Assembly: GCA_963775805.1 (NCBI GenBank) | Contig: CAVZKG010000005.1 | Coordinates: 337,234 to 401,233, forward strand | Source of the DNA: an uncultured Verrucomicrobiae bacterium | Lineage (GTDB): Bacteria > Verrucomicrobiota > Verrucomicrobiia > Chthoniobacterales > JAFAMB01 | DNA length: 64,000 nucleotides | Direction of reading: 5' to 3' | In this document: piece after piece, positions 1 through 64,000 of the stretch | Layout: every line of letters starts with the position of its first letter | Position numbering within the stretch: position 1 is the stretch's first letter | Made by a program: the position numbers and the translations under genes | Notes under the pieces: model-generated | What the model was told of the DNA's origin: nothing | Databases searched by the model: none | What the model saw: only the letters and a program-made list of their open reading frames with translations

Positions 1-920
1 CTCCAATCTTCACGGAAATGAAGGCGCAGGGCAAAGGATCAAGAGCGCCGCTCCGTGACAGTTTCCTGACGTTGCCGAACGCAAAATATGTCTGGCTCGC
101 GTTATTCGGCGCGACTGCAGGCCAGGGAGTCGTCTGGTACACGGGACAGTTTCATGCCTTGTTCTTCCTTCAGAATGCATTGAGCCTCAAAGACTACACC
201 ACGGCTTATACATTGATCGCCGTTGCATTGCTGTTGGGGACTCCGTTCTTTGTGTTTTTTGGCTGGCTTTCGGATCGGATCGGACGCAAGCACATCATCA
301 TGGCCGGATGTCTTCTGGCCGCGTTGACCTATTTCCCACTTTTTCACCAGCTCACGAAATATGTTAATCCCGCCCTTGCTGATGCCCTCAAGAGCTCGCC
401 GATCGTGGTCTCTGCCTCGGAGGGGCCTGATCTTGAAAAGGTCAAGACAGATCTAAATACGCGTGGGTACTCCTTCTCTGTGAAACCGCCTGAGGCCGCC
501 GGTGGAATCAGCTTTTCAATAGGTTCCACACAGGTCCAAGGGTATGAACCCAAGGCACTCGGTACGGCCTTGGCGGCTGCCGGTTATCCCAAGGTGGCGG
601 ACCCCGCGAAAATCAACTACCCGGGAGCGATCGTGGTTCTCTTTATTCTCGTTATTTACGTGACAATGGTCTACGCGCCGATCGCGGCGTTCCTGGTGGA
701 GCTGTTCCCAACTCAGATTCGGTACACTTCAATGTCGTTCCCCTACCATATCGGAAACGGGATATTTGGCGGACTTTTACCGTTCATCGCTGCGGCGGTG
801 AGTGTCGCGACCGGGAATATTTACGCTGGGTTGTGGTACCCGATTATAGTTGCGCTCGCGACGTTCATTATCGGCATGCTGTTTCTCCGCGAAACGAAGG
901 ATCGCGATATCCGGGCGTAG
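1..920 (+). CDS. MFS transporter, metabolite:H+ symporter (ProP/MHS-like), 5'-truncated by window edge
   Basis: The frame of ORF 18..920 stays open back to base 3 (PIFTE before the first Met), so the gene starts outside the window. Multiple hydrophobic TM segments and the MFS loop motif GWLSDRIGRK. A roughly 90-aa soluble insert lies between the TM blocks. Confidence 0.75.
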   Translation, partial: PIFTEMKAQGKGSRAPLRDSFLTLPNAKYVWLALFGATAGQGVVWYTGQFHALFFLQNALSLKDYTTAYTLIAVALLLGTPFFVFFGWLSDRIGRKHIIMAGCLLAALTYFPLFHQLTKYVNPALADALKSSPIVVSASEGPDLEKVKTDLNTRGYSFSVKPPEAAGGISFSIGSTQVQGYEPKALGTALAAAGYPKVADPAKINYPGAIVVLFILVIYVTMVYAPIAAFLVELFPTQIRYTSMSFPYHIGNGIFGGLLPFIAAAVSVATGNIYAGLWYPIIVALATFIIGMLFLRETKDRDIRA

Positions 921-1086
921 GCAGTTGAGGCGACTCAGCAGAAATAGCCCACCCGCAGGACGCGTATGCTGCTTTACTTGGCGACGTTGCAGCGTTTCTC
1001 GGACAATTCGACGCTTCTGCGGTCCCGTCCTGTCTCAAAACTATGGGTAGCGCAATTCACGCAACTATCTTATCAGTGATTTGCGT

Positions 1087-1980
1087 ATGAAGATTTTGGC
1101 TTATTCGAAGTGGGATGTATTACCAGTCCTCTGCGGGTTTTTGCATTTTGCGTACGTCCTCACGTTATTCGCGCTTTTCCCGATTGCTCCCTGGTGGGTA
1201 CTCGGTGTGATGGGGATTGTCTATTCGATCAGCATCTCCTGGAACATCAACGGGATTTCGCACAACTTCATACACAATCCCTATTTCACGTGGCACCCGT
1301 TGAATCGTTTGTTCGCGTTGATTGAGTCCCTCTCCCTGGGATTCTCGCAAACCTTCTATAAGTATGTGCATCACCGGCATCACATGGGGAACAGCGACAA
1401 GCCAGACGAGCAAGGTGAAACGGTGGACTGGCTATCGATTTACCGCCACGGACACGACGGTGAAGCGGAAAACGTCTGGAGTTATATCTTCCTGAGCTAT
1501 ATGCGCGATGATCCGAAGGCAATTTTTCTCGAGATCAAGCGCAAGAGCAAATTCGAGGCGTACTGGGGGGTATTCGAGATCGTTGCTTTCCTTAGTTTCT
1601 TTGTTTTGATGGGGGTATTGAACTGGAAGTTCATCATTTACTTCTTGCCATTCTACTATCTAGGCCATTGCCTCTCTTATCTGAACGGCTATTTCCTGCA
1701 TTTCGGAGGAAACCCGGATAAACCGATTGCCTGGGGTGTGAGCTCTTATGAAAAGATCTACAATGCGATCTGGTTTAATAACGGATACCACGCCGAACAT
1801 CATTTCCGTCCAAAATTGCACTGGACCAAGATGAAGAATCTCCACGAGCAGATCGCGGAACAGCAATTGAAAGAGGGCACCCGCGTGATCAAGCCTCCGC
1901 ACGCATTGGCGTTCCTGGATCCGTCGCTTCCGGCGAAGAGCACACCGCTAGTTCCTGCCCAAGAGGCGCACAGGTCCTGA
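1087..1980 (+). CDS. Membrane di-iron fatty-acid desaturase/hydroxylase family protein
   Basis: Three His boxes (HNFIHN, HHRHH, HAEHH) with hydrophobic segments between them. The ATG at 1087 lies two codons inside the TTG-initiated ORF at 1081. Confidence 0.8.
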   Translation: MKILAYSKWDVLPVLCGFLHFAYVLTLFALFPIAPWWVLGVMGIVYSISISWNINGISHNFIHNPYFTWHPLNRLFALIESLSLGFSQTFYKYVHHRHHMGNSDKPDEQGETVDWLSIYRHGHDGEAENVWSYIFLSYMRDDPKAIFLEIKRKSKFEAYWGVFEIVAFLSFFVLMGVLNWKFIIYFLPFYYLGHCLSYLNGYFLHFGGNPDKPIAWGVSSYEKIYNAIWFNNGYHAEHHFRPKLHWTKMKNLHEQIAEQQLKEGTRVIKPPHALAFLDPSLPAKSTPLVPAQEAHRS

Positions 1981-2070
1981 CTGCCGATTCCTAGACCCAC
2001 ACTTCTCACGTCTCCGTGCGAAATGCGCACCGAGTGCCGACATTAGTCGGGGCAAGCCCCAAAGACCCGC

Positions 2071-2439
2071 TTAAAATACCGCAACCAGACTAATCCCGAT
2101 TGCGATCAGGAACGAGGCCAACCAGGCGCGGGCCGTGATTCTTTCTGAAAGAAAAAGCCCGGATGCAAGCGCCACGAGGAGCGGGCTGACTCCTTCGAAC
2201 GCGAACAAGCGGTTCAATTCGAAAATGCGCATCAAGTGCAGCCACAAAAAAAACCATGTGGCCATCGAAGTAATCCCGATCGCATACCACGCCGCGCGCA
2301 CTGGTCCGCTTGCAATCGGTTTGTGGTCGGAGCCGGACGCGTGTTTCAGACAGACTTCGCCGGCAGCCAACGCGAGCTGGGAAAAAACCAGCATTACGAG
2401 ACTGGATAAAGTCATCATTGTGACGGGCAGACTATTCAT
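2071..2439 (-). CDS. Half-size EamA/DMT-type (4-TM) transporter subunit
   Basis: 122 aa, almost entirely hydrophobic helices. Overlaps the upstream paralogous 157-aa subunit by 8 nt, an ArnE/ArnF-like paired arrangement. Confidence 0.6.
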   Translation of the reverse strand: MNSLPVTMMTLSSLVMLVFSQLALAAGEVCLKHASGSDHKPIASGPVRAAWYAIGITSMATWFFLWLHLMRIFELNRLFAFEGVSPLLVALASGLFLSERITARAWLASFLIAIGISLVAVF

Positions 2440-2905
2440 GCGAAAACGCCAACATCACGATTCCTCCCAGAATAAAGAGCATTCCCACGAGTCGCCCGAT
2501 CGGAATTATCTCGTGTAGGACGAGCAAACAGGCCAAAGGAACCAGCAGATGCACCGAGGACGACAAGCCATAGGCCAGGTGAAGCGGCAGTCGCGGAAGC
2601 GCCGCGAGCCATAAGGATAGACTGCCGATGTACGCGACGATGCCCAAAATCACCCATCCGTTGAAGAGGGTCGAGAGGAATGAGATCGACCCCGGGAAAA
2701 TCACGGTGGGCGGCTGGGTTGCACCAATTTTGAGCAGCAACTCCGCAAACGTGGACAAAATCGCGTTGAGAAGGACCAAACCGATCGGAAACCATTGCAC
2801 TGCAATAAAGCGTCGCCCCTGTAGCCCGGTCGGGGTACGCTCGAGAATGTTAGTTGCAGATTTGCCGCTCTTCGCCATTATCCGGTTTGCATTTTGCTGA
2901 CGCAC
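2432..2905 (-). CDS. Half-size EamA/DMT-type transporter subunit
   Basis: 157 aa with 4 predicted TM helices (FAELLLKIGA..., WVILGIVAYIGSLSLWLAAL...). Translationally coupled to 2071..2439. Alternative start at 2878. Confidence 0.6.
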   Translation of the reverse strand: MRQQNANRIMAKSGKSATNILERTPTGLQGRRFIAVQWFPIGLVLLNAILSTFAELLLKIGATQPPTVIFPGSISFLSTLFNGWVILGIVAYIGSLSLWLAALPRLPLHLAYGLSSSVHLLVPLACLLVLHEIIPIGRLVGMLFILGGIVMLAFSHE

Positions 2906-2962
2906 CGCTTCAGGCCGCAGTGCTTGATTACTGTCAGCGGACAGCTAAATGATTTTTACGAC

Positions 2963-4207
2963 ATGCAGCCTTCAGGTTCTTCAATAACAGGGACAGATAC
3001 CCAAACCAAGCCTGGCCTCTCGGCGTCAGACGCTTCTTCTGTTCATATCTGTATTGAAACCACGTTTGGGTCAGCCGTCGTAGCCGATTCTGTTCCTAGT
3101 GAAGATTACAACGTTTGGGTTGCCGGATTGGACCAGTCTCCTCTGGACCACCGGTATTATGAGATTGTACACGAATCGCTAAAGGATCAATTTGCGCATT
3201 ATTATCTATTGCTGAAAGACGATACTGGGAGGACCCGGGCTATACAACCGTTCCTGATCGTAAGTCAAGATCTCGCAACAGGGATGCCTCCAGTGGTTCG
3301 TGGATTGCTGGCCCGGATCCGAAGCCATTTTCCGGGATTTCTCAAATTGCGGATGCTCATGGTCGGGTCTTCCGCAGGGGAAGGGGATATCGTTTTGGAC
3401 CTGAGAAGCCGGGATATTGCATGGACTATCGACGCGTTACAGAAGAGCCTGGTGGCATCCGCACGCCGTCTAAAGGCAATGCTGATCGTATTTAAGGACT
3501 ATCCGAAATCGTATCGTGAATCGCTCGATCGATTGCGACAATTCGGTTATACGCGTGTGCCCAGCATGCCGGCAACAAGACTGGAGCTTGATTTTAACGA
3601 TTTCGACGATTTTCTGAAATCACGCATCAGCTACACGATGCGGAAAAACTTACGGCGGAAATTTCGCAAAACGGAGGGCGAACATCAAACTGAGTTCGAG
3701 GTCCTCAACGACATAACCCCCTTCGTCGACGAGATTCACCCGCTCTATCGGCAGACTTTGGGCCGATCGGAGCTCAAGTTCGAAGAATTGACCAAATCAT
3801 ACTGGTGCAATCTCGGGCGTCGAATGAACGACCGCGCACGGTTTTTTATTTGGCGTCAAGGGGGCAAGATCGTGGCATTTGCGTCGACCATTGTGCACAA
3901 GAACGTACTCCGGGATAACTATATCGGACTCGATTACTCAGTTGCGCTCGAGTATCACCTTTATTTTGTCACGCTGAGAGACACGATTGTATGGGCTCTC
4001 AAAAACGGTATTAAGACCTATCACAGTGCACCGTTGAACTACGATCCAAAGTATCATTTTCGAATGGACCTGGAACCACTTGATCTCTATGTGCGTGCGC
4101 CAAACAGGTTTTTGAATCCTCTCTTTAAGCGAATCCTGCCATTGCTGGAGCCGACTCGGTACGACCCGGTTGTTCGAAAGTTCTCGAATGCAAATGAACT
4201 ATGGTAA
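2963..4207 (+). CDS. GNAT-fold acyltransferase, FemAB/BioF2-like (Acetyltransf_6-type)
   Basis: About 414 aa from the ATG at 2963; the ORF-track start at 2894 is TTG and would overlap the divergent gene. The C-terminal half (FIWRQGGKIVAFASTIVHKNVLRDNYIGLDY...YHLYFVTLRDTIVWALKNGIKTYH) resembles the FemAB-like GNAT core. Confidence 0.5.
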   Translation: MQPSGSSITGTDTQTKPGLSASDASSVHICIETTFGSAVVADSVPSEDYNVWVAGLDQSPLDHRYYEIVHESLKDQFAHYYLLLKDDTGRTRAIQPFLIVSQDLATGMPPVVRGLLARIRSHFPGFLKLRMLMVGSSAGEGDIVLDLRSRDIAWTIDALQKSLVASARRLKAMLIVFKDYPKSYRESLDRLRQFGYTRVPSMPATRLELDFNDFDDFLKSRISYTMRKNLRRKFRKTEGEHQTEFEVLNDITPFVDEIHPLYRQTLGRSELKFEELTKSYWCNLGRRMNDRARFFIWRQGGKIVAFASTIVHKNVLRDNYIGLDYSVALEYHLYFVTLRDTIVWALKNGIKTYHSAPLNYDPKYHFRMDLEPLDLYVRAPNRFLNPLFKRILPLLEPTRYDPVVRKFSNANELW

Positions 4208-5090
4208 GGGATCCAATCCGCAGACGAAGACGTCAGAAACCATCCGGCTTCGACTGGATGACGCCTGGGATTTCAAGTTCTCGCCTTCATTCAAAGCCCC
4301 CTTGGTTGTGGATGCATCATCCTTTGGCCCCTCGTTGCGGTTTATAACAAAGAAACGTTCGATTGAATCGTTTTTTGGCGAGTTCCGGGACAAATTTTGT
4401 CCATTTATCATGTCTGGGTCAGGGGACTTTCATCATCTGACTCCTCTGTTTGTCCGGCAAATCAAGGAGAACTTCGCGATCGTATCGTTTGACAATCATC
4501 CTGACTGGGATGTGCGTCCACCCTACTGGTCGTGCGGCGCGTGGGTGAATCGAGCCCTTGAAAATCCGCTGATCCAAAAAGTCGCAGTTTGGGGTTGTGG
4601 CAGCTTCGAGTGCACTTTCCCATGGCGCCTGCTCGGAAATCGACTGGCTTGCCGCTCAGATCGCCTATGGATTGCTCCATGGCAAAGCGAAGGGAAGGAT
4701 TACCCATCGTGGTTGCATCCGGTCTTATCGGGGAATTGGCAGACTCATTTCACAAGATTTGTCGAATCAATCCGAAGTCTCCCTGTTTACGTCACTGTGG
4801 ACCTTGATTGCCTCAGCGAAGAGGAATCAGTCACAAATTGGGAGAATGGGCGGTATGCGGTCTCGGATATTGTATGGGCGTTGACGCTTCTTAGGCAAAA
4901 TGTGCGAATTATCGGCGGGGATCTCTGCGGAGCGCTATCGACATCCCGGTACGGATCGCGTTTTCAATCTGTTGCAGGACGTTTTGATCATCCCCGTCCG
5001 CGCGCTGTATCGGAAGAGGCGCGTCGCACAATTAACATGCGAGCGCTGGAGTCGATCTGGCCCTGTCTAATTGGGGAGTCGCTGTCGTAA
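4188..5090 (+). CDS. Arginase/ureohydrolase-fold family protein
   Basis: Motifs in the canonical order of the binuclear-metal arginase fold: SGDFHHLT (GGDHS-like), FDNHPDWD (DAHxD-like), VTVDLDCLS (SxDxD-like), GGDLCG. The start overlaps the upstream stop. Confidence 0.55.
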   Translation: MQMNYGKGSNPQTKTSETIRLRLDDAWDFKFSPSFKAPLVVDASSFGPSLRFITKKRSIESFFGEFRDKFCPFIMSGSGDFHHLTPLFVRQIKENFAIVSFDNHPDWDVRPPYWSCGAWVNRALENPLIQKVAVWGCGSFECTFPWRLLGNRLACRSDRLWIAPWQSEGKDYPSWLHPVLSGNWQTHFTRFVESIRSLPVYVTVDLDCLSEEESVTNWENGRYAVSDIVWALTLLRQNVRIIGGDLCGALSTSRYGSRFQSVAGRFDHPRPRAVSEEARRTINMRALESIWPCLIGESLS

Positions 5091-5326
5091 TGCCGGAATC
5101 GCTTCGACGATGTTTCGATAACGCATTCTGAAGCCGTTTTCAGAGGCCAAAGCCGTCAAGAAGGGAGACCTGAATTTTATTTTGGAATAACAGGTCCGGG
5201 CCTGCATCTACCTATATGCAAACGGGCGCACAGTTAAGAGACCAGACGTTTGATCGTCTTCTTAAAACAGCTGTGCTGTTGCGAAGGTGACCAGACACCA
5301 ACTATAAAAACTAGAAAGAGTTAAAG

Positions 5327-5599
5327 ATGATTAGACCATCCAAAGCAGTGATTGCAGGCGCGGCGGTCGCCGGCCTTATGACAGGTTCCTTTGCGGTTCG
5401 TGCTTATGCCGCGAGTACTACCACCTCCCACGCTGGTGTAGCGCTGCAGACCCTGGCAGACACTGAGAAAGGCAAACATGGGTGTAAAGGGCAGAACGAA
5501 TGCAAAGGTCAAGGCGGTTGCAAGACAAGCGATGCCGGTTGCAAAGGCAAAAACTCTTGCAAAGGCAAAGGAGGCTGCGCGACCAATAAGGGTGCCTAG
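5327..5599 (+). CDS. bufA: Bufferin-type RiPP precursor: Sec signal peptide plus 6-Cys Lys/Gly-rich core
   Basis: 90 aa. N-terminal signal (MIRPSKAVIAGAAVAGLMTGSFAVRAYA|AS). Core is GCKGQNECKGQGGCKTSDAGCKGKNSCKGKGGC, with six Cys spaced C-x5-C-x5-C-x6-C-x5-C-x5-C. Lies directly upstream of DUF692/DUF2063/DoxX genes. Confidence 0.8.
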   Translation: MIRPSKAVIAGAAVAGLMTGSFAVRAYAASTTTSHAGVALQTLADTEKGKHGCKGQNECKGQGGCKTSDAGCKGKNSCKGKGGCATNKGA

Positions 5600-5747
5600 T
5601 CCGATAGCCCCCTTGAAGTCTGTTTGGCCGGCTTTCTCGCTGGCCATCGACAATCAACTCGGGGAGGGTGTTCTCGCGCGGCGATATGTGCCGGCCCCAT
5701 TCCTCCTCGAAAGCCGAAAGCCAGTTTGTTAGAAAGTTATTAGGAAT

Positions 5748-6599
5748 ATGCCCGCTAACGCTTTTAACGGATACACGGAATATGGCATAGGCATTGGTTT
5801 GCGAGTGCCGCATTATCGCCACATTCTCGCGAAGAAGCCTGTTGTTGATTGGTTCGAGATCATCTCCGAGAATTTCATGGTCGATGGTGGTCGACCGCTC
5901 GAAGTGCTCGACACGATCCTCGAACAGTATCGAGTGGTCCAGCACGGGGTAGCAATCTACTTCGGTTCAGCTGACAAGTTTGACCGCGAGCATCTCAAGC
6001 GGCTCAAACGACTCGTTAAATACACGAAGACCCCGTGGCTTTCTGACCATCTTTGCTGGGGCAGTGTCGACGGCCGTTACACGCATGACCTGTTGCCAAT
6101 GCCGTACACCTTTTCAGTGGCGCACCACACCGCGCAGAAAATCAAAGAGGCGCGTGATTTTCTTGAAGTCCCCATCTGCGTCGAGAACGTGAGCAGCTAC
6201 GCCGAATATCATGCTTCGGAAATGACCGAATGGGAGTTTCTCAGTGAGGTGGTTGAACAGGCGGATTGCGGCATTCTACTGGACGTGAATAACATTTACG
6301 TTTCGTCGCAAAATCACAGCTTCGATCCGTACGATTATCTAAATAACATTCCCCATCAACGGGTGGGCCAGATCCATATTGCTGGTCATTCCAAATTCGA
6401 AAAGTATATACTCGATACGCATGATCACCCGGTGCTTGATCCGGTCTGGAAGATGTATGCCCATGCGATGAAACAGGTAGGAAATACTGCCACGCTGCTC
6501 GAGTGGGATGATCGCATCCCGTCGTTTGACGAGGTTCATAATGAAGCGCTCAAAGCCAATCAATTCCGGGACAAGCAGCTCATTGCGGCCGCCAAATAA
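5748..6599 (+). CDS. bufB: DUF692 multinuclear non-heme iron oxidative (MNIO) enzyme, MbnB/BufB-like
   Basis: 283 aa with typical DUF692 blocks: GIGLRVPHY, DWFEIISENF, VVQHGV, PWLSDHLCW, ENVSSY, LLDVNNIYV, IHIAGH, DTHDHPV, TLLEWD. Confidence 0.9.
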   Translation: MPANAFNGYTEYGIGIGLRVPHYRHILAKKPVVDWFEIISENFMVDGGRPLEVLDTILEQYRVVQHGVAIYFGSADKFDREHLKRLKRLVKYTKTPWLSDHLCWGSVDGRYTHDLLPMPYTFSVAHHTAQKIKEARDFLEVPICVENVSSYAEYHASEMTEWEFLSEVVEQADCGILLDVNNIYVSSQNHSFDPYDYLNNIPHQRVGQIHIAGHSKFEKYILDTHDHPVLDPVWKMYAHAMKQVGNTATLLEWDDRIPSFDEVHNEALKANQFRDKQLIAAAK

Positions 6600-7503
6600 A
6601 ATCAGTTCACACGCTGAGCTGAAAGAGTTGCAGCGCGTGATGGTTCAAGCGCTGTTTCGTCCCCTTACACCTCAATGGGGAATGCAGAAGCGGTGGACCG
6701 ACGGCACTCCAATGATATCGGTCGCTTCGGAGTTTATTAAGCCGAATGACCGGCTGACTTCGTTCGAGCGTCTTGAAATCTACAACCGTCAATACTGGTA
6801 TCGAGTTCTTGACTGTCTCTACGACGACTACCCGGGGCTGCGCGCAATCGTCGGGGAGCGGAAGTTTATGAAGCTCGCGAAAGCGTATCTGACACGTCAT
6901 CCGTCGGAATCGTACACGCTTCGCAATCTCGGAAATCGGCTCGAACAATTTCTGAGGGACGAGCCTGACTGGTGTGCTCCCAGAGAAGAACTGGCCATCG
7001 ACATGGTTCGATTTGAGTGGGCGCAGGTGGTCGCGTTTGACGGACCTTCTAAGGAGCCGCTCACCCCGGATGATATCCTCGATACCCCTCCATCCAAGTT
7101 AAAGCTTGCCCTTCAACCGTATATTTCGCTGTTGGAATTGAATTTTGCGGTGGACGATTTTCTGATCGCCGTTAAGAAACAGGAAACAGACGGACTTCGT
7201 GGCGAAGCGAGTAACGCGAAGAATGCTGCACCAAAAGCGAGCGGGCGCCGGAAACGGGTTCGGTTCCCGAAGCGGGAGAATATTTATCTCGCCGTTCACC
7301 GGCACGACAACGTCCTCTACTACAAACGCCTCGAACAAGAGGAATATGCCATCTTGAAGTCACTCGACCAGGGAGTGACGGTGGAAGACGCGTGCCTCGA
7401 AGCGGTCACCTTAAGTAAAAGAACAAACGTCGACTGGCCTGCGGAAATCAAGCAATGGTTTGATACCTGGTCCACGCTTGGCTGGTTCTGTCACCGATCA
7501 TGA
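6541..7503 (+). CDS. bufC: DUF2063 partner protein of the MNIO enzyme (MbnC/BufC-like)
   Basis: The N-terminal ELKELQRVMVQALF block is typical of DUF2063. Follows and overlaps the DUF692 gene. Start uncertain (ATG 6541 or 6508). Confidence 0.75.
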   Translation: MKRSKPINSGTSSSLRPPNKISSHAELKELQRVMVQALFRPLTPQWGMQKRWTDGTPMISVASEFIKPNDRLTSFERLEIYNRQYWYRVLDCLYDDYPGLRAIVGERKFMKLAKAYLTRHPSESYTLRNLGNRLEQFLRDEPDWCAPREELAIDMVRFEWAQVVAFDGPSKEPLTPDDILDTPPSKLKLALQPYISLLELNFAVDDFLIAVKKQETDGLRGEASNAKNAAPKASGRRKRVRFPKRENIYLAVHRHDNVLYYKRLEQEEYAILKSLDQGVTVEDACLEAVTLSKRTNVDWPAEIKQWFDTWSTLGWFCHRS

Positions 7504-8018
7504 GTGGAATACTAAATCTGGTCCGCCGCGCTTACAGGCTCCTCGTAGCGTTCGCCAATCTGCTGCGATCCCCGTTTTTACTGGCGCTGCGCGTTTATTT
7601 CTTCTGGCAACTCTTTCAGACCGGCGAGGGCAAACTCTCGAACATTCAAAGGGTGATAGGGTTCTTCAAAAGTCTCGGAATTCCGGCTCCTCATATCAAT
7701 GCGTACTTTGTTAGTTCTCTGGAATGCTTCGGCGGTTTGCTTTTGATCGTCGGTCTAGCCTCACGTCCGATTGCGCTGATGGTCACCATTTCAATGTGTG
7801 TAGCGTATGTCAGTGCCGATCTGGAGGCCGTCGCCAGCATATTCAGCGATCCGGACAAGTTCGTAAAAGCGGATCCGTTCCCATTCCTGATGGCGGCTTT
7901 GATTGTCCTGGTTTTCGGGCCCGGATTGATCTCGATCGACGCGTTTCTACAGCGCGTGTTTGGAGAGAAACGAGAATCAGAGCTCGATTACTCGACGAAC
8001 GCGTTTTCTAAGAAATAG
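7500..8018 (+). CDS. bufD: DoxX family membrane protein
   Basis: 172 aa with 4 TM helices and the DoxX-like segment SSLECFGGLLLIVGLASRPIALMV. An ATGA start/stop overlap with the DUF2063 gene suggests translational coupling. Confidence 0.8.
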   Translation: MSGILNLVRRAYRLLVAFANLLRSPFLLALRVYFFWQLFQTGEGKLSNIQRVIGFFKSLGIPAPHINAYFVSSLECFGGLLLIVGLASRPIALMVTISMCVAYVSADLEAVASIFSDPDKFVKADPFPFLMAALIVLVFGPGLISIDAFLQRVFGEKRESELDYSTNAFSKK

Positions 8019-8032
8019 CCGGGAGATTCGCA

Positions 8033-9787
8033 GTGTATCGCTCTTTATGGGTTCTATTTGCGGCGGCACTGCTCTCGTTTGAAAGTGCCACTGCGGCAAG
8101 TGACGCGATTGTCTGGCAGCCCTGGTCCAATTCGATCTTTGACCAGGCCAAACGAGAGGGGCGTTTCGTTCTACTCGACCTCGGGACAAGCTGGTGTCAC
8201 TGGTGCCATGTCATGGAGGATGTCACCTACCGGGATCCGGCTGTGACTCGTTTAATCGGGCAACGCTATCTCGCTGTCCGGGTCGACGCCGATTCGCGCC
8301 CTGATTTATCGAATCGATACGAGGACTACGGCTGGCCGGCGACCGTCGTTTTTAATAACGACGGCAGCGAGATCGTAAAACGGCGCGGTTACCTTCCTCC
8401 CGAGCAAATGGCCTCGATGTTGCAGGCTATCATCGACGATCCAACGCCCGGTCCTTCTGTCGTCGCAGAAACGCCTCTCGTTCCAAGCGGTGCGGATACT
8501 ATCAATCCGGGGAAGAGGAACGAATTACGCCAGACTTTGGTTGAAAGTTATGACCATATCAACCTGGGCTGGGGTAGCGGTCAAAAATTCCTCGATTGGG
8601 ATACGATCGAGTATTGCATCACCCAGACCTTGCGTGGTGATCGGGCGCTGGAACGAATGGCGCGTGAAACGCTCGGTGCGCAACTTAATCTGCTCGATCC
8701 AGCATGGGGTGGAGTCTACCAGTATTCGACCGACGGAGATTGGGTCCATCCGCACTTTGAAAAGATTGTGCAGATGCAGGCTGAAAACCTTCGAATCTAC
8801 GCACTTGCATACGCGTTATGGCATGATGAAACCTATTTGGAAGCAGCAAACCGAATTCGTGATTATCTGCGGGAGTTTCTAACCTCTCCCGATGGTGCAT
8901 TTTACACAAGCCAGGATGCAGACCTCGTCGACGGCGAGCATGCGGCGGGTTACTTCAAGCTCAGCGATAGCCAACGACGAACGCAGGGCATCCCGCGGGT
9001 CGACACTCATGTTTACGCTCGCGAAAACGGTTGGGTGATTAATGCCCTGACGGTGCTCTACTCGGTTTCCGCTCAGAAGGCAGCGCTTGCGGACGCGATC
9101 CGATCGGCCCTTTGGATTTGCGATCATCGAGCGCTCCCCGGTGGCGGGTTCAGGCACGATGAAACAGACGATTCCGGCCCTTATCTCGGCGACACGCTAT
9201 CGATGGGACGAGCCTTTCTGGCGTTATACAGCTGCACAGGGGATCGTTCCTGGCTCCAAAAGGCGATGGGCTCGGTCGACTACATTTCGAAGAACTTTTC
9301 AACCGATGTTGGATTTGTCACGAGTCCGAACATTGGCGGGATCAAATCGAAGCCGCAGCTGGATGAAAACGTGAATCTGGCCAGACTGGCTTGTCTATTA
9401 TGGCACTACACCGGGGAGACCGGTTACAGGACCATCGCCGAAAGAGCAATGCGCTACGTCAACAACCCAGCCGCAATCGAACATCGAGGGTACCAGGTGG
9501 CTGGCGTACTTCTGGCCGCCGACGAACTGGAGTTGTCGCCGCCACATATCACCGTCGTCGGGCATAAAGATGATCCGAAGGCCGAGGAACTCTTCCGAGC
9601 GGCTATTCGCCAACCGATCACATTCAAACGCATCGAATGGCTTGATGACCGTGAAGGGGCGCTCCCAAACCCAGACGTTGCATATCCGACCTTGCCAAAG
9701 GCCGCCGCTTTTTTCTGCACGGACCAAGCCTGTTCTGCCCCTGTTTTTGTCGTCGCGGCATTGGTCGCCGAGATTTCGAAGCGTTGA
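8033..9787 (+). CDS. Secreted thioredoxin-domain protein, DUF255/YyaL-like (thioredoxin fold plus alpha/alpha-toroid)
   Basis: GTG start. Signal peptide MYRSLWVLFAAALLSFESATAASD. DUF255 hallmark LLDLGTSWCHWCHVMEDVTY. The long C-terminal part resembles six-hairpin glycosidase-like/N-acylglucosamine 2-epimerase-like folds. Confidence 0.8.
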   Translation: MYRSLWVLFAAALLSFESATAASDAIVWQPWSNSIFDQAKREGRFVLLDLGTSWCHWCHVMEDVTYRDPAVTRLIGQRYLAVRVDADSRPDLSNRYEDYGWPATVVFNNDGSEIVKRRGYLPPEQMASMLQAIIDDPTPGPSVVAETPLVPSGADTINPGKRNELRQTLVESYDHINLGWGSGQKFLDWDTIEYCITQTLRGDRALERMARETLGAQLNLLDPAWGGVYQYSTDGDWVHPHFEKIVQMQAENLRIYALAYALWHDETYLEAANRIRDYLREFLTSPDGAFYTSQDADLVDGEHAAGYFKLSDSQRRTQGIPRVDTHVYARENGWVINALTVLYSVSAQKAALADAIRSALWICDHRALPGGGFRHDETDDSGPYLGDTLSMGRAFLALYSCTGDRSWLQKAMGSVDYISKNFSTDVGFVTSPNIGGIKSKPQLDENVNLARLACLLWHYTGETGYRTIAERAMRYVNNPAAIEHRGYQVAGVLLAADELELSPPHITVVGHKDDPKAEELFRAAIRQPITFKRIEWLDDREGALPNPDVAYPTLPKAAAFFCTDQACSAPVFVVAALVAEISKR

Positions 9788-9999
9788 GCGGCGAAGCGGT
9801 GTCGGCTATCGTCGCCGTCATGAATGATGAGAGAGATTTGAAGTCATACGAAGAGCGGGCGTGGCAATATTTTCTGCAATTGCAACCGACCATCACCGAT
9901 GTCAACGCGGCGGCTGAGTTGGCCTTTCGAGCCGTGGATGCCTTCAACAAAGGGCTCCAGAAGAGGAGATCTCAGGAATCCCGAGAAGTTGGCTCCTGA
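9784..9999 (+). CDS. Small hypothetical ORF (71 aa), doubtful
   Basis: TTG-initiated ORF overlapping the DUF255 stop and running into the tRNA-Asn 3' end. No recognisable motif. Confidence 0.2.
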   Translation: MSGEAVSAIVAVMNDERDLKSYEERAWQYFLQLQPTITDVNAAAELAFRAVDAFNKGLQKRRSQESREVGS

Positions 10000-10064
10000 G
10001 GTAGGATTTGAACCTACGACCAATCGGTTAACAGCCGACCGCTCTACCGCTGAGCTACTCAGGA
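9990..10064 (-). tRNA. tRNA-Asn (anticodon GTT), CCA encoded
   Basis: Manual cloverleaf on the minus strand: TCCTGAG-TA-GCTC-AGCGGTA-GAGC-G-GTCGG-CTGTTAA-CCGAT-TGGTC-GTAGG-TTCAAAT-CCTAC-CTCAGGA-G-CCA (75 nt). Confidence 0.92.
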
Positions 10065-10117
10065 GTCTGGTGGGCCAAGACCTTAATCCCGGCCGCGGTT
10101 GATTCAAGCGAAAATTA

Positions 10118-10420
10118 CTACAGCATTCCAGGAGGCAGTCCAAGTCCGGATGTCAGACGACCCACTTCACTTTGTGCCAGGGCTTTGCCCTTTTCGATCC
10201 CCTGTTTGACCACGCTTAGAATCAGGTCTTCCAGCATTTCTGTGTCTTCCGGATCAACGACTTCCTTGGCGATCTTGATCGAGAGGATGTCGCCGAGACC
10301 ATTCGCAACGGCCGTAATTTTCCCGCCACCGACACTGACCTCAACGGTCCTCGTTGCCAACGCCTCGTTCAGCTGCTCTTGCATCTTTGCAGCCTGCTTC
10401 ATCATTTTCTGGATATTCAT
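10118..10420 (-). CDS. ybaB: Nucleoid-associated protein YbaB/EbfC
   Basis: 100 aa. MNIQKMMKQAAKMQEQL...VEVSVGGGKITAVANG is typical of YbaB. Lies downstream of dnaX, the conserved synteny. Confidence 0.9.
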   Translation of the reverse strand: MNIQKMMKQAAKMQEQLNEALATRTVEVSVGGGKITAVANGLGDILSIKIAKEVVDPEDTEMLEDLILSVVKQGIEKGKALAQSEVGRLTSGLGLPPGML

Positions 10421-10528
10421 CGTTTAGTTTCCTGTCCCCGAAATAACACACACTTTACCGGAAGTCAGTCGGCGGTTTTTCAAGGCATTTGATCGCAACG
10501 AAGCATATGCAATTTCGAGAAGAGGACA

Positions 10529-12268
10529 CTAAATTTCAGCCTGAATCTCTGCTTTAAACAGTTCCAGTGCTTTTTGAATCATCGGATCGTTTTTGAATTC
10601 GTCCATTGGGTCACCAGCCTTTTGAGCTTTTGCGGTCACTTTGCCTGGAGTTGGGAGATCATCACGAAATTCGAAATCCAGCTTCCACGCACCTCCCAGA
10701 ACCTCCCCGGCAACTTCTTCGAGCAGTTTCCGGTTGTTCGGCCGGGATAACGACTCGACCGCAATGACTTGATTATTTGGGAATGCCAATTTTAGCGTTC
10801 CAGGCTCAGGGAAAAATGGCGTTGCAGGTTCGAGCCACGAGACAATCAATGGCCGTCGCAACCGAATGGTGTTCAGTATTCGGGGCCATGCCGAATCCCC
10901 AGGCTCTGCCAAAGCCGGTTTCTTCTCTGTCGCCTCCGGCGGTCTTTGTAGAATTTGAGGCTTGTCGGCAGGCACAAGATCCTCTCGCGGGTTGGCCGCA
11001 ATTTCGTCAACGGTCGCTTGTGGCTTCTCCGGCGTTTTCGCCACCGGTTTATCAATTTTCGGAGGTCTTTCAGTCTTTGGCGTTTGAATAGGAGCGGTCC
11101 CGTCCCGCAGGTTCTCCAGAGCATCGATAACGCTCTGCAACCCGACTTCGTTGATTGTCTGAATCGCTCGGATAAGAGCGATCTCCAAATGCAGCTTTTT
11201 GTTTGCAGTCCACTTTATCGTGGCTTCAACCTCCGATGTCGTTTCAATTACTCTCAGGAGTTTCTTCGTTTCAACGACCGGCGCCAGTTCCTCTAACGTC
11301 TCTCGTGCGTGGTCACTGATTTCTTCCCGGAGACTCTGGGGATCAATTTTGAAAATCAAGAGGTTGCGGAAGAACGCCAGCAGATCGCCCAGAAGTTTGG
11401 TCAGATCTTTGCCGGCTTCGGCCTGTTGGTGAACGATCGCAAGTGTGTTTCCTCCATCTTGCTTCAGAACCGACCGAGTCAAATCAGCGACAACGTGTTC
11501 GGCGGTAAGTCCGAATACTTCCAGGACCTGCGCTTCGGCGATTGAACTGCCGCAAAACGCGACCAGTTGGTCCAGCATTGACTCCGCGTCGCGAAGCCCT
11601 CCTTCTGCCGCCACCGCAATCGCCGCAGCGGCTGCCCGGTCTAGGTTCACGCCCTCTTGGCCGGCAATGAACTCCAGATGTTTCGCGATAATCAGAGCCG
11701 GAATCCGCCGCAGATCGAAGCGCTGGCAACGGCTAAGGATTGTGGGCAGAACCTTGTGTGGCTCGGTCGTGGCGAAAATAAAAATCACGTGCGCAGGCGG
11801 TTCTTCCAACGTTTTAAGCAGCGCGTTAAACGCCTGCTGCGTAAGCATATGAACTTCGTCGATAATATAGACCTTATACTTTCCGCGAGGAGCAAACCGA
11901 ACGTTGTCCCGGAGTTCGCGGATTTGATCGACGCTGTTGTTGCTAGCGCCATCGATCTCGAGCACGTCCAGGCTGATTCCCTGGGAAATCTCGATGCACG
12001 AGTCGCAGACTCCGCATGGATTCGCCGTCGGTCCGTGAATGCAGTTGACTGCCTTAGCCAGAATTCGAGCCGTTGAAGTTTTCCCTGTACCGCGTGGGCC
12101 GACAAAGAGATAGGCGTGAGCAAGACGCTGCTGTTGAATCGCGTTCTTCAAGGTCTGGACGACATGATCCTGACCTAGAACGTCGTCGAAAACCTTTGGT
12201 CGATATTTTCGCGCAAAGACTTGATAGCTCACACCCACAATGTAGCCAGGATATGTCCTGCGTCGCAA
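10529..12268 (-). CDS. dnaX: DNA polymerase III subunit gamma/tau
   Basis: YQVFARKYRPKVFDDVLGQDHV, Walker A GPRGTGKTS, zinc module CGVCDSC, DEVHML, SRCQRF. The likely true start is the GTG at 12232 (VSYQVFARKYRP); the upstream ATG at 12268 is the ORF maximum. Confidence 0.93.
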   Translation of the reverse strand: MRRRTYPGYIVGVSYQVFARKYRPKVFDDVLGQDHVVQTLKNAIQQQRLAHAYLFVGPRGTGKTSTARILAKAVNCIHGPTANPCGVCDSCIEISQGISLDVLEIDGASNNSVDQIRELRDNVRFAPRGKYKVYIIDEVHMLTQQAFNALLKTLEEPPAHVIFIFATTEPHKVLPTILSRCQRFDLRRIPALIIAKHLEFIAGQEGVNLDRAAAAAIAVAAEGGLRDAESMLDQLVAFCGSSIAEAQVLEVFGLTAEHVVADLTRSVLKQDGGNTLAIVHQQAEAGKDLTKLLGDLLAFFRNLLIFKIDPQSLREEISDHARETLEELAPVVETKKLLRVIETTSEVEATIKWTANKKLHLEIALIRAIQTINEVGLQSVIDALENLRDGTAPIQTPKTERPPKIDKPVAKTPEKPQATVDEIAANPREDLVPADKPQILQRPPEATEKKPALAEPGDSAWPRILNTIRLRRPLIVSWLEPATPFFPEPGTLKLAFPNNQVIAVESLSRPNNRKLLEEVAGEVLGGAWKLDFEFRDDLPTPGKVTAKAQKAGDPMDEFKNDPMIQKALELFKAEIQAEI

Positions 12269-12596
12269 GACCCGGAGGAAACTGTTCCTCTGACATCGCG
12301 AGTCGCCCGGCTTGCGGTGATTTGCACGGGAGGGTAAACTCTCTCAGTGCGGTATTTTCGGACAGTTCTCTGGCTGATTGTTTTTGCGATTGCCACGTTT
12401 TGCTGGGTCGTCGTCATCGAGCATGGGCCGGAGAATTTCCTCGCAGGCAGCAAGATCGAAATCGAAAATCTAGGGGCACTCGGATCCAGATTTTTCAAAT
12501 AACCGTTCACGACTGTCTTTGCACCGCCCACACGCCCACACGATCCCAAGCACGCCTCCCGTTGACGCGTTTGGGTGAATTCGATATTTTCTTCGG

Positions 12597-13217
12597 GTGT
12601 CGAAGTTTCTTGTCCCCCGTCAGGCAGTCTATCGGCTCTCGATGTACTTCAGGATTGTTGAACGACTATTAAAAGGCCGGATCGACACAGTCTCTTCGGC
12701 AGTCTTGGCAAAAGCGGCGGGCGTTAAACCATCTCAGCTCCGAAAAGATCTCACTTACTTGGGTCAGTTCGGCACACGAGGCCTCGGCTATAAAGTGGAG
12801 TCACTGGAGAAACAGCTTGCAAGGGTCATCAGGACCGCGCGCTTCCAGCCGGTTATTCTGGTTGGAGTCGGAAATTTGGGCACCGCGCTGATCCAATACG
12901 ACGGCTTCGCCAAAGAAGAGTTTGAAATCATTGCCGCATTCGACATTCGTGAAGAAGTGGGAAGAGAGGACCGCTTCGATATCCCCATCCTGCCGAACTA
13001 TCTCCTGAAATCATTCGTGGCTGAGCATTGCGTCAAATTAGCGATTTTGACTGTTCCAGGATCCACTGCTCAATCGGTTGCGAACGAGTTGGTCGAGGCG
13101 GGCATACAGGCCATTCTGAATTTTTCCACTATATTTCTGCAGGTCCCGAACAATGTGGCTGTGAACAACGTCAATCTAGCAATCGAGCTAGAGAATCTGA
13201 GTTATTTCATCAAGTAA
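12597..13217 (+). CDS. rex: Redox-sensing transcriptional repressor Rex
   Basis: N-terminal wHTH (RLSMYFRIVERLLKGRIDTVSSAVLAKAAGVKPSQLRKDLTYLGQFGTRGLGY) followed by a Rossmann segment (VILVGVGNLGTAL). Confidence 0.88.
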   Translation: MSKFLVPRQAVYRLSMYFRIVERLLKGRIDTVSSAVLAKAAGVKPSQLRKDLTYLGQFGTRGLGYKVESLEKQLARVIRTARFQPVILVGVGNLGTALIQYDGFAKEEFEIIAAFDIREEVGREDRFDIPILPNYLLKSFVAEHCVKLAILTVPGSTAQSVANELVEAGIQAILNFSTIFLQVPNNVAVNNVNLAIELENLSYFIK

Positions 13218-13557
13218 GTGCGCGAAACGCAAACTGGCTAAGAATTTCGTTCGAAAGCTTTTGTTTGTTCGCTCGAAAACCGAGTTTCATAGGCACCTTT
13301 CTGCGCTCTCATACGCAGATTGGAACCGGTACTGCTTTGGCTTGCACGATTTTCGAGCTACCGTAGGCACAGTCTAGAATCACCTTGGTTCTGCTTGACG
13401 ACGCAGGTTTCGCACTGTTATCAGTTCGAAACCAAGCGAAATAGCATCGCCCCCCAAAAACGACCGAAGAGCAACGTATCCTCGTCACGGAACTTCGCCA
13501 CGCAGGTCGCGCGAAAAGCAGGGTCTATCCGGAACGATTGGTGAACGAAAAATAATT

Positions 13558-14436
13558 ATGAGTGTGAAGACAAACTATGACGAACTGGAGCAGCTTGCTC
13601 GACGCGGAAGATGGCTTGTGATCAGCACGGTCGCCCGCAGTGGCGCTGGACATGTCGGCGGGCCGATGTCGGCAATGGACCTTTTAATAGCGCTTTATTT
13701 CCACGTTATGAAGGTCAGGCCTGAAGAACCTCGGTGGCCCGAACGGGATCGTTTTATTCTTTCAAAAGGGCACTCGGCTATCGGTCTTTACACAGTCTTA
13801 GCATTGCGCGGTTTTTTACCGGTTGAAGAATTGAAAACATTCGACAAGGAGCACTCCCGGCTTCAGGGGCATCCGGATGTGACCAAGCTCCCAGGGTTGG
13901 AAACTTCGACAGGATCACTTGGACAAGGTCTTTCCGTTGGATTGGGCTTCGCGCTCGGCGCGCGGCTTCGTAGAGAAAAATTTCATACATTTGTCGTGAT
14001 CGGAGATGGCGAACTGCAGGAAGGGATGATCTGGGAGGCAGCCCACATGGCGCCTCGCTACAAACTCGGTAACCTGACCGCCATTTTGGATTGGAACGGC
14101 CTCCAGCAATTCGGATGGCCTCTCGGCCCCGGGGAAGAAAACAGAGGTGACAAGCGCGATCCGTGGGCCGGTACCGATCTGAAAGGAATATTTGAGAAGC
14201 TAGGATGGCGTGTTCTCGAGACCGATGGGCATGATTATTCGAAGCTGATTCCCGTGCTGGAAGAAGCTAAGCGCCATGGTGACTCGGATCGACCCACAAT
14301 GATTTTGGCACACACGATCAAGGGTAAAGGCCTACGCCTGACCGAAGGAAAATATGAATGGCATTCCAAAATCGCAACAAAAGAGGAACTGAAACTCGTC
14401 GCTGAAGAGCTCGGGATTGAGGAGGTGGCCGCGTGA
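13558..14436 (+). CDS. Transketolase, N-terminal (TPP-binding) subunit
   Basis: HVGGPMSAMDLL, SKGHSAIGLY, GSLGQGLSVGLG, GDGELQEGMIWEA. Split-type tkt, with the stop overlapping the C-terminal subunit gene. Confidence 0.9.
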   Translation: MSVKTNYDELEQLARRGRWLVISTVARSGAGHVGGPMSAMDLLIALYFHVMKVRPEEPRWPERDRFILSKGHSAIGLYTVLALRGFLPVEELKTFDKEHSRLQGHPDVTKLPGLETSTGSLGQGLSVGLGFALGARLRREKFHTFVVIGDGELQEGMIWEAAHMAPRYKLGNLTAILDWNGLQQFGWPLGPGEENRGDKRDPWAGTDLKGIFEKLGWRVLETDGHDYSKLIPVLEEAKRHGDSDRPTMILAHTIKGKGLRLTEGKYEWHSKIATKEELKLVAEELGIEEVAA

Positions 14437-15371
14437 AGCCGTTACGTGATGTCTTTGGTGACACTTTGGTCGACCTGGCAAAAACCAACCCGAACGTGCT
14501 TGTTCTGGATGCAGATCTGGCCAACTCCACGAAGGCGGACAAATTTGCCGCGGCGCACCCAGACAAGTTTCTCGAAATGGGAATTGCCGAGCAGAACTTT
14601 GTTGGTGTAGCGGCTGGATTGGCAACTTTGGGGTTTGTCCCCTGGCTATCGTCGTTCACCATATTCTTTACCCATCGCGCAGTCGATCCTATCCGGATGC
14701 TCGTGGCGCAGACCCATGCGAATGTAAAGATCGGGGCGGCGTACGCGGGGCTTTTGACTGGGTACACAGGAAAAACCCATCAAGACGTAGAGGATCTGGC
14801 GATTATGCGTGCCATGCCGGGCATGACGGTTCTGGCGCCCGCGGACGAATTTGAATGCGAGGCAATGATCCGATGGGGAACCGAATACCAGGGACCGGTG
14901 TACCTGCGGCTGAGCCGGGAAGCTGGTCCGGCGGTATTCAATGCGGATTATCGTTTCAGCGCGGGTCGAACCTATCAGTTGCGGGAAGGGAAGGATCTGC
15001 TCATCATTTCCACCGGCACGCAAACCGCCCGTTGCGTCGAGGCAGCAGATTATCTTGCGGAGAAAGGGGTCTCAGCTGGGGTGCTTCACGTCCCATCGAT
15101 CAGGCCGGTGAATTTCGAAGAGATCGTTAATAGCTGCGAGACTGTTCCGATCGTTTTTACCGTCGAGGAACACACTGTCCTCGGAGGACTTGGCGGGCTC
15201 GTCGCGGAGATTCTCACGGAACATCTTCCGAAACGCGTTATCCGGTTCGGAATCGAAGATCGCTGGGGAGAATCTGCTCCGAACGACTATCTCCTGGACC
15301 ATTTCCGGCTCTCCGGTCTGCGCGTCAGCGAGAGGGTTGCTGATTACCTCAAGACTGCCAAGAAAGGATGA
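14433..15371 (+). CDS. Transketolase, C-terminal (pyrimidine-binding) subunit
   Basis: FLEMGIAEQNFVGVAAGLA, HQDVEDLAIMRAMPGMTVLAPAD. Overlaps the N-terminal subunit gene by 4 nt. Confidence 0.9.
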   Translation: MKPLRDVFGDTLVDLAKTNPNVLVLDADLANSTKADKFAAAHPDKFLEMGIAEQNFVGVAAGLATLGFVPWLSSFTIFFTHRAVDPIRMLVAQTHANVKIGAAYAGLLTGYTGKTHQDVEDLAIMRAMPGMTVLAPADEFECEAMIRWGTEYQGPVYLRLSREAGPAVFNADYRFSAGRTYQLREGKDLLIISTGTQTARCVEAADYLAEKGVSAGVLHVPSIRPVNFEEIVNSCETVPIVFTVEEHTVLGGLGGLVAEILTEHLPKRVIRFGIEDRWGESAPNDYLLDHFRLSGLRVSERVADYLKTAKKG

Positions 15372-15398
15372 ATAAGTCTATCAATCGATAGGCGAGAT

Positions 15399-16415
15399 AT
15401 GAGTGGCAAAACGAAAATTGGCGTTGCGTTCGTCGGACTTGGTCGAATGGGTGAAACACATTTGCGCAATGTTGCTGGCCTCTCGCACGTAAAAGTTGTG
15501 GCCGTTGCGGATACCAACCTGGAAATGGCCCAGCGCGGCAAAGTTCTTTCAGGGGCAGAAGTTGCTTATACAGAAGTCGAAAAGGCTATTGCCCATCCAG
15601 GTGTGGACGCCGTTGTGATTGTAACGCCAACTGATACACACGCGCGGCTGATTGAGCTCGCTGTTTTAGCAGGGAAGGCGGTATTCAGCGAAAAGCCAAT
15701 TGCACTCGATCTGGCCGAAACGAAGCGTGTTGTGAGCCTTGTCCGCAAGCAAGGAGTCCCGGTTCAATTAGGGTTTATGCGCCGGTTTGACCCTGGCTAT
15801 GCGCGGGCAAAGGAAAAAATTAATGCGGGTGAACTCGGACGCATCGAGCTGTTTCGGGCACTAAGCCGTGACACCTATCCGCCAAAACTGGAGTTTCTGG
15901 TCAAGAGCGGTGGGATTTTCCTGGATATGGCGATCCACGATCTCGATCTCGCACGCTACCTCGTGGGTGAAGTGGACGAAGTTCATTCGTGGGGAACTGT
16001 CCTGTTCGACAAAAAGTTCTCCGAAGCCAACGATATTGATACGGCTGTCGCGATGCTACGATTCGCCAACGGGGCGCTGGGCGTTATTGAAACGTCGCGC
16101 CATTCGAACTGGGGCTATGATATCCGAACGGAGGTTGCTGGTGCCGTTGGCAAGGTCGTGATCGAGGCCTCGCAAAAAACGCCACTGCTGTTTGCGAAGG
16201 ATTTTGGTTCGCGGTTCGATCACTTCGAGAATTTTCCGGATCGATTTGAGGCTGCCTATCGAGTCGAGATGGAATCATTCTTTTCGGCCCTCATTGAAGG
16301 CAGGCCGGTAGCGCCGGGACCGGAAGATGCCCTGGAAACATTGCGACTTGGGTTGGCTGCAGCCAAAAGCTGGCGCGAAAGCCGGCCGGTCAAAATTGCG
16401 GAAATACAGGAATGA
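15399..16415 (+). CDS. iolG: Gfo/Idh/MocA oxidoreductase, inositol 2-dehydrogenase-like
   Basis: N-terminal Rossmann segment IGVAFVGLGRMG, EKPIAL motif, and adjacency/overlap with iolB. Confidence 0.7.
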   Translation: MSGKTKIGVAFVGLGRMGETHLRNVAGLSHVKVVAVADTNLEMAQRGKVLSGAEVAYTEVEKAIAHPGVDAVVIVTPTDTHARLIELAVLAGKAVFSEKPIALDLAETKRVVSLVRKQGVPVQLGFMRRFDPGYARAKEKINAGELGRIELFRALSRDTYPPKLEFLVKSGGIFLDMAIHDLDLARYLVGEVDEVHSWGTVLFDKKFSEANDIDTAVAMLRFANGALGVIETSRHSNWGYDIRTEVAGAVGKVVIEASQKTPLLFAKDFGSRFDHFENFPDRFEAAYRVEMESFFSALIEGRPVAPGPEDALETLRLGLAAAKSWRESRPVKIAEIQE

Positions 16416-17227
16416 AGCGTCACTACAGGCCGGACAACGAATCGACATACCGGCACGATATTCGCCCGGAAAATGCCGGATGGAAGTATCTCTCTTACAG
16501 CGTCGTAGCTCTTAGCTCCGGCGAAAAGTTCGAAGGAAATACGACAGGTCAGGAAGTTGTCATCGTTCCATTTACTGGACATGCCACGGTTGCTTATAAC
16601 AGTGAGTCCCACACGGTTGGCAGGAAGGATGTCTTCCGTGAACTGACGGATATCATCTATCTGCCCCCGCGCACAGAGTATGTGATCATGGCAGTAGAAC
16701 CGTTCGAGGTCGCGATTGGTGGCGCGCCGGCGTTGGGAAAACTGCCTCCGCGAGTCATCCGACGCGAGGAGATTCCGGCTTCGATACGAGGCGATGCGAA
16801 CGTGAAGCGTGGCGTCAACGCATTGCTGGATTCCGACGAGTCGAGTGAACGCCTGACGGTGTACGAAATCCGCACACCGAGCGGAAATTGGTCAAGTTTC
16901 CCTCCTCATCGGCATGACACGCGTGACAATTCTTCCTATCACGAAGAGACGTACTACTATCGGCTGGCTCCTCCGGATGGTTTTGCAATTCAGCGAATAT
17001 ATACTCGGGACACGGACCTCGATGTCGCCATGACTGTGCAGGACGGAGACTTGATACTGGTGCATGAGGGTTATCATCCCGTCGTGAAAGCCCCAGGCAC
17101 TAACGCCTACTATCTAAATTTTCTTGCTGGCGATGTTAGGAAGATTACGGCAACTAACGATCCCCATTACGATTGGGTAGCAAACCAATGGGACGGCAAT
17201 CCGATCGAGATCCCTGTCAAAGCTTAA
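16412..17227 (+). CDS. iolB: 5-deoxy-glucuronate isomerase (KduI/IolB family)
   Basis: 271 aa cupin-type protein. IolB-like blocks: SFPPHRHD...EETYYY, and NAGWKYLSYSVVAL near the N-terminus. Confidence 0.75.
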   Translation: MKRHYRPDNESTYRHDIRPENAGWKYLSYSVVALSSGEKFEGNTTGQEVVIVPFTGHATVAYNSESHTVGRKDVFRELTDIIYLPPRTEYVIMAVEPFEVAIGGAPALGKLPPRVIRREEIPASIRGDANVKRGVNALLDSDESSERLTVYEIRTPSGNWSSFPPHRHDTRDNSSYHEETYYYRLAPPDGFAIQRIYTRDTDLDVAMTVQDGDLILVHEGYHPVVKAPGTNAYYLNFLAGDVRKITATNDPHYDWVANQWDGNPIEIPVKA

Positions 17228-17240
17228 TCGTTTGAGATGA

Positions 17241-17635
17241 GGCTCGCCAACTTGTGAGCGAGGTGTGTCCAACGAGTTGGCCGGTATTTTCGACAGGGAA
17301 TGCTCCAGCGCACATACGGCGGTGCAGCGTATACGCATCGCAGTCGGTTCAACGCTTCTTTTCTCCAGCGACTGAATATGCGTTCTTTGCCTAAGAGCGC
17401 TATTGCTTCTGCAGCGCTTGCCTATATCCACGAGGGAGACACAATTATTCTCGACGCTGGCAGCACGACTCTCGCTCTTGCACAGATTCTTCCGAGCCGT
17501 ATTCGTTCACTATATGTGATAACCAACTCAGTGCCCGCTGCTCTGGTGCTATCCCAGGCGGGGTACGAGATCCTGCTCGTTTACTCCAGTCTTTCCAACT
17601 TTGTCGCTCGAAGAGATCTCTCTCCATTGTGCTAA
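17241..17635 (+). pseudogene. Decayed DeoR-family (IolR-like) regulator remnant
   Basis: ORF 17300..17635 carries only ...LQRTYGGAAY... plus the first part of a DeoR C-terminal sensor domain (IASAALAYIHEGDTIILDAGSTTLALAQIL...YVITNSVPAALVL), then ends early. An HTH remnant (GVSNELAGIF) lies in a different frame at 17241-17299. Confidence 0.6.
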
Positions 17636-17825
17636 CGCGCGGGCGGGTTCGTTCGATCCGCGTTGCAATGAAATGAGTGTGAAAATAAACGATTAATCGT
17701 CTGGATAGTTGCATTGATTTGTAGCGCCGTGCGCAGGATACAGGTACAGACAAACCACGCGCACAGGCGACGTTATTTACGTTAGTTCAACCGAGGCTGA
17801 CGTGTACCCCATAGTCGACACACGA

Positions 17826-17849
17826 CAATAGAACGAATTCGTTCTATTG
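17826..17849. repeat. Perfect 24-bp palindrome CAATAGAACGAATTCGTTCTATTG at convergent gene ends
   Basis: Read directly from the sequence. It overlaps the stop codon of the response-regulator gene (17844). Possible hairpin or bidirectional terminator, but there is no U-tract. Confidence 0.5.
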
Positions 17850-18407
17850 CGCGCCTCGCGTTATGGAGTGACCAAGCAGTTTGATAGTCTGCATTAATTG
17901 CTCAACTTTCAGCGGTTTCTTCAGGACGGTCACTGGACTGATTTGCAGAATCTTATCCAGAATATCGCTGTCCAGCAACCCGGTGATTACGATGACATTG
18001 AGTTCCAGATCAATATGCTTGGCGGCCTTGTATACCTGATCGCCGGGCATATCCGGCAATTGAATGTCCAGAAACATCAAATCAAATTTCTGCTTACGCA
18101 GGCTGCTGATCGCTTCTTTGGCTGCGCCGACAACGACGCGACTGAAACCGATCTTTTTTAAGAAATTTTTAAACAGCTCCTGCAGGCCAGGATCATCGTC
18201 GACCACCAACACCGTAGGTTGGCCCTGTTTGTCCTGGCGCAAGATGTCGCGATCGAGAGACGACTTCTTGACGCGCCAGCGGCCTCCGATTTGGATCGCC
18301 GGTATCTGCCCCCTCTGAACGAGATAGTAGACAGTTGGAAGCGGGATCCGTAAGTACTCTGCAGTTTCTTTTACGGTGAGGAGATTGTGGTTTGGCGGTT
18401 CACTCAC
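17844..18407 (-). CDS. Orphan response regulator: excisionase/MerR-type HTH plus receiver domain
   Basis: N-terminal LTVKETAEYLRIPLPTVYYLVQRGQIPAIQIGGRWRV (excisionase-family HTH). Receiver: TVLVVDDDPG...FDLMFLDIQLPDMPG...VIVITG. Confidence 0.8.
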   Translation of the reverse strand: MSEPPNHNLLTVKETAEYLRIPLPTVYYLVQRGQIPAIQIGGRWRVKKSSLDRDILRQDKQGQPTVLVVDDDPGLQELFKNFLKKIGFSRVVVGAAKEAISSLRKQKFDLMFLDIQLPDMPGDQVYKAAKHIDLELNVIVITGLLDSDILDKILQISPVTVLKKPLKVEQLMQTIKLLGHSITRGAQ

Positions 18408-18690
18408 GGATAATTCAAATAAAGGTTTGGAACAACAAAAGGGCTCAAAAAAAGGTTCAAATCGGCAGTGCGACCCCCGCGTATATATGGCCTTTATTTA
18501 TACAAGTCCAGCGCCTTAAACGGTCTTCGCTACAATCTCTCGTAACGTCGCAGAATATTGGTGTGTCTGAGGGAAGACCTTTCGAGTTGCTCTGTGAATG
18601 TAACGAATTGCAAAAATGGATTGGCACTTATTCGCGAAGAATCGACTTTCATTTTCTGAGAGGCAAGCGGATCAGTATTCACTCCCAACT

Positions 18691-20100
18691 ATGGATACAC
18701 GTGTCGAAAAAGATTCAATGGGCTCAATGCAAGTGCCTGCTGACGCGCTCTACGGAGCGTCAACTCAGCGAGCGGTCCTCAACTTTCCGATCAGCGGGTA
18801 TCGGTTCGGCCGTCCATTTATTCGTGCCCTGGGGTTAATCAAGTGGGCTGCCGCGCAGGCAAACAGGGACCTTGGCAAGCTCGATGAAGTTCGAACTCGG
18901 TTGATCATTCAGGCGTCCGAAGAAGTCATCGAAGGAGCATTGGACAATCACTTTCCAATCGACATTTTTCAAACCGGTTCCGGGACAAGTACGAACATGA
19001 ACGCGAATGAAGTCATCGCGAATCGTGCCAGTCAACTTGCCGGAAAACCGATCGGCACGAAAGATCCTGTCCATCCCAATGATCATGTCAACATGGGGCA
19101 ATCCAGCAACGACGTCATTCCGACGGCGATTCACGTCGCCGTGGGCGAATCCGTTCGGAACGAACTGATGCCGGCTCTGGAGCATTTGCAGCATGGTCTG
19201 GAGGCGAAAACACAGGAATTCTGGGATATCATCAAGATTGGCAGAACCCACTTGATGGATGCGACTCCCATCCGCCTCGGCCAGGAGTTCAGTGGGTACG
19301 CTAAACAGATCGAACACGGGAAACTGCGCGCAGGAAATGCCATTGCCGCCGTCGAGGAACTGGCGCTCGGTGGAACGGCCGTCGGGACCGGGCTAAATTG
19401 TCATCCCGAGTTTACGGGGCGAGTGATGGGCTATCTGTGGAACAGAACCGGAGTCTCTTTTCGGGAGGCTCGCAATCATTTCGAAGCGCAGGGAGCGAAG
19501 GATGGACTCGTTGAAGCGAGCGGCGAAATCCGCACCCTGGCGGTCAGCCTCTTTAAGATCGCGAACGATATCCGATGGCTTAGTAGCGGACCTCGGTGCG
19601 GCATCGGAGAGATCCAGCTCCCGGCGACGCAACCCGGTAGTTCGATTATGCCCGGAAAGGTCAATCCCGTGATGTGCGAATCAGTGATGCAGGTCTGCGC
19701 GCAAGTCATCGGAAATGACACAGCCGTTTGTTGGGGTGGCGCGAACGGAAATCTCGAATTGAATGTGATGATGCCGATGATCGCGCACAACCTTCTCGAG
19801 AGCATTCGGCTGCTGACAGGCGTGGTCCGCGCATTCCAGGACAAATGCGTCAGCGGCATCACAGCTAACCGTGAGCATTGTCAGGAGCTGGTCGAACGCA
19901 GTATGGCGATGGTAACGAGCCTGGCCCCAATTATTGGGTACGATCGGGCGGCTGAAATTGCCAAAGAGAGCGCGAAGACCGGCAAAACGGTGCGCGAAAT
20001 CTGCGAGGCGCAGCAGGTGTTGCCACGCGCCGAGTTGAACAAGGCGCTTGATCCAATCGAGATGACAAAGCCCGGCGGCGAAGGGGCGGTTGGGGGGTAG
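18691..20100 (+). CDS. fumC: Class II fumarate hydratase (aspartase/fumarase superfamily)
   Basis: MDTRVEKDSMGSMQVPADALYGASTQR N-terminus and signature GSSIMPGKVNPVMCE. The ORF-track start at 18616 adds 25 non-conserved codons. Assignment as aspartase cannot be excluded by eye. Confidence 0.8.
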   Translation: MDTRVEKDSMGSMQVPADALYGASTQRAVLNFPISGYRFGRPFIRALGLIKWAAAQANRDLGKLDEVRTRLIIQASEEVIEGALDNHFPIDIFQTGSGTSTNMNANEVIANRASQLAGKPIGTKDPVHPNDHVNMGQSSNDVIPTAIHVAVGESVRNELMPALEHLQHGLEAKTQEFWDIIKIGRTHLMDATPIRLGQEFSGYAKQIEHGKLRAGNAIAAVEELALGGTAVGTGLNCHPEFTGRVMGYLWNRTGVSFREARNHFEAQGAKDGLVEASGEIRTLAVSLFKIANDIRWLSSGPRCGIGEIQLPATQPGSSIMPGKVNPVMCESVMQVCAQVIGNDTAVCWGGANGNLELNVMMPMIAHNLLESIRLLTGVVRAFQDKCVSGITANREHCQELVERSMAMVTSLAPIIGYDRAAEIAKESAKTGKTVREICEAQQVLPRAELNKALDPIEMTKPGGEGAVGG

Positions 20101-20104
20101 TTCT

Positions 20105-20869
20105 TTAATCCTTTCGAATGAAACTCAGTTCAATTGCCCTTTGAATAATCGCAACGTGGGCCTCCACCCTGGCGCAGAGATCATACTCGGAGGGTGTCTC
20201 GGCGGTAATCGTGCGCTCGCTATGGTTCACCGCGAGATAGAGCGCTTCTGCGAGAAATGGAAACTTTTTGATATTGTATTTCCTTGCGATCCAACCTTGG
20301 TCCGCCCGCCTGCCTTCAATTGTGATGCGGGCATCGATCGGGACGTAAAAGCCGGCCGCAGCCAGTAATTCCCGCCCGAAGGTCGTCAGCTGCTGGCGTA
20401 CCTCGTACAAATAGGCTCCCTGTGCGTCATAATCCTCGTGCAGGCAGATCGCGAGCTTGAACTTTCTGTCGCGGAGAAGTTCCTTTTGGGTGGTGATCCG
20501 CGGTAAGTCGTCGAGGTGATAGCACCGGTTCAGATCGCGGCTTTCCGAGTCTGTCCTTCGATTGTGAACCAGTCCCCAAGGGTTCAGGCAGGGGAAAATC
20601 ATTACCGGTAATTCACGCAGGATCGACTGATAAAGCGCGGCCCACTGATAAAGTCCTTCGGTGGCAGCCGCCTCGTCGCCATGGATTCCCGCGGACAGGT
20701 AAATCCCGGGCGAATCCTTGAGAGCAGGTGATGTGAAACAGTACAATTCGAAATCTTCCACGGTGCAATAAACAGAGCCTTTTAGCCCGGCCTTTCGTGC
20801 AAGGCTTCGCCAACGTTTAACTAGATATCGGTAGTCGTGGACCCGATGCGTCTGAAACTCGAAATTCAT
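20105..20869 (-). CDS. M14-type zinc carboxypeptidase/amidase, MpaA-like (murein peptide amidase)
   Basis: IYLSAGIHGDEAAATEG zinc-binding motif. The start overlaps the mpl stop by 4 nt (peptidoglycan-recycling pair). Confidence 0.65.
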   Translation of the reverse strand: MNFEFQTHRVHDYRYLVKRWRSLARKAGLKGSVYCTVEDFELYCFTSPALKDSPGIYLSAGIHGDEAAATEGLYQWAALYQSILRELPVMIFPCLNPWGLVHNRRTDSESRDLNRCYHLDDLPRITTQKELLRDRKFKLAICLHEDYDAQGAYLYEVRQQLTTFGRELLAAAGFYVPIDARITIEGRRADQGWIARKYNIKKFPFLAEALYLAVNHSERTITAETPSEYDLCARVEAHVAIIQRAIELSFIRKD

Positions 20870-22299
20870 TCCGCCGCCAGCTCGGTAAGTAAACGTTGAT
20901 GGATCCCCTCAAAGCCCCCGTTGCTGAATACAACGATGACATCACCCGGTTTGGCCAAAGGTTTTACCCGGTGCAAAATATCCTCCACTCCTGGTTCGTA
21001 AAACGCCGGAATCCCAGAGTCTTGGATTGATTTGACGACGCGTTCCGCATCCAACCGATCCTCCGGCGGCAACTTTTCAAGATTGGCAACGCGCGCCAAT
21101 ATAACTCCGTCCGCGTTCTTCAGTGCCTCCGGGAGCGCGCTTTGAAAGGTGGCACGGCGTGTAGTATTGGACCGTGGCTCGAAGATGGCCCAGATTTTTT
21201 GGCCCGGAAAGCGATGCCTCAGCGCGAAAAGAGTTTCGCGAATCGCGGTCGGGTGATGTCCGAAATCGTCGATGACTTTGATCCCGTTGGCTTCTCCCCG
21301 GAGTTCTTGTCGGCGTGCAACTCCGGTAAATCGAGCCAGGGCGTTTTGAACGACTTCAAGCGGCAATCCATACGTCTGGGCAACCGCAACCGCCATCGCC
21401 GCATTTCGCACGTTGAACTCACCGACCAGCGAGGATTGAAATCGATGACAGCCCAAAGCGAACTCGGAACCGTCGCCGTGATACGTGACATCACTGATTC
21501 GGTTGGTTGCATTCTTGTCAAATCCGACTGTCAAAACCTGGCTCATCGATTTTGCAACGACCTCCGCACAATTTGGATCATCCGCATTGATGAAGATGTA
21601 CCCGGCGCGCGGCACGACGTTAACCAGACGCCGGAAACTGAGCTTGATCTCATCCAGACTCGAAAAGATATCGGCGTGATCAAACTCGATGTTATTGATC
21701 ACAACGGTCTCCGGCAGGTAGTGCAGGAACTTCGACCGTTTGTCGAAGAATGCGGTGTCATATTCGTCTCCTTCGAGAATGAAATATTTCGAATCGCCAA
21801 GCGAGGCGCCTTGCGCCAGATCCTTGGCAATCCCTCCGATCAGGAATCCAGGCGCGGCCCCTGCTTGCCGGAAAAGCCAAGCAATCAACGAAGTCGTCGT
21901 CGTCTTTCCGTGGGTTCCGGTAACAACGATATTCGATTTTTCCTGCAGGAAAAATTCCTTAAGAGTCTCTGGAAGCGAACGATAACGGAGCTTTCGGTCC
22001 AAGACCGCTTCAACCTCGGGATTGCCGCGATAGATCGCGTTCCCAACCACCACCAAGTCGACACCCGCCGGAATATTCTCTGGCTTGAAACCGCTCGACG
22101 CTTTGATTCCTTTTGCCTCGAGGAACGTGGACATCGGCGGATAGACGTTTTCGTCGGACCCGGTAATGGTATAGCCCAAATCGCGCAGAGCGGCGGCCAC
22201 AGCCCCCATCGCCGTTCCGCATATACCTAAAAAATGGATCCTCTGAACTGCCTTTTGCATAGAAACTATTCCCGGACGGTTGAATTGGAGTATCTCCAA
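20866..22299 (-). CDS. mpl: UDP-N-acetylmuramate:L-alanyl-gamma-D-glutamyl-meso-DAP ligase
   Basis: RIHFLGICGTAMGAVAAAL, GTHGKTTTTS (P-loop), and Mur-ligase middle and C-terminal blocks. The probable start is the ATG at 22260 (MQKAVQRIHFLGICG). Confidence 0.88.
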   Translation of the reverse strand: MEILQFNRPGIVSMQKAVQRIHFLGICGTAMGAVAAALRDLGYTITGSDENVYPPMSTFLEAKGIKASSGFKPENIPAGVDLVVVGNAIYRGNPEVEAVLDRKLRYRSLPETLKEFFLQEKSNIVVTGTHGKTTTTSLIAWLFRQAGAAPGFLIGGIAKDLAQGASLGDSKYFILEGDEYDTAFFDKRSKFLHYLPETVVINNIEFDHADIFSSLDEIKLSFRRLVNVVPRAGYIFINADDPNCAEVVAKSMSQVLTVGFDKNATNRISDVTYHGDGSEFALGCHRFQSSLVGEFNVRNAAMAVAVAQTYGLPLEVVQNALARFTGVARRQELRGEANGIKVIDDFGHHPTAIRETLFALRHRFPGQKIWAIFEPRSNTTRRATFQSALPEALKNADGVILARVANLEKLPPEDRLDAERVVKSIQDSGIPAFYEPGVEDILHRVKPLAKPGDVIVVFSNGGFEGIHQRLLTELAAE

Positions 22300-22496
22300 A
22301 TACCAAGGTGATCAGTTTCGCAAGTGAATGGTGAAAATAGATTCTCCGTCGTTCCCCATATCGTGCAGCAAGCACTAGAGGCGATTAAGTCATTCCAGCC
22401 GAAAGTCGACGCGAATCATCCGTATTGATACAGGAGCGCCGTCCGTGGAACGTTTGACGTTACTGGGAAGAAGCTTTACCATCCGTCCACCAATTC

Positions 22497-22570
22497 GCGT
22501 CCGTAGCTCAATTGGATAGAGCGTCGGCCTCCGGAGCCGAAGGTTGTGAGTTCGATCCTCGCCGGACGCA
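22497..22570 (+). tRNA. tRNA-Arg (anticodon CCG), CCA not encoded
   Basis: Manual cloverleaf: GCGTCCG-TA-GCTC-AATTGGATA-GAGC-G-TCGGC-CTCCGGA-GCCGA-AGGTT-GTGAG-TTCGATC-CTCGC-CGGACGC-A (74 nt). Confidence 0.92.
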
Positions 22571-22588
22571 AACGACTTGTTGGCGGGA

Positions 22589-22963
22589 TTACTCTTGAAC
22601 GACAACCGGAACCTTGTCGCCCGGTTTCAATCGGGGAAGACCGCGCGTCGTGACGACAACGTTTCCCCATTCGCCGGAAAGCGGGAATCCGCCGATTTGA
22701 TGGGGATGATCCACCAGCTCATTTAGGTCTAAACGGAATTTTTCGAGTGTGACGGGGACGATGATTCCGATATCGATCCGATAATTGTTCCCGGTTTCTT
22801 TTTCGACAGCTGTCGCGATTGCGAATGGAGTATCCATAAACTTGATCCTGATTGCGACAGTGATTTCGCAGATTTCACTGTCTAAATATTGGTCTCGGCT
22901 TTCTGATACATCAACTGCGACCGCCACGGAGTGATTATCAATGCGAATCGGACTGCGCGCCAT
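22589..22963 (-). CDS. Hypothetical protein (about 124 aa)
   Basis: ORF with no recognised motif. A start at the ATG at 22963 (MARSPIRIDN...) avoids overlap with the upstream gene. It ends 19 nt from tRNA-Arg. Confidence 0.45.
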   Translation of the reverse strand: MARSPIRIDNHSVAVAVDVSESRDQYLDSEICEITVAIRIKFMDTPFAIATAVEKETGNNYRIDIGIIVPVTLEKFRLDLNELVDHPHQIGGFPLSGEWGNVVVTTRGLPRLKPGDKVPVVVQE

Positions 22964-22982
22964 GGCGGAATACAGAAATCTT

Positions 22983-23486
22983 TCAGGGGGCCCGGAATGG
23001 GCTGATTTCGGCGCGAATCGACGATTTTCGATGAGATCGAAAGGCAAAGTCGTTCCGAATCCGAGCGCTTGCGGAAGCGTACTCTGATTTCCAAGATTCT
23101 CTCGAGGAAGTCTCCTCTCGCGGCCGGCGTTGCCTTCCGCGGGGTATCTCTCTGCCTAGGAAGTAAACCGAGGCGCAGATCTCCGGGTGCAGCAGTCTGA
23201 CATTCTTTCGGTAGAACAGCGACCTTTCACCAAGATTTGGTATATACCCTTCATACCGATCCAATTTCTCCCAAACCTCTTCGTCTAAAACCCGGTAAAT
23301 TTCGACTTCAACGACGCCGGGTTGTTCAATCACACCGGGGTAACCACGCTGGAGAAATCCAAGCCCACGCAACAATCCATTCCCATGGAACTGAAGTCCG
23401 CGTACGACAGCGTTTCCTTGTCTCGAGAGGCTGCGCCTGCGGAGAGAACCATACGAAGCGAAAAAGGTTGGAAAGGCGCACTTCAT
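22983..23486 (-). CDS. Gamma-glutamylcyclotransferase (AIG2/GGACT-like) family protein
   Basis: FFASYGSLRRRS...GYPGVIE...VEVEIYRVLDEEVWEKLDRYEGY is the classical GGCT-like pattern. It has an unusual basic C-terminal tail. Confidence 0.65.
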   Translation of the reverse strand: MKCAFPTFFASYGSLRRRSLSRQGNAVVRGLQFHGNGLLRGLGFLQRGYPGVIEQPGVVEVEIYRVLDEEVWEKLDRYEGYIPNLGERSLFYRKNVRLLHPEICASVYFLGREIPRGRQRRPREETSSRESWKSEYASASARIRNDFAFRSHRKSSIRAEISPFRAP

Positions 23487-23657
23487 TTATTTGGTGTGAT
23501 GCATTTGAAACGCTCCAGAAGGAGATTTTCGCCTAGCATGCCTCCACCAAGCATTTGCCGCAAGGGAGGGCATTCTCGAAGCTGACTTCCAAAATGTAGG
23601 ATGGTTACTCGCCTGTCCAGCCACAGCCCACCCGCTGGACCATACCGTTCCGAGTAA

Positions 23658-23702
23658 GTATTCGCCGACACGCCGATATGCCCACACGCCGACACCGCAT
23701 CC
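23658..23702 (+). repeat. Dispersed short repeat, copy A (GTATTCGCCGA...GCCCACACGCCGAC.CCGC)
   Basis: Matches the reverse complement of 58475..58511 over about 35 nt, with an internal 8-nt insertion (CACGCCGA). A partial match (GCCCACACGCC) occurs at 12525-12548. Confidence 0.7.
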
Positions 23703-23749
23703 CTGCGGTTGCGGCTACTGCCGCGCTGTGCCTTGTGGTCAATACGATT

Positions 23750-23792
23750 CTCTGCGCCCTCCGCCCTGTCTCCGCGTCTCGGTGGTAAACCC
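23750..23792 (+). repeat. Short intergenic repeat, long copy (CTCTGCGCCCTCC...CGGTGGTAAACCC)
   Basis: Shares the 13-nt CTCTGCGCCCTCC and the GTGGT(A/G)AA(A/T)CC tail with 23955..23981. This copy carries an extra 17-nt internal segment. Confidence 0.65.
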
Positions 23793-23954
23793 TTCCCGGG
23801 AATGAACACGCTGGAAGCCAATCGAAGACAGGCTGAAAGCCAATTTTACTTTAAGGTCTCGAAGGCTCTGGCGTTTTCCGCGCGTCCGCGTCCGTGCGGC
23901 ATGTTCAACGCGATATCGCTCCGGCCCGGACAGCAAGATCTGAAAAATCCGAAA

Positions 23955-23981
23955 CTCTGCGCCCTCCTCCGTGGTGAATCC
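23955..23981 (+). repeat. Short intergenic repeat, short copy (CTCTGCGCCCTCCTCCGTGGTGAATCC)
   Basis: Direct repeat of 23750..23792 (see that entry). Confidence 0.65.
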
Positions 23982-24007
23982 TTATCGGGAAACGGACAGC
24001 CTATACG

Positions 24008-25723
24008 TTATGGTCGGACGCTCGGCGATCGAGCATAATTCGGGTCCACGATTCGGGCGCTTCGTTCGCGTTGGCCCTTTTGCAATTGAATCAATCGCTG
24101 GTCCCGTAAGGCCCGTTGCGTCGTCGCTTGTTCCAGAAGATCGGCTGTGAGCTTTACGAACGGCGCGACTGCCGGAGATCCGGTCGCTGCAATAAATTGC
24201 AAACCGCGCAAAAGCTGGCTCAGTCGATGGCAATCGGCTCGACTGTCGTTCGCGACCAGTTCAACATCCGTTGGTCCCTGGCTGTTTCGACGGCTGCCGC
24301 GCCCTATCGCCTGCATGAATTGATCGGCGCTCGCCGTCGGCGTTAAAATGATCGAAACTTCAGGAGCAGCAGAAAAGCGCTGATTTAATTCGGGCCAACC
24401 GGCCGCTTGAGAGTAGGGGATGAGCATGACTTTTGTCAGGCTCGGTGCGTAAACCGGACGGCCGTCCTCTCCTCGGACCTCTAATCTCTGACCAACTTCG
24501 TTTGTTTTGTAAGCGCCATCCACAAACCGAGCCATTTGTTCTGAGTTTCGCTTTTCGATCGCAGACCGTGTCCCTGCAAGAGACGGTATCGATTCGCTGG
24601 CCTTAGGAAACTCTTCGAGGAACGAGCACTCGATCCCGTGCGCTGCCAAAGTGGCTTTCACGGCTGAAAGGATGCCTGGCGTCTCTTTCGGCAATCCATC
24701 CCCATCCTTCAGAATGCGCGAAGCCGTCGAAACATTCTCTCCAAACAGAATAATCTTTTTATTCTGCGAAAGTGCTTCCAGCGTTCGTTGGAAGATCGAA
24801 GCAATCTTAGTGCTGTCCGATGCCGTATTGATTTCGCTACGAAGCTCTTCCGCCAGCCGGCGTTGCGTCGGAAGAGCGCTCGTCTTGATCAATCGCGTAT
24901 AACCTTCGATCAGCTGTCTCTCGACAGTATGGGACGCGGCCGGCAGGCTAAGCGTTTCTGCAGGAAGCAATCTTCCGTAAAAAGGAAACTCACGATGCAC
25001 CATTGCTCCCGCCGCTGTGAGTTGTTTTATTTGGTCAGAGACCGCGACGAGCAGGTCCGGTTTGGAAGCAAGGTCATTTTTGACCTCTTGAACTGATCTT
25101 CCAGTCAGCTTCGAATGAAAGTAACAGAAGTCATTAATGTTATGAAATGGTGTGGCACTAAAAAAAAGCTGCCGATTAGACGGAACCTTGTCGAGTAGTC
25201 TCCGTACCTCCGGCAATCGGCAATCCTGAGCTTCGTCGACAATTGTCACTGAATATCGTTCCCGTCGGGTTTGTGCCCCTTTCAGAAAAGGTCCGAGCTT
25301 TTCGATGCCGACAATTTCAATTTTCGAACCATCCAGCCCAAGTCGATCCAGATCGCGTATGAGCGGGGGAATCAGGTTTGTCCTCGTGACGAGAAGCGCC
25401 GGCTCTCCCGTTTCGCCAGCAATCGCTTTAGCGGCCAGGACCGCTTGAAATGATTTGCCCGTCCCAGTGCCGTCATGGACGAGAAAGGCAGTTCTCCCCG
25501 ACCCATCTTTCGGCGATTCCGGATCGAGCAGATGGTTCAGCGCAAGATTTACCCCGTCCCGGATCGTAGGATCCTCCCCGGTTCGCAGGCTTTCCAGCAG
25601 GCGCGCTTTTTCAGGTGCCACCGGTGATACAGCCCCCAAAAAATCCTCCGTCCAGGTTGGAACACTGCCTCCAAGGAGCGACTGGCTGACATTGATCGGT
25701 GGACGATCGAAAGGATTGTCCAT
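24008..25723 (-). CDS. SF2 helicase-like ATPase (strawberry-notch/SNF2-like core)
   Basis: Walker A DGTGTGKSF, Walker B/DEAQ box TIVDEAQD, motif III FFSATPF, motif VI QAIGRGSRR. Last gene of a tightly packed four-gene minus-strand operon. Confidence 0.75.
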   Translation of the reverse strand: MDNPFDRPPINVSQSLLGGSVPTWTEDFLGAVSPVAPEKARLLESLRTGEDPTIRDGVNLALNHLLDPESPKDGSGRTAFLVHDGTGTGKSFQAVLAAKAIAGETGEPALLVTRTNLIPPLIRDLDRLGLDGSKIEIVGIEKLGPFLKGAQTRRERYSVTIVDEAQDCRLPEVRRLLDKVPSNRQLFFSATPFHNINDFCYFHSKLTGRSVQEVKNDLASKPDLLVAVSDQIKQLTAAGAMVHREFPFYGRLLPAETLSLPAASHTVERQLIEGYTRLIKTSALPTQRRLAEELRSEINTASDSTKIASIFQRTLEALSQNKKIILFGENVSTASRILKDGDGLPKETPGILSAVKATLAAHGIECSFLEEFPKASESIPSLAGTRSAIEKRNSEQMARFVDGAYKTNEVGQRLEVRGEDGRPVYAPSLTKVMLIPYSQAAGWPELNQRFSAAPEVSIILTPTASADQFMQAIGRGSRRNSQGPTDVELVANDSRADCHRLSQLLRGLQFIAATGSPAVAPFVKLTADLLEQATTQRALRDQRLIQLQKGQRERSARIVDPNYARSPSVRP

Positions 25724-25729
25724 AGGAGA

Positions 25730-26458
25730 CTATTGAATCTCAATCAGAAGTTCAGGACGCGTTTCCAGAATCACCTGATTGACGGCCATTTCCCAGACAA
25801 GCACTTGCGGCGCGCGAGCGTCTTCGAGGAATCTGAGGGCCCATATTCTCAGGCGATTCTGCGGATAAAATCCGTGCGACCCCTGCCAAAACCTGAGTAC
25901 TTGTCGACGCAAATCCTCATCGCTCACTGGCGACCACTCGAGCAACGAGTCGGCAAGTTCCTCGCAAAGGAGTCGCCATCCTAAAATGGACGTCGCCAAT
26001 TCCTCCCGTTCGTTTCGCAATGCCCAGAGGTAAAGCATCTCTTGCTGCTCGATCCAGGCAATAGGTCCAAGCTGCGTCTTTCTTTGCAAGAAGGCTGTGA
26101 CCTTCTCGGCCTCGGGTTGCAGGCGGTTTTTGCGGAGCCAGGTTTCCAGCAGCACAAACTCACGCTCAAGCGTTGCATGCAGGAAACGGTCAACGCTCAG
26201 ATCCCGCAAATATTGCTGCTGCTCCAATGAAAGCTCTGGATCTGCGTTCGATTCCGTGAACGCACCGAGTTGGCTGAAAGCTTCCTGCCAGACATTCCTG
26301 CCCAACAAGGGAGTCGAATCAAAAATGGGACCGATCAGATGTTGACTGCTAACCGGGTCCTGGCCCTGCGGAAGATAGTCGATTGTGTTCATAATCATAA
26401 ACGTGCCTCCATGCGATATGCAGCGAGATAAGACTAGCTGCGCGAGAATTGGAACCAT
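25730..26458 (-). CDS. Hypothetical alpha-helical protein (222-242 aa), operon member
   Basis: No motif recognised. Ends 6 nt before the helicase start. Start is either 26458 (25-nt overlap with the upstream gene) or 26398 (MIMNTIDY). Confidence 0.55.
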   Translation of the reverse strand: MVPILAQLVLSRCISHGGTFMIMNTIDYLPQGQDPVSSQHLIGPIFDSTPLLGRNVWQEAFSQLGAFTESNADPELSLEQQQYLRDLSVDRFLHATLEREFVLLETWLRKNRLQPEAEKVTAFLQRKTQLGPIAWIEQQEMLYLWALRNEREELATSILGWRLLCEELADSLLEWSPVSDEDLRRQVLRFWQGSHGFYPQNRLRIWALRFLEDARAPQVLVWEMAVNQVILETRPELLIEIQ

Positions 26459-27057
26459 GCCGAATCATCGGTTGGTTCGTCTTCAAAATCGTCTGCCAGA
26501 TCTTCAAAATAACCAAGCGCCTGGTGAACCATATCGTCCACCAATTGTTCCAGGCTCGAAAACCGGTGCGCCTCTTTGAGTGTTCCTTTGTGCAGCACAA
26601 CCGGATCTCCAGTGGCCAATTCTATCGCGAAATACCAAAGATCACCGTCACCGATGAATAGATATTTCTGAATTGCTTCCGGAAAACTTGCCCAATGGAA
26701 TAGGTTTTCCGCGATAAGTCCCGGGACTGCATCAAACTGATCATCTCGAAGATCGCCATCCACTCCGTACATCGTCACACCGTTCGCGACGAATCCGTCG
26801 ACTTGACGAAGAATGTCGATCAAAACCTCGGGAAGCTGGACGTTGAGTTGATCAACCAGAGCGAACGCAAGGCGTGCCAGGTCTTTGTTTTCAGCACCGG
26901 GTACCAACGGAACGTAACCCTGTTCCAACTCGGATCTGAGGCGGTTATCGAGATCCTGCCTATGGTCTGTAGAGAGCTGTTGGTAATATTCGGACCGTTT
27001 GAGGTCATCGACGAATATGTCGCTTAGTTCTTTGAGATAACGTCGGTTAACAGGCAT
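26434..27057 (-). CDS. SUKH superfamily (SMI1/KNR4-like) immunity-type protein
   Basis: LNVQLPEVLIDILRQVDGFVANGVTMYGVDG (the LP..y..ll...nG....g.lyG pattern) and a distal IGDGDLWYFAIELATGDPVVL block. Starts 4 nt after the stop of the nuclease-like gene. Confidence 0.55.
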   Translation of the reverse strand: MPVNRRYLKELSDIFVDDLKRSEYYQQLSTDHRQDLDNRLRSELEQGYVPLVPGAENKDLARLAFALVDQLNVQLPEVLIDILRQVDGFVANGVTMYGVDGDLRDDQFDAVPGLIAENLFHWASFPEAIQKYLFIGDGDLWYFAIELATGDPVVLHKGTLKEAHRFSSLEQLVDDMVHQALGYFEDLADDFEDEPTDDSAWFQFSRS

Positions 27058-27061
27058 GGGG

Positions 27062-28138
27062 CTATACCTTTTGCTGGTTGAGTTGCGGTTGAACGGTGAC
27101 GATTTTTTGATCTTGGTTTTTGACTGGCTTACGCTTGCGAGTGGTTCGGCTTGGATTAACGACAGTCTCGACCTTTTGTTGAGATTCGATTATGGGAATT
27201 ACGGTTTTTATCGTGTGGTTGGCCGGCAACGGTTTCCCGTTCAGGTAGGTGCCAGCCGGTAGAAAATCTGCCGCTAGCCGGCTCGCCTTTTCCGCAAGGC
27301 TGGCTCGCAATTGACGGTTCATCTCCGGGTCTTTGTTCAGCGTCTTGTAAAGATCACCAAACAATCGGGTGATCTCATGGAATTCTTTCGGGACAGAATA
27401 CGGTTTGTGTTGTGTCGCTTTCGAAAATTCCAAAATCCGGTTCTCCCAGGCTTCCGGCAAAGGTGGCGCCCCGAGTTGGGCGAGCTTGCTCCGCAGTTCC
27501 TCTACGTTGCGAAACCCTTGCGTGATCGGTGGATAAAATGGAAACAGAGGACGGACGACATACACAGGATGCGGTTCGCCGGGCGCATTGTATGTCTGCG
27601 GATGGAGAAACAGGCTATGCCAGAAATGATGCGGATTTTCCGATTGATCCAGCCCGCGTCTGGTGGTTTTCGCGACCACAAAATTCGTTGGGTGATTGAT
27701 TGAGACGGAGTTGGCATGCGGCCGCAGGCTCTTCGGAACGATATGATGGCAATTAAACGACTCGCGCCTGCTGCGGGTTTGACCCGTACGAGCGGTTCGG
27801 ACTTCCGCGACAACGGCTGGCGGCCGGCCGCGCTCCATGAGTTCCACTCCCGAGGATCCAACGGCCAGCGCAGCGAGCGCCCGGCCAACCGGGTGCATGA
27901 CCAGTGCCTTGAGATAATCTGCCCGCAACGATTCATAGTCCCGCGCGACTTTTGCGTACTCCGGCCCGTCACGATCCACACCGGAAGAGAGGATTTTATC
28001 AAGAACGATTCCTGGCATCTCCGGGCACTTGCCGATGATCGAAGGATCGGCAGAGATTTGCTCCAAGTTTCGAATCATCTCGTCAACGGCTTTCACCATC
28101 GATGGACCTGGCGGAAAAGGTTCTAGATCGCGGGTCAT
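27062..28138 (-). CDS. Putative HNH/EndoVII-fold (AHH-like) nuclease-domain protein
   Basis: Central segment SFNCHHIVPKSLRPHANSVSINHPTNFVVAK...NPHHFWHSLFLH resembles the AHH-type HNH motif (xHHIxP...N...H). No signal peptide and no recognisable secretion or trafficking domain. Lys/Gln-rich C-terminal tail. Confidence 0.35.
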   Translation of the reverse strand: MTRDLEPFPPGPSMVKAVDEMIRNLEQISADPSIIGKCPEMPGIVLDKILSSGVDRDGPEYAKVARDYESLRADYLKALVMHPVGRALAALAVGSSGVELMERGRPPAVVAEVRTARTGQTRSRRESFNCHHIVPKSLRPHANSVSINHPTNFVVAKTTRRGLDQSENPHHFWHSLFLHPQTYNAPGEPHPVYVVRPLFPFYPPITQGFRNVEELRSKLAQLGAPPLPEAWENRILEFSKATQHKPYSVPKEFHEITRLFGDLYKTLNKDPEMNRQLRASLAEKASRLAADFLPAGTYLNGKPLPANHTIKTVIPIIESQQKVETVVNPSRTTRKRKPVKNQDQKIVTVQPQLNQQKV

Positions 28139-28221
28139 ACCAAATTATGAGAGCTTAAATAACATGCCAAAGGATTGTTCGCAACAATAAAAGAACATAA
28201 AAGTGAAATGTTATTTTCTTT

Positions 28222-28251
28222 GCATAAATGCTAGTGATCGAGCATTTATGC
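28222..28251. promoter_or_regulatory. 11-bp perfect inverted repeat GCATAAATGCT-N8-AGCATTTATGC in the AT-rich leader of the four-gene operon
   Basis: Read directly. Lies about 85-115 nt upstream of the 28138 start codon, in the most AT-rich stretch of this neighbourhood. Candidate operator; a hairpin after the upstream gene is an alternative. Confidence 0.35.
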
Positions 28252-28351
28252 GGCTTTCGCGCGGAACTATTCCAGTCCGCTGGAATCGCCCAGAGAGACC
28301 GGTGGGGTTGCCCGATTTTAGCGCCGTAAAGCCGTTTGCGGGGCGGTGACG

Positions 28352-29197
28352 CTAATTCGAATTGCCCGGCTGGGCGTTCGCGCCATCGCCTTCGATCGAC
28401 GCGATCAAGTTTCTTGCGATCGTCTGAATCGTAGCCGCATCTTCCTGCGATATTGCCTGTGAATCGGCCAGCTTTTGGCGAACCTGTTTCAGGCCCGCCG
28501 TGATTTCTGCGATCAGCGGCAACGATTTCAATGGGGTCGATAAGGTGTCGAGCCGCTGCAGATAGTAATCGAGTAAATCCAGTTCGCCGAGCTTTGCGGC
28601 GCGTTCAGGCGAAAAATCTGTGGCAACGCTTGCCGCGCCGATTTCCAGCCCGCGAATCCATCCTCCCAAACTGATGAGATGAGCCATTTCTTCGTCACGC
28701 AAATCGAGCATTGCCTTTTCGACATCTTTTTGAGTGACGATGAGTTCCTTGCGGAGACCGTTCCAGTCGGATTGTTTGGCGAGATCGAGCAGTTCTTTGC
28801 TGTGTCGATTGACGCGTTGCTGGACGCCGAGCCCTTTCGCTCGACGCAGCAGTTCTCGGCCGAGTGGTTCTATTTCTTTGTTTTCTTCAGCCTCGACGGC
28901 GAGAAAGGCATCTCCGATGAGCACGCCGAAGCTGAGAGCATATTTGACTCGGTTATCCAGACGAAGGGCGCGGGGAGCACGGGTCAGTTCCTGAAAAGGT
29001 ATCGGCTTGAGGGTGTCCAATGCGTTAAATAGCTGTTCGATGGACGGCGTCGTGTATTGATTGACGCCAAGTTCCTCGCGGAAATGGGGATCGGAAGTAA
29101 TGTCCGAATCCTGCTGAGCCTCGGCGAGTTCGGCGAAAACGAGACCAAAAACAACAACGAATCTGGCAAAAATCGAAGGCGACAAACCGGTGAGCAT
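28352..29197 (-). CDS. Secreted alpha-helical hypothetical protein
   Basis: Signal peptide MLTGLSPSIFARFVVVFGLVFAELAEAQQ. No family recognised. Confidence 0.55.
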   Translation of the reverse strand: MLTGLSPSIFARFVVVFGLVFAELAEAQQDSDITSDPHFREELGVNQYTTPSIEQLFNALDTLKPIPFQELTRAPRALRLDNRVKYALSFGVLIGDAFLAVEAEENKEIEPLGRELLRRAKGLGVQQRVNRHSKELLDLAKQSDWNGLRKELIVTQKDVEKAMLDLRDEEMAHLISLGGWIRGLEIGAASVATDFSPERAAKLGELDLLDYYLQRLDTLSTPLKSLPLIAEITAGLKQVRQKLADSQAISQEDAATIQTIARNLIASIEGDGANAQPGNSN

Positions 29198-29340
29198 CCC
29201 CCTTTCGCGCGAATTTATCCTCTTTGCAGTCGTCTGGCCAGAGATGTTATGCGAAGGATTTCCTCTTGACCATCAAAGGCAAAGGGGCATCATGACGCGG
29301 GGATTCGCAGGCCTTAACCCTCTGTAAATCACTGACTAAT

Positions 29341-30849
29341 ATGCATGGACACGTCGGGATGTACGTTTGGACAATTTGCTATTTCGTTGTAATTCTAGGG
29401 CTGTCTGCGTATGGCATTCATCGCTATGCCATTCTCTATCTCTACTTCAAAAACCGGCACCGGAAGCCGAAAGCGGTTTCAAACTTTGATGTACTGCCGA
29501 TGGTGACAGTTCAGCTTCCGATATACAACGAATTGTATGTCGTCGAGCGGCTCCTCAATGCCATCAGCAAGCTCGATTATCCAAAGGAGAAACTGGAAAT
29601 TCAGGTGCTGGATGACTCGACGGATGAAACGCGTGAAATGACGAATCGCGTGGTGGCAGATCTCCAGAAGCAGGGGTTTGATGCGACCGTTCTTCGTCGG
29701 GAGAACCGGATCGGGTTTAAAGCCGGAGCACTCGACAACGGATTCAAGAGGGCGAAAGGGGAATTCTTTTTCATTCTGGACGCCGATTTCGTTCCGCCGC
29801 GAACCATCTTGCACGACTGCATCCATTACTTCTGTGATCCGAAAGTCGGGATGATTCAAACCCGTTGGGGACACATCAATCGATCTTACTCCTGGCTGAC
29901 GCGTGCCCAGGCGATCCTATTGGATGGACACCTTGTTCTTGAACAGACCGCCAGAAGCCGGACAGGACGGTTCTTCAATTTCAACGGAACAGCCGGGTTG
30001 TGGCGAAAGCGCTGCATCGGCGAAGCGGGCGGTTGGCAGCACGATACATTAACGGAAGATCTTGATCTGAGTTATCGTGCTCAGCTGCGCGGATGGAAGT
30101 TTATCTTTCTGGCAGACATCGTCACTCCGGCGGAGTTACCGGTTGATATCGATGGATTCAAATCTCAGCAACATCGCTGGGCTAAAGGCTCTGTTCAGAC
30201 ATGCAAAAAAGTTTTGCCTCGCATCTGGAGCAGTAAACTTCCTCTGTTTATCAAGTTCGAAGCGACGGCGCATCTGACGGCGAACTTTGCCTACCTGCTG
30301 CTAGCGTGCCTTTGCGTTCTGTTGCACCCATCTTCCGCTGGGGCCGCCGCTTCAACGGTTGGCGGCGCCTTTCGAGTGATGCTGGTCGATCTCCCGATTT
30401 TTGCCGCAACAACTGTATCGACCGCGGTGTTTTACCTCTATGCCCAACGGGAGCTTTATCCGAAGGATTGGAAACGGGACATTCTATTTTTCCCGTTTGT
30501 GCTCGCGCTTGGAATCGGGTTATCGATCAACAATGCTCGAGCTGTTCTGGAGGCTGTCTTCAATCGCAGTTCGGACTTCTGCAGAACACCGAAATATGGG
30601 ATCGAAATCGCTAAGCAACAGTGGAATACCAGACGCTATGCCGCAGTACGTACGGTTATCCCATTTATCGAATTTATTTTCGCCCTCTACTTTACCTACT
30701 TTGTATTTCATGCTTTTCAAACGAGGGAATTTCTGTCAGTACCGTTTTTAATGTTGTTTCAGATTGGGTTTGCTTACGTAGCTTTTGGCTCGATGTGGCA
30801 ACGTTTCATCCGCCCTCAATGGAGTCAGAGGGATATTTCGGTGGTTTAG
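29341..30849 (+). CDS. Processive family-2 glycosyltransferase (cellulose-synthase-like/CslA-like)
   Basis: QLPIYNE, LDDSTD, ILDADF, TEDLDLSYR and QQHRWAKG (QxxRW), with N- and C-terminal TM helices. Confidence 0.85.
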   Translation: MHGHVGMYVWTICYFVVILGLSAYGIHRYAILYLYFKNRHRKPKAVSNFDVLPMVTVQLPIYNELYVVERLLNAISKLDYPKEKLEIQVLDDSTDETREMTNRVVADLQKQGFDATVLRRENRIGFKAGALDNGFKRAKGEFFFILDADFVPPRTILHDCIHYFCDPKVGMIQTRWGHINRSYSWLTRAQAILLDGHLVLEQTARSRTGRFFNFNGTAGLWRKRCIGEAGGWQHDTLTEDLDLSYRAQLRGWKFIFLADIVTPAELPVDIDGFKSQQHRWAKGSVQTCKKVLPRIWSSKLPLFIKFEATAHLTANFAYLLLACLCVLLHPSSAGAAASTVGGAFRVMLVDLPIFAATTVSTAVFYLYAQRELYPKDWKRDILFFPFVLALGIGLSINNARAVLEAVFNRSSDFCRTPKYGIEIAKQQWNTRRYAAVRTVIPFIEFIFALYFTYFVFHAFQTREFLSVPFLMLFQIGFAYVAFGSMWQRFIRPQWSQRDISVV

Positions 30850-30856
30850 GAGAAAG

Positions 30857-31570
30857 ATGGGAAAAGAATTTGTATATACTCTTTTGCTGGCCGGAGTTGT
30901 AACGCTCGGGCGGGCCCAAAGTCCCGCTCCGCCGACAACACCGGTGCCCGCAACTTCGCCTTCAGCTCCTGCTCCTGTTGTTGCCGCGACGCCGGCTCCA
31001 ACCCCGGCAGCGATCGTTGAGACTCAGCTTGTCGTCAGTATTCCCGAGCAGAAAATGGCTGTCGTCGTGAACGGCAAAATTTATAAAACGTACAAAATAT
31101 CCACCTCCCGCTACGGCGAAGGAGATTCTCTCGGCAGTTGGTGCACCCCGACCGGGCATCTGGCGGTGGCAACAAAAATTGGTGCTACGGTACCGTACGG
31201 CGGCGTTTTCGAGGGACGCCGATTCACTGGGGAAGTGCTTTCCGTCAATGCGCCCGGCAGGGATCCTATCGTCAGCCGCATCATCTGGTTGCGCGGCCTG
31301 GATTACGGCAACAAGAACGCTTATCACCGGTGCATCTACATCCACGGCACGCCCCAAGAGGACACTCTGGGCAAAAAAGCCAGCTACGGGTGCATTCGGA
31401 TGGCTTCCAGTGACGTGATTGAGATGTACAATTGGATCACAGCCGGAACGGAGGTTGCCGTGGTAGACAAGGGGATTTCGCGGGCTGTCAAGGATCTCGC
31501 GGATGATCATCGCTTAGTGGCCACAAATACCGCCGTCAAACCGGACTCCAGAGGGGAGTTGGTGCGTTAA
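30857..31570 (+). CDS. L,D-transpeptidase (YkuD domain) with Pro/Ala-rich linker
   Basis: AGGAGAAAG RBS before the ATG at 30857. Signal peptide MGKEFVYTLLLAGVVTLGRAQS. Catalytic block IYIHGTPQEDTLGKKASYGCIRM. Confidence 0.85.
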   Translation: MGKEFVYTLLLAGVVTLGRAQSPAPPTTPVPATSPSAPAPVVAATPAPTPAAIVETQLVVSIPEQKMAVVVNGKIYKTYKISTSRYGEGDSLGSWCTPTGHLAVATKIGATVPYGGVFEGRRFTGEVLSVNAPGRDPIVSRIIWLRGLDYGNKNAYHRCIYIHGTPQEDTLGKKASYGCIRMASSDVIEMYNWITAGTEVAVVDKGISRAVKDLADDHRLVATNTAVKPDSRGELVR

Positions 31571-31598
31571 GCGAGAGCGTATCACCGGTGGCGAGATT

Positions 31599-31624
31599 GG
31601 GCGGCCATTGAGGCCGCCTTTTTT
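31599..31624 (+). terminator. Rho-independent terminator after the L,D-transpeptidase gene
   Basis: GGCGGCC-ATTGA-GGCCGCC stem-loop followed by TTTTTT. Confidence 0.75.
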
Positions 31625-31866
31625 GTGCCGAATAACCGGGTTTTAAGCACGTCGAAACATTTCGAAGAATTCTTCGGCGTCTCGCGCTTTTTTCTTGATG
31701 GGTACAAGATCTAGTGTTTAATGGACCACGCTTGTGCTATATAATGGGATACGGGGCCACTTATCCCCAACAAATCACAAGTTAAACACAGGATTTTAGC
31801 CCGTCATGGACGGTTATTCACAAGTTATAATCAGCGGAACCCAATTTTTCAGGAAAGAGGCCCCAC

Positions 31867-34800
31867 ATGATTAAATTGAAAGCCGGTGTCCGAGCCAGTG
31901 ATTTGAAGGCGCGTACCCGCGGAACTCGCGCGCGTAGCAAGAAGAAGAGTGGGCTGAAATTCGAACGGTTTTTCAGCGCAGAAGGTCGATCTCCGTTTGA
32001 CGAGATCGAGTGGGAACGTCGGGTCGCCGAGATCACCGATGACAGCGGAAAGGTGATCTTTCGCCAGGAGGATGTGGAGGTTCCAAAGTCCTGGAGTGCA
32101 TTGGCTACAAAGATTGCCGTATCGAAGTATTTCTATGGAGACATCGCCAATGGGACTGACCCGTATGCCGGCGGCCGGGAGAACTCAGTTCGACAGCTGG
32201 CGCATCGTGTCACGCGGACGATTTCCGATTGGGGAATGAAGGATGGGTATTTCGCTGATAGCGCTTCTGCAGAAGCATTCTACGGAGACCTGACTTGGCT
32301 CTGCCTTAATCAGCATGGTGCATTCAACAGTCCGGTCTGGTTTAACGTCGGGCTCTACCAGCAGTATGGAGTTGGCGAGGGGGCCGGAAAAGGGAACTAC
32401 TTTTACAATCGGGCCACGGGCCAAGCCGAACGAGCGCCGACCCAATACGAGTATCCTCAGGCATCAGCGTGCTTTATCCAGTCAGTCGATGACACGATGG
32501 AAGACATCATGCGCTTGGCGACCAGCGAGGCGATGCTGTTCAAATACGGAAGTGGAACCGGATCGGATCTTTCGACTTTGCGCAGTACCCGGGAAAAGCT
32601 GAGTGGTGGAGGACGCCCAAGCGGGCCTCTCTCGTTTCTGCGCGTGTACGACCAGGTTGCCAACGTCGTCAAGAGCGGCGGTAAAACTCGCCGGGCAGCC
32701 AAAATGAACACTTTAAAGGATTGGCATCCCGACATCGAAGAGTTCATTGACGCAAAATCCAAGGAGGAAAAGAAAGCATGGGCGCTCATCGAACAGGGTT
32801 ACGACGGGAGCTACAATGGCGAAGCGTACGGCTCGATTATGTACCAGAACGAAAATCTCTCGGTTCGGGTGAGCGACGACTTCATGCAGGCCGCAATTGA
32901 CGGCAAAGAGTGGTGGACCCGCATGGTTGTGAGCGGCAAACCGTGTGACAAGAAGGATGCGCGCACCCTGCTGCGAAAAATTGCCGAAGGGACTTACATT
33001 TGCGGAGACCCGGGGATGCAGTTCGATTCGACCATTCACAAGTGGCATACGTGCAAAGGAACAGCGCGCCAAAATTCCACAAATCCCTGCTCAGAGTACC
33101 TTTTCCTCGACAATACGGCGTGCAATCTCGCTTCGCTGAACTTGATGAAATTCAAGAAAGCCGACGGCGGGTTCGACGTGGAAAGATTTAAAGCAGCCGT
33201 TCGAGTATTCATAACGGCGCAGGAAATACTGGTCGACAACGCCAGCTATCCAACCAAGGAAATCGCTGAGAACAGTCATATCTTTCGAACATTGGGGCTC
33301 GGTTTCGCCAATCTCGGCGCGCTCATGATGAGCTATGGCTACGGATACGATTCGAATGAAGCCAGAGCATTAGCCGGTTCAATCACCGCTATCATGACAG
33401 GCGAAGCCTATCTCCAAAGTGCCCGTACAGCCGGAGCGATGGGACCGTTCCAGGGATATCATGATTCGAGGGCGACCGGATTCTCCCGGACCTTGGCCCC
33501 GGACAACGTAGACCCTATGCAGGAGGTTATCCGGTTGCATCGGCAATACTGCGATCAAATCGAAGACTCAATCGAATTCGGTTCGCTCAAGGAACATGCA
33601 AAAGAAGTATGGAGCAACGCTTTCCGCATCGGTTCGGCAGATGGGTTCCGGAACGCTCAAGTGACAGTGCTAGCGCCGACGGGAACGATCGGGTTCCTGA
33701 TGGATTGCGACTCGACCGGTATTGAACCCGATATTGCTCTTGTGAAGTACAAGCTACTGGCTGGTGGCGGAATGCTGAAAATTGTGAACCAGACGGTTCG
33801 CCCTGCACTCGAAAAACTCGGTTATCCCGCGGATCAGATTGAGCAGATCCTTGCTCATATCAACGAACACGACACGATCGAGGATGTCGCAGTTCCTGAG
33901 AGCCAGATTGTGATCAAAAGCGGACTCAATCCGGAGCATCTGCCGATCTTTGATTGCGCGTTCAAACCCTACAAAGGCGAACGAAGTCTTCATTATCTCG
34001 GGCACCTGCGCATGATGGCTGCATGCCAGCCGTTTTTAAGTGGCGCGATTTCAAAGACGGTCAATCTCCCGAGCCACGCGACGGTCGACGAGATCATGAG
34101 CACCTATATCGAGGGTTGGCGCCTCGGACTGAAAGCCGTCGCAATTTATCGTGACGGATCGAAACGATCAGCTCCGCTCAACACAAAAAAGACCAAAGAC
34201 ATGGGTTCCGGCGAAGTCGCCGAAGCCGACGCGGGGCCTGAGGTGTTTCAGCGGCGGATCGTGGAATTGGAAAAGCAGATCGAGACGTTGCGGGCTAAAA
34301 TCGAGCTGCCCTCTCGCCGCCGGATGCCGGATACCCGGTTTTCGCTGACGCACAAGTTCGAGATCGCAGGCCACGAAGGGTATATCACAGTCGGTTTGTA
34401 CGAGAACGGGCAGCCGGGCGAACTTTTCGTCCAGATGGCGAAGGAAGGAAGCACAATCGGTGGACTCATGGACACGGTTGCAACCTTGAGTTCGTTGGCT
34501 CTTCAGTACGGAGTGCCCCTTGAAAGTCTCGTGAAAAAATTTGCTTATCAGCGTTTTGAACCGAGCGGCTTTACGAAAAATCCGGACATTCGGAACGCCA
34601 CCAGTATTACCGATTATATTTTCCGGTGGTTGGGATGCCAATTTATCAAAGGTTACAAGGAGGCGACGTCGCCGAGCCGTACTCAGCCCGACCTTCCGAT
34701 GAAGGAGATCGCTGATATCGACAAAAAGGCGATTAATCGCCCGGTCGCGGAACTGCCAAGAACAGCGGAAAAAGAAGTAATTGACGTGGTAACTAATCGG

Positions 34801-34986
34801 TCTAACTCAGAAGGAACGTCTGCCAACGGCAACGGTCTCTCGCAATTGCATGCCGACCGCGTCCAGGCCGCTTTGGAAAATATGTACATGGGTATGAGCT
34901 GCTCCCATTGCGGAAGCACGAAAGTGATTCGCGCCGGGGCATGCGGTGTCTGCACAGAGTGCGGAACTTCGCAGGGATGCAGCTAG
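31867..34986 (+). CDS. nrdJ: Adenosylcobalamin-dependent (class II) ribonucleotide reductase
   Basis: 1039 aa. SACFIQSV, TNPCSEYLFLDNTACNLASLNL (active-site Cys loop), AIYRDGSK. C-terminal Cys4 module CSHCGS...CGVCTECG. Confidence 0.88.
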   Translation: MIKLKAGVRASDLKARTRGTRARSKKKSGLKFERFFSAEGRSPFDEIEWERRVAEITDDSGKVIFRQEDVEVPKSWSALATKIAVSKYFYGDIANGTDPYAGGRENSVRQLAHRVTRTISDWGMKDGYFADSASAEAFYGDLTWLCLNQHGAFNSPVWFNVGLYQQYGVGEGAGKGNYFYNRATGQAERAPTQYEYPQASACFIQSVDDTMEDIMRLATSEAMLFKYGSGTGSDLSTLRSTREKLSGGGRPSGPLSFLRVYDQVANVVKSGGKTRRAAKMNTLKDWHPDIEEFIDAKSKEEKKAWALIEQGYDGSYNGEAYGSIMYQNENLSVRVSDDFMQAAIDGKEWWTRMVVSGKPCDKKDARTLLRKIAEGTYICGDPGMQFDSTIHKWHTCKGTARQNSTNPCSEYLFLDNTACNLASLNLMKFKKADGGFDVERFKAAVRVFITAQEILVDNASYPTKEIAENSHIFRTLGLGFANLGALMMSYGYGYDSNEARALAGSITAIMTGEAYLQSARTAGAMGPFQGYHDSRATGFSRTLAPDNVDPMQEVIRLHRQYCDQIEDSIEFGSLKEHAKEVWSNAFRIGSADGFRNAQVTVLAPTGTIGFLMDCDSTGIEPDIALVKYKLLAGGGMLKIVNQTVRPALEKLGYPADQIEQILAHINEHDTIEDVAVPESQIVIKSGLNPEHLPIFDCAFKPYKGERSLHYLGHLRMMAACQPFLSGAISKTVNLPSHATVDEIMSTYIEGWRLGLKAVAIYRDGSKRSAPLNTKKTKDMGSGEVAEADAGPEVFQRRIVELEKQIETLRAKIELPSRRRMPDTRFSLTHKFEIAGHEGYITVGLYENGQPGELFVQMAKEGSTIGGLMDTVATLSSLALQYGVPLESLVKKFAYQRFEPSGFTKNPDIRNATSITDYIFRWLGCQFIKGYKEATSPSRTQPDLPMKEIADIDKKAINRPVAELPRTAEKEVIDVVTNRSNSEGTSANGNGLSQLHADRVQAALENMYMGMSCSHCGSTKVIRAGACGVCTECGTSQGCS

Positions 34987-35059
34987 CTCAGAAATTTCCC
35001 AAGCGTAAGCTTTCGAGAGAGTTTCGAACGCTCTGGAAATAGGAATTCGTTGGGGGGAA

Positions 35060-35101
35060 GTGCCGGTGATGACTTTTAAGTTATCCCGGCGCTTTTTTTT
35101 A
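35060..35101 (+). terminator. Rho-independent terminator after nrdJ
   Basis: Imperfect long stem GTGCCGGTGATGAC-TTTTA-AGTTATCCCGGCGC followed by a T9 run. The T-run abuts the stop codon of the convergent DUF2851 gene. Confidence 0.65.
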
Positions 35102-36490
35102 TTCGACGAGCTTGGCCACCATCTCAGGAAAGCGGCAGTCGACGCAGTTGGTCGTATCGGCGAGGCAAAAATCTTCGAATATTTGCAATAATCCTTGCTG
35201 TTGATAGAGAAACTGAACGTGCTCGAATCCGCGTTCTGTATCTCCGAACAGACGTTTGCAAACGATCGCTAGACGCCGATTCCCCGATTCCGCCCGGATC
35301 CGCTTGTACGTTTCCCAATCGGCTTGGTTCGTCACTACCAGCATTGGTTCGATCACATTGGCGAGAATCTCTTTGATGCGCGCCTCACCAAGCAAATGAA
35401 TCGGTTTCAGTGTGGCTTTTGATCCGAGCGTATAGTGATGATCCCAAAAAGGATGCGAGAGTTTGCCGATCCATTCTCCGACGGAGTCGAGCCGAGGCGC
35501 TAATATCCGGAATTCCTTCCAACGCCGCGCCAAATCCGCCAAAGCGCCTAGACGGCGATGTGGATGGTTACCCGGTCTTGTCATCCCGAATCTCCAAAGG
35601 CCTTTGCTCATGATGAGGTGCGAATATTGGCTTCTGAGCTGCCACCAATCGCGCCACAGAACTCGCCAATAGTCCCGGTCTGAAGGCGACGCCTGATTGA
35701 TTCTTTTGTCCTCGAGAAATCCGGCCATGCCGAACAAAAGGCTTTCGGCGGCGGATCCATGCTCACGCAGCAGTTTCAGATTTGCGCGCTGCGCAAGGAC
35801 CAGAAACGGGATCTTGTTCAGTTTGTAACCAAGCGATATGGCGATTGCTTGAAAGATCGCATCGTCCAAACCGTGAGCAGCGGCAGCCCGTTGAAGTTGA
35901 TTCGCCTTCTTTTGCATTCGGACGTGTGCCGCGGTTTCGATCAGATCATTGACAGTTTGGGAGGGAAGCTGTTTCAAAGGTGCACAGCAGCGCCCCGGAT
36001 GCGCGATCGGTGGGTCGAGCAGCCTCGTCAGATCAATCTCGCTTTGGAGATGAATCTGTGGGACCTCGCGATTAGCTGTTGTTCGCGTGAAATGACTGGC
36101 ACCACCTTTGTGGAGGAAAAGATGCAGGATCGTATTATCAAACGCATCGTTTTGCGAGTGGCCGTGGCGCTCCCAGTCCGCGACATGCATATCGAATTCA
36201 ACGTCGCCTTCAAGGATCGGGCCGCCATCGATCCTCATAGAAACATGAACAAAGTCTGGCCCCGATTCACGGTTCCAAAATCCGAATTGCACAATTTCAA
36301 CGAGAGACCCTGAAACGGATCGAAAAATCGTGCCGAACGCTCCGGAATACCACATGGCTTGCCACTCCAGTTCGGTCCATTTGTCGGTCAAAGTCCGTGG
36401 CGGTTCGCCGACCTTCGTTGACGCTTGCGAGCACGCGTCAAGATAAATTGAAACGTATGAGCATAAGGAAAGTGCGCGAGTTGTTGTCAC
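35099..36490 (-). CDS. DUF2851 family protein
   Basis: The block GDVEFDMHVADWERHGHSQNDAFDNTILHLFLH matches my recollection of the DUF2851 signature. About 460 aa. Confidence 0.6.
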   Translation of the reverse strand: MTTTRALSLCSYVSIYLDACSQASTKVGEPPRTLTDKWTELEWQAMWYSGAFGTIFRSVSGSLVEIVQFGFWNRESGPDFVHVSMRIDGGPILEGDVEFDMHVADWERHGHSQNDAFDNTILHLFLHKGGASHFTRTTANREVPQIHLQSEIDLTRLLDPPIAHPGRCCAPLKQLPSQTVNDLIETAAHVRMQKKANQLQRAAAAHGLDDAIFQAIAISLGYKLNKIPFLVLAQRANLKLLREHGSAAESLLFGMAGFLEDKRINQASPSDRDYWRVLWRDWWQLRSQYSHLIMSKGLWRFGMTRPGNHPHRRLGALADLARRWKEFRILAPRLDSVGEWIGKLSHPFWDHHYTLGSKATLKPIHLLGEARIKEILANVIEPMLVVTNQADWETYKRIRAESGNRRLAIVCKRLFGDTERGFEHVQFLYQQQGLLQIFEDFCLADTTNCVDCRFPEMVAKLVE

Positions 36491-36719
36491 TATAGAACAT
36501 AATTACAACATGTTATAACAAAATTCGCAAGAGTGTCCATCGGAAATTTTTTAATTAATCTGAACAACTCAGCGGGCGATTCTGCAGGTTACAACGAGCG
36601 TCTCGCTTCGTCACGCCTATTTTCGACGACCTCAAAGCGGTGAACTATGAATTGGCCTTTGACAGTGCCCTCCGAAAGGAAACAGGCATGAGCGTTAGCT
36701 CGAATATCTCACGAGCCAT

Positions 36720-37505
36720 TCAAGCTTGTGAGACGTCGAGACGAAGCCCGTCGTAGGCAAGGAAAGTATTCTCCGGGAGTTCTTTCTCGGTCGCGGCGTG
36801 ACCGAAATCGTGACTGAGATGGGTCAGGTAAGTGCGATTCGGGTTCACCATCCGCGCGAAGGCGAGGCCTTCCATCATGTTCATGTGCGTCGGATGCACT
36901 CGTCTGCACGGCGTCCCAAGAATCAGCGTCTCAACTCCTTCGAGCATCTTGAGTCCAACCGGATAGACGTATTTGCAATCGCTCAAGTACGCGGCAATCG
37001 AGCGGTTTTCCCGGCGAAACAGGTAGCCGAGTACATGCGCGCTGCCATGCTCTACACGGATCGGGTGAATTTCAGTTTTTCCAAGGAAAAATGGACCGCC
37101 GATAACGTGTGGTTCCGGTCGCAAGTATCCGGGGTAATTAAACTTTCCGCTGAACGCATACGAAAACGCTTTCTCCAGGCCCTGCATCGTTTCGACGGAA
37201 GCGTAAATCGGCATGGTCGCGCCCGATGCTGAGCAGAATCGCCTTAGGTCGTCCAACCCCATTACGTGATCCGCATGCGAGTGCGAATAAAGGACTGCGT
37301 CCAGTGTCTGGATGTTTTCGCGCAACGCCTGAATCCTAAATTCGGGTCCGGTATCGACGACCCAGGATCGATCATCCGCCTGGACGTAGATCGACGAACG
37401 GGTCCGCTGATCTCGAGGGTCGGTGGATCGACAGACTTCGCAGTTGCACCGAATCATGGGTACACCCATCGAAGTTCCTGTGCCCAGAAATGTGATTGCG
37501 AGCAT
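36720..37505 (-). CDS. MBL-fold metallo-hydrolase (PhnP-like)
   Basis: LGTGTSMGVP, N-terminal CxC..C zinc knuckle (IRCNCEVC), HSHADH motif. Confidence 0.8.
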   Translation of the reverse strand: MLAITFLGTGTSMGVPMIRCNCEVCRSTDPRDQRTRSSIYVQADDRSWVVDTGPEFRIQALRENIQTLDAVLYSHSHADHVMGLDDLRRFCSASGATMPIYASVETMQGLEKAFSYAFSGKFNYPGYLRPEPHVIGGPFFLGKTEIHPIRVEHGSAHVLGYLFRRENRSIAAYLSDCKYVYPVGLKMLEGVETLILGTPCRRVHPTHMNMMEGLAFARMVNPNRTYLTHLSHDFGHAATEKELPENTFLAYDGLRLDVSQA

Positions 37506-37544
37506 CTATTGAAAAAAACCGCTGCACCCTTACATAATCGATCT

Positions 37545-39218
37545 GTGCCTGCAACGCTACGATTGCTGAGAATCCGGAACCTCGCTCTGGTGGAATCGCT
37601 CGACTGGGAGTTGACTCCCGGCTTCAGCGTCGTGACGGGTGAGACCGGAGCGGGTAAATCGGTGATCTTGGGCGCTCTCAAGCTGATCCTCGGCGAGCGG
37701 GCGGACAAAACGCTCATCCGGACGGGCGCAGACCAGTGTTCGGTCGAAGCGGCATTCGAACTCGATGACGTTACCGGTGTAAACCGGCTGCTGGATGAGC
37801 AGGGTGTGGATCGGTGTGAAGAGGGGCAATTGCTTCTGAAGCGGGTTCTATCGGTTTCGGGTAGTAGCCGGCAATTCATCAACGGATCGATGACGACGCT
37901 CGGGGTTCTGAAAGAGGTTGGCGACGGCCTTGTAGATCTGCACGGTCCCCACGATCATCAATCGCTCTTTTCACCCGATTATCAGCTCCTGCTGATCGAT
38001 GCTTTTGCCGCTCACCGCGATCTGCTGGAGAAATTTCGGGCAGTGTTCCGATCACTGAGCGATCTGCGCAAGAAGCAAAAGGAGCTTCTCGACCAGACGA
38101 CGGATCAGAATCTTGATCTCTGGCGCCATCAATTCCAGGAACTCGAATCGGCAGACCTGAAGCCATCTGAATTGGACGCGCTGCAGGCTCGGTACAACGT
38201 CGCGTCAAATTCCAAACGATTGATCGATGCAGCAGGTGCCGCGTTGGAGGAACTGTCCGGTGAGGAGAACTCGATTCTCTCACGTTTGGCCGAGATCGCG
38301 CGGCAGTTGCGAGAAATCGGACGATTGGATGCATCGGCCACCGATCTACTCCGGGCCCACGAGTCGGCGACGATCGAGGTCGAAGAATTCGAGCGAAGCA
38401 TTTTGGATTACCAATCGAACCTTGATATCGACCCGGAAGCGCTCCATTCGATGGAGGAACGGCTGAATCTCCTTCAATCCCTGCAGCGCAAGCATCGGCG
38501 CGATGAAAACGGTCTTCTCGAACTGATGGAGGAACTGAAAGCCCGGCTCGATCAATTTGGGCGAAGGGATGAACTGCTAGGTGAAATCGAAGCGCAACTT
38601 CTAACCGAAACGGGTCGGCTTGAAAAACTTGGAGGTGAGCTGTCCGCTTCTCGCAGAAAAACGGCAGTGGCTCTTTCAAAGTCGATTCACCGGCATTTAA
38701 ACGATCTCGGATTCGGCCAGGCTGCTTTCGATATCCGATTGGAGCCACTCGAAGAACCTCGCTCAAGCGGTTTTGAGACCGTTGAATTTCTGTTCGCGTC
38801 GAATCTTGGCGAACCACTGAAGCCTTTGCGAGCGGTCGCGTCCAGCGGCGAGATATCACGAGTCATGCTCGCGCTGAAAACGGTCCTGGCCCAACAAGAC
38901 CTGGTTGGTTTACTTGTTTTTGACGAGATCGACGCGAATGTCGGCGGCGAGATTGCGCATTCCATAGGGGCGAAAATGCGATCCCTCGGCGATACCCGGC
39001 AGGTGGTCGTAATCACCCATATGCCGCAGGTCGCGGCAGCAGCAGCCCGTCACTTTACAGTCATGAAGACGATTTCTGAGGGGCGAACTCGGACAACGTT
39101 AACAGAGGCCAGTGGTGTAACTCGCATCGATGAAATCGCTCGAATGCTTGGCGGCAAAACCAAATCCGCCGTCGACCACGCAAAAGAGCTCTTAAAGCAA
39201 AATACCACTCGGTCTTGA
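37545..39218 (+). CDS. recN: DNA repair protein RecN
   Basis: LRIRNLALVESLDWELTPGFSVVTGETGAGKSVILGAL (Walker A), long coiled-coil, SGGEISRVMLALK signature, LVFDEIDANVGG. Start is GTG 37545 or TTG 37563. The 37266 ORF extension is antisense to the MBL gene and rejected. Confidence 0.9.
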   Translation: MPATLRLLRIRNLALVESLDWELTPGFSVVTGETGAGKSVILGALKLILGERADKTLIRTGADQCSVEAAFELDDVTGVNRLLDEQGVDRCEEGQLLLKRVLSVSGSSRQFINGSMTTLGVLKEVGDGLVDLHGPHDHQSLFSPDYQLLLIDAFAAHRDLLEKFRAVFRSLSDLRKKQKELLDQTTDQNLDLWRHQFQELESADLKPSELDALQARYNVASNSKRLIDAAGAALEELSGEENSILSRLAEIARQLREIGRLDASATDLLRAHESATIEVEEFERSILDYQSNLDIDPEALHSMEERLNLLQSLQRKHRRDENGLLELMEELKARLDQFGRRDELLGEIEAQLLTETGRLEKLGGELSASRRKTAVALSKSIHRHLNDLGFGQAAFDIRLEPLEEPRSSGFETVEFLFASNLGEPLKPLRAVASSGEISRVMLALKTVLAQQDLVGLLVFDEIDANVGGEIAHSIGAKMRSLGDTRQVVVITHMPQVAAAAARHFTVMKTISEGRTRTTLTEASGVTRIDEIARMLGGKTKSAVDHAKELLKQNTTRS

Positions 39219-39303
39219 AACCGCTTCTCGCATGACCCCACAGGCCGCCAAGTCCGATCCAATTACACTCGGCATTCTGCTAAGCTTTGGTAAATATTTG
39301 TCC

Positions 39304-39326
39304 TGAACCGTGGGCGCCTGTTCGTC
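39304..39326 (+). promoter_or_regulatory. Candidate ECF-type promoter (TGAACC-N13-CGTC) upstream of the DGPF/ECF sigma pair
   Basis: TGAACC at 39304-39309 and CGTC at 39323-39326, about 30 nt upstream of the ATG at 39356. It resembles generic GAAC...CGT(C) ECF promoters. The spacing is slightly short. Confidence 0.3.
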
Positions 39327-39355
39327 GTCCAAATGAGCAAACCCAAATAAGAGAT

Positions 39356-39763
39356 ATGACAACACAATCAACGACATCCGACTACATGCTGCTATTTCGT
39401 GGAAACGACTGGGATCGGAAACGTTCCCCGGAAGAGCTGCAGCAGGTGATGAGCAAATGGTCTGCCTGGTACGAGGACTTGATCGAAAAGGGCAAGATCA
39501 AATCTGCGCATCCTCTTGTTAATGAGGGCCGCGTTGTTTCTCAAAAGAAAGGCCAAGCCGTTGCGGATGGCCCGTTCGCTGAGTCTAAGGAAGCGATTGG
39601 CGGGTATTTCTTGCTCCAAATGACGAATCTTGAGGAAGCGCTTCAGATTGCCAAACGATGCCCCTCGCTCGAATACGGGATGATCGTCGAGGTCCGGCCC
39701 GTCGCAGAACAATGTCCGGTATTCGAACTTTTGGGCCGTGAGCTAGCGCACGCGGCGCAATGA
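39356..39763 (+). CDS. YCII-related DGPF-domain protein
   Basis: About 135 aa. YMLLFRGNDW... and the motif ADGPFAESKEAIGGYFLL (DGPF). The stop overlaps the sigma-factor start by 4 nt. Confidence 0.75.
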   Translation: MTTQSTTSDYMLLFRGNDWDRKRSPEELQQVMSKWSAWYEDLIEKGKIKSAHPLVNEGRVVSQKKGQAVADGPFAESKEAIGGYFLLQMTNLEEALQIAKRCPSLEYGMIVEVRPVAEQCPVFELLGRELAHAAQ

Positions 39764-41070
39764 AGCTTGTGAGTTTGAGCCACGACGAGCTGGAACCGGT
39801 GCCGGCAGGTGATGTTTCCCGGTTGGCGGAGCATTTTTTCCGGATCGAAGCCGGGAAACTAGTCTCGGTATTGACAGGCATTTTTGGGATCGACCGTTTG
39901 CAACTGGCTGAAGACGTTGTGCAGGAGGCTCTTGTCCGCGCGTTGCGGACCTGGCCCTATTACGGCGTCCCCAAGAATCCCGCAGCCTGGATCACGCAAA
40001 CAGCGAAGAATCTGGCACTCGATCTTCTCCGACGAGAAAAGTTCCTGCGAGAGCGGCAGCCCGAAATCATCGCCTCCGTCGAACGATGGTCTTCAGATTC
40101 GGCCGATGCCGACATGCCCGTATTCGATACCGAAATAAGGGATAGCCGGCTGCGACTCTTTTTTGTCTGCTGCCATCCGATGCTTCCTGCCGAGGCACAG
40201 ACTGCGCTGGCACTCAAGACGCTCTGCGGATTCAGTCCGGCCGAGATAGCCAAAGCTTTTCTAACGACAGAAGCCGCAATCGCGAAGCGTCTGACACGAA
40301 CGAGACAAAGGATCCGAGAACTCGGTATCCGATTTGAGATTCCAGATGGAACGGAGTTCTCGAGCCGGCTGGATGGCGTGCTGCAGGCACTTTATCTGAT
40401 GTTCAACGAAGGCTACAAGGCCTCTTCAGGGAAGAACCTGGTAAGAGAAGACCTCTGTTACGAAGCGATCCGACTCGCAACGCTTCTTACCGAGCATCCT
40501 TTGGCAGATCAGCCCCGAACTCATGCACTTCTCGCCCTGATGCTGCTGGATGCCGCAAGGCTGCCGGCCCGATTAGACGCGGATGGAAACATTTTGCGTC
40601 TGAAGGAACAGGATCGCTCAAAATGGAATCGTTCACTGATCGATCGAGGGATCGTTCATCTCGGACAAGCTGCCGAAGGGGCTTATCTCAGCGAATACCA
40701 TCTCCAGGCTGCGATCTCCGCATGCCATTGTCTCGCCCCGGACTATGAGGCAACGGACTGGAAGCGAATCCTATCGATCTATGATCATTGGACGACGATC
40801 AACCGCTCTCCAGTCGTCGCACTGAATCGTGCGGTAGCGCTGGGACGTGTCAGCGGTCCGGCCGCCGGGATGGAGGCGATCGAGACTATTATCGCCAGGG
40901 GAGAATTGGAATCTTACTATCTGCTCTACGCTGTCCGCGGCGAGTTTGCCGCGCAATTGCACAATTATGATGTTGCCGCCGACCAATTTCAGAGGGCTCT
41001 GCAACTCACCGAGCTGGAATCCGAGCGGAAGTTTCTCTCGAAACGAATTCATTCGATTCGAAGGAACTAA
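39760..41070 (+). CDS. ECF sigma factor with long C-terminal TPR-like extension (ECF42-type)
   Basis: Sigma-2 region (DVVQEALVRALRTWPYYGVPKNPAAWITQTAKNLALDLLRR), sigma-4 region (ALKTLCGFSPAEIAKAFLTTEAAIAKRLTRTRQRI), then about 230 extra residues. No adjacent anti-sigma gene. Confidence 0.8.
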   Translation: MKLVSLSHDELEPVPAGDVSRLAEHFFRIEAGKLVSVLTGIFGIDRLQLAEDVVQEALVRALRTWPYYGVPKNPAAWITQTAKNLALDLLRREKFLRERQPEIIASVERWSSDSADADMPVFDTEIRDSRLRLFFVCCHPMLPAEAQTALALKTLCGFSPAEIAKAFLTTEAAIAKRLTRTRQRIRELGIRFEIPDGTEFSSRLDGVLQALYLMFNEGYKASSGKNLVREDLCYEAIRLATLLTEHPLADQPRTHALLALMLLDAARLPARLDADGNILRLKEQDRSKWNRSLIDRGIVHLGQAAEGAYLSEYHLQAAISACHCLAPDYEATDWKRILSIYDHWTTINRSPVVALNRAVALGRVSGPAAGMEAIETIIARGELESYYLLYAVRGEFAAQLHNYDVAADQFQRALQLTELESERKFLSKRIHSIRRN

Positions 41071-41123
41071 ATCTTGACTGTCCGTCGCCGTTACCGCTAT
41101 TAGTGGGGGAGTTCTTTGAATGC

Positions 41124-41141
41124 ACCACTACATTTAGTGGT
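41124..41141. promoter_or_regulatory. NrdR-box-like palindrome ACCACTA-CATT-TAGTGGT
   Basis: Perfect 7-bp arms. Resembles the NrdR box consensus (acaCtAtATaTaGtgt). Lies just 5' of the riboswitch in front of nrdB. A degenerate partner (ACCGCTATTAGTGG) lies about 31 bp upstream at 41093-41106. Confidence 0.4.
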
Positions 41142-41144
41142 ATG

Positions 41145-41315
41145 TCCGTGAAAAAGTGCCTCCCTCTACGGTCGGAGGAGAATAGGGAAACGGGTGGGAA
41201 TCCCGTGCGGTAGCGCCGCTGTAACGAGAGACGAAAGTCCCAATGAAGTCACTGCGCGAAAGCGTGGTAAGGCGGGGCCGGTAGGATGACCTCGGAGTCA
41301 GAAGACCTGCTTTTT
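41145..41315 (+). promoter_or_regulatory. Cobalamin riboswitch (5' leader of nrdB-nrdA)
   Basis: Conserved core AAUAGGGAAACGGGUGGGAAUCCCGUGCGGUAGCGCCGCUGUAAC, then GUCACUG...GGUAAGGCGGGG, and the B12 box GAGUCAGAAGACCUGC at 41294-41310. Confidence 0.85.
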
Positions 41316-41464
41316 CATGCTCATCAAGTCCCCGGCCTGGTATCCGGGGCGACTCTCTCGCCAAAGAGAGGATGGGATGCCGAATGCTGCCTTTGCCGCC
41401 TTCTGGATCCCGGCTCGGGGATGGGAAGGCATTTTGCTTTTCGCTCCGATGATCCAATCGCGCC

Positions 41465-42637
41465 GTGGCGGGCGCTCAAGTAGAAATAACCCATCCAATG
41501 TTAAGTCTGTCAGAGCGAGCTGAGAGCTTGTCCGAAGAGCAGGAAGAGGGACGTGAAGTTCTCTATACGTTTCAAAATCGTACATTCCGCCTCGACAAAG
41601 AAAAGGCCCGGGCCCGTCTTGCCGGCAAAAGAGTCATTAATGGGATCCGAAGTGCAGAATTGAATGTTCTGCCGCTCAAGTATCACGAAGCCTATCGCAT
41701 CTATAAGCAGATGAAGGCTAATCATTGGGAACCGGACGTCATCGACATGACCAAGGATTGTGCGATGTGGAATTCGGGTAAGCTCAACGCACGCGAACGA
41801 TGGATCATCGAGATGGGGGTCGGTTACTTTTCTGCGGCGGAGGGAATCGTGGGTGATAGCGTCCTCCATGTAATCGAGGATAATCTGACTGCCGCCGAGT
41901 TGAAGCATGCCTCGCTCCGGCAAATTGCTGAGGAATCGATCCACATGGATTCGCTTCTGCACATCATCGACAGCCTCAATATCAACCTCGATGAAGTGAC
42001 CGCGAAGTTTCAGGATGTACCGTCGATTCGGAAGAAAAATGCCTATGTCACACGGCACCTGCCCGAATTGAAAATGGGCATTGATTTGACGCAGACCGTG
42101 AATAAACAAAAGTTCGCCAAGGCGATCTTCGGGATTACCCAAGTCATGGAGGGGACGCAATTTTACGCGCTCTTTGCGATGATCCTTTCGCTGCACCGCC
42201 AGAACAAAATGACCGGTATCGGTCAGATGTTTCAGTACACTTTGCGCGACGAATCGAATCACATCGCGCTCGGACGATACATTCTCGAAAAGCTGATCGA
42301 GGAGAATCCAGATCTGTGGACCGAAGAGTTCCGTTCCGAACTCGTCGCATTCATGCAAGAAGGTGTTGAACTCGAAAAGGAATTCGTGCGCGATTGCCTT
42401 CCTGCAGACATCGTTGGCATGACGCAGCAAGATTTTCTCGATTATGTCGACTACAATGCCGACCGACGTCTTGAGAGTCTCAATCTTCCGAGGTTGTCGG
42501 GCGTTTCGGCAAACCCGTTTCTATGGCTGGATGAAGTGATCTTTCTGAAAAAAGAGAAGAATTTCTTCGAGACGCGTGTGACCGAATACCAGACACGTGG
42601 AAGCGTCCAGAACACCAGCGAAGAGGATCTGATTTAA
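41465..42637 (+). CDS. nrdB: Ribonucleotide reductase small subunit, class Ic-like (R2c)
   Basis: Alignable by eye with Chlamydia trachomatis R2c: FSAAEGIV, RQIAEESIHMDSLLHII, VMEGTQFYALFAMILSLHRQNKMTGIG, YTLRDESNH, KEKNFFETRVTEYQ. Glu is the first metal ligand and Leu164 (41954-41956) sits at the radical-Tyr position. Start is GTG 41465 or ATG 41498. Confidence 0.88.
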   Translation: MAGAQVEITHPMLSLSERAESLSEEQEEGREVLYTFQNRTFRLDKEKARARLAGKRVINGIRSAELNVLPLKYHEAYRIYKQMKANHWEPDVIDMTKDCAMWNSGKLNARERWIIEMGVGYFSAAEGIVGDSVLHVIEDNLTAAELKHASLRQIAEESIHMDSLLHIIDSLNINLDEVTAKFQDVPSIRKKNAYVTRHLPELKMGIDLTQTVNKQKFAKAIFGITQVMEGTQFYALFAMILSLHRQNKMTGIGQMFQYTLRDESNHIALGRYILEKLIEENPDLWTEEFRSELVAFMQEGVELEKEFVRDCLPADIVGMTQQDFLDYVDYNADRRLESLNLPRLSGVSANPFLWLDEVIFLKKEKNFFETRVTEYQTRGSVQNTSEEDLI

Positions 42638-42652
42638 CCGGGAATTACGGCA

Positions 42653-45472
42653 ATGAATACAGAATCACCTGAGTTGGTGGCAAACCTCGGTTTGGCTTCG
42701 GCCTCGGAGTTTCCTCGCGTAATCCGGCGCGACCTTCCGGGCGCGAAATCGATGAAACCGCGGGTAGTCCCGTGGATCGGGCGAAAGATCGAGACAGCGG
42801 TTGATGCAGCCTGCGTTGCGGTTGGACATCCGCCGGTTGGCAAGGAGTTGCAGGCGGAAGTGGAATTTCGCGTGAAGAAAGAGTCCCCTCTTTTTATCCA
42901 TATCGAGGAGTTGCAGGATCTTGTTGAGAGCCTTTTGGTTGAGCTCAACTACGGGCTGGTCGCTCTGGCCTACGCCAAGTATCGCGCAAGACGCGCGGTC
43001 TTGCGCGAAATCGACGCTCAATCCGCGGCCAATGCCGCCGAACAACTTGAGTTAGCAGCTCCAAGCTGCGTCGGCGATCTTCGACGTCGGATTTCGTTTG
43101 CGCGGATCGGTTTGAACCTGACTCTTTCGGACTCAGAATTAATCGCACGGCTGATGCGCAGCGTTTCCCTCTCGCTCACACCGGAGGAGCAGCGCGAGAC
43201 GGTTATTCTGAATGCGAAAAATCTGCTGGATGTCGACGCCGATGGCCGATTTTTTGCGGGACGTATTCTTCTCACATACATCTACGAAGAGACGTTGCCC
43301 TGGAAAACAAGCGACGGAATTGACCGGCTCAAAGATGCGCATCGGAGGGCCTTTCTGGACTACATCCCGAATGGCATTCAACAAGGACGCCTTGATTCGC
43401 GACTCGCCGAGTTTCGATTGAATGAAATCGCCGATGCAATCGATCCATACGCCGATCTGCAGTACGATTTCATTGGGATTCAAAATCTGTATGACCGGTA
43501 CCTGATCCATCTAAAAGATCCAAGCCGGCACGACGGGCGGCGCCGTGTGGAATCGCCTCAGATTTTCTGGATGCGTGTTTCGATGGGTTTAGCTTTGCTG
43601 GAGCGAGAACGCGAAACGCGCGCGAAGGAGTTCTACGGGATCTATCGGGCCAAACGAGCCTGTTCCTCCACGCCGACGCTCTTTAACTCTGGAACGCGGC
43701 GTCCGCAGTTGTCGAGTTGCTACCTGCTTCATTGCGGGGATTCAATCGAGGAGATTGCCGAGACCTGGGGCCGATTCTCTGTGCTCTCAAAATGGGCGGG
43801 AGGACTTGGTTGCTCTTGGAGCGCGGTGCGTGGCACTGGCGCGCATATCCAGGGTACGAATGGGGAGTCTTCTGGCGTAATCCCATTCTTGAAAGTGGCG
43901 AACGACATCTGCGTCGCCGTGAACCAGGGAGGCAAACGCCCAGGTGCTCTGTGCAGTTACATCGAGCTTTGGCATGCCGACGTTGAAGATTTTCTCGATC
44001 TCCGCAAAGAGACCGGAGATGACCGACGCCGCACGCACAATATGAACACGGCGCTTTGGGTTCCGGATCTATTCATGAAACGCCTCCGCGACATCTCCGA
44101 AAGCCGCCTCACCAAAGACGCGACCTGGACCCTGTTTCGAGGAGACGAAACCCGGGATCTGCCCGAAATCTATGGGAGCAAGTTCGAAGAACGCTACCTC
44201 CAGTATGAAGCGTTGGCCGAGTCCGGTGCTATCTATGGCCGCAAGATCCGGGTGCTGGCGCTCTGGAAGCGCATGATCGAAGCGTTATTTGAGACGGGCC
44301 ATCCCTGGATCACTTTCAAGGATCCATCGAATGTCCGATCGCCTCAGGACCACGTAGGCGTCGTTCATAGTTCGAACCTCTGCACCGAAATCACACTCAA
44401 TACGAGCATGGAAGAGGTGGCGGTTTGTAACCTCGCATCGATCAACATTCCAAATCATTTGCATGAAGATGGCTCGATTGATCATGCGAGTCTCGAGGCT
44501 ACGATTCGCGTCGTCATGCGGATGCTCGATAACGTGATTGATATCAACTACTACCCGTCTAACGCCGCAGAGAGAGCGAATCTGCGTCATCGACCCGTTG
44601 GGCTTGGTGTCATGGGTCTCCAGGATGCGCTTTACATTAAGCGGATCGCATTTGATTCCCATGAAGCCGTTGATTTCGTTGATCAGATCACCGAAGCAAT
44701 CGCTTTTTACGCATACGCGGCCTCGGCAGACCTCGCGGTTGAGCGTGGCAGGTATTCGACGTTTGAAGGTTCGAAATGGGATCGCGGGCTTCTGCCGCTT
44801 GATACCTTGGCACTTCTCGAACAGGAACGCGGCATGCCGGTGCTGGTTGATCGCAAGAGCCGCCTGGATTGGGATAGTCTACGCGCTAAGATCCGTCAGC
44901 AGGGGATGCGGAACTCGAACTGCCTGGCGATCGCGCCGACTGCGACAATCTCCAACATCATGGGTTGCACACCCTGCATAGAACCGACCTACAAACACAT
45001 CCACACCAAATCGAATTTGTCCGGTGAGTTTGTCCGTACAAACGGCTATCTGGTGAAGGAACTCCTCGATCTCGGTTTATGGGATGAGGAAATGCTGTCC
45101 GATCTTAAATATTTTGACGGGTCGATCCAGGGAATTGAGCGGGTGCCGGAAGAAATGAAACGTCTTTACAAGACAGCATTTGAGGTTGAACCAACTTGGT
45201 TGCTCCAGTGTGCCGCAGTTCGTCAAAAATGGCTCGATCAGTCGCAGTCGGTGAACTTATTTCTTGCAGAGAATGACGCTCGGCTGGCCTCATTCATGTA
45301 TCGCGAGGCCTGGGAGAGGGGACTCAAGACCACCTACTATTTGCGGACGATCAACAAATCGGGCATTGATTCCAGCAATCGCGAGCGAAGAAAATCGGAG
45401 CCGGCCATTACGCCGGTCCTTTGTTCGATTGAGGCTGCAATGAACGGCACGATATGCGAGTCTTGCCAATGA
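42653..45472 (+). CDS. nrdA: Ribonucleotide reductase large subunit, class I
   Basis: 939 aa. N-terminal ATP-cone-like segment (VIRRD...KIETAV). SSCYLL, SSNLCTEITL...VCNLASINI, TTYYLR. C-terminal Cys pair CESC. Confidence 0.9.
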   Translation: MNTESPELVANLGLASASEFPRVIRRDLPGAKSMKPRVVPWIGRKIETAVDAACVAVGHPPVGKELQAEVEFRVKKESPLFIHIEELQDLVESLLVELNYGLVALAYAKYRARRAVLREIDAQSAANAAEQLELAAPSCVGDLRRRISFARIGLNLTLSDSELIARLMRSVSLSLTPEEQRETVILNAKNLLDVDADGRFFAGRILLTYIYEETLPWKTSDGIDRLKDAHRRAFLDYIPNGIQQGRLDSRLAEFRLNEIADAIDPYADLQYDFIGIQNLYDRYLIHLKDPSRHDGRRRVESPQIFWMRVSMGLALLERERETRAKEFYGIYRAKRACSSTPTLFNSGTRRPQLSSCYLLHCGDSIEEIAETWGRFSVLSKWAGGLGCSWSAVRGTGAHIQGTNGESSGVIPFLKVANDICVAVNQGGKRPGALCSYIELWHADVEDFLDLRKETGDDRRRTHNMNTALWVPDLFMKRLRDISESRLTKDATWTLFRGDETRDLPEIYGSKFEERYLQYEALAESGAIYGRKIRVLALWKRMIEALFETGHPWITFKDPSNVRSPQDHVGVVHSSNLCTEITLNTSMEEVAVCNLASINIPNHLHEDGSIDHASLEATIRVVMRMLDNVIDINYYPSNAAERANLRHRPVGLGVMGLQDALYIKRIAFDSHEAVDFVDQITEAIAFYAYAASADLAVERGRYSTFEGSKWDRGLLPLDTLALLEQERGMPVLVDRKSRLDWDSLRAKIRQQGMRNSNCLAIAPTATISNIMGCTPCIEPTYKHIHTKSNLSGEFVRTNGYLVKELLDLGLWDEEMLSDLKYFDGSIQGIERVPEEMKRLYKTAFEVEPTWLLQCAAVRQKWLDQSQSVNLFLAENDARLASFMYREAWERGLKTTYYLRTINKSGIDSSNRERRKSEPAITPVLCSIEAAMNGTICESCQ

Positions 45473-45529
45473 ATTCGGAGGCTCGAGCCTGGCGTGCCCT
45501 TCCAGAGGTCGAGTCTTCAAACGTAAAAC

Positions 45530-46033
45530 ATGGAAACGACCGATTCCGAAGAGCAAAAGGCTCCTCGATTGACGGGAAATGTCTCTCTGGATTGCGATGA
45601 GCGGTGCCCGATTTGCGAAGGGGACAATGGATGTCGCATCGCGAAAGGCTATTTATACAAAGGACCTTGCTGGTGCCAGGAGATCGCGGTTCCGGGGCAC
45701 ATCGTACGATCCTTGGGACTGAACCGCTTTGAGCCGGCGTGCATTTGCCGCACCTGTCTTCAAATGCTCGCCGAGCTTTCACGTGAGATGAACGATCCCG
45801 TCGAAATTCTCCGGAGGGTGAGAGCCGATCGTTTGCCTGCGCCGTCGGGCAACGCTGTGAATGATTACTATTTCGATCGCAACGGGAACATGGTATTCAC
45901 CGCGGAGTATCATCTCCGTCGAGGATTCTGTTGCGCCAACGGGTGTCTCCACTGTCCCTATACGACGGCCCCGCCAAGTTTAAAAATCTCGCTGTGCGCT
46001 AACTTCGCGCAGGATGATCAGAGGCAAAAATAA
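45530..46033 (+). CDS. Cysteine-rich CWC-domain plus DUF5522-like protein
   Basis: CPICEGDNGCRIAKG...GPCWCQEI...CICRTCL (CWC family pattern). C-terminal YYFDRNGNMVFTAEYHLRRGFCCANGCLHCPY (DUF5522-like). Confidence 0.6.
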   Translation: METTDSEEQKAPRLTGNVSLDCDERCPICEGDNGCRIAKGYLYKGPCWCQEIAVPGHIVRSLGLNRFEPACICRTCLQMLAELSREMNDPVEILRRVRADRLPAPSGNAVNDYYFDRNGNMVFTAEYHLRRGFCCANGCLHCPYTTAPPSLKISLCANFAQDDQRQK

Positions 46034-46044
46034 ACCATTTCGTC

Positions 46045-47442
46045 GTGGCGTGCTCGCCGACCGTCGAAGAGGTTCACGCGCTGGGACTGCATCTTGAAAA
46101 GCGAATGAATGTAAAACCTGTACGGTTGAACCAGTTCGTCGTCTGCCGGGCAATGACTCAAGCGCTGGTCAATCGGCATCCATTCTCATTCCTCTTGGAT
46201 TTGAGCCGGAGCAACGCTCCCGTATTCTTCTTCCGTTTCGCAAGGGAGAGAGTCTTTGTTTTCAATGACCCAGATCTGATCAAAGAGGTTTTGGTGGTGA
46301 ATCACGCGAAATTGCAAAAGGGGCGTGGCCTGGAACGAGCCAAACAAACGTTAGGGAACGGACTCTTGACCAGCGAGGGCGAATTACATCACAAACAAAG
46401 AAGAATCATCCAACCGGTATTTAATCACAGGAATTTGCAAGCATACGCGGAGCCGATGGTTGATCACGCTGCAAAATTATCGGCTTCTTGGAATGACGGA
46501 CAGCAGGTCAATATCACCGCCGCGATGACAGAGCTCACCCTGTCAATCGTTTGCCAAACTCTGTTCGGCTTGCAGTTCGACGGCGACGCGAAGAAAGTGC
46601 GAGAGCTTCTGGCACAAATGATCGGTGCGTTTCCGCTGTTCCTAGTGCCGTTTTCCGGACTCCTTGCAAAGCTGGGCGTCGCGAGGATTCGAAACGCTCT
46701 GGCCGCGAGAGAAGAACTGCACAGAACTGTTCGACGCTTAATCGAAAAACGCAGATCCAGTCCTTACCAAACGTTGGACTTGTTGAGTTTGCTCTTTGCG
46801 GCTCAAGACGAGGAAAGCGGAACACGGATGTCAGATCAGCAGATTGAAGATGAGACGATGACGATCTTCCTGGCGGGCCACGAGACCACGGCGAATGCGT
46901 TATCCTGGACTTTTTATCTACTGGCGCAGAATCCAGATTTCGATCACAGCCTCCGAACCCAATTGCGAACGGTTATTGGAGATCCGCCGCCGACTGTGGC
47001 TCAATTGTCTGAGTTGACCCTGTTGGATGAATTGGTTCATGAATCGTTGAGATTGTATCCGCCGGCTTGGATCATTGGCAGACGAGCGATGGAAGACCTC
47101 CAAATCGGAACGATTGAAATCCCGCAGCGGTCCCTGCTGCTTGTCAGCCCGTGGATCACGCATCGATCTGCAAAGTTTTTTCCTGATCCAACGGAGATGA
47201 AGCCTGATCGATGGACGGAAGCTTTTCGCAAGCAGCTTCCGCGGTACGCCTACTTTCCCTTCGGCGGCGGTCCCCGCCAATGCATCGGCGAAGGGTTCGC
47301 ATGGATGAAATTGAAACTTATCCTTGCGATTCTTTTACGCAATTGGCGCCTGGAACTGGTACCTGGCCAGGATATCCGACCAAAGCCCGCGATTACGCTG
47401 AAGTCGAATCTTCCAATTCATATGACTGTTCATCGAGTTTGA
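46045..47442 (+). CDS. Cytochrome P450
   Basis: Heme loop FPFGGGPRQCIGEGFA, I-helix FLAGHETTA, ESLRLYPP (ExxR). Start uncertain: GTG 46045, ATG 46105 or ATG 46153. Confidence 0.88.
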   Translation: MACSPTVEEVHALGLHLEKRMNVKPVRLNQFVVCRAMTQALVNRHPFSFLLDLSRSNAPVFFFRFARERVFVFNDPDLIKEVLVVNHAKLQKGRGLERAKQTLGNGLLTSEGELHHKQRRIIQPVFNHRNLQAYAEPMVDHAAKLSASWNDGQQVNITAAMTELTLSIVCQTLFGLQFDGDAKKVRELLAQMIGAFPLFLVPFSGLLAKLGVARIRNALAAREELHRTVRRLIEKRRSSPYQTLDLLSLLFAAQDEESGTRMSDQQIEDETMTIFLAGHETTANALSWTFYLLAQNPDFDHSLRTQLRTVIGDPPPTVAQLSELTLLDELVHESLRLYPPAWIIGRRAMEDLQIGTIEIPQRSLLLVSPWITHRSAKFFPDPTEMKPDRWTEAFRKQLPRYAYFPFGGGPRQCIGEGFAWMKLKLILAILLRNWRLELVPGQDIRPKPAITLKSNLPIHMTVHRV

Positions 47443-47594
47443 ATATCCTCTCGCACCGGATTCCCCCGTTGCAAGGCGACCGGAGAAGAGGAATAAAATG
47501 GACCCTGGAAACTTTCGCTGCTGTTGACGTATTCCGGAGACCCGGTAATCTGAGTTCGAGTTCTTTGATTTTGAGCGAGGATTATATCCTTCGC

Positions 47595-47800
47595 GTTTTG
47601 ATCGCAGAACAGAGGGAATGCCGTGAGAATCAGCAACAGTCCCGCTGCGGTAACGAGCTACAGACCTCCACGCACCGTTTCTCCGTCTGAGTGACGACGC
47701 GGCAAAGCCAATCGGGAAACCGGTGAAGGCGGGGGCGAGGATGCGTCACACGGGTGGCCAAGAAGCTTGGAGTCCGAACACCTCGTCTGACGATTTTACA
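47595..47800 (+). promoter_or_regulatory. Cobalamin riboswitch (5' leader of metE)
   Basis: AGAGGGAAUGCCGUGAGAAUCAGCAACAGUCCCGCUGCGGUAACG core, GCCAAUCGGGAAACCGGUGAAGGCGGG, and a divergent B12 box GGAGUCCGAACACCUCGUC (47769-47787). The RBS AAAGGAGA lies 6 nt before the ATG at 47834. Confidence 0.7.
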
Positions 47801-47833
47801 CAACCTTCATCGCAAGAATGAAAAGGAGACACC

Positions 47834-50173
47834 ATGGGATCTCGGATCCTAATTCATAATCTCGGTTATCCCCGCGTCGGCGCGACTCGCCAACTGAAGC
47901 GGGCCCTCGAAAATTATTGGCGCGCCGCGGAAACGGCCGACGAGCTTCAAAAAACCGCGTCCGAGTTGAGGCGCTTGAACTGGCTTCAACAACAATCTGC
48001 AGGAATCGATCTCATTCCGACCGGCGACTTCAGCTTTTACGATCACGTTCTAGACACCATCGCAATGGTGGGTGCAGTACCGGAACGCTTTGAATGGGAC
48101 GGTTTGCGAACGGATCTGCCACTCTATTTTGCAATGGCTCGCGGCAAAGTTTCCGACGACGGCGCCCCGCATGAGCAAGGAGGTTCTGCCCATTCGAATA
48201 CGCATTCCGATTCGGTTGGAGTTCACGCGATGGAAATGACCAAATGGTTCGACACGAACTATCATTATATCGTCCCGGAATTCCGTGAGGGGCAGCCGTT
48301 CGCACATTCATCGACCAAGGTGGTTGATGAATTTCAAGAAGCGCACAAGCTTGGGATAAGGGCTAGGCCGGTATTGTTGGGGCCATCAACATTTCTCCGG
48401 CTGGGCAAGATTCACGGCCGGGATTTTGATCGATATAGTCTGCTGCCGGGGTTGCTTGATATTTACGGTGAAGTTTTGCAGATCCTGGCCGCTTCGGGGG
48501 CGGAGTGGATTCAGTTCGATGAACCGATTGTTGCACTCGATATGTCACCGACGGAACGCCTCCATTTAAATGAGATCTATTCCCGTCTGACCCACGCAGT
48601 GCCTGCGCTAAAGATTCTTGTAACGACCTATTTTAATGATCTTGGTGAAAATCTTTCCGCATTCGCGGAGCTCCCTGTGCACGCATTGCATGTCGACGGC
48701 GCCCGTTCTGAACATGAACTCGATGATTTGATTAGACATGCCGGTGCGCAGAAAATCATCTCGTTAGGGCTCGTTCACGGCCGCGATATTTGGCGCAACA
48801 ATTATGAGCGCTCCCTCCGGATCTTACGAAAGGTCGTTTCGGCAGTCGGAGAGGAACGTGTCTGGATCGGTCCCTCATGCTCCCTGCTGCATGTCCCCTA
48901 TTCATTGAAATACGAGACGAAACTCGATCCGGAAATCAAATCGTGGCTCTCGTTCGCCGAGGAAAAACTGATCGAGCTCTCCGAGCTGCGTGAGGCAGTT
49001 GAAGGCAATGAAGAGATCGTGACTCGGAACCGCGAACTGCACCGGGCTCGTTCCGAAAGCGCGCGAATCCATCTTCCAGAAATCAAGAAGCGAAGTCAGT
49101 CCGTCGTAGAAGAAGATTTGAAAAGGAGCCACCCGTATCCGGTTCGCCGCCAGGTCCAGCAGGGACATCTGCAGCTGCCCGATTTACCGACCACAACAAT
49201 TGGATCCTTTCCGCAAACGGAACAGGTGCGTTCGACCCGGGCTCACTACCGAAAAGGCAAAATCGCCGAGAGTGATTACGAATCCTTTCTGAAACAGGAA
49301 ACCGCCCGAGTTGTGCGCTGGCAGGATGAAATTGGCCTGGATGTCCTTGTTCACGGCGAATTTGAACGAACCGACATGGTCGAATACTTCGGTGAGCAAT
49401 TGAGTGGATTCACCTTTACCGAGAACGGATGGGTCCAAAGCTATGGATCACGTTGCGTGAAGCCGCCGGTTCTTTTTGGAGATGTTCAAAGACCAAACCC
49501 GATGACGGTCCGATGGTCCAGGTTTGCTCAAGATCAGACAAAGAAACCGATGAAAGGAATGCTAACCGGTCCAATCACGATTCTTCAATGGAGCTTCGTT
49601 CGCGACGATCAGCCACGGTCGGAGACGACACGCCAGATCGCGTTGGCGATTCGTGACGAAGTGGTTGACCTCGAGGCTGCCGGCATTTCGGTGATTCAGG
49701 TAGATGAACCCGCGATGCGGGAGGGATTGCCTTTGAGAAAGGCTGCCTGGGCTGAATACTTGCGCTGGTCCGTGGACGCCTTCAAACTTGCCACCTCGGG
49801 CGTGAAAGATTCGACGCAGATTCACACTCACATGTGCTATTGCGAGTTCAACGATTTCGTTGAAGCAATCGCCGCACTCGATGCCGACGTGATTTCCATC
49901 GAGAGTTCCCGCTCCGAGATGGAATTGCTCGAGGCCTTCCGTACGTTCCAATATCCGAACGAAGTCGGACCCGGCGTGTACGATATCCATTCACCGAGGG
50001 TGCCCTCCGTTGAAGAAATCACTGGCTTATTAGAAAAAGCGCTCCGCGTTCTTCCGAGAGCTCAAGTCTGGGTGAATCCGGATTGCGGCCTGAAAACACG
50101 TGGATGGCCTGAGGTCGAGAAGTCACTGAACAATATGGTGACGGCGGCACGATCCTTGAGAGGTAAGCGGTAG
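47834..50173 (+). CDS. metE: Cobalamin-independent methionine synthase
   Basis: 779 aa. NLGYPRVGATRQLKRALENYW N-terminus and C-terminal zinc-site blocks (IHTHMCYCEF, NPDCGLKTR). Confidence 0.93.
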   Translation: MGSRILIHNLGYPRVGATRQLKRALENYWRAAETADELQKTASELRRLNWLQQQSAGIDLIPTGDFSFYDHVLDTIAMVGAVPERFEWDGLRTDLPLYFAMARGKVSDDGAPHEQGGSAHSNTHSDSVGVHAMEMTKWFDTNYHYIVPEFREGQPFAHSSTKVVDEFQEAHKLGIRARPVLLGPSTFLRLGKIHGRDFDRYSLLPGLLDIYGEVLQILAASGAEWIQFDEPIVALDMSPTERLHLNEIYSRLTHAVPALKILVTTYFNDLGENLSAFAELPVHALHVDGARSEHELDDLIRHAGAQKIISLGLVHGRDIWRNNYERSLRILRKVVSAVGEERVWIGPSCSLLHVPYSLKYETKLDPEIKSWLSFAEEKLIELSELREAVEGNEEIVTRNRELHRARSESARIHLPEIKKRSQSVVEEDLKRSHPYPVRRQVQQGHLQLPDLPTTTIGSFPQTEQVRSTRAHYRKGKIAESDYESFLKQETARVVRWQDEIGLDVLVHGEFERTDMVEYFGEQLSGFTFTENGWVQSYGSRCVKPPVLFGDVQRPNPMTVRWSRFAQDQTKKPMKGMLTGPITILQWSFVRDDQPRSETTRQIALAIRDEVVDLEAAGISVIQVDEPAMREGLPLRKAAWAEYLRWSVDAFKLATSGVKDSTQIHTHMCYCEFNDFVEAIAALDADVISIESSRSEMELLEAFRTFQYPNEVGPGVYDIHSPRVPSVEEITGLLEKALRVLPRAQVWVNPDCGLKTRGWPEVEKSLNNMVTAARSLRGKR

Positions 50174-51432
50174 CTCGGCATCGGCGATCGCAAGTTGATC
50201 AAAGAGCTTGCTTCAAAACAGATGAATTGTAACGAGCTCTTTGAGACGGTTGTCTTGGGGAAAGCGGCGGAATTGTCGGAAGTAACCGGAGAATTCTGCT
50301 CCCATAGTCTGCATTGCTCACAAATTATCGATGATTTGTGCGTGATGCAGGCCAGTCCCGCTTTCCGAGCGTATAGCAGACCAATCGTATTGCCCCAGAA
50401 CAACCAGATCACGGCGGCGATCGCGAGGTAGGGTCCGAACGGAATTTTCGCGGAACGCTCTCGATGCCCCAGCGCGATTGCCACGATGCTGATTACGGCG
50501 CCGACGAACGCGCCGGCTGCAATAGTGAAGAGAGTTCCCTGCCAACCGACAAATGCGCCGATCGCAGCGATCAGTTTCACATCACCGAATCCCATCGCTT
50601 CACGGGGGAATTGGCCGCCGATCGTTCGGCCTGAGAGTGTTCTGATTTTCTCGAGATCGATTTTCTTCCCATTCACGACGACGCGATCATGGAAAAATGT
50701 GATTTCCAGATCCTTAAACCCGGTTCCGTCGACTTCGACATCCGTCGCATGGAGAATGATCCGATCGGAGGGACGGACAAAATGGTCGTCCCACGAAAAA
50801 ATTTCTTCGCCGATTCTGAGTTGCAGCTCTTCGGAGCGCAAATTCTCGAGCCAAAAGTCCGCTGGTGCTTCCAGTTTGACTGTGTAGCGGCCAAACGCCC
50901 GCTTTCCGAGCTCGCTAATCAGATAAAGAATCAGCGCACCGGTGGCCCCTCCGATGAGGGACCATACTCCTGCTTCCAGTGGGGTCGACGAGTTTTGCAA
51001 TCCCGGTGTCAGAAGGCTTAGAATCAGACCGGCAACCATTCCTCCCTTGCTCATCGAATCCGGGATAATGAAAAATTCCAGGTCGACGAACGTGATGACG
51101 ACGAGAATTGAGAGAATCACCCAGACTGAAAAAACTGTCGGGACGGGAACCAGCCACGCGGCCATCGCAAACAAGATTCCGGTGAGAGTTTCCACGACGA
51201 GATAACGCGGACTGATCGGTGCGCGGCACTTGGCGCAGCGGCCACGCAGGAATATCCAGCTCAGAATCGGAATATTCAGGTGCCAGGGAATCGAAGACCG
51301 GCAGGTAGGGCAGAAAGATCTTGCCGGGTGAAGAAGCGAAATATTCCTCGGAATCCGATAGATACAAACATTCAGAAATGATCCGATGATTGCTCCGAAA
51401 GCGAAGCTCGCCGCAGACAGATAGTTCTGCAC
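50062..51432 (-). CDS. Prepilin peptidase (A24 family) with internal soluble insert and about 100-aa C-terminal tail
   Basis: N-terminal FGAIIGSFLNVCIYRIP...CPTCRSSIPW...RGRCAKCRAPISPRY. Catalytic region GFGDVKLIAAIGAFVGW. The ORF runs 112 nt into the 3' end of convergent metE. Confidence 0.75.
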   Translation of the reverse strand: MQNYLSAASFAFGAIIGSFLNVCIYRIPRNISLLHPARSFCPTCRSSIPWHLNIPILSWIFLRGRCAKCRAPISPRYLVVETLTGILFAMAAWLVPVPTVFSVWVILSILVVITFVDLEFFIIPDSMSKGGMVAGLILSLLTPGLQNSSTPLEAGVWSLIGGATGALILYLISELGKRAFGRYTVKLEAPADFWLENLRSEELQLRIGEEIFSWDDHFVRPSDRIILHATDVEVDGTGFKDLEITFFHDRVVVNGKKIDLEKIRTLSGRTIGGQFPREAMGFGDVKLIAAIGAFVGWQGTLFTIAAGAFVGAVISIVAIALGHRERSAKIPFGPYLAIAAVIWLFWGNTIGLLYARKAGLACITHKSSIICEQCRLWEQNSPVTSDNSAAFPKTTVSKSSLQFICFEASSLINLRSPMPSYRLPLKDRAAVTILFSDFSTSGHPRVFRPQSGFTQT

Positions 51433-51434
51433 GG

Positions 51435-51998
51435 TTATTGTTTTGACAAGGAGGGCTCTACAAGCTCGCAGATCAGGTGAATGATTACTTTATGGGCCTC
51501 CTGAATTCTCGCCGTGACTTGCTCGGGGACCAGGAGCTCGACATCCGCCAACCCGTGGCAGGTGCCTCCATCCCGTCCGAGCAGGGCGATGGATTTCATG
51601 CCCAGTTCCTTGGCTTGTTCAAGTGCGCGTTTGACGTTCTCCGATTTTCCACTGGTGGTCAACGCCACCAGCAAGTCACCGGAACTGCCAAATGCCAGGA
51701 CTTGCCGGGAAAATAGGTCAGCGAAAGAGTAGTCATTTCCGGTCGCCGTTAGGAGCCCTCCGTCCCCGGTGAGCGAGATTGCCGGATAGGGGCGCCTGTC
51801 TCCGATAAAACGGCAGGCAAGTTCGGTCGCGAAATGAGCGCTGTCCGATGCGCTGCCTCCATTCCCACACGCCAGGACTTTGTGACCCGAAAGCAAGGTT
51901 GCGCGAAGCAGATCCGCCGCCTCGGTCACCTGATCCTCCAATTCGAAGACTGTGCGAATCGCAGCAATAGAGTCGTTCAGACTCGCTCGGATAGACAT
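51435..51998 (-). CDS. gmhA: SIS-domain D-sedoheptulose-7-phosphate isomerase (GmhA/DiaA family)
   Basis: GNGGSASDSAHFATELACRF, LTTSGKSENV, HKVIIHLICE. Confidence 0.8.
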   Translation of the reverse strand: MSIRASLNDSIAAIRTVFELEDQVTEAADLLRATLLSGHKVLACGNGGSASDSAHFATELACRFIGDRRPYPAISLTGDGGLLTATGNDYSFADLFSRQVLAFGSSGDLLVALTTSGKSENVKRALEQAKELGMKSIALLGRDGGTCHGLADVELLVPEQVTARIQEAHKVIIHLICELVEPSLSKQ

Positions 51999-52046
51999 AT
52001 GACTGCGATCTTCCTCAGTGATACGGTTGATTTCAAGCTGGAAAAC

Positions 52047-52373
52047 ATGGCCGGAAGCCCTACCATGCCCTCAATGCGTCACTGGGTAGTTTTAATTATT
52101 GCAGTACTTTGTTTTGTCGGATGTGAATCCTCCGACGATGCGTTTGTTCCCGGCCGAGTTCCAAAGGAGACAGCGGTGGCAATCGCCATGCGTGCGAACA
52201 GACAATATCCTTATCCGCTTTCGAAGGTCACCCGCGTGGAGTGGCGTGCGAACCAAGGATACTGGGCAATTGACTTCAAGGATGAAGACGAAGATTACGG
52301 GAAGTTCTATCTCGTCAACGGTGCCGGAAAAATTGTCGGTACCGGCCAGATCCAAGGGGACAACTACTATTGA
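52047..52373 (+). CDS. Small lipoprotein (hypothetical)
   Basis: Lipobox in MRHWVVLIIAVLCFVGC|ESS. Candidate starts at 52047, 52065 and 52074. The longer 51834 ORF is antisense to gmhA and rejected. Confidence 0.55.
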   Translation: MAGSPTMPSMRHWVVLIIAVLCFVGCESSDDAFVPGRVPKETAVAIAMRANRQYPYPLSKVTRVEWRANQGYWAIDFKDEDEDYGKFYLVNGAGKIVGTGQIQGDNYY

Positions 52374-52437
52374 GGGTTGCGGCTTTTGTGCCGGACGGAG
52401 GAAGGTTACGAGGAGGCTGCCTCGAAGCCTAGAACTG

Positions 52438-52497
52438 GACAGGCAAGATGCCTATCCTACACTGGCATCGTTGTAGGATAGGCATCTTGCCTGTCCA
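52438..52497. repeat. Perfect 25-bp inverted repeat (GGACAGGCAAGATGCCTATCCTACA) with 10-nt loop
   Basis: The arms at 52438-52462 and 52473-52497 are exact reverse complements, with one further T:A pair outside. Lies between convergent genes. Confidence 0.9.
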
Positions 52498-52557
52498 ATA
52501 TCGACGTCACACGCACCCTGATTCTGGCCTCAGATCTCCGAACCCCGAACTCGAAAC

Positions 52558-53181
52558 TCAATTAGGCCAATACCCAAATGGCCCGGGAACCACGACGCGC
52601 CCACGATAGTAACCCGGATCGTTATAGAACCGATCGTAGTACCACCGATTGCCATCGCGCTCGTTCTCCCGGTTGTCGGCTTGGTACTGCCGAGTTCGCG
52701 GGATTGAGCCGAATACGGTGACCGGTGCGCCGACATGGAGCGCGTTGAAGAACGCGATCGCTTTCTGCCCTGGCATCCGGACGCAGCCATGCGAGGCCGG
52801 GTAACCGGGCAGGTATCCGGCGTGGAGCCCGATTCCGGGTGCGAATTGCATAAAATATCGCATGGGCGCGTTGACGAACTTCATGCCGGCCGGCGTAGGC
52901 ATGTCGACGTCGGCATCAGCAACGACTGTCCGATTTCGATTGTCCACAATCCGTCCGTAAATACTTGAAACATGATTTAGGTCTTTGTTTGTAATACGAA
53001 ATGTCCCGGTCGGTGTGAGGTGGCCGGGGCGGCCGGAGCTGATTTGGGATTCCATGACCGCGCGATCGTTATACAGCAGATAAGCCTTTTGTTCCGTTAA
53101 ATCGAGCTGCACAGAATATTGAGCGGTCGCTATTCGCGAAAGGCAACCAAAGGTCAAAAACACCAATGCAAAAAGTTTCAT
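52558..53181 (-). CDS. L,D-transpeptidase (YkuD domain)
   Basis: Signal peptide MKLFALVFLTFGCLSRIATAQ from the ATG at 53181. Catalytic block GIGLHAGYLPGYPASHGCVRM. The longer 53493 ORF is antisense to pdxH. Confidence 0.85.
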   Translation of the reverse strand: MKLFALVFLTFGCLSRIATAQYSVQLDLTEQKAYLLYNDRAVMESQISSGRPGHLTPTGTFRITNKDLNHVSSIYGRIVDNRNRTVVADADVDMPTPAGMKFVNAPMRYFMQFAPGIGLHAGYLPGYPASHGCVRMPGQKAIAFFNALHVGAPVTVFGSIPRTRQYQADNRENERDGNRWYYDRFYNDPGYYRGRVVVPGPFGYWPN

Positions 53182-53319
53182 GTCGGCAACCGAACCCAAA
53201 ATCATTCGACGCAATCGATCACGGCGAGGCATCTCACGGCGAGACTGGAGTCGATTGAATGGTTTCGTAACGAGTTTGACGCTCGACAAGGCGATGAATT
53301 CGGAAAAAATTCCCGAACC

Positions 53320-53976
53320 ATGGATCCGGTCTTTGATGTCGAGAAGTTGCGGAAGGAATACACATTGTCCGGACTCCACCGAAAGGATCTCTCTGCAGAT
53401 CCTTTTGAGCAGTTCAAAAATTGGTTTGAAGAATCCGTTCGGACTGCCGGCGAAAGGGAACCGAATGCGATGACTCTGGCAACAGCTTCGCAAACGGGCG
53501 TGCCCTCCATTCGGGTGGTACTACTCAAAGGATTCGACCGGGATGGAGTCGTCTTCTACACCAACTACGAGAGCCGCAAGGCGCAACAACTCGCTGAAAA
53601 CCCAAACGCTGCCCTCAATTTCCATTGGCCCTGGTTGGAACGCCAGATCCAGGTCGAGGGTATCGTTCAAAAGACCAGTCGGGCGGAATCCGAGGCGTAC
53701 TTCGCCAAGCGTCCTATTGGGAGCCGCCTCGGCGCAATCGCTTCCGAACGCCAAAGTGCTCCGATCGGGAATCGGCAGGTTCTAGAGGAGAAGCTTTCCG
53801 AGCTGAAGACGCAATACCAGAGCAGCGCACCTCCGTTACCAGATTTCTGGGGAGGGTATCGGCTTCTCCCTCGGCGATTCGAGTTCTGGCAGGGGAGAGA
53901 AAATCGCCTTCATGATCGGTTTCTTTATTTGCCGACCGGGAACGGGTCGTGGAGTATTGACCGCCTCGCGCCTTGA
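53320..53976 (+). CDS. pdxH: Pyridoxamine 5'-phosphate oxidase
   Basis: About 218 aa from the ATG at 53320. PFEQFKNWFEE, RVVLLKGFDRDGVVFYTNYESRK, FEFWQGRENRLHDR. Confidence 0.9.
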   Translation: MDPVFDVEKLRKEYTLSGLHRKDLSADPFEQFKNWFEESVRTAGEREPNAMTLATASQTGVPSIRVVLLKGFDRDGVVFYTNYESRKAQQLAENPNAALNFHWPWLERQIQVEGIVQKTSRAESEAYFAKRPIGSRLGAIASERQSAPIGNRQVLEEKLSELKTQYQSSAPPLPDFWGGYRLLPRRFEFWQGRENRLHDRFLYLPTGNGSWSIDRLAP

Positions 53977-54860
53977 TGTCTGTTTTTGCGAATCTTGTGG
54001 AACCGAAGCGGAAAGTATCCCGTCTCCAGTCTGTCCCAGCGCCCGATTTTGATCTCGAAAAGACGCTGAATTCCGGACAGGTGTTCCATTGGACCAAGTC
54101 GGCCGGAGGTTTCGTCGGAGCCATTGATCGGGTGCCCGTTTACGTCGAACAGGATGGAAATTCGATCATGGTCCCGGACGAACATGCCGCGCTGATCGCT
54201 CACTATTTCTCTTTGGACCATCCGATGTTGGAGATCTTGGAAACGTTTCCGGCGGACCCCGTGATGCGCGTAGCGGCAGTCTACTGTCGCGGGTTACGAA
54301 TCATCCGGCAACCTCAGTGGGAGTGTCTTGCGACCTTCCTGACTTCCGCTCTCAAACAGGTCCAGCATATCCGGGCCATATCGCTCTCCGTCCGCAGAAA
54401 TTTTGGTTGCCGGCTTGCAGGAGAGGGGCAGGAAATATTCAGCTACCCCACCGCCGAGCAGGTTGCCGATATTCCATTGGCGCGACTGCTCGATTGCAAG
54501 CTCGGGTTTCGCGCGGCTAACTTGATTGCAACCGCCGGCATTGTCGCCTCCGGCGCTGTCGACCTCCGTATGCTGCAAAATCTATCCACCGACGAGGCTC
54601 GCACTGCTTTGTGCAGCCTGCCGGGCGTTGGAGAAAAAATCGCGAACTGCGTCCTGCTTTTCGCATACGGACGATTAGATGCCGTGCCGATCGATGTCTG
54701 GATCTCGCGCATCATGAGCGAGGTCTATTTTGCAGGCCGTCCAAAAGTTTCGATGCGTGAAATGAAGTCCTTCGCGGCGGATTACTTCGGCCCATATGCG
54801 GGCTATGCGCAACAATACCTATTTCACCACTGGCGACTCACCTACCGAAAAAGGCAATGA
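53973..54860 (+). CDS. 8-oxoguanine DNA glycosylase / HhH-GPD N-glycosylase-lyase
   Basis: LNSGQVFHW (OGG N-domain). HhH-GPD: LCSLPGVGEKIANCVLLFAYGRLDAVPIDVW. 4-nt overlaps with both neighbouring genes. Confidence 0.8.
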   Translation: MMSVFANLVEPKRKVSRLQSVPAPDFDLEKTLNSGQVFHWTKSAGGFVGAIDRVPVYVEQDGNSIMVPDEHAALIAHYFSLDHPMLEILETFPADPVMRVAAVYCRGLRIIRQPQWECLATFLTSALKQVQHIRAISLSVRRNFGCRLAGEGQEIFSYPTAEQVADIPLARLLDCKLGFRAANLIATAGIVASGAVDLRMLQNLSTDEARTALCSLPGVGEKIANCVLLFAYGRLDAVPIDVWISRIMSEVYFAGRPKVSMREMKSFAADYFGPYAGYAQQYLFHHWRLTYRKRQ

Positions 54861-55570
54861 TTCAAGTAGCTCTTTGTCCAAGCGAAATTCGCAGAATCTC
54901 GGCGACCGACTTGACCGATACGACTGCTGTTGTGTTCGACGTTCTACGCGCAACCTCATCCATCATTACCGGACTCGATTCCGGCGTTGATTCGATCATT
55001 CCAGTCGGAGGCCTGGAGCAGGCGCGCGTCTTGAAAACAAAAAATCCGAGCCTCTTGCTGGCCGGGGAACGAGGAGGGTTGCCACCGAAAGGATTCGATT
55101 TGGGCAATTCGCCCGAGGAATTCCAAAAAGCAAAAGGGCGGACGGTGGTGATGACCACAACCAATGGAACCGTTGCAATCGAAAGTGTGAAATCAGCTCG
55201 GAGCGTTCTGATTGGCGCTTTGTTGAACATCGATGCACTGGCGAATTATCTTTTCACCCATCATCCCAACAACCTGTTACTAGTCTGTGCCGGGACCGAA
55301 GAAGAGTTCAGCCTGGAAGATGCCATCGCAGCCGGCGCGTTAGTGGCTCGACTTTCTGGCGACGAAGGACTCACCGACTCTGCCATGATCACACGGAGCC
55401 TTTACGAACAGGTTGGCGATGATTTCTACGAATGGCTCCGGCATACTCAGAACGGCAGCCGTTTGCGGAAGATTGGCAAAGACGCGGATATCCGGTGGTG
55501 TTCCCAATTTTCCGTCGTGGACCTCGTTGGCCAGTTAATCGAGGGAAAGATCGTTCCTTCAGTGGCTTGA
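54857..55570 (+). CDS. comB: 2-phosphosulfolactate phosphatase family protein
   Basis: VVFDVLRATSSIITGL, TTTNGT and a length of about 237 aa fit the ComB family. Confidence 0.7.
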   Translation: MIQVALCPSEIRRISATDLTDTTAVVFDVLRATSSIITGLDSGVDSIIPVGGLEQARVLKTKNPSLLLAGERGGLPPKGFDLGNSPEEFQKAKGRTVVMTTTNGTVAIESVKSARSVLIGALLNIDALANYLFTHHPNNLLLVCAGTEEEFSLEDAIAAGALVARLSGDEGLTDSAMITRSLYEQVGDDFYEWLRHTQNGSRLRKIGKDADIRWCSQFSVVDLVGQLIEGKIVPSVA

Positions 55571-55712
55571 TTAATCGGATCGGCGCCTTTGCGAGGCCCT
55601 GATCCGCATTTTCACGCCTCGTAAGAAATTCAGGCTGATTTCCTGCCAATTAATTGTTTTTCTAATCACTTGAGCTGTTTGGATAGCAGAACTACTCTAC
55701 GCCGGTCTGTCG

Positions 55713-56771
55713 ATGTCGGATCGGAAAAAGATCATCTATGCGATCGTTGGGTCGCTCATTCTGCACGTAATAATCATCCTCGGGGTGGGCAAGGTGATCG
55801 CACTCTGGCCGGATGTGTCTGCCCCGGTGCAAAAACCGGATGAAACACCCCCGGAATTAACGGTTCTGGACGAGCCTCCTCCGGACGAGCCGAAATCACA
55901 ACAGCGCCAGTATCTCCGCACAAACGATGATCAAAAGACGGACAAGGCACCGGATAACGCTGCCTTCGAGTCCGATAAGGACACAGCCGCCGCCAGTGAA
56001 AAGCCCGCGACAGGGACTCAACCGGTGCCGACGCAAGAGGGGAAAGAATTGCCGGATATCGGCTTTAAGAATGAAGATTCGTCCTTAGCACAAAAGGGAC
56101 CGACGTTCGCGCATGATCCCGGTGATGCACCGGATCTTGTTCAAGCGCAACCGAAGGACCAAAAGGAAGAAACTTCCGAGCAGCAGGAGACTCCGACACC
56201 GGCGCCAACTCCGCCTCCGACGCCAACCCCAACTCCCACGCCGCCACCAACTCCGACTCCAACCCCGGAGATGGTTCCTTCTGACGATCAGTTGGCGATG
56301 CTGCGCGAGGAACCAACTCCGATGCCGACACCCGTACCTGCACCGGTGCGCAAACAGCAGACAGGTCCCCAGCGTCCCCGCGCTCCAATCACAGCTTATC
56401 GACCTGAACAACGGGTCACCCGAATGCAGGGCAATATCGATAGTCGTGGACGGGCCTCGATTGCCGCTGTCGGGACGCCTCAGGGGAGATTCGAGAAAGC
56501 CGTGTCGGATGCCGTCGGTTCGCGATGGTATTATTATGTGCGAGAACGGAGCGACGTGATCAGCGTCGGTACGGTCCAAATCAAATTTTATATCCTGCCT
56601 GACGGAAGAGTGGAGGATGTCAGGGTGATCAGAAATTCGTCCAATGAAGGCTTGGCCTCCGCATCATTGCAGTCGATTCTCGACGCGGAAATACCGCCAA
56701 TGCCAGAGGAGTTGTCTTCGGTAAGCCCAGACGGTCGGATGGAATTTACAATGTCGTTTACTTCATATTAG
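55713..56771 (+). CDS. TonB-like energy transducer (N-terminal TM anchor, Pro/Thr-rich spacer, TonB_C-like domain)
   Basis: TM anchor IIYAIVGSLILHVIIILGVG. TPTPAPTPPPTPTPTPTPPPTPTPTP spacer. C-terminal GTVQIKFYILPDGRVEDVRVIRNS. Followed by exbB-exbD. Confidence 0.7.
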   Translation: MSDRKKIIYAIVGSLILHVIIILGVGKVIALWPDVSAPVQKPDETPPELTVLDEPPPDEPKSQQRQYLRTNDDQKTDKAPDNAAFESDKDTAAASEKPATGTQPVPTQEGKELPDIGFKNEDSSLAQKGPTFAHDPGDAPDLVQAQPKDQKEETSEQQETPTPAPTPPPTPTPTPTPPPTPTPTPEMVPSDDQLAMLREEPTPMPTPVPAPVRKQQTGPQRPRAPITAYRPEQRVTRMQGNIDSRGRASIAAVGTPQGRFEKAVSDAVGSRWYYYVRERSDVISVGTVQIKFYILPDGRVEDVRVIRNSSNEGLASASLQSILDAEIPPMPEELSSVSPDGRMEFTMSFTSY

Positions 56772-56773
56772 CC

Positions 56774-57466
56774 ATGTTTCACTTAGCTCTGTTCGATAAC
56801 ACGTTGGATTTTTTTGTTAAGGGCGGCATTTTTATGGGCGTCCTGCTGGCGTGTTCGTTTGTCGCGTTAATCGTGATTCTCCTTCGCCTGATTGCCTTGC
56901 GCCGCGCAGCCGTGATTCCGACGTTAATCGAAAAAGAGATCAACAAGATCAAACCAGGGGATGAGCCGGAGCACCTTCGACATTTGATTCAGGACGATGA
57001 GTCGCCTCTGTCGCGGATTGTCGAAGTCGCCGTTCGTCCGTACAACGCCACGAAACAGGAGACACTCGAAATCGTCCAATCACGGGCGCGGCAAGAGATC
57101 GTTCGTCTCGAGAGCGGGTTGTTCATTCTCGAGATTGTCGTCGGTATTGCCCCCTTGCTGGGTCTGCTCGGCGCGGTGAGCGGTTTGGTCAGGGTCTTCG
57201 GCAACATCGGTTCGGGAGCCGTATCCACAGCGGATCTAAAGGCAATCGCTTCCGGTATCGGTGAAGCATTCAGTACAACGATTGTGGGCTTGGCGATCGC
57301 GATTCCGGCCCTCGTCGCGTACAGCTATTTTTCCAGGCGTGTCGAACGCCTCGCAGTCGAAATGGAATCGCTCATGATCGATCTTGTGGAGAAGATTTTT
57401 CATGGGAGCCGTGCAGCTGAGACGTTCACTCCCGAGTCCAATACGCTAGAGGGCGCTGCCCGATGA
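56774..57466 (+). CDS. exbB: MotA/TolQ/ExbB proton-channel protein
   Basis: Three TM helices. GIAPLLGLLGAVSGLV and IGEAFSTTIVGLAIAIPALVAY. Confidence 0.85.
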   Translation: MFHLALFDNTLDFFVKGGIFMGVLLACSFVALIVILLRLIALRRAAVIPTLIEKEINKIKPGDEPEHLRHLIQDDESPLSRIVEVAVRPYNATKQETLEIVQSRARQEIVRLESGLFILEIVVGIAPLLGLLGAVSGLVRVFGNIGSGAVSTADLKAIASGIGEAFSTTIVGLAIAIPALVAYSYFSRRVERLAVEMESLMIDLVEKIFHGSRAAETFTPESNTLEGAAR

Positions 57467-57882
57467 GATTTTACGTCAAACGAAAGCGCACCCCGCAGAT
57501 CATCATCGTTTCGTTGATCGACATTTTTGCGATGCTTCTGATCTTTTTTATCGTTACCACAACGTTCAAAACCGCCCAGTCAGAGCTCGCGATCAAAATT
57601 CCAGAATCCAAGACTGCCACGCAAGCCGCTAATCCGACCGATCCGGTTGTGCTTGCAATCACCGCCGATGAGAAAATCGTGTTGGATACGCGACCTTTGA
57701 ATAGCGTGGACGACCTTTCCGCTGCATTGGAGGATGTGCAGAAGAAGTTCCCAGACCGGCCGTTGGCTATGAAGGCCGACCAAAAAGTCTCATTCGGGTT
57801 TCTAGTTCAGGTGCTTGACGCACTGAAAAAAGCGGGGATTAAGAATCTCCCGACATTCACTAAAACGCCCGACCAGAAATGA
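57463..57882 (+). CDS. exbD: Biopolymer transport protein ExbD/TolR
   Basis: 139 aa. Single N-terminal TM (IIVSLIDIFAMLLIFFIV) and a periplasmic domain. 4-nt overlaps on both sides. Confidence 0.85.
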   Translation: MRFYVKRKRTPQIIIVSLIDIFAMLLIFFIVTTTFKTAQSELAIKIPESKTATQAANPTDPVVLAITADEKIVLDTRPLNSVDDLSAALEDVQKKFPDRPLAMKADQKVSFGFLVQVLDALKKAGIKNLPTFTKTPDQK

Positions 57883-58433
57883 TTCTAGATATCGTCAAAT
57901 ACGGAAATCCTGTGCTTCGGACAAAAGGGAAAAAGATCGAAAAGATCGACGATGAAATCCGTACGCTGGCTGCGGATATGCTTGAGACGATGTACGACGC
58001 GAGTGGTGTGGGACTTGCCGCGCAGCAAATCGGTCGGTCGCTTCGACTGACAGTGATCGACGTCAGCGATGCTGAAAATCGCCCGAGCCAAATGTGGATC
58101 GGTGGAGAAGAAGTCGATCCAAAGGAGCACATGCCGTTGGTATTGATTAATCCGGAGTTGCAGCTTGGAGACGAGCAGGTGCTCGGGAATGAAGGATGTC
58201 TCAGCTTCCCGGAGATAACGGCCGAGATTTCTCGAGGTGCCAAAGTAAAGGTCAAAGCACTTGACCTGCAGGGGCATCCGATCGAATTCGAAGCCGCGGG
58301 ACTCTTGGGGCGTGCAGTACAGCATGAAACCGACCATCTAAACGGAATCCTGTTCATCGATCGAATGTCATCAGCGACCAAAGTTTCGTTAGCTGGCAAA
58401 TTGAAACGAATGGCCGCCGAATCCAAATCGTGA
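57879..58433 (+). CDS. def: Peptide deformylase
   Basis: GVGLAAQQIG, EGCLSFP, HETDHLNG (the three PDF motifs). Confidence 0.95.
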   Translation: MILDIVKYGNPVLRTKGKKIEKIDDEIRTLAADMLETMYDASGVGLAAQQIGRSLRLTVIDVSDAENRPSQMWIGGEEVDPKEHMPLVLINPELQLGDEQVLGNEGCLSFPEITAEISRGAKVKVKALDLQGHPIEFEAAGLLGRAVQHETDHLNGILFIDRMSSATKVSLAGKLKRMAAESKS

Positions 58434-58474
58434 TCGGGCGAGATATTGAGCGACGACGGAGGACGCAACCAAAT

Positions 58475-58511
58475 GGAGGCGGGGTCGGCGTGTGGGCGTA
58501 TCGGCGAATAC
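58475..58511 (-). repeat. Dispersed short repeat, copy B (inverted relative to copy A)
   Basis: The reverse complement GTATTCGCCGATACGCCCACACGCCGACCCCGCCTCC aligns with 23658..23702. Confidence 0.7.
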
Positions 58512-58633
58512 CGAGTTCGATTTGCGTGGACTTTGAGGTGCCTTGGAAGACCTGGTCTGTCGAAACAGACTGCGCGATTAACCTGTCGCACTGTGCGATG
58601 AATTGATTTTTTGGTAGGGATAACGTCTGAGAC

Positions 58634-60604
58634 ATGCCTGGCATGGATGATCGTTTTTGGCGGACTTTCCTAAGCTTTAGAACGCAACGAAAGCCAGATG
58701 CGGAGGCTGTTGCCCAATATTCGGATGCGTCTCCGAAATTCGGTTTGCAACAGAAATTCAGTTTGCAACAGATTACCGAACCGCCGCGGATTCTGGCCTC
58801 CCGTAAACTGGATGGCTCACGCGGCCTCTACAAGGGCACTCATCCGCAGCACCCGCAGGTCTCAAGAGCCTTGGTTTTTGGATTGGGAGTGTTGGTTTTC
58901 GTCTATCTCGTGACTTGCGCTGTCCCGAGATTGTTCGACCAGATCGATGGCCAGTACGCTGGTGCCGCCCGAGAAATGATCGCACGGAATGACTGGCTGA
59001 TTCCGACCCAGGACGGCGTCCCGAGATTGCAGAAACCTCCATTGGTCTATTGGTGCGAAATGATTTCGATGCAGGCGTTTGGAACCACAGAGTTTGGCGC
59101 CCGTTTTCCGGTGGCCCTGGCTACCATCGGCTGGTTCGTCGGAACGGGGTTGATTGCACGTCGAACGGTCGGCAGTTGGTCAGCGGGCGTCGCTGGAACC
59201 GTTACAGTGGCGATGTTCGCCTCCACTTTCTTCTTCACGCATCTTGTGATGCCGGAACCATTTTTATGTTTCTTTGTTGCCTTCGCGTTCTGGTCGTTCC
59301 TCATGGCGCTCGAGACAGGAGCGCTCCTGGAAGATCAGCGGGCAGCGGACCGGTGGCTTACAGCCGTCTGGTTGTTTCTCGCGCTTGGAACGCTCGCAAA
59401 AGGCGTTCATGGGCTGATCGTACCGGTCGTGGCGATATCGATTGCTGCTCTGCTGAGGCCATCGATCCGAACTGCGTGGCGCCGGCTTGTTTTGCGACCA
59501 CAGGGATGGATCCTTTTTTCTCTTCTCGTGTCGCCTTGGTACCTGATGGTCGAGACGCGTTATCCCGGGTTTATCAGGGATCATTTCTTAAATGAGCAAG
59601 TGGGATCGGCCCTCAGCCGGAGATGGCCGCCGGATAGCGACCATGTTCCCTTGCTGGCTTTCTGGGCAGAGCAGCTGGTCCTGCTTTTCCCGGTCACTCT
59701 GTTATTTCCGGCGGCGATCAGGGCAACGCTAATGCGACGGAAGGAACTCAGCCCCTGGATCAGCGACGCTGGTGTGATTCTTTCGGCTTGGTTTGTAGTC
59801 GTCGCCCTCGGAATCACCTTCTCCAATATTCAGGATTATTACCTGATGATCGCATGGGCGCCCGTCGCGGTCTGGATTGGTTGGGCGGTGACAAAGCGCT
59901 CGATCTCGTTCAGATACCCCGCAATCGTTGTGGCAATAGTCGGTCTCGCGGGATTTGCGGCAGCGATTGGCGTGGCGATATCCCACGGGAACGGCTCCAT
60001 CGGGGCACCCGAATCTGCCGTTCTGATCGACGACACCATCTTGAACGTGTTGCAAATCCTGCCGCAGGCTGTTTGGAAAGGGATTATCCCGTTGCTGTGG
60101 GAAGCCTCCGCGTTCGCTCTTGTCACCGGGATCGCGGTCTTTTTACTCGATCGAAAAGGAAAAACTGATCTTTGCTTTGCGGGTTTCGCACTTTTGATGG
60201 CTGCCTTCTTTGCGATTGGCACCCGTGGTATGGAGCTGGTCGAGGATCAGTTCTCTTCCGCAAGAATCGGCGAAGTGATCGGATCACGGGCAGAGCCAGA
60301 AACCAGGATCATCGCGCAGGGTGATCCAAACGAAAAGACATCTCTCTTTTTCTATGTTCATCAGCCGATTTATTGGGTCGATGGACATCTGAATATTGAG
60401 TTTGCGACGCGTTCCCTCGGCATCGGGCGATCGAATTTCCTCACGCGTGACGAGGTCGCTACTGCATGGAGAGGAGAGCGCCAAGTCTTTTTGATTATTG
60501 AAGAGGCGCGGGCAGGGGAGTGGGGCAGAAAACTCGGATTGACGCAAACGCAATCCAGCCCGATCGGCCACTGCGGTAGTCGCGTGATTCTCGCCAACAG
60601 GTAG
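58634..60604 (+). CDS. GT-C fold glycosyltransferase, family 39 (ArnT/PMT-like)
   Basis: DGQYAGAAREMIARNDWLIPTQDGVPRLQKPPLVYW. More than 10 TM helices and a C-terminal soluble domain. Confidence 0.8.
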   Translation: MPGMDDRFWRTFLSFRTQRKPDAEAVAQYSDASPKFGLQQKFSLQQITEPPRILASRKLDGSRGLYKGTHPQHPQVSRALVFGLGVLVFVYLVTCAVPRLFDQIDGQYAGAAREMIARNDWLIPTQDGVPRLQKPPLVYWCEMISMQAFGTTEFGARFPVALATIGWFVGTGLIARRTVGSWSAGVAGTVTVAMFASTFFFTHLVMPEPFLCFFVAFAFWSFLMALETGALLEDQRAADRWLTAVWLFLALGTLAKGVHGLIVPVVAISIAALLRPSIRTAWRRLVLRPQGWILFSLLVSPWYLMVETRYPGFIRDHFLNEQVGSALSRRWPPDSDHVPLLAFWAEQLVLLFPVTLLFPAAIRATLMRRKELSPWISDAGVILSAWFVVVALGITFSNIQDYYLMIAWAPVAVWIGWAVTKRSISFRYPAIVVAIVGLAGFAAAIGVAISHGNGSIGAPESAVLIDDTILNVLQILPQAVWKGIIPLLWEASAFALVTGIAVFLLDRKGKTDLCFAGFALLMAAFFAIGTRGMELVEDQFSSARIGEVIGSRAEPETRIIAQGDPNEKTSLFFYVHQPIYWVDGHLNIEFATRSLGIGRSNFLTRDEVATAWRGERQVFLIIEEARAGEWGRKLGLTQTQSSPIGHCGSRVILANR

Positions 60605-60624
60605 CGCAGTTCTTTAAATTTCAG

Positions 60625-61350
60625 ATGGGTAACACCTGGTTCGTTGAGCGAATATTTCTAGGGCTTTGCAAACGGATTGTTCGAGTGATCCTTTTCCCGG
60701 TCTGCCGGATTCGAATAGTCCACTTCTCAAGTCTCCCAAGCGAACCGGGGTACATCGTTGCGTGCAATCATATCAGCCATTTCGATCCTCCCATTTTGGG
60801 TGCCTGGCTGCCGCATTATTTGGATTGGATGACAATGGAGGAGTTATTTCAGAATCCCGTGAGTGCGTTCTTCGTCTCTTTGCTACGAGCCTTTAAGGTG
60901 CGCAGGAATGGATTGGATCGCATTGGAGTTCGCACTGCAGTGAACAGGTTGATGGAAGGTCGGACGGTCGGACTCTTTCCAGAAGGCGGCATCAGGGCTG
61001 GTAGCGTCTCGGTACTCGAAGGGGCGCCAATGTGGCCGGGCGCGGCCGCGCTCGGCGTTCTCTCTGGCAGACCGATCGTTCCGGCGGTGATCCTTGGCAG
61101 CGACCGATTGTACAATCCGAGTAATTGGATCCCGTTCCGTCGTGTCTCAGTCCGGATTGGGTTGGGAGAACAGATTATTCCGAGTCGCGATCTTGGACGA
61201 AAGCAAGCTCGTGAGACTGTTCATGAGTCTCTTTCGAAGGCGTTCGTCTCTTTAAAAGAACAGATGATATTAGAATTCAAGTTGGTTCCGGCTGATTTGC
61301 CAATGACACCGCAGGCGCGGAAACGCGAGGACTATCAGCCCGCTCGGTAA
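60625..61350 (+). CDS. plsC: 1-acyl-sn-glycerol-3-phosphate acyltransferase family
   Basis: HX4D motif NHISHFDP, FPEGG block, VPAVILG. Confidence 0.85.
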   Translation: MGNTWFVERIFLGLCKRIVRVILFPVCRIRIVHFSSLPSEPGYIVACNHISHFDPPILGAWLPHYLDWMTMEELFQNPVSAFFVSLLRAFKVRRNGLDRIGVRTAVNRLMEGRTVGLFPEGGIRAGSVSVLEGAPMWPGAAALGVLSGRPIVPAVILGSDRLYNPSNWIPFRRVSVRIGLGEQIIPSRDLGRKQARETVHESLSKAFVSLKEQMILEFKLVPADLPMTPQARKREDYQPAR

Positions 61351-61871
61351 TGCAAACTCACGGAGCGAAAGACGTCACTATCCCGTTCCGCTGAAAAGAA
61401 AAAGAGCTGGATACTGCATCCTTGGAATTGCCACTGGTATCCAACGACCGTCTGCATCACGTCGCCCTCAGGTTTTTTATCTTTCACCAGGACCGTCGCA
61501 GGTCCATATCGTGATTCGAGGGTTTGTTTAGCGCTATCGAGGAATTGTTCGTACGCCACCAGATCCCACTCGGGACGCTGGTATTGAAGCTCAACCTCTA
61601 CCAGGTCTTTCCCGGTGCCGAAGTAGACGATGGTCTGCTTCAGTGCAGGTTGAATCAAGCCCTGAATGGTCCACGAGTCCCGTCCCTGGACTACCGATTT
61701 ATCAACGATGGTCGCGCCTGCTCGCGAGAGAACTTTCGCGATCTCTTTCTCGGTTTGGCCCCAATAGAAACCGAATGGGGGAGCAATTTGTTGGGCGAAC
61801 GCGGTATGAATGTTGCCGAGACTTAGTAGTCCGATCACAAGCCATAAAACACGAGCGCCTATCGGCCACAT
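61335..61871 (-). CDS. Secreted hypothetical protein
   Basis: Signal peptide MWPIGARVLWLVIGLLSLGNIHTAFAQQ. No family recognised. 16-nt convergent overlap with plsC. Confidence 0.55.
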   Translation of the reverse strand: MWPIGARVLWLVIGLLSLGNIHTAFAQQIAPPFGFYWGQTEKEIAKVLSRAGATIVDKSVVQGRDSWTIQGLIQPALKQTIVYFGTGKDLVEVELQYQRPEWDLVAYEQFLDSAKQTLESRYGPATVLVKDKKPEGDVMQTVVGYQWQFQGCSIQLFFFSAERDSDVFRSVSLHYRAG

Positions 61872-61973
61872 ACATTGAAAATGCTGAAAGCCGGCATTCT
61901 ACAGCTACCCTGAACCTCCCACAAGTTTGCAAACGAGTGAGAAGTTCACGGCGCATCGAAGCGAGCCACGCAT

Positions 61974-62052
61974 AGGCCCATCCGCTCCCCATCCCATATG
62001 CCCATCCGGCCCATAAGGCCCATAAGGCCCATAAGGCCCATAAGGCCCATCC
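61974..62052 (+). repeat. 9-bp tandem repeat GGCCCATAA (4 perfect copies plus degenerate flanking copies)
   Basis: Perfect units at 62008-62016, 62017-62025, 62026-62034 and 62035-62043. GGCCCATCC-type degenerate units lie on both sides. Confidence 0.9.
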
Positions 62053-62114
62053 CCACGCAACGGAAACTCGACTTCAACCTTGACTATATCTGCTTAGTAG
62101 ACTTACGTCTCCGG

Positions 62115-63083
62115 GTGGTTTTGAGAATTTCAACCCGGTTGCTTACTGCCCTCTTAGCGCTCTTTCTTGGCATTCTCTTGGTCGTCCCGGTTGCTGCGAA
62201 CGGAGAAGATACCGAAAAGGTTGTCCGAATCGGGTACCAGAAGTCTGGCGCATTTCTTTTATTGAAGAATGATGGGAGTCTCGAGAAAAAGCTGGCTCCT
62301 CTCGGTTACCGTGTTACATGGACCGAATTCCCCTCCGGGCCGCCTCTACTAGAAGCGCTGAACGGCGGGAGTATCGATATCGGTCACTCTGGGGACGCGC
62401 CACTCATATTCGCGCAGGCAGCCGGTATCGAGTTTCAGTATATCGGTGCGACTTCTCCGGCGCCGGAGAGTGCCGGGATCGTGGTACCGAAAGGCTCTCC
62501 AATCCAGTCGGTAGCCGATCTTCGAGGTAAAAGAGTTGCTTTTGCGAAAGGTTCCAGTTCGCATTTTCTGCTTGCCAGAGCTCTTGAGGAAGCCGGACTA
62601 ACATTCAACGATATCAAGCCGATCTATCTTCAGCCTTCTGACGCGCGACCGGCACTTCAGTCCGGTTCGATCGATGCCTGGGCGATTTGGGATCCTCTCT
62701 ATGCCGCCGCGGAAGTGGATGGGGAAGCGCGGGAACTGCGCAACGGAAAAGGGTTGAGCCCTCACAGAGAGTTCTATTTCGGGCGAAAAAGCTTTTTGGT
62801 GGCGCACCCGGAGATTGTGATTCCTTTGCTTGAAGCGCTTCGCGAGAGCGGTGAACGCGCTTTGCAGGATCCGAACGCAACGGCGAGGTTCCTTGCCGCC
62901 AAACTTGGGATTGGAGAGGCAGTGATGCTAAAATCGGAGCTTCGAAAAGCTCGCTACGATGCGGCGCCGATGAATGCCGAAACAATTGCCGACCAGCAGC
63001 TGGTTGCCGATACGTTCTTTCGACTTGGGGTGGTGCCAACAGCTGTTCGAACCGCAGATGCCGTTTTTCAGCCGAAGCAATAG
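62115..63083 (+). CDS. ssuA: Aliphatic sulfonate ABC transporter substrate-binding protein
   Basis: Signal peptide from GTG 62115 or TTG 62121 ([27 protein letters not shown]). [15 protein letters not shown]..., [20 protein letters not shown]. The ATG at 61998 would add a PIRPIR repeat N-terminus and is unlikely. Confidence 0.85.
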
Positions 63084-63091
63084 GAACGAAA

Positions 63092-64000
63092 ATGAAGCTT
63101 TTCTGGTTTATACCGACCCACGGCGACGGACGATACCTCGGAACGCACACCGGAGGACGCCCCCTCGACTTCAATTATCTGCGCCAGATTGCAAGCGCAA
63201 TCGATTCTCTCGGGTTCTATGGAGCGCTCTTGCCGACCGGTCGCTCGTGCGAAGACGCTTGGGTGACCGCTTCAGCCTTGATCGGCGAAACCAGTCGGAT
63301 GCGATTTCTGGTGGCGGTCCGACCCGGATTGATTTCACCCACGCTCGCTGCCCGGATGACTGCCACATTCGACCGTCTCAGCAATGGGCGCATTCTTATC
63401 AACGTCGTGACAGGGGGTGATCCTGTCGAACTCGCCGGAGATGGGGTGTTTTCGGAACATGGCGAGCGGTACGAAATAACCGATGAATTTCTGCACATCT
63501 GGCGATCGATTCTGGCCGACCGAGGTGAAGTGAATTTCGAGGGGAAACATCTCAAAGTCCAAGGTGCAAAATCGATCTTCAAAGGCGTTCAAGAACCTTA
63601 TCCGGCGCTTTACTTTGGCGGTTCTTCGGATGCAGGGATCGAAGTTGCAGCACAACACGTGGATTACTACCTGACCTGGGGTGAACCTCCGGCGCTGGTC
63701 GCAGATAAAATCGCGCGTGCCCAAGAAGCTGCAGCGCGTCACGGGCGCCAACTCCGGTTCGGCATACGGCTCCATGTGATCGTTCGGGAAACAGATGAGG
63801 AAGCTTGGCGAGATGCGGATCGGCTTATTAGCCGCCTGACTGACAAGACCGTCGATACAGCGCAAGCGACACTTGCAAGGCAAGATTCCATGGGGCAGCG
63901 GCGCATGCTCGAATTGCAAAAACAAAATCAAGGGCGGCGCACCCGTGAGGCGTTGGAAGTCAGCCCGAATCTCTGGGCAGGCGTCGGACTTGTTCGAGGA
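63092..64000 (+). CDS. ssuD: FMNH2-dependent alkanesulfonate monooxygenase, 3'-truncated by window edge
   Basis: Own translation from the ATG at 63092: [17 protein letters not shown]...[20 protein letters not shown]...[42 protein letters not shown]. Open to the end of the window, so absent from the ORF track. Confidence 0.88.

Follow-up and report, generated by a model that had tools for sequence, protein, structure and literature searches.

Among RiPPs, the bufferins, which bind copper in the periplasm, form a very large class that was defined only recently. The closest characterised system to the one presented here is buf2 from Caulobacter vibrioides (CCNA_02999-03001) (PMC11626156, Leprevost et al. 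2024; PMC12452194, Antoine et al. 2025). In Caulobacter, bufABC is necessary and sufficient for both thiooxazole formation and copper protection (PMC11626156), and each central Cys of Buf2 loses 4 Da, with the peptide showing a band at 305 nm (PMC11626156, PMC12452194). NMR proof of the thiooxazoles exists for Buf1 and for the EGKCG peptides, the assignment for Buf2 resting on mass and UV (PMC11626156, PMC12452194). The 5-thiooxazole structure has been independently confirmed. Clusters composed of Buf_6-12Cys, DUF692, DUF2063 and DoxX genes with consecutive accessions have also been tabulated for Opitutus terrae, Candidatus Koribacter versatilis and Acidobacterium (PMC12452194, Table S2), where they are given only as counts, without any chemistry, description of the subtype or mention of accessory genes (PMC12452194).

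The locus described here lies in a stretch of 64,000 nucleotides (the window, meaning the whole of the DNA analysed). Positions 5327-8018, probably joined by a neighbouring DUF255 gene, make up what is likely an operon for the biosynthesis of a Buf2-type bufferin ("Cys-Lys captophorin") in a Chthoniobacterales bacterium from soil. A non-proteobacterial host had been suspected in the original prediction, and the nearest relatives are indeed Chthoniobacterales/Verrucomicrobiota MAGs, whereas the characterised Buf2 systems are proteobacterial. The four ORFs of that prediction are present at 5327-8018, co-directional on the plus strand and overlapping or abutting, in the order bufA-bufB-bufC-doxX. 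The features of the locus are as follows:

5184-5210, plus strand: candidate promoter, with GGAATAAC (5184-5191), an 11-nt variable spacer and TGCATCTA (5203-5210)
5203-5326, plus strand: highly conserved leader preceding bufA, predicted to form a long hairpin (5248-5296)
5327-5599, plus strand: bufA, 90-aa Buf2-type precursor with six Cys (ORF and NCBIfam BufA2 match)
5327-5410, plus strand: predicted Sec signal peptide (residues 1-28), with cleavage after AYA (AYA/AS-type site), judged from sequence
5748-6599, plus strand: bufB, 283-aa MNIO (DUF692) of the bufferin type (Pfam and NCBIfam)
6541-7503, plus strand: bufC, DUF2063/PME1-type partner with a C-terminal RRE-like domain; start at 6541 most likely
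7500-8018, plus strand: bufD/doxX, DoxX-family integral membrane protein, whose ATG overlaps the bufC stop (ATGA)
8033-9787, plus strand: DUF255 (Thioredox_DsbH) gene, predicted secreted thioredoxin-like protein and probable fifth gene of the operon

The precursor BufA has the traits of an exported peptide. Its N-terminus carries the basic residues R3 and K6 followed by an Ala/Gly-rich hydrophobic stretch and, together with the AYA site, these elements support the Sec-type signal peptide that had been proposed for the 90-aa ORF. The predicted exported peptide has 62 residues, with the core [CKGQNECKGQGGC]-KTSDAG-[CKGKNSCKGKGGC], consisting of two CKGxNxCKGxGGC half-repeats without a C-terminal tail, in which five of the six Cys are followed by Lys. 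The NCBIfam BufA2 model (NF050166) matches BufA with 36.7 bits (E=3.6e-9), below the curated cutoff of 60 and with the last 12 C-terminal positions of the profile left unaligned. The same model matched all 77 scanned sequences (BufA plus 76 diverse homologues), in every case under the cutoff, the best E-value being 9.7e-13. The six Cys are invariant across these 77 BufA-type sequences, and the family comprises 6-Cys, 8-Cys and 12-Cys forms. AlphaFold2 (AF2), run on the 77-sequence alignment, gave a mean pLDDT of 53 with no secondary structure and no confident fold, whereas the literature presents Buf1 and Buf2 as small folded proteins.

With the Caulobacter buf2 system, the locus shares a Sec-signal precursor with about 60 mature residues and six conserved Cys, as well as the gene order bufABC. 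Its likeness to Buf2 further includes the Cys-Lys dyads, a 12-Cys relative, as the description of the family requires, and the spacing from C1 to C5 (5, 5, 6, 5), which is that of the canonical Buf2 precursors of Legionella, Thiothrix and Asticcacaulis, reached through a BufB query and subsequent translation. The 6-Cys, BUF_6/12Cys-like assignment of the original prediction finds partial support in the sub-cutoff BufA2 matches, this spacing and the 6- and 12-Cys relatives, but the sixth Cys is placed differently: here it follows C5 by 5 residues, in a second CKGKGGC half-repeat, while in canonical Buf2 it comes about 12 residues later, in the C-terminal tail. The Caulobacter buf2 cluster also lacks doxX, whereas the cluster in the window has doxX and an additional DUF255 gene.

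Profile searches supported the DUF692, DUF2063 and DoxX assignments with scores far beyond chance. BufB, which had been called a DUF692 protein from its motifs, matches Pfam PF05114 (MbnB_TglH_ChrH) with 352.4 bits (E=1.8e-105) and scores 343.8 bits with the NCBIfam MNIO_BufB equivalog, whose curated cutoff is 310. It also matches PDB 3BWW (164 bits) and TglH (78 bits) and, aligned with both, keeps HG, SDH, VEN, LDVNN, IHIAGH, DTHD and LLEWD. Its identity to the proteobacterial Buf2-associated MNIOs is 45-50%, versus 66-98% inside its own clade. The last motif reads LLEWDD in full, which represents the proposed catalytic Asp plus the Asp typical of Cys-Lys-type MNIOs (PMC13097082), and it is carried by 51 sequences of the BufB set, which comprises the window and 55 loci. 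The Cys-Lys captophorin group is defined by multiple Cys-Lys and the Asp-Asp dyad (Gadgil et al. 2026), both of which are present here.

It might be argued that BufB installs another modification, such as an oxazolone-thioamide, or that it modifies the Cys residues only partially, leaving a peptide that acts mainly as a metallothionein-like thiolate cluster. The reactions catalysed by MNIOs are very diverse, the modifications of Buf2 have no NMR solution, and BufA falls under the BufA2 cutoff with a different C-terminal architecture. We nevertheless regard this as highly improbable, given that, for closely related MNIOs in the bufferin and EGKCG groups, the structural revisions have led in every case to the 5-thiooxazole, and that BufB passes its own cutoff and has the active-site dyad of the Cys-Lys type.

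Membership in the other described MNIO families was rejected. The Buf1 systems, including gig from Cupriavidus and buf1ABCD from Caulobacter, resemble the locus in their layout of precursor, MNIO, DUF2063 and DoxX genes, and their product is a periplasmic copper-binding thiooxazole peptide, as is proposed here. However, BufA had no Pfam match at E<=1, DUF2282 included, and it has six Cys versus four in Buf1. The EGKCG, or Lys-Cys, captophorins (oxazolin HvfA, fontiphorin, gonophorin and bulbicupramide) are likewise 5-thiooxazole metallophores; the Cys peptide on which they are built is repeat-like, rich in Gly and Lys and probably unstructured, and it is encoded with an MNIO and a PME1 protein (plus DoxX/HvfX). 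Their motif is Lys-Cys-Gly instead of the Cys-Lys-Gly found here, and their MNIOs have a Phe after the catalytic Asp (LLERDF in 3BWW) where BufB has Asp. BufA lacks the EGKCG motif, and the scores against the HvfB (246.9, cutoff 360), HvfC (38, cutoff 142) and HvfX (57.7, cutoff 80) models all fall short. Methanobactin (MbnABC) was discarded too, the MbnB model giving 41.5 bits against a cutoff of 325 and the partner being a DUF2063 protein, not MbnC.

The partner protein BufC scores 58.6 bits against Pfam DUF2063 (cutoff 27.2). Its AF2 model has a pLDDT of 68.7, rising above 80 over much of the C-terminal half, and its top Foldseek matches are NGO1945 (3DEE; E=3e-5, TM 0.69 normalised to target) and TglI (8HCI_A), so that the DUF2063-like call finds support in profile and predicted structure alike. 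The RRE proteins of lasso peptides appeared among the Foldseek matches only non-significantly, with E near 1. The HvfC result, 38 bits and far under the NCBIfam cutoff, was counted against the bufferin reading; the miss is expected, since the model was built on a different subfamily. As for the start of bufC, position 6541 corresponds to the majority of database gene calls (320 aa) and is favoured because residues I21, S23, L27 and Q31, conserved in the alignment, lie ahead of a second candidate start, the ATG at 6640. The latter is used in some gene calls, including that of this contig itself (P0265, 287 aa), and the in-frame ATG at 6508 is a further possible start. The 59-nt overlap formerly described at 6541/6599 exists if bufC begins at ATG 6541, while the ATGA overlap between the bufC stop and the doxX start (7500-7503) was confirmed in the sequence. 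DoxX passes the Pfam cutoff (64.4 bits versus 23.6), as expected from the initial call, and stays below that of the NCBIfam HvfX-family model.

The order bufA-bufB-bufC-doxX, with doxX directly after bufC, recurs in most of 80 related loci, counted at species level, that come from Verrucomicrobiota, Acidobacteriota, Eremiobacterota and Planctomycetota. In our own scan, loci of Opitutus, Korobacter and Acidobacterium, compared by genus with Table S2, encode the same CKGxNxCKGxGGC-type precursor. The four-gene cluster type is already catalogued and hence not new in kind, and since its combination of genes had been tabulated for Verrucomicrobiota and Acidobacteriota, the locus holds far less novelty than was implied at first; its one feature for which the MNIO papers searched gave no report is the linkage to the DUF255 gene. 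For other accessory genes of related loci (HExxH, TM170 and NDH2-like), no homologues were found in the window. The gene for an uncharacterised HExxH protein recurs beside such clusters in other loci.

The DUF255 gene begins 14 nt after the doxX stop, with GGGAG ahead of a GTG start, and the co-directional unit therefore probably extends to 9787, as judged from the sequence. The operon had been regarded as complete at 8018; its four genes stand, but a probable fifth gene had been missed. The encoded protein combines a WCHWCHVM CxxC motif with a C-terminal alpha/alpha-barrel-like domain, and matches Pfam PF03190 (90.6 bits) and PDB 7TKV (91 bits). No publication relevant to bacteria or to metals came out of a literature search on DUF255, YyaL and SPATA20. 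Homologues adjoin the cluster in 11 of the 80 loci, belonging to Verrucomicrobiota, Acidobacteriota and Planctomycetota, versus about 0.2 of 80 expected by chance to have a DUF255 gene inside 7 kb, under the assumption of about one such gene per genome of about 5 Mb. Three placements are observed: downstream of doxX, upstream of bufA, and between doxX and a second bufA (locus L022). All 11 linked homologues keep WCHWCHVM, and at least 9 of them have a hydrophobic N-terminal segment.

We propose that the DUF255 protein may serve the bufferin in the periplasm as a thiol/disulfide or redox partner. The competing explanation, by which the gene is a functionally unrelated neighbour of a plain four-gene cluster, is the less likely of the two but deserves serious consideration. 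The gene is missing from about 69 of the 80 related loci and, in the clade of the window itself, the entire neighbourhood is syntenic, unrelated flanking genes included. Moreover, we found no mention of the linkage in the MNIO literature searched, including two landscape papers. Against mere neighbourhood speak the adjacent, co-directional position in three phyla and three arrangements, among them the insertion in L022, the excess over the chance expectation, the signal-like N-termini of the linked copies, matching a periplasmic product, and the short gap to doxX.

By analogy with the characterised systems, the pathway would proceed as follows. The conserved ORF bufA would be translated into the 90-aa precursor, whose Cys residues the iron enzyme BufB, acting in the cytoplasm and using O2, would oxidise by four electrons to 5-thiooxazoles (-4 Da each), with the DUF2063/RRE partner BufC holding BufB on its substrate. 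An outcome like that of Caulobacter Buf2 would be four modified central Cys plus a C1-C6 disulfide, amounting to -18 Da, although five or six modifications are possible, as C1 and the central Cys share one Cys-Lys context in this subtype. Sec would then export the peptide, which is rich in Gly, Lys and Cys and largely unstructured, with a cut after AYA, and the 62-aa periplasmic product may chelate excess copper through its thiooxazoles. The modification in Caulobacter does not require DoxX, an inner-membrane protein, and we speculate that here DoxX and the secreted DUF255 protein are probably accessory redox components. For this organism and precursor subtype, both the 5-thiooxazole chemistry and the copper binding are thus inferred from the known bufferins.

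The same machinery and thiooxazoles could also serve a role other than copper buffering, either towards Hg, Au, Ag, Zn or Cd or in periplasmic thiol/oxidative-stress defence, in which case DoxX and the DUF255 protein would form a redox relay. The presence of these two putative redox accessory genes in the operon fits such a role, and neither a metal-responsive regulator nor a copper-resistance gene was found adjoining the operon within the window, which counts against the copper reading. In addition, fusions of MerC with Buf2 point to mercury as the target of some bufferins (PMC12452194), and the Lys/Gly-rich, apparently disordered core is unlike that of characterised Buf2. Still, all the members that have been characterised (Buf1, Buf2, oxazolin, fontiphorin and bulbicupramide) are linked to copper and BufB belongs to the curated BufB equivalog, which makes a non-copper role unlikely.

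Upstream of bufA, both blocks of the candidate promoter are conserved in 22 distinct relatives, and the 11-nt spacer between them varies in sequence with a constant length. From this layout we infer, and only infer, a resemblance to promoters of the ECF-sigma type. A generic sigma-70 scan detected nothing at 5184-5210, and across 4800-10200 the generic sigma-70 and terminator scans remained at or below shuffle expectation. Buf1 clusters are usually accompanied by an ECF sigma factor and NrsF, whereas neither adjoins the operon of the window. The leader that follows is near-invariant in close relatives, even though the flanking proteins are just 66-80% identical, and it is absent at more distant loci. 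Its predicted hairpin has the form GUUUG.AUCGUCUUC ... ACAGC-UGU-GCUGU ... GAAGGUGA.CCAGAC. Over 18 non-identical sequences, some of them from a metagenome scan, RNAalifold predicted 26 pairs, of which only 1 changes on both sides, and the modelled hairpin is therefore considered unproven. At a permissive threshold Rfam returned no match to the leader, its sole match being a tRNA at 9993-10064. An attenuator in the 148-nt spacer between the bufA stop and bufB is not supported, as the folding of this region is no better than that of shuffles (z=-1.27).

Genomes that represent species contain the precursor subtype in at least 578 stretches. BufA homologues form 4818 clusters when grouped at 90% identity, with 1313 representatives at the 50% level, and the 90%-identity cluster of BufB has 1988 members. 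A tblastn search of BufA against plasmids gave no matches, the low-complexity filter probably masking the repeat-like core. Soil metagenomes hold this clade in great abundance, and its simplified, repeat-like precursor is missed by the current NCBI equivalog models. Cultured carriers of the subtype exist (Prosthecobacter fluviatilis, Edaphobacter aggregans and Silvibacterium bohemicum), which makes the system experimentally tractable.

This locus could help to settle the number and manner of Cys modifications introduced by a Buf2-type MNIO, and the DUF255 and HExxH neighbours offer cheap, testable leads to accessory functions, which according to published surveys are essentially lacking. More tentatively, and with a probability that we consider low, the CKGxNxCKGxGGC subtype of Verrucomicrobiota and Acidobacteriota might represent a distinct subclass, defined by an intrinsically disordered peptide, up to six thiooxazoles and a dedicated secreted DUF255 oxidoreductase. 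If so, such a system would be abundant in soil, and the widespread bacterial DUF255/YyaL (SPATA20-like) family would gain its first defined role, as a redox partner that assists a RiPP metallophore in the periplasm.

The locus at 5327-8018 is supported as a Buf2-type bufferin operon of a soil Verrucomicrobium (Buf2 being the BUF_6/12Cys family), in line with the original prediction, which had read it as a bufferin-type operon of four genes. All four ORFs are present on the + strand at those coordinates, and a further gene follows them:

5327-5599, + strand: bufA, precursor, 90-aa ORF
5748-6599, + strand: bufB, MNIO (DUF692) enzyme, 283-aa ORF; Pfam MbnB_TglH_ChrH, 352.4 bits, E=1.8e-105 (curated cutoff 25); NCBIfam MNIO_BufB equivalog, 343.8 bits (curated cutoff 310)
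6508-7503, + strand: bufC, DUF2063 partner, 331 aa from the first in-frame ATG, 320 aa from ATG 6541; Pfam DUF2063, 58.6 bits (curated cutoff 27.2)
7500-8018, + strand: doxX, membrane protein, 172-aa ORF; Pfam DoxX, 64.4 bits (curated cutoff 23.6)
8033-9787, + strand: DUF255 gene, 584 aa, 14 nt past the doxX stop, GGGAG before the start

The DUF692, DUF2063 and DoxX assignments, first made by reading the sequence, were thus borne out by HMM searches, each scoring above its curated Pfam cutoff and bufB also above that of MNIO_BufB. The closest homologues of the precursor, BufB and BufC are found in Chthoniobacterales/Verrucomicrobiota MAGs. Directly past the operon, a tRNA gene (9993-10064, - strand; Rfam RF00005, 72.8 bits) marks the downstream boundary of the unit, and beyond it lie ybaB and dnaX on the minus strand. 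Upstream of the operon (2894-5090) lie genes for a FemAB-like/GNAT acetyltransferase and for a protein of 306 aa that weakly matches the arginase family; being syntenic with the operon only in the closest relatives, they are probably unrelated to it.

The ATGA overlap proposed between bufC and doxX is present at 7500-7503, and the 59-nt overlap proposed between bufB and bufC holds with a bufC start at 6541, depending as it does on the choice of start. The gene caller used for the source contig placed this start at 6640 (P0265, 287 aa), and most gene callers in relatives choose 6541 (320 aa). The latter is supported by the conservation, in the BufC alignment (A2), of I21, S23, L27 and Q31, whose codons lie past the bufB stop and ahead of the following ATG, at 6640; the Pfam DUF2063 match also starts upstream of ATG 6640.

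The bufA product is MIRPSKAVIAGAAVAGLMTGSFAVRAYA|ASTTTSHAGVALQTLADTEKGKHGCKGQNECKGQGGCKTSDAGCKGKNSCKGKGGCATNKGA (90 aa, the bar being the predicted cleavage site). Besides six Cys and an AxA-type site, this precursor, proposed earlier to be exported, carries an Ala/Gly-rich hydrophobic stretch and, close to the N-terminus, two basic residues. Clustered at 90% identity, the precursor family has 4818 clusters, and at 50% identity it has 1313 representatives; 6-, 8- and 12-Cys forms occur. Across 77 diverse members, every one of the six Cys is invariant or nearly so, as is most of the core CKGxNxCKGxGGC-KxxDxG-CKGKNSCKGKGGC. All 77 scanned precursors, including the one studied here, match the NCBIfam BufA2 model, and none approaches its 60-bit cutoff. 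To explain these sub-cutoff scores, canonical proteobacterial Buf2 loci were retrieved through BufB, and the Legionella, Thiothrix and Asticcacaulis precursors were translated. These share with our BufA the C1-C5 spacing (5, 5, 6, 5) and the central Cys-Lys dyads. In the canonical forms, a C-terminal tail (...KGxG[WVF]...C..GG..) carries the sixth Cys, about 12 residues further on, whereas the present subtype lacks this tail and has another CKGKGGC unit as its second half. From the 77-sequence alignment, AlphaFold2 predicted no fold of BufA with confidence (pLDDT 53, no secondary structure); Buf1 and Buf2 have been described as small folded proteins (PMC11626156). A tail-less, apparently disordered core made of two half-repeats and scoring below the NCBI BufA2 cutoff is not described in those parts of the MNIO literature covered by our search.

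The hydrophobic core of the BufA signal peptide (5327-5410; precursor alignment A1) is unusually conserved across phyla: in a set whose identity goes as low as 47%, A13 is invariant and A12, G16 and G20 reach at least 90% conservation. An AGVxLQTxAD segment past the cleavage site is conserved within Verrucomicrobiota; both may be recognition elements for BufC. Variants with 8 Cys (extra ...CKTSDSSCKGKNGC) and 12-Cys tandem-domain variants also exist, as do stand-alone precursor genes with no MNIO gene within 7-10 kb; L001:10001-10300, L014, L025 and L066 are among such loci or variant cases, as are the database proteins P0044, P0073 and P0121. No MNIO gene lies near the precursor in L001 (an assembly with many fragmented genes), L014 and L025, and Antoine et al. 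(PMC12452194) also noted precursors of this kind. A 110-aa antisense ORF (5321-5653, - strand) overlies the precursor gene, with comparable ones in 45 related loci. A side effect of repetitive Gly/Lys/Cys coding, such ORFs can be preferred by gene callers based on ORF length.

BufB can be aligned with TglH and, at 164 bits, with the DUF692 structure 3BWW, and it keeps the motifs HG, SDH, VEN, LDVNN, IHIAGH, DTHD and LLEWD, which we take, from the MbnB and TglH structures, to carry the iron ligands. The proposed catalytic Asp is followed by a second one (LLEWDD), a characteristic of MNIOs acting on Cys-Lys substrates (Gadgil et al. 2026, PMC13097082), whereas in Lys-Cys (EGKCG) enzymes, 3BWW among them, this position is Phe (LLERDF). 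This dyad is found in 51 sequences of the BufB set (55 related loci plus our own). The BufC model (pLDDT 68.7, above 80 across much of the C-terminal half) has NGO1945 (3DEE) and TglI as its best structural matches, and lasso-peptide RRE proteins appeared in the same structure search only at non-significant E-values of about 1.

A precursor-alignment scan of one genome per species gave at least 578 matching stretches, the best 80 of which were analysed as loci. These come from Verrucomicrobiota (Chthoniobacterales, Opitutales, Methylacidiphilales, Prosthecobacter), Acidobacteriota (Edaphobacter, Silvibacterium, Terracidiphilus, Bryobacterales, Blastocatellia), Eremiobacterota and Planctomycetota, and tblastn with our proteins recovered the order bufA-bufB-bufC-doxX in most of them. 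Identity to the query is 66-96% for BufB, about 40-55% in most loci for BufC (38-85% overall) and about 40-60% in most loci for DoxX (39-71% overall). As our BufB shares only 45-50% identity with the MNIOs associated with proteobacterial Buf2, the enzymes of these loci form a tight, cross-phylum clade. Across the four phyla (L020-L089), BufB is 66-86% identical, with BufC and DoxX at about 40-55% in the same loci, and 1988 members make up the BufB cluster at 90% identity. These values suggest that BufB is under very strong constraint, has spread horizontally, or both.

For this locus, the published bufferin pathway is the best-supported model; past the gene-family assignments, we infer all that follows. 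BufB and BufC would convert BufA Cys to 5-thiooxazoles in the cytoplasm, after which the peptide would be exported by Sec, cut by signal peptidase and chelate copper in the periplasm, DoxX presumably not being required for Cys modification. The model rests on PMC11626156, and the heterocycle structure has been confirmed independently. In Caulobacter Buf2, the four central Cys lose 4 Da each, with C1 and C6 left unmodified and probably joined in a disulfide (PMC11626156). Applied to our BufA, this pattern predicts a shift of -18 Da; more than four Cys may be modified, however, since C1 here shares the Cys-Lys setting of the central ones.

The product of the DUF255 gene has a DUF255/Thioredox_DsbH domain carrying a CxxC motif (WCHWCHVM), an N-terminus that is signal-like and, C-terminally, a barrel-like region. 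By ORF clustering, its homologues adjoin the cluster in 11 of the best 80 loci (L011, L012, L015, L022, L024, L032, L050, L058, L070, L080, L082), a count that ignores kinship among loci, and most of the 80 lack the gene. Three phyla show the linkage, in one of three layouts. The DUF255 gene lies past doxX in Chthoniobacterales, Lacunisphaera and Tepidisphaerales, ahead of bufA in two Acidobacteriota, and, in L022 (bufA-bufB-bufC-doxX-DUF255-bufA), between doxX and a second bufA identical to the first. If a genome of about 5 Mb is assumed to have about one such gene, the number of loci out of 80 expected to have it within 7 kb by chance is about 0.2. Since this is far exceeded, and the CxxC motif is kept in all 11 linked proteins and a hydrophobic N-terminal segment in at least nine, the gene at 8033-9787 is a probable accessory gene of the bufferin cluster.

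Other genes also recur in the best 80 loci. A secreted HExxH (HEMIH) protein of about 340 aa (range about 300-370 aa), matching no Pfam family, is encoded beside the cluster in 22 of them (L015:5854-6756, L024:1515-2432, L027:9647-10666, L032:9612-10718 and 18 more). In Acidobacteriota its gene lies past doxX, and in some Chthoniobacterales ahead of bufA; it has no homologue within the window. Neither this linkage nor that of DUF255 is described in the portions of the MNIO literature searched, and the words "Thioredoxin" and "DUF255" are absent from the searched text and supplementary files of two MNIO landscape papers. An ECF sigma factor (Sigma70_r2/r4) lies near the cluster in 20 of the 80, mostly Acidobacteriota (for example L023, L029, L039, L053). 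None adjoins our operon, the only weak sigma-factor match in the window being about 34 kb away. The published survey reported such sigma/anti-sigma genes with Buf1 clusters, not with Buf2 clusters.

Upstream of bufA, about 125 nt (5203-5326) are nearly invariant among 22 distinct relatives, and the region 5184-5326 is more conserved than the neighbouring coding genes. In these relatives, a conserved GGAATAAC block stands 11 variable nt upstream of a conserved TGCATCTA, and GGAATAAC-N11-TGCATCTA looks like a candidate ECF-sigma-type promoter with about 110 nt of leader behind it. The leader is predicted to form a long hairpin (5248-5296), with changes on both sides in one of its 26 predicted pairs, a weak covariation support. 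The element has no Rfam match and is absent from the more distant loci, being restricted to a close Chthoniobacterales clade; such a clade-specific leader is not described in the sections of the MNIO literature searched. We regard the promoter-like block and hairpin as a lead rather than a result.

Clusters of Buf_6-12Cys, DUF692, DUF2063 and DoxX with consecutive accession numbers have been tabulated for Opitutus terrae, Candidatus Koribacter versatilis and Acidobacterium (PMC12452194, Table S2), so our locus belongs to a known kind of cluster; the taxonomic table of MNIO-PME1 clusters has 33 Verrucomicrobiota entries (Gadgil et al., PMC13097082). The Opitutus, Korobacter and Acidobacterium loci from our own scan carry the same precursor subtype, which also has cultured carriers in Prosthecobacter fluviatilis KACC 12649, Edaphobacter aggregans DSM 19364 and Silvibacterium bohemicum S15. 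The locus is of an ordinary kind; its precursor subtype is modestly interesting, and an additional thioredoxin-like gene is probably part of it.

Follow-up and report, generated by a model that had tools for sequence, protein, structure and literature searches.

The gene at positions 5327..5599 (+ strand) of the window, the whole 64,000-nucleotide stretch of DNA analysed here, heads a canonical bufA–bufB (MNIO)–bufC (DUF2063)–doxX operon. Its product is very probably the BufA of a Buf2-type bufferin, that is, of the "Cys-Lys" class of captophorins, and a maturation and copper-binding pathway can be proposed for it by analogy. Judged from alignments, the spacing of its six cysteines is that which characterises a very large, already described family, Buf2 (BUF_6/12Cys, BufA2), and not a new type of array; the precursor is a previously uncharacterised member with nothing new in kind. 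Six-Cys ORFs ahead of DUF692/DUF2063 genes were noted by Waschulin et al. 2021 (PMC8692599), and the family was named BUF_6/12Cys by Leprevost et al. 2024 (PMC11626156). According to a 2025 survey, 90% of Buf2 precursors have six conserved cysteines and the rest have twelve (PMC12452194). Gadgil et al. 2026 (PMC13097082) sorted the precursors of MNIO–DUF2063 clusters into DUF2282, Lys-Cys (EGKCG) and Cys-Lys groups, and named the whole class captophorins. Bufferins have only lately been recognised as a copper-defence system, and a very widespread one; their Buf2 (Cys-Lys) branch is chemically known by mass shifts only.

The precursor ORF encodes 90 amino acids followed by a stop codon, and its translation agrees with the sequence quoted in an earlier, sequence-only reading of this DNA. 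The product reads MIRPSKAVIAGAAVAGLMTGSFAVRAYA up to the predicted cleavage site and continues as ASTTTSHAGVALQTLADTEKGKHG-CKGQNE-CKGQGG-CKTSDAG-CKGKNS-CKGKGG-CATNKGA. Its cysteines are residues 53, 59, 65, 72, 78 and 84, separated by gaps of 5-5-6-5-5 residues, and 10 lysines lie within the last 44 residues; the earlier reading had claimed both the spacing and the lysine count, and both are present in the ORF. It had also described six CK(G/T) units. Five are found (CKG, CKG, CKT, CKG and CKG), but the sixth is C-A-T, leaving lysine after five of the six cysteines, and the units are not equivalent. The residues preceding Cys I–VI are G, E, G, G, S and G, none of them lysine. The predicted 62-residue mature peptide contains 10 lysines and 4 acidic residues (D/E), giving a net charge of about +6. 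Two minus-strand ORFs that overlap the gene (5321-5653 and 5418-5945) were dismissed as mechanical because the plus-strand product is deeply conserved.

Residues 1–28 (5327..5410, + strand) constitute a predicted Sec signal peptide, as judged by hydropathy and the -3/-1 rule. The n-region is basic (R3, K6) and precedes a hydrophobic stretch spanning approximately residues 7–24, with a Kyte–Doolittle 11-mer peak of 2.26. We infer that cleavage occurs after A26-Y27-A28, at -3/-1, and this predicted layout agrees with the mature peptide of about 62 residues proposed earlier. Both AGLLxG and the segment around the putative cleavage site, (A/S)YA followed by A(S), are conserved among close homologues. 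Only for the Caulobacter bufferins have experiments established export by Sec and cleavage where it was predicted (PMC11626156).

The mature peptide would begin with a Cys-free N-terminal part (5411..5482, + strand; residues 29-52), which ends in a conserved K-H-x immediately before Cys I. The cysteines themselves are distributed over two 13-residue motifs: CKGQNECKGQGGC (5483..5521, + strand; Cys I–III, residues 53-65) and CKGKNSCKGKGGC (5540..5578, + strand; Cys IV–VI, residues 72-84), the latter followed by ATNKGA. Between them lies the six-residue linker KTSDAG (5522..5539, + strand), for which the family consensus is K(T/S)xDxG. A repeat search found one 47-nt repeat pair in the gene, at an offset of 57 nt and 70% identity, and the two 57-nt halves of the Cys region are identical at 35/57 bases. 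This offset, which corresponds to 19 residues, shows the Cys array to be a duplicated three-Cys block; in sequence terms it is two copies of CKGxNxCKGxGGC joined by a 6-residue linker, and not six equal units. The DNA had previously been described as repetitive. It is so only modestly: this holds for the 47-nt pair and for TGCAAAGG, which is found three times, but does not extend to a tandem array, none being detected over the Cys region by Tandem Repeats Finder. No second copy of the precursor was found elsewhere in the window. We propose that the 5-5-6-5-5 spacing arose by an ancient duplication of the 13-residue module CKGxNxCKGxGGC.

A search of 5.8 billion proteins (E<=1e-3) returned 4818 homologues of the precursor, and when the representatives of clusters at 50% identity were searched exhaustively, 1141 clusters matched. 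At least one complete C-x5-C-x5-C-x6-C-x5-C-x5-C hexad is present in 143 of the 150 best representatives; 65 of these 150 contain the 5-5-6-5-5 hexad alone, and some forty others carry two hexads, with 12 or 13 cysteines. The exact spacing also recurs in 75/80 precursors from the best 80 genome loci, which represent different species. By these alignments, the spacing far exceeds chance and is kept in homologues of several phyla. The sequence-only reading had named a lack of Cys periodicity among homologues as the result that would overturn its interpretation; the periodicity is conserved. The closest matches in the databases, at 97-99% identity, are proteins from metagenome bins of Chthoniobacterales. 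Where close homologues are named at all, every name is "hypothetical protein", and the cluster-member names for ten distant homologues are likewise all "hypothetical" or absent. A tblastn search of the precursor against plasmids gave no match, a PDB sequence search gave only a signal-peptide-like chance match, and no paper was retrieved when the full-text literature was searched for the core motifs. AlphaFold2 models were of low confidence for both the full precursor (57 sequences, pLDDT 54.8) and the mature peptide (105 sequences, pLDDT 55.7), and at these values they give no confirmation of a small Buf1/Buf2-type domain (two strands, a short helix and an outer disulfide).

Position-specific conservation was derived from 192 hexads, whose consensus is H-x-C-K-G-x-N-x-C-K-G-x-G-G-C-K-(T/S)-x-D-x-G-C-(K/A)-G-K-N-x-C-K-G-K-G-G-C-(A/K)-(T/V). 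Lysine follows Cys I–VI in 83, 91, 78, 66, 93 and 16% of the hexads, respectively. Cys VI is thus the sole position lacking a conserved lysine; it is followed by alanine in 62% of cases. Units 3 and 6 are variable; the Asn found at +4 in units 1 and 4 (99-100%) and the Gly-Gly pair that occupies +4/+5 in units 2 and 5 (92-100%) are conserved as strictly as the lysines or more so. This suggests that a folded or metal-bound product imposes constraints of its own, in addition to those of enzyme recognition. A histidine occupies position -2 of Cys I in 83% of the hexads, and the corresponding H51 is >=90% conserved in an alignment of close homologues. Homologues with 8, 9 or 15 cysteines also exist (for example P0044, P0094, P0242, P0123 and P0175). 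Three-Cys blocks have been gained or lost in them, which suggests that the three-Cys triad is the evolutionary unit of these precursors.

The only NCBIfam model that matches the precursor is NF050166, "BufA2 family periplasmic bufferin-type metallophore" (E 3.6e-9). The match is collinear over 62 residues, and its score of 36.7 bits lies below the curated equivalog cutoff of 60. Under NCBI's rule, the precursor is therefore not nameable as BufA2; the sub-cutoff score marks it as a diverged verrucomicrobial member. All 57 aligned representatives match the same model, with a best E-value of 1e-13, and several hexad-bearing distant homologues pass its cutoff (P0182 with 73.2, P0128 with 73.0, P0242 with 66.7 and P0157 with 60.5 bits). 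Pfam returned no match to the precursor even at E<=10, PF10048 included; some of its homologues touch DUF7640. The numbering reported for Caulobacter Buf2, Cys24/Cys50 in a 61-residue core, misfits a 5-5-6-5-5 pattern, which puts Cys VI at 55. We nevertheless regard the spacing as probably shared with Caulobacter BufA2, since the cutoff-passing homologues all show this pattern and no net length change is needed to align the BufA2 profile with the precursor.

The genes that follow the precursor are those of a buf operon. The first, bufB (5748..6599, + strand), encodes an MNIO (DUF692) maturase that matches PF05114 (1.8e-105) and scores 343.8 bits against NF050167 MNIO_BufB, above the cutoff of 310. 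It is followed by bufC (6508..7503, + strand), which encodes the DUF2063 partner (PME type 1; PF09836 7.9e-16) and scores 38 bits with the HvfC model, under that model's cutoff. The listed bufC start overlaps bufB by 92 nt, and the true start is uncertain. The earlier assignment of the peptide as the precursor for an adjacent MNIO/partner pair is supported by these two genes, which follow it directly. Next comes doxX (7500..8018, + strand), which encodes a bufD-like membrane protein (PF07681 1.6e-17) and whose first 4 nt overlap the end of bufC; in the Caulobacter Buf1 system, doxX is dispensable for modification (PMC11626156). A further gene, 15 nt after doxX (8033..9787, + strand), encodes a secreted protein of the DUF255/thioredoxin fold that contains a C-H-W-C motif (PF03190 1.4e-25) and may be an accessory gene of the operon. 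The genes upstream of the precursor (arginase-like, GNAT-like and desaturase) are syntenic only in its closest relatives and hence are not part of the cluster. The RNA fold of the bufA–bufB intergenic region is not unusually stable (z = -1.27).

The maturase carries a residue that corresponds to the Cys-Lys pattern of its presumed substrate. At residues 251-256, BufB reads L-E-W-D-D-R (E252-W-D254-D255). The codons of Asp254 and Asp255 occupy positions 6507-6512 (+ strand), and the roles of catalytic base and of Cys-Lys selectivity, respectively, are taken from PMC13097082. That study reports that MNIOs of the Cys-Lys class have an aspartate directly after the catalytic-base aspartate, that Lys-Cys enzymes have a phenylalanine there (FonB Phe250), and that the aspartate contacts the substrate lysine in a model (Gadgil et al. 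2026, PMC13097082). In the Histophilus somni enzyme 3BWW, which belongs to a Lys-Cys type cluster, the aligned position reads ERDF. The five Cys-Lys dyads among the six cysteines of the precursor are paired with an MNIO, encoded next to it, that has Asp where FonB has Phe250, and EWDD is found in 67/69 MNIOs adjoining related precursors. Iterative recognition of a C-K unit by the enzyme, as put forward in the sequence-only reading, is supported by this correspondence and matches what has already been published (PMC13097082). One of the two exceptions to EWDD, at locus L016, reads EWDA, and the precursor at this locus has serine instead of lysine after Cys III and IV; it is a lone instance, though one that points the way expected. 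The lysine alone does not select the targets, since it follows Cys I in most hexads, yet Cys I is unmodified in Caulobacter.

Across the best 80 genome loci, bufA is followed by bufB in 75, by bufC in 67 and by doxX in 56. The loci come from Chthoniobacterales, Opitutaceae, Verrucomicrobiaceae, Acidobacteriaceae, Acidoferrales and Eremiobacterota; Caulobacter BufA2 is not among them. This distribution bears on whether the peptide is modified at all. An unmodified, secreted Cys-rich peptide, metallothionein-like or disulfide-knotted, whose adjacency to an MNIO gene has no functional meaning, would be compatible with the five loci in which bufB was undetected within the examined stretch, and with the sizeable share of Buf2 precursor genes that do not lie beside an MNIO gene (PMC12452194). 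We nevertheless consider it extremely improbable: bufB follows bufA in species from several phyla, the enzyme residue matches the Cys-Lys dyad of the substrate, and very few genomes have Buf2 precursors without MNIO and partner genes (PMC12452194). We give hardly any credence to an antimicrobial role, in which the peptide would be a cationic RiPP or bacteriocin and its Lys-rich core would target other cells instead of metal. The positive net charge, the small size and predicted secretion of the peptide, and the RiPP-type operon would all suit such a function, but the operon contains no immunity, protease or dedicated export gene, the lysine positions are tied to the cysteines and to the enzyme aspartate, and the characterised relatives serve copper homeostasis (PMC11626156, PMC13097082). 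In the same set of loci, a DUF255 gene adjoins the buf operon in 11/80 cases; these belong to Verrucomicrobiota and Acidobacteriota and differ in their arrangement.

For a Buf2-type bufferin, the observed gene, conserved Cys pattern, operon and enzyme class with its Asp can be combined with the literature to suggest how the chemistry, the choice of modified cysteines, the export and the copper binding would proceed. In Caulobacter vibrioides, Buf2 is copper-induced and exported, its signal peptide is removed, and the product absorbs near 305 nm; its four central cysteines show a mass shift of -4 Da each, amounting to -16 Da, plus a disulfide, and Cys I and Cys VI are unmodified and probably disulfide-bonded (PMC11626156). 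Bufferins support growth under Cu stress (PMC11626156), and the chemistry and function of the family are also treated in PMC12452194 and 10.64898/2025.12.15.693703. By analogy, the 90-residue precursor would be made with its Sec signal peptide, and BufB, an iron enzyme, would act with BufC in the cytoplasm to oxidise core cysteines to 5-thiooxazoles in a four-electron reaction (-4 Da per Cys). Asp255 of BufB, beside the catalytic base Asp254, would pair with the lysine after each target cysteine. The modified peptide would then be exported via Sec and cleaved after AYA. The resulting cationic mini-protein of about 62 residues would bind periplasmic copper through its thiooxazoles and thereby buffer copper stress.

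Following the Caulobacter pattern, Cys59, Cys65, Cys72 and Cys78 would be heterocyclised, and Cys53 and Cys84 would remain thiols and form one disulfide. This assignment is an extrapolation from a single homologue, Caulobacter Buf2, where the pattern is known by mass shifts and UV only. The lack of a conserved lysine after Cys VI fits an outer Cys pair that stays unmodified. The same pattern revises the sequence-only proposal of a poly-heterocycle rather than a disulfide-containing peptide: heterocycles are indeed expected, but the outer cysteines of Caulobacter Buf2 probably form a disulfide (PMC11626156). A variant of the same system in which all six cysteines become thiooxazoles, producing a six-site copper chelator with no disulfide, seems unlikely to us. 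It draws on the EGKCG class, where every cysteine is modified (seven in fontiphorin, PMC13097082; six in oxazolin, 10.64898/2026.06.05.730506), on Cys I of the precursor being followed by Lys-Gly like the central cysteines, and on Buf1, which tolerates alanine after a modified cysteine (Cys31-Ala32; 10.64898/2025.12.15.693703); homologues with 8, 9 or 15 cysteines would moreover fit poorly with a strict outer-pair disulfide. Against it stand the sole Buf2 studied, with its unmodified Cys I and VI, -16 Da and one disulfide (PMC11626156), and the exceptional position after Cys VI, where alanine predominates over lysine.

Upstream of the gene, 143 nt before the bufA ATG, lies a promoter-like motif, GGAATAAC-N14-ATCTA (5184..5210, + strand), which proves conserved when upstream regions are aligned and has no other match in the window. 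GGAATAA occurs within 300 nt upstream of bufA in 30/78 related loci (background, 0.011 per 300 nt) and is followed 14-16 nt on by (C/A)TC(T/A)nA. The motif may represent a -35/-10 pair of the ECF-sigma type. A scan for sigma-70 promoters and terminators found nothing near the precursor gene, and a domain scan of ten ORFs located downstream of 17.8 kb, two of them large and eight small, revealed no sigma factor. An ECF-like motif would parallel the SigF control of Caulobacter buf operons; Buf2 clusters reportedly lack sigma-factor genes.

It is conceivable, if quite unlikely, that the Buf2 systems of soil Verrucomicrobiota and Acidobacteriota form a distinct variant, characterised by the 13-residue three-Cys module as the unit of evolution and function in place of the six-Cys domain, a dedicated ECF-type promoter (GGAATAA-N14-16-CTCnnA) and a secreted DUF255 partner acting in the periplasm. 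If so, the thioredoxin-like DUF255 protein would set the redox state of the thiooxazole or thiol sulfurs, or of the bound copper. The findings on the precursor do not overturn the current understanding of bufferins. They allow a protein that automated pipelines call "hypothetical protein" to be annotated correctly, and they provide handles for Buf2 in abundant soil phyla: the duplicated CKGxNxCKGxGGC module, the His at -2, EWDD, the promoter motif and the thioredoxin-like neighbour.

The precursor was also compared with other MNIO-dependent systems. Methanobactin biosynthesis (MbnA/MbnB/MbnC) likewise uses an MNIO to oxidise cysteines to copper-binding heterocycles, but its precursor has a leader peptide and not a signal peptide, its product contains oxazolone-thioamide groups, and its partner protein is MbnC and not DUF2063; assignment to this system was rejected, as the MNIO in the window scores 41.5 bits against the MbnB model TIGR04159, whose cutoff is 325. 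The CxxxxC precursor class (C-x4-C; PMC12452194) was rejected because all gaps in the precursor are 5 or 6 residues long. Bufferin 1 (DUF2282, PF10048) shares the operon logic and the enzyme class, and chelates periplasmic copper with two central thiooxazoles and an outer disulfide. Unlike the precursor studied here, it has four cysteines with neither regular spacing nor a Cys-Lys repeat, and membership in Buf1/DUF2282 was rejected owing to the lack of a PF10048 match.

The Lys-Cys captophorins (the EGKCG class of oxazolin, fontiphorin, gonophorin and bulbicupramide; HvfA/FonA) are also made as signal-peptide precursors with repeated short Cys motifs. Closely related MNIO and DUF2063 pairs convert them to 5-thiooxazoles, they bind copper, and their operons often include doxX. 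In these peptides, however, lysine precedes the cysteine (E-G-K-C-G) in 5-mer and 17-residue repeats, whereas in the precursor lysine follows the cysteine in steps of 6 or 7 residues. The enzymes differ in parallel, with Phe after the catalytic Asp in the EGKCG class (3BWW ERDF) and Asp in the window. FonBC failed to process motifs with lysine after cysteine (PMC13097082). Membership in the EGKCG/oxazolin class was rejected because no cysteine of the precursor is preceded by lysine.

The closest likeness is to Caulobacter vibrioides BufA2 (CCNA_03001) and the Buf2 family. Both have a Sec-type signal peptide (predicted here) and Cys-Lys dyads, and in both the mature part is about 61-62 residues long, the first of its six cysteines lying at approximately residue 24-25. 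The gene order precursor–MNIO–DUF2063 is the same, and so is the BufB-class MNIO with an Asp after the catalytic Asp. The differences are the score relative to the curated BufA2 cutoff, the host, which is a member of the Verrucomicrobiota (Chthoniobacterales) here and of the Pseudomonadota in the case of Caulobacter Buf2, and the end of the operon, where doxX and then the DUF255 thioredoxin-like gene follow in the window, while the Caulobacter buf2 operon lacks doxX.

Two conserved features of the precursor lie outside its cysteine units. His51 of the bufA product (codon at 5477–5479 of the window, forward strand) is conserved in both homologue alignments, A1 and A2. At least 90% of single-hexad homologues have a conserved histidine two residues before the first cysteine, mostly preceded by lysine. 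Counted over all hexads the figure is 83%, and in 12-Cys proteins the histidine recurs ahead of each hexad. It may be an additional metal ligand or a recognition element. The second feature is the motif AAxAGLLxG in the signal peptide (residues 12–21; window 5360–5390, forward strand), which is conserved in homologues; its Gly16 and Gly20 are at least 90% conserved across phyla. Such conservation of a sequence motif is unusual for signal peptides. For Buf1, modification proceeds without the signal peptide, which is dispensable.

The EWDD motif of the linked MNIO maturase ends in an aspartate that published work ties to Cys-Lys recognition. The MNIO of one Verrucomicrobiae MAG locus, L016 (bufB at 6362–7174 of the locus), is the only linked MNIO that carries EWDA in place of EWDD. 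The neighboring precursor (bufA at 6001–6273) has serine, not lysine, after Cys III and Cys IV. This pairing is a single case, and it is consistent with enzyme–substrate co-variation.

Upstream of bufA, a promoter-like motif is located at 5184–5210 of the window (forward strand). Of 78 related loci, 30 carry the conserved pattern GGAATAA-N14–16-(C/A)TC(T/A)nA 60–155 nt 5′ of bufA, the background rate of the GGAATAA motif being 0.011 per 300 nt. A motif of this type occurs only once in the window. It looks like an ECF-sigma promoter. No sigma factor gene was found among the ten window ORFs scanned, all of which lie downstream of 17.8 kb.

At the other end of the operon, the gene at 8033–9787 (forward strand) starts 15 nt past doxX; its product is a secreted protein of DUF255/thioredoxin fold that carries a C-H-W-C motif. 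Of 80 loci, 11 have a homologue adjoining the buf operon, 3′ of it in Verrucomicrobiota and 5′ in two Acidobacteriota loci (L038 and L065). The protein may serve as a periplasmic redox accessory; its gene is absent from the core bufferin gene lists in the bufferin literature searched. Within the operon, the longest bufC ORF overlaps the 3′ end of bufB by 92 nt (6508–6599). Since the DUF2063 match in its product begins only at residue 42, the true bufC start is probably downstream of the one listed. In the Verrucomicrobia MAG locus L020 (buf region at 1948–6246 of the locus), the matched bufA lies 3′ of a full bufB-bufC-doxX-DUF255 set, which suggests a second precursor copy behind the accessory genes.

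Elsewhere, the window holds two cobalamin riboswitches, both on the forward strand, and two ribonucleotide reductases, none related to the buf finding. The first riboswitch (41137–41328) precedes an ORF of 390 aa and a reductase of class I type with an ATP-cone (42653–45472), the second is at 47581–47799, and a B12-dependent class II reductase occupies 31867–34986.

Some family members (P0162, P0114 and P0121) match Pfam DUF7640 (PF24646); the window precursor gave no match to it. P0162 scores 30.1 bits (above the cutoff of 28.1); its two hexads are incomplete, with five Cys each, and DUF305-like helical segments separate them. The number of C-x5-C-x5-C triads is odd in 21 of the best 150 of 1141 cluster representatives, some of these being truncated or degenerate. 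Eight homologues (P0044, P0054, P0073, P0094, P0110, P0123, P0175 and P0242) have 8, 9 or 15 cysteines, through gain or loss of three-Cys blocks of 13 residues. The Buf2-type family has been described as having ‘6 or 12 Cys’, but the 8-, 9- and 15-Cys homologues do not fit this description.

Follow-up and report, generated by a model that had tools for sequence, protein, structure and literature searches.

A class Ic-like ribonucleotide reductase with leucine at the radical-tyrosine site, encoded behind a predicted cobalamin riboswitch in a Verrucomicrobiota locus

Class Ic R2 proteins use a Mn(IV)/Fe(III) cofactor instead of a tyrosyl radical and are marked by non-Tyr residues at the radical site, and the class Ia relatives of the NrdAz/NrdBz group rely on a diiron site with a tyrosyl radical. 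The R2c proteins with solved structures that are closest to the locus described here, that of C. trachomatis (1syy, 4d8f) and that of 6y2n, have the same fold as its beta subunit, six metal ligands with Glu as the first, and no Tyr at the radical site. Leu, Ile and Val have been reported at the radical position of R2c proteins, in PMC3824934 (citing Hogbom 2010) and in bioRxiv 10.1101/2022.04.23.489257, and class Ic-like sequences are already treated as scattered or polyphyletic in both sources. With respect to regulation, the class I operon nrdABS of Streptomyces has a B12 riboswitch and, given the presence of NrdJ as well, B12 chooses which ribonucleotide reductase (RNR) is made, according to PMC12528414, which cites Borovok et al. 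2006. The nrdBA locus described here lies in a window of 64,000 nucleotides from an uncultured Verrucomicrobiae bacterium, the window being the whole stretch of DNA that was analysed. Nothing in it overturns current understanding; Leu in R2c and B12 riboswitches on class I operons are already recorded. It is a candidate model, from a free-living bacterium, for a tyrosyl-radical-free class I RNR whose radical site carries an aliphatic residue; set beside the chlamydial enzyme of the Phe type, it could reveal which features of the pocket tune metal choice and cluster stability.

The nrdB and nrdA genes

The region that contains both subunit genes and the end of their leader shows the following features:

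41460 to 41475, + strand: conserved leader hairpin GCGCC-GTGGCG-GGCGC, supported by compensatory changes, whose loop holds the GTG at 41465
41498 to 42637, + strand: nrdB, beta subunit of a class I RNR with Glu and Leu (class Ic-like), assigned by PF00268, NF005550 and the C. trachomatis R2c as best match in the PDB
41954 to 41956, + strand: CTT codon of Leu164 (Leu153 from the ATG), at the class Ia radical-Tyr site and at Phe127 of C. trachomatis R2c in a gapless alignment
42653 to 45472, + strand: nrdA, alpha subunit of a class I RNR, 939 aa, NrdAz-like, assigned by Pfam, NF005544 and 5im3

A previous reading of the letters and open reading frames, here called the sequence-only reading, gave nrdB the span 41465-42637. 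The open reading frame is real and ends with the TAA stop codon at 42635-42637, but the GTG at 41465, which would give 390 aa, is probably the wrong start, and the ATG at 41498, which gives 379 aa, is preferred. The GTG is located in the loop of the leader hairpin 41460-41475 and, in the alignment read by eye, is out of frame with nrdB in the related locus L003. This hairpin has counterparts in L003 (GTGCC...GGCAC) and in a second related locus, L001 (GCGCT...AGCGT), also aligned by eye, and the compensatory changes argue that the stretch is leader RNA and not coding. An identical protein of 379 aa in NCBI/ENA (P0001) begins at the ATG 41498, and the exact NrdB protein is therefore already public. 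Residue numbers in this text are counted from the GTG at 41465; subtracting 11 gives the numbering from the ATG, in which the key residues are E115, H149 and L153.

NrdB matches the Pfam family PF00268 (Ribonuc_red_sm) with 226.9 bits (cutoff 33.6) over profile positions 3-276 of 281, and the NCBIfam family NF005550 (RNR beta) with 323.3 bits (cutoff 309). It remains far under the cutoff of each of the NCBIfam R2lox, class Ia and class Ib models, with 28-52 bits for the R2lox models, whose cutoffs range from 194 to 346. The block-by-block likeness to the chlamydial R2c, which the sequence-only reading had claimed, is borne out by phmmer against the PDB, where the top match is the C. trachomatis R2c (1syy/4d8f/2ani), with E=1.3e-74 and an alignment that covers residues 43 to 380; the class Id structures match less well (6cwo, E about 4.5e-15; 6sf4, about 7e-8). 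A search for a second nrdB within the 64-kb window found none, so that this gene is the sole copy in the window. At the level of its sequence, NrdB is confirmed as a genuine beta subunit of a class I RNR with Leu at the radical-Tyr position.

The order nrdB then nrdA with 15 nt between them also holds, nrdB ending at 42637 and nrdA starting with the ATG at 42653. NrdA shows the Pfam domains ATP-cone (29.2 bits, weak), Ribonuc_red_lgN and Ribonuc_red_lgC (610 bits), and matches NCBIfam NF005544 with 1083 bits (cutoff 965). Its closest structure is the P. aeruginosa NrdA 5im3 (850 bits), which makes it NrdAz-like. The protein contains SNLCTE, SSCYL, VCNLAS, TTYYLR and a C-terminal CESCQ; by reference to E. 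coli R1, we take SNLCTE to be catalytic, SSCYL and VCNLAS to hold the cysteines, and TTYYLR to hold the Tyr-Tyr dyad. As judged from these motifs, NrdA is complete, with the Tyr-Tyr dyad, the catalytic Cys, Asn and Glu and the C-terminal redox cysteines kept. Three ATP-cones are reported in the Chlamydia NrdA (bioRxiv 10.1101/2022.04.23.489257), whereas the one weak ATP-cone mentioned above was detected here. Every verrucomicrobial locus that combines Glu as ligand 1 with Leu at the radical site (E/L) and in which nrdA could be located shows nrdB upstream of nrdA, whereas every Glu+Phe and Asp+Tyr relative with a locatable nrdA, like the C. trachomatis locus, shows nrdA upstream of nrdB.

Predicted cobalamin riboswitches and the B12-related neighbourhood

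Upstream and downstream of nrdBA, the window shows these further features:

31867 to 34986, + strand: nrdJ, class II adenosylcobalamin-dependent RNR, assigned by Pfam, NF005122 and TIGR02504
41137 to 41328, + strand: cobalamin riboswitch aptamer in the nrdB-nrdA leader, predicted by Rfam RF00174
41353 to 41370, + strand: conserved leader hairpin CTCTCT-CGCCAA-AGAGAG, from a three-way leader alignment
41398 to 41442, + strand: candidate intrinsic terminator of the expression platform, formed by the hairpin 41398-41430 and the U-rich tract 41431-41442
47581 to 47799, + strand: second predicted cobalamin riboswitch, upstream of metE (RF00174, 42.5 bits, gathering score 31.5)
47834 to 50173: metE, B12-independent methionine synthase, assigned by Pfam Meth_synt_1 and Meth_synt_2

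The aptamer of the nrdBA leader matches the whole of the RF00174 model (positions 1-189 of 189) with 107.3 bits and E=6.7e-26, against a gathering score of 31.5, and a B12-box-like GAGUCAGAAGACCUGC is seen in the alignment. It falls between a gene encoding an ECF sigma factor, which ends at 41070, and nrdB, and ends 170 nt upstream of the nrdB ATG. L001 and L003 have orthologous aptamers upstream of nrdB, with 104 and 116 bits respectively, so that three of the 13 E/L leaders examined, including that of the window, contain the riboswitch. The riboswitch as a clade-wide trait was rejected, as a scan of 12 related loci gave no match at the gathering score in 10 of them; its presence in L001 and L003 and its lack in the ten other loci point to a B12 control that is lineage-specific.

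Between the aptamer and nrdB, the hairpin 41353-41370 shows a compensatory double change in L003 (CTGTCT...AGACAG, by eye). The hairpin 41398-41430, after which comes AUUUUGCUUUUC, folds alone at -20.2 kcal/mol, and the L003 leader has an analogous hairpin and U-tract. A consensus terminator scan gave nothing on the + strand, the candidate 41398-41442 included, and MFE folding of the whole leader was not better than that of shuffles (z = -0.56 and -0.65). We tentatively propose that 41398-41442 might be the terminator of an OFF switch. A scan of the whole window for NrdR boxes gave no matches to ACACWATATATWGTGT at up to three mismatches.

The class II gene nrdJ, 6.5 kb upstream of nrdBA, encodes a protein with the Pfam domains Ribonuc_red_2_N, Ribonuc_red_lgC and TSCPD, which matches NF005122 with 1304 bits (cutoff 859) and TIGR02504 with 527.7 bits (cutoff 399.95). 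The sequence-only reading had suggested that nrdBA is kept as a B12-independent back-up enzyme, and the predicted cobalamin riboswitch in the nrdBA leader together with the class II nrdJ in the same window strengthens this suggestion: nrdBA is a well-supported candidate for the B12-independent back-up of NrdJ. When B12 is plentiful, the leader would shut nrdBA off, probably by termination at 41398-41442, and the cell would use NrdJ; nrdBA would be expressed under B12 shortage in the presence of O2. The metE gene would analogously replace a B12-dependent methionine synthase when B12 is scarce. Within 20 kb, the window thus contains the B12-independent nrdBA and metE behind cobalamin riboswitches and near the B12-dependent nrdJ, an arrangement that predicts how soil and freshwater Verrucomicrobiota may switch the synthesis of DNA precursors with the supply of B12.

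The described system closest to this arrangement is Streptomyces nrdABS (PMC12528414), where a cobalamin riboswitch likewise occupies the leader of an O2-dependent class I operon and the genome encodes NrdJ as well. The two systems differ in that the Streptomyces operon encodes a class Ia tyrosyl enzyme and nrdBA a class Ic-like one, in that they belong to different phyla, and in that the B12 regulation is experimental in Streptomyces, according to the same paper, and predicted from sequence here.

The other genes beside nrdBA, which encode a Cys-rich CWC/DUF5522 protein, a P450, the ECF sigma factor and a YCII protein, were absent from all the other related loci fetched, which places them outside the nrdBA system. 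The remainder of the window resembles ordinary chromosomal housekeeping.

Metal site of NrdB and the Glu+Leu clade

The six metal ligands that had been read in the translation, E126, E157, H160, E229, E263 and H266, are all there, in the motifs FSAAE126G, E157-E-S-I-H160-M-D-S-L164, ME229G and RDE263SNH266, which give the two E/D + EXXH motifs of a class I beta subunit, and are invariant in the 16 E/L sequences compared (16/16). The first ligand, E126, aligns with E89 of C. trachomatis R2c and is Glu, as in class Ic. Leu at the radical-Tyr site was likewise upheld, L164 aligning with F127 of C. trachomatis R2c ('eesihmdsl' over 'eeavhthtf') without gaps between EExxH and the site. An alternative register with a Tyr at the radical site, which would have contradicted that claim, was looked for and not found: helix C (IAEESIHMDSLLHIIDSL) contains no Tyr, so that no register shift could supply one. 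The class Ia combination of Asp as first ligand with Tyr is absent from NrdB, which has Glu126 and Leu164. The residues of radical transfer are present as W88 (W51 in C. trachomatis R2c), D262 (D226), Y258 (Y222) and Y375 (Y338), and are invariant or nearly so across the E/L clade; Y375 is followed by an acidic-hydrophobic alpha-binding tail that ends in ...QNTSEEDLI. NrdB thus shares with C. trachomatis R2c the Trp, the Asp-His pair, the equivalent of Y222 and the C-terminal Tyr, and both have an adjacent gene encoding an NrdAz-type alpha subunit.

Leu occupies the radical site in all of the 120 nearest database homologues (85-100% identity), every one of them with Glu as ligand 1. Leu is likewise present in all 15 related E/L genome loci whose sequence includes the site, where it is encoded by CTC in nine, CTG in five and CTT in one, and the window's own codon is CTT; since the codon varies and Leu is constant, it is the amino acid that is conserved and not the DNA. 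Among the best 150 matches in a library of representatives at 50% identity, 27 show Glu+Leu, 17 Glu+Phe, nine Glu+Val, two Glu+Ile and 37 Asp+Tyr. The 79 genome loci that cover both positions are divided into Asp+Tyr (40), Glu+Phe (24) and Glu+Leu (15), with no mixed pairs. One related locus, L015, seemed in tblastn to contain a degenerate paralogue with K/T/S/T for the ligands of the second half; this was rejected as an artefact of frameshifts, several of which break both nrdB and nrdA of this locus, either as a pseudogene pair or through long-read errors.

Neighbour-joining (NJ) trees were built from 106 sequences, with 100 bootstraps on a subsample of 45. The bootstraps recover the Glu+Leu sequences as a single clade in 100/100 cases, and likewise their verrucomicrobial subset; the Glu+Leu clade is the exclusive sister of C. 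trachomatis R2c in 0/100, in an NJ tree whose deep branches are unresolved and whose rooting is arbitrary. The clade belongs mainly to Verrucomicrobiota, with outliers in Armatimonadota. Its mean identity is 38% to the Glu+Phe group and 37% to the proteobacterial Asp+Tyr group, and NrdB itself is 39% identical to C. trachomatis R2c. By this tree, NrdB is placed outside the chlamydial R2c clade, in a separate Glu+Leu clade, and differs from C. trachomatis R2c in clade as well as in having Leu where the latter has Phe. The class Ia NrdAz/NrdBz group contains the P. aeruginosa protein whose structure is closest to NrdA, and its beta subunits (P. aeruginosa, Gallionella, Kangiella, Methylobacillus) are 26-40% identical to NrdB, about as near as the Glu+Phe group; however, these relatives have Asp+Tyr in 40/40 loci and the order nrdA then nrdB.

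The second shell of the metal site shows residues that are invariant in the E/L clade and unlike those of both other groups: Y121 (Phe elsewhere), G127, D131 and L165. Also invariant in the clade, with alternatives elsewhere, are T231 (Ile or Leu), Q232 (Phe), L236 (Gly), M255 (Gln), T259 (Ile), N265 (Ile, Val or Met) and R271 (hydrophobic residues). Five of these positions, T231, Q232, T259, N265 and R271, are thus polar in the E/L clade, and more polar than in C. trachomatis R2c, whereas both the Glu+Phe and the Asp+Tyr group have hydrophobic residues there; T259 and N265 are common to most of the small Glu+Val/Ile group. T259 presumably corresponds to I234 of E. coli, the Ile in the hydrophobic pocket that surrounds the radical Tyr. 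With such a polar second shell, the metal chemistry of the clade could differ.

Proposed cofactor, alternative readings and host

The view of NrdB as a class Ic-like beta subunit free of the radical Tyr agrees with Glu as ligand 1, the inert Leu, the kept transfer residues and the adjoining complete NrdA. Our main reading, to which we give a probability of roughly 70%, is that nrdBA encodes a working O2-dependent, tyrosyl-radical-free RNR, likely with a Mn(IV)/Fe(III) cofactor and repressed by B12 through the riboswitch. The oxidising equivalent would be held on the metal cluster of NrdB and not on an amino acid, because no Tyr is available at the radical site. We infer the Mn/Fe cofactor by analogy: like that of C. 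trachomatis R2c, the cluster would most likely pair Mn(IV) with Fe(III), O2 would serve in its assembly, each turnover would reduce it reversibly, and W88, D262-H160, Y258, Y375 and the tail would carry the radical to the alpha subunit.

The enzyme could also be a working tyrosyl-free class I RNR with another high-valent cluster, either Mn2(IV,III) as in class Id or diiron, and the activating oxidant may then be superoxide or H2O2 rather than O2 acting on a Mn/Fe site. We consider this unlikely, though far from negligible. Glu as first ligand is a class Id trait as well (PMC6754362), the E/L clade is phylogenetically apart from the characterised R2c proteins, its second shell is invariant and unusually polar at the five positions listed above, and the solved R2c structures matched (1syy, 4d8f, 6y2n) are all of the Phe type, with no Leu-type protein among them. 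However, NrdB is far nearer to C. trachomatis R2c than to the class Id structures 6cwo and 6sf4, its partner is NrdAz-like with an N-terminal extension, unlike the minimal alpha subunit of class Id, and class Id (NrdBi) retains the Tyr, so that both close kinship and this Tyr are missing in NrdB. The same remodelled pocket raises a further and rather doubtful reading, in which the Glu+Leu clade would be a biochemically distinct, unnamed subclass of class I and not a copy of the chlamydial R2c with Leu for Phe. Its basis is the spread centred on Verrucomicrobiota, the inverted nrdB-nrdA order and the polar second shell (Y121, T231, Q232, T259, N265, R271); if it is true, the E/L pocket could support another metal pair, another activating oxidant or another site for the oxidising equivalent.

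An amino-acid radical elsewhere in NrdB, with Y121 as candidate, is very improbable. All E/L sequences (16/16) have Tyr at this position and all Glu+Phe sequences (32/32) have Phe, but Tyr also occurs there in 5/48 Asp+Tyr relatives and is therefore not tied to the loss of the canonical Tyr; the position lies five residues before ligand 1 and, from helical geometry, would be off the ligand face of helix B. We know of no precedent for a radical at a position of this type. Least probable of all is that NrdB acts as a beta-prime subunit of the catalytically silent kind, with yeast Rnr4 as the model, or as an oxidase of the R2lox type. The radical Tyr is indeed missing, the wider family contains ligand-degenerate relatives and a beta-beta-prime fusion (P0121, P0137, P0243), and R2lox proteins share the ferritin-like fold, a Mn/Fe-capable site and the lack of a radical Tyr. 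Against it, the six ligands are intact and invariant, the gene is the sole nrdB of the window and is paired with nrdA across the clade, and all NCBIfam R2lox scores are far below their cutoffs. NrdB also keeps the C-terminal Tyr and tail, whereas R2lox proteins have neither, lack a paired NrdA and show a Tyr-Val cross-link (PMC3824934).

The host had been described as a free-living bacterium of the PVC type, and the distribution of orthologues is in line with this. Relatives of NrdB at 76-87% identity are found in metagenome-assembled genomes (MAGs) of Verrucomicrobiota/Chthoniobacterales (Chthoniobacteraceae, Verrucomicrobiae and others), one of them on a contig of 5.0 Mb, and a Fimbriimonadaceae chromosome carries a relative at 55% identity; a free-living PVC organism fits these relatives, the long contig included.

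Radical-site pocket and divergent R2 relatives

In the alignment, the Glu+Leu clade of R2 proteins (named for the residues at metal ligand 1 and at the radical-tyrosine site) shows a threonine at a pocket position, T259, and an asparagine just before the last histidine, N265 (numbering from the GTG at 41465; subtract 11 for the ATG at 41498), and both are also found in most of the Glu+Val and Glu+Ile proteins, of which a small sample of sequences was compared. The same two positions are hydrophobic in Glu+Phe and Asp+Tyr proteins. Judged from the alignment, Thr259 and Asn265 may be a co-adaptation to the aliphatic residue at the radical site.

The homologue P0121 (755 aa), found outside the window in the 50%-identity representative library, contains two R2 units in one chain, a natural tandem fusion. 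Its N-terminal half is an intact Glu+Leu R2, and its C-terminal half is an R2-like copy which has lost most metal ligands and retains the acidic C-terminal tail. By its sequence, P0121 looks like a beta-beta-prime pair similar to yeast Rnr2-Rnr4, but with the two halves covalently joined. Degenerate ligands are also present in the relatives P0137, P0154, P0182 and P0243.

Gene context of nrdB and nrdA

In a Verrucomicrobiae MAG chromosome (L015:5926-9708), nrdB and nrdA contain several frameshifts each, and these breaks reflect either pseudogenes or long-read indel errors. The degenerate-ligand signal given by tblastn for this nrdB is false, since it was produced by the frameshifts. The Glu+Leu nrdB of a Fimbriimonadaceae genome (Armatimonadota; L013:5908-8409) shows 55% identity. 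No nrdA lies at a distance of up to 6 kb from it, and a 439-aa ORF is located after it, in place of nrdA.

Downstream of nrdA, and starting 58 nt after it, the window contains:
45530-47442, gene encoding a Cys-rich protein of 167 aa (CWC + DUF5522), then a cytochrome P450 gene

Neither of them has a counterpart in any other related locus fetched, and therefore both are probably unrelated to RNR.

The metE gene is immediately downstream of class Ia-type nrdAB in a Planctomycetia MAG (L030:7176-9458) and in Methylobacillus flagellatus (L048:8091-10358), so the B12-independent enzyme pair is also adjacent outside the window genome.

Other genes in the window

Further features are:
5748-7503, gene of the MbnB/TglH/ChrH family (DUF692; 352 bits) and, next to it, an overlapping DUF2063 gene
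24008-25723, 571-aa ORF showing only sub-threshold ResIII/AAA_19 matches
25730-29197, minus strand, adjoining the former, four consecutive ORFs (242, 207, 358 and 281 aa) without Pfam matches at E<=1e-5
37266-39218, RecN ORF as mechanically called (650 aa, GTG start)

The pairing of DUF692 and DUF2063 is typical of RiPP-like peptide-modification loci. Since the RecN model match begins at residue 98 of the mechanical ORF, the true RecN start is probably about 290 nt downstream of the mechanical GTG.
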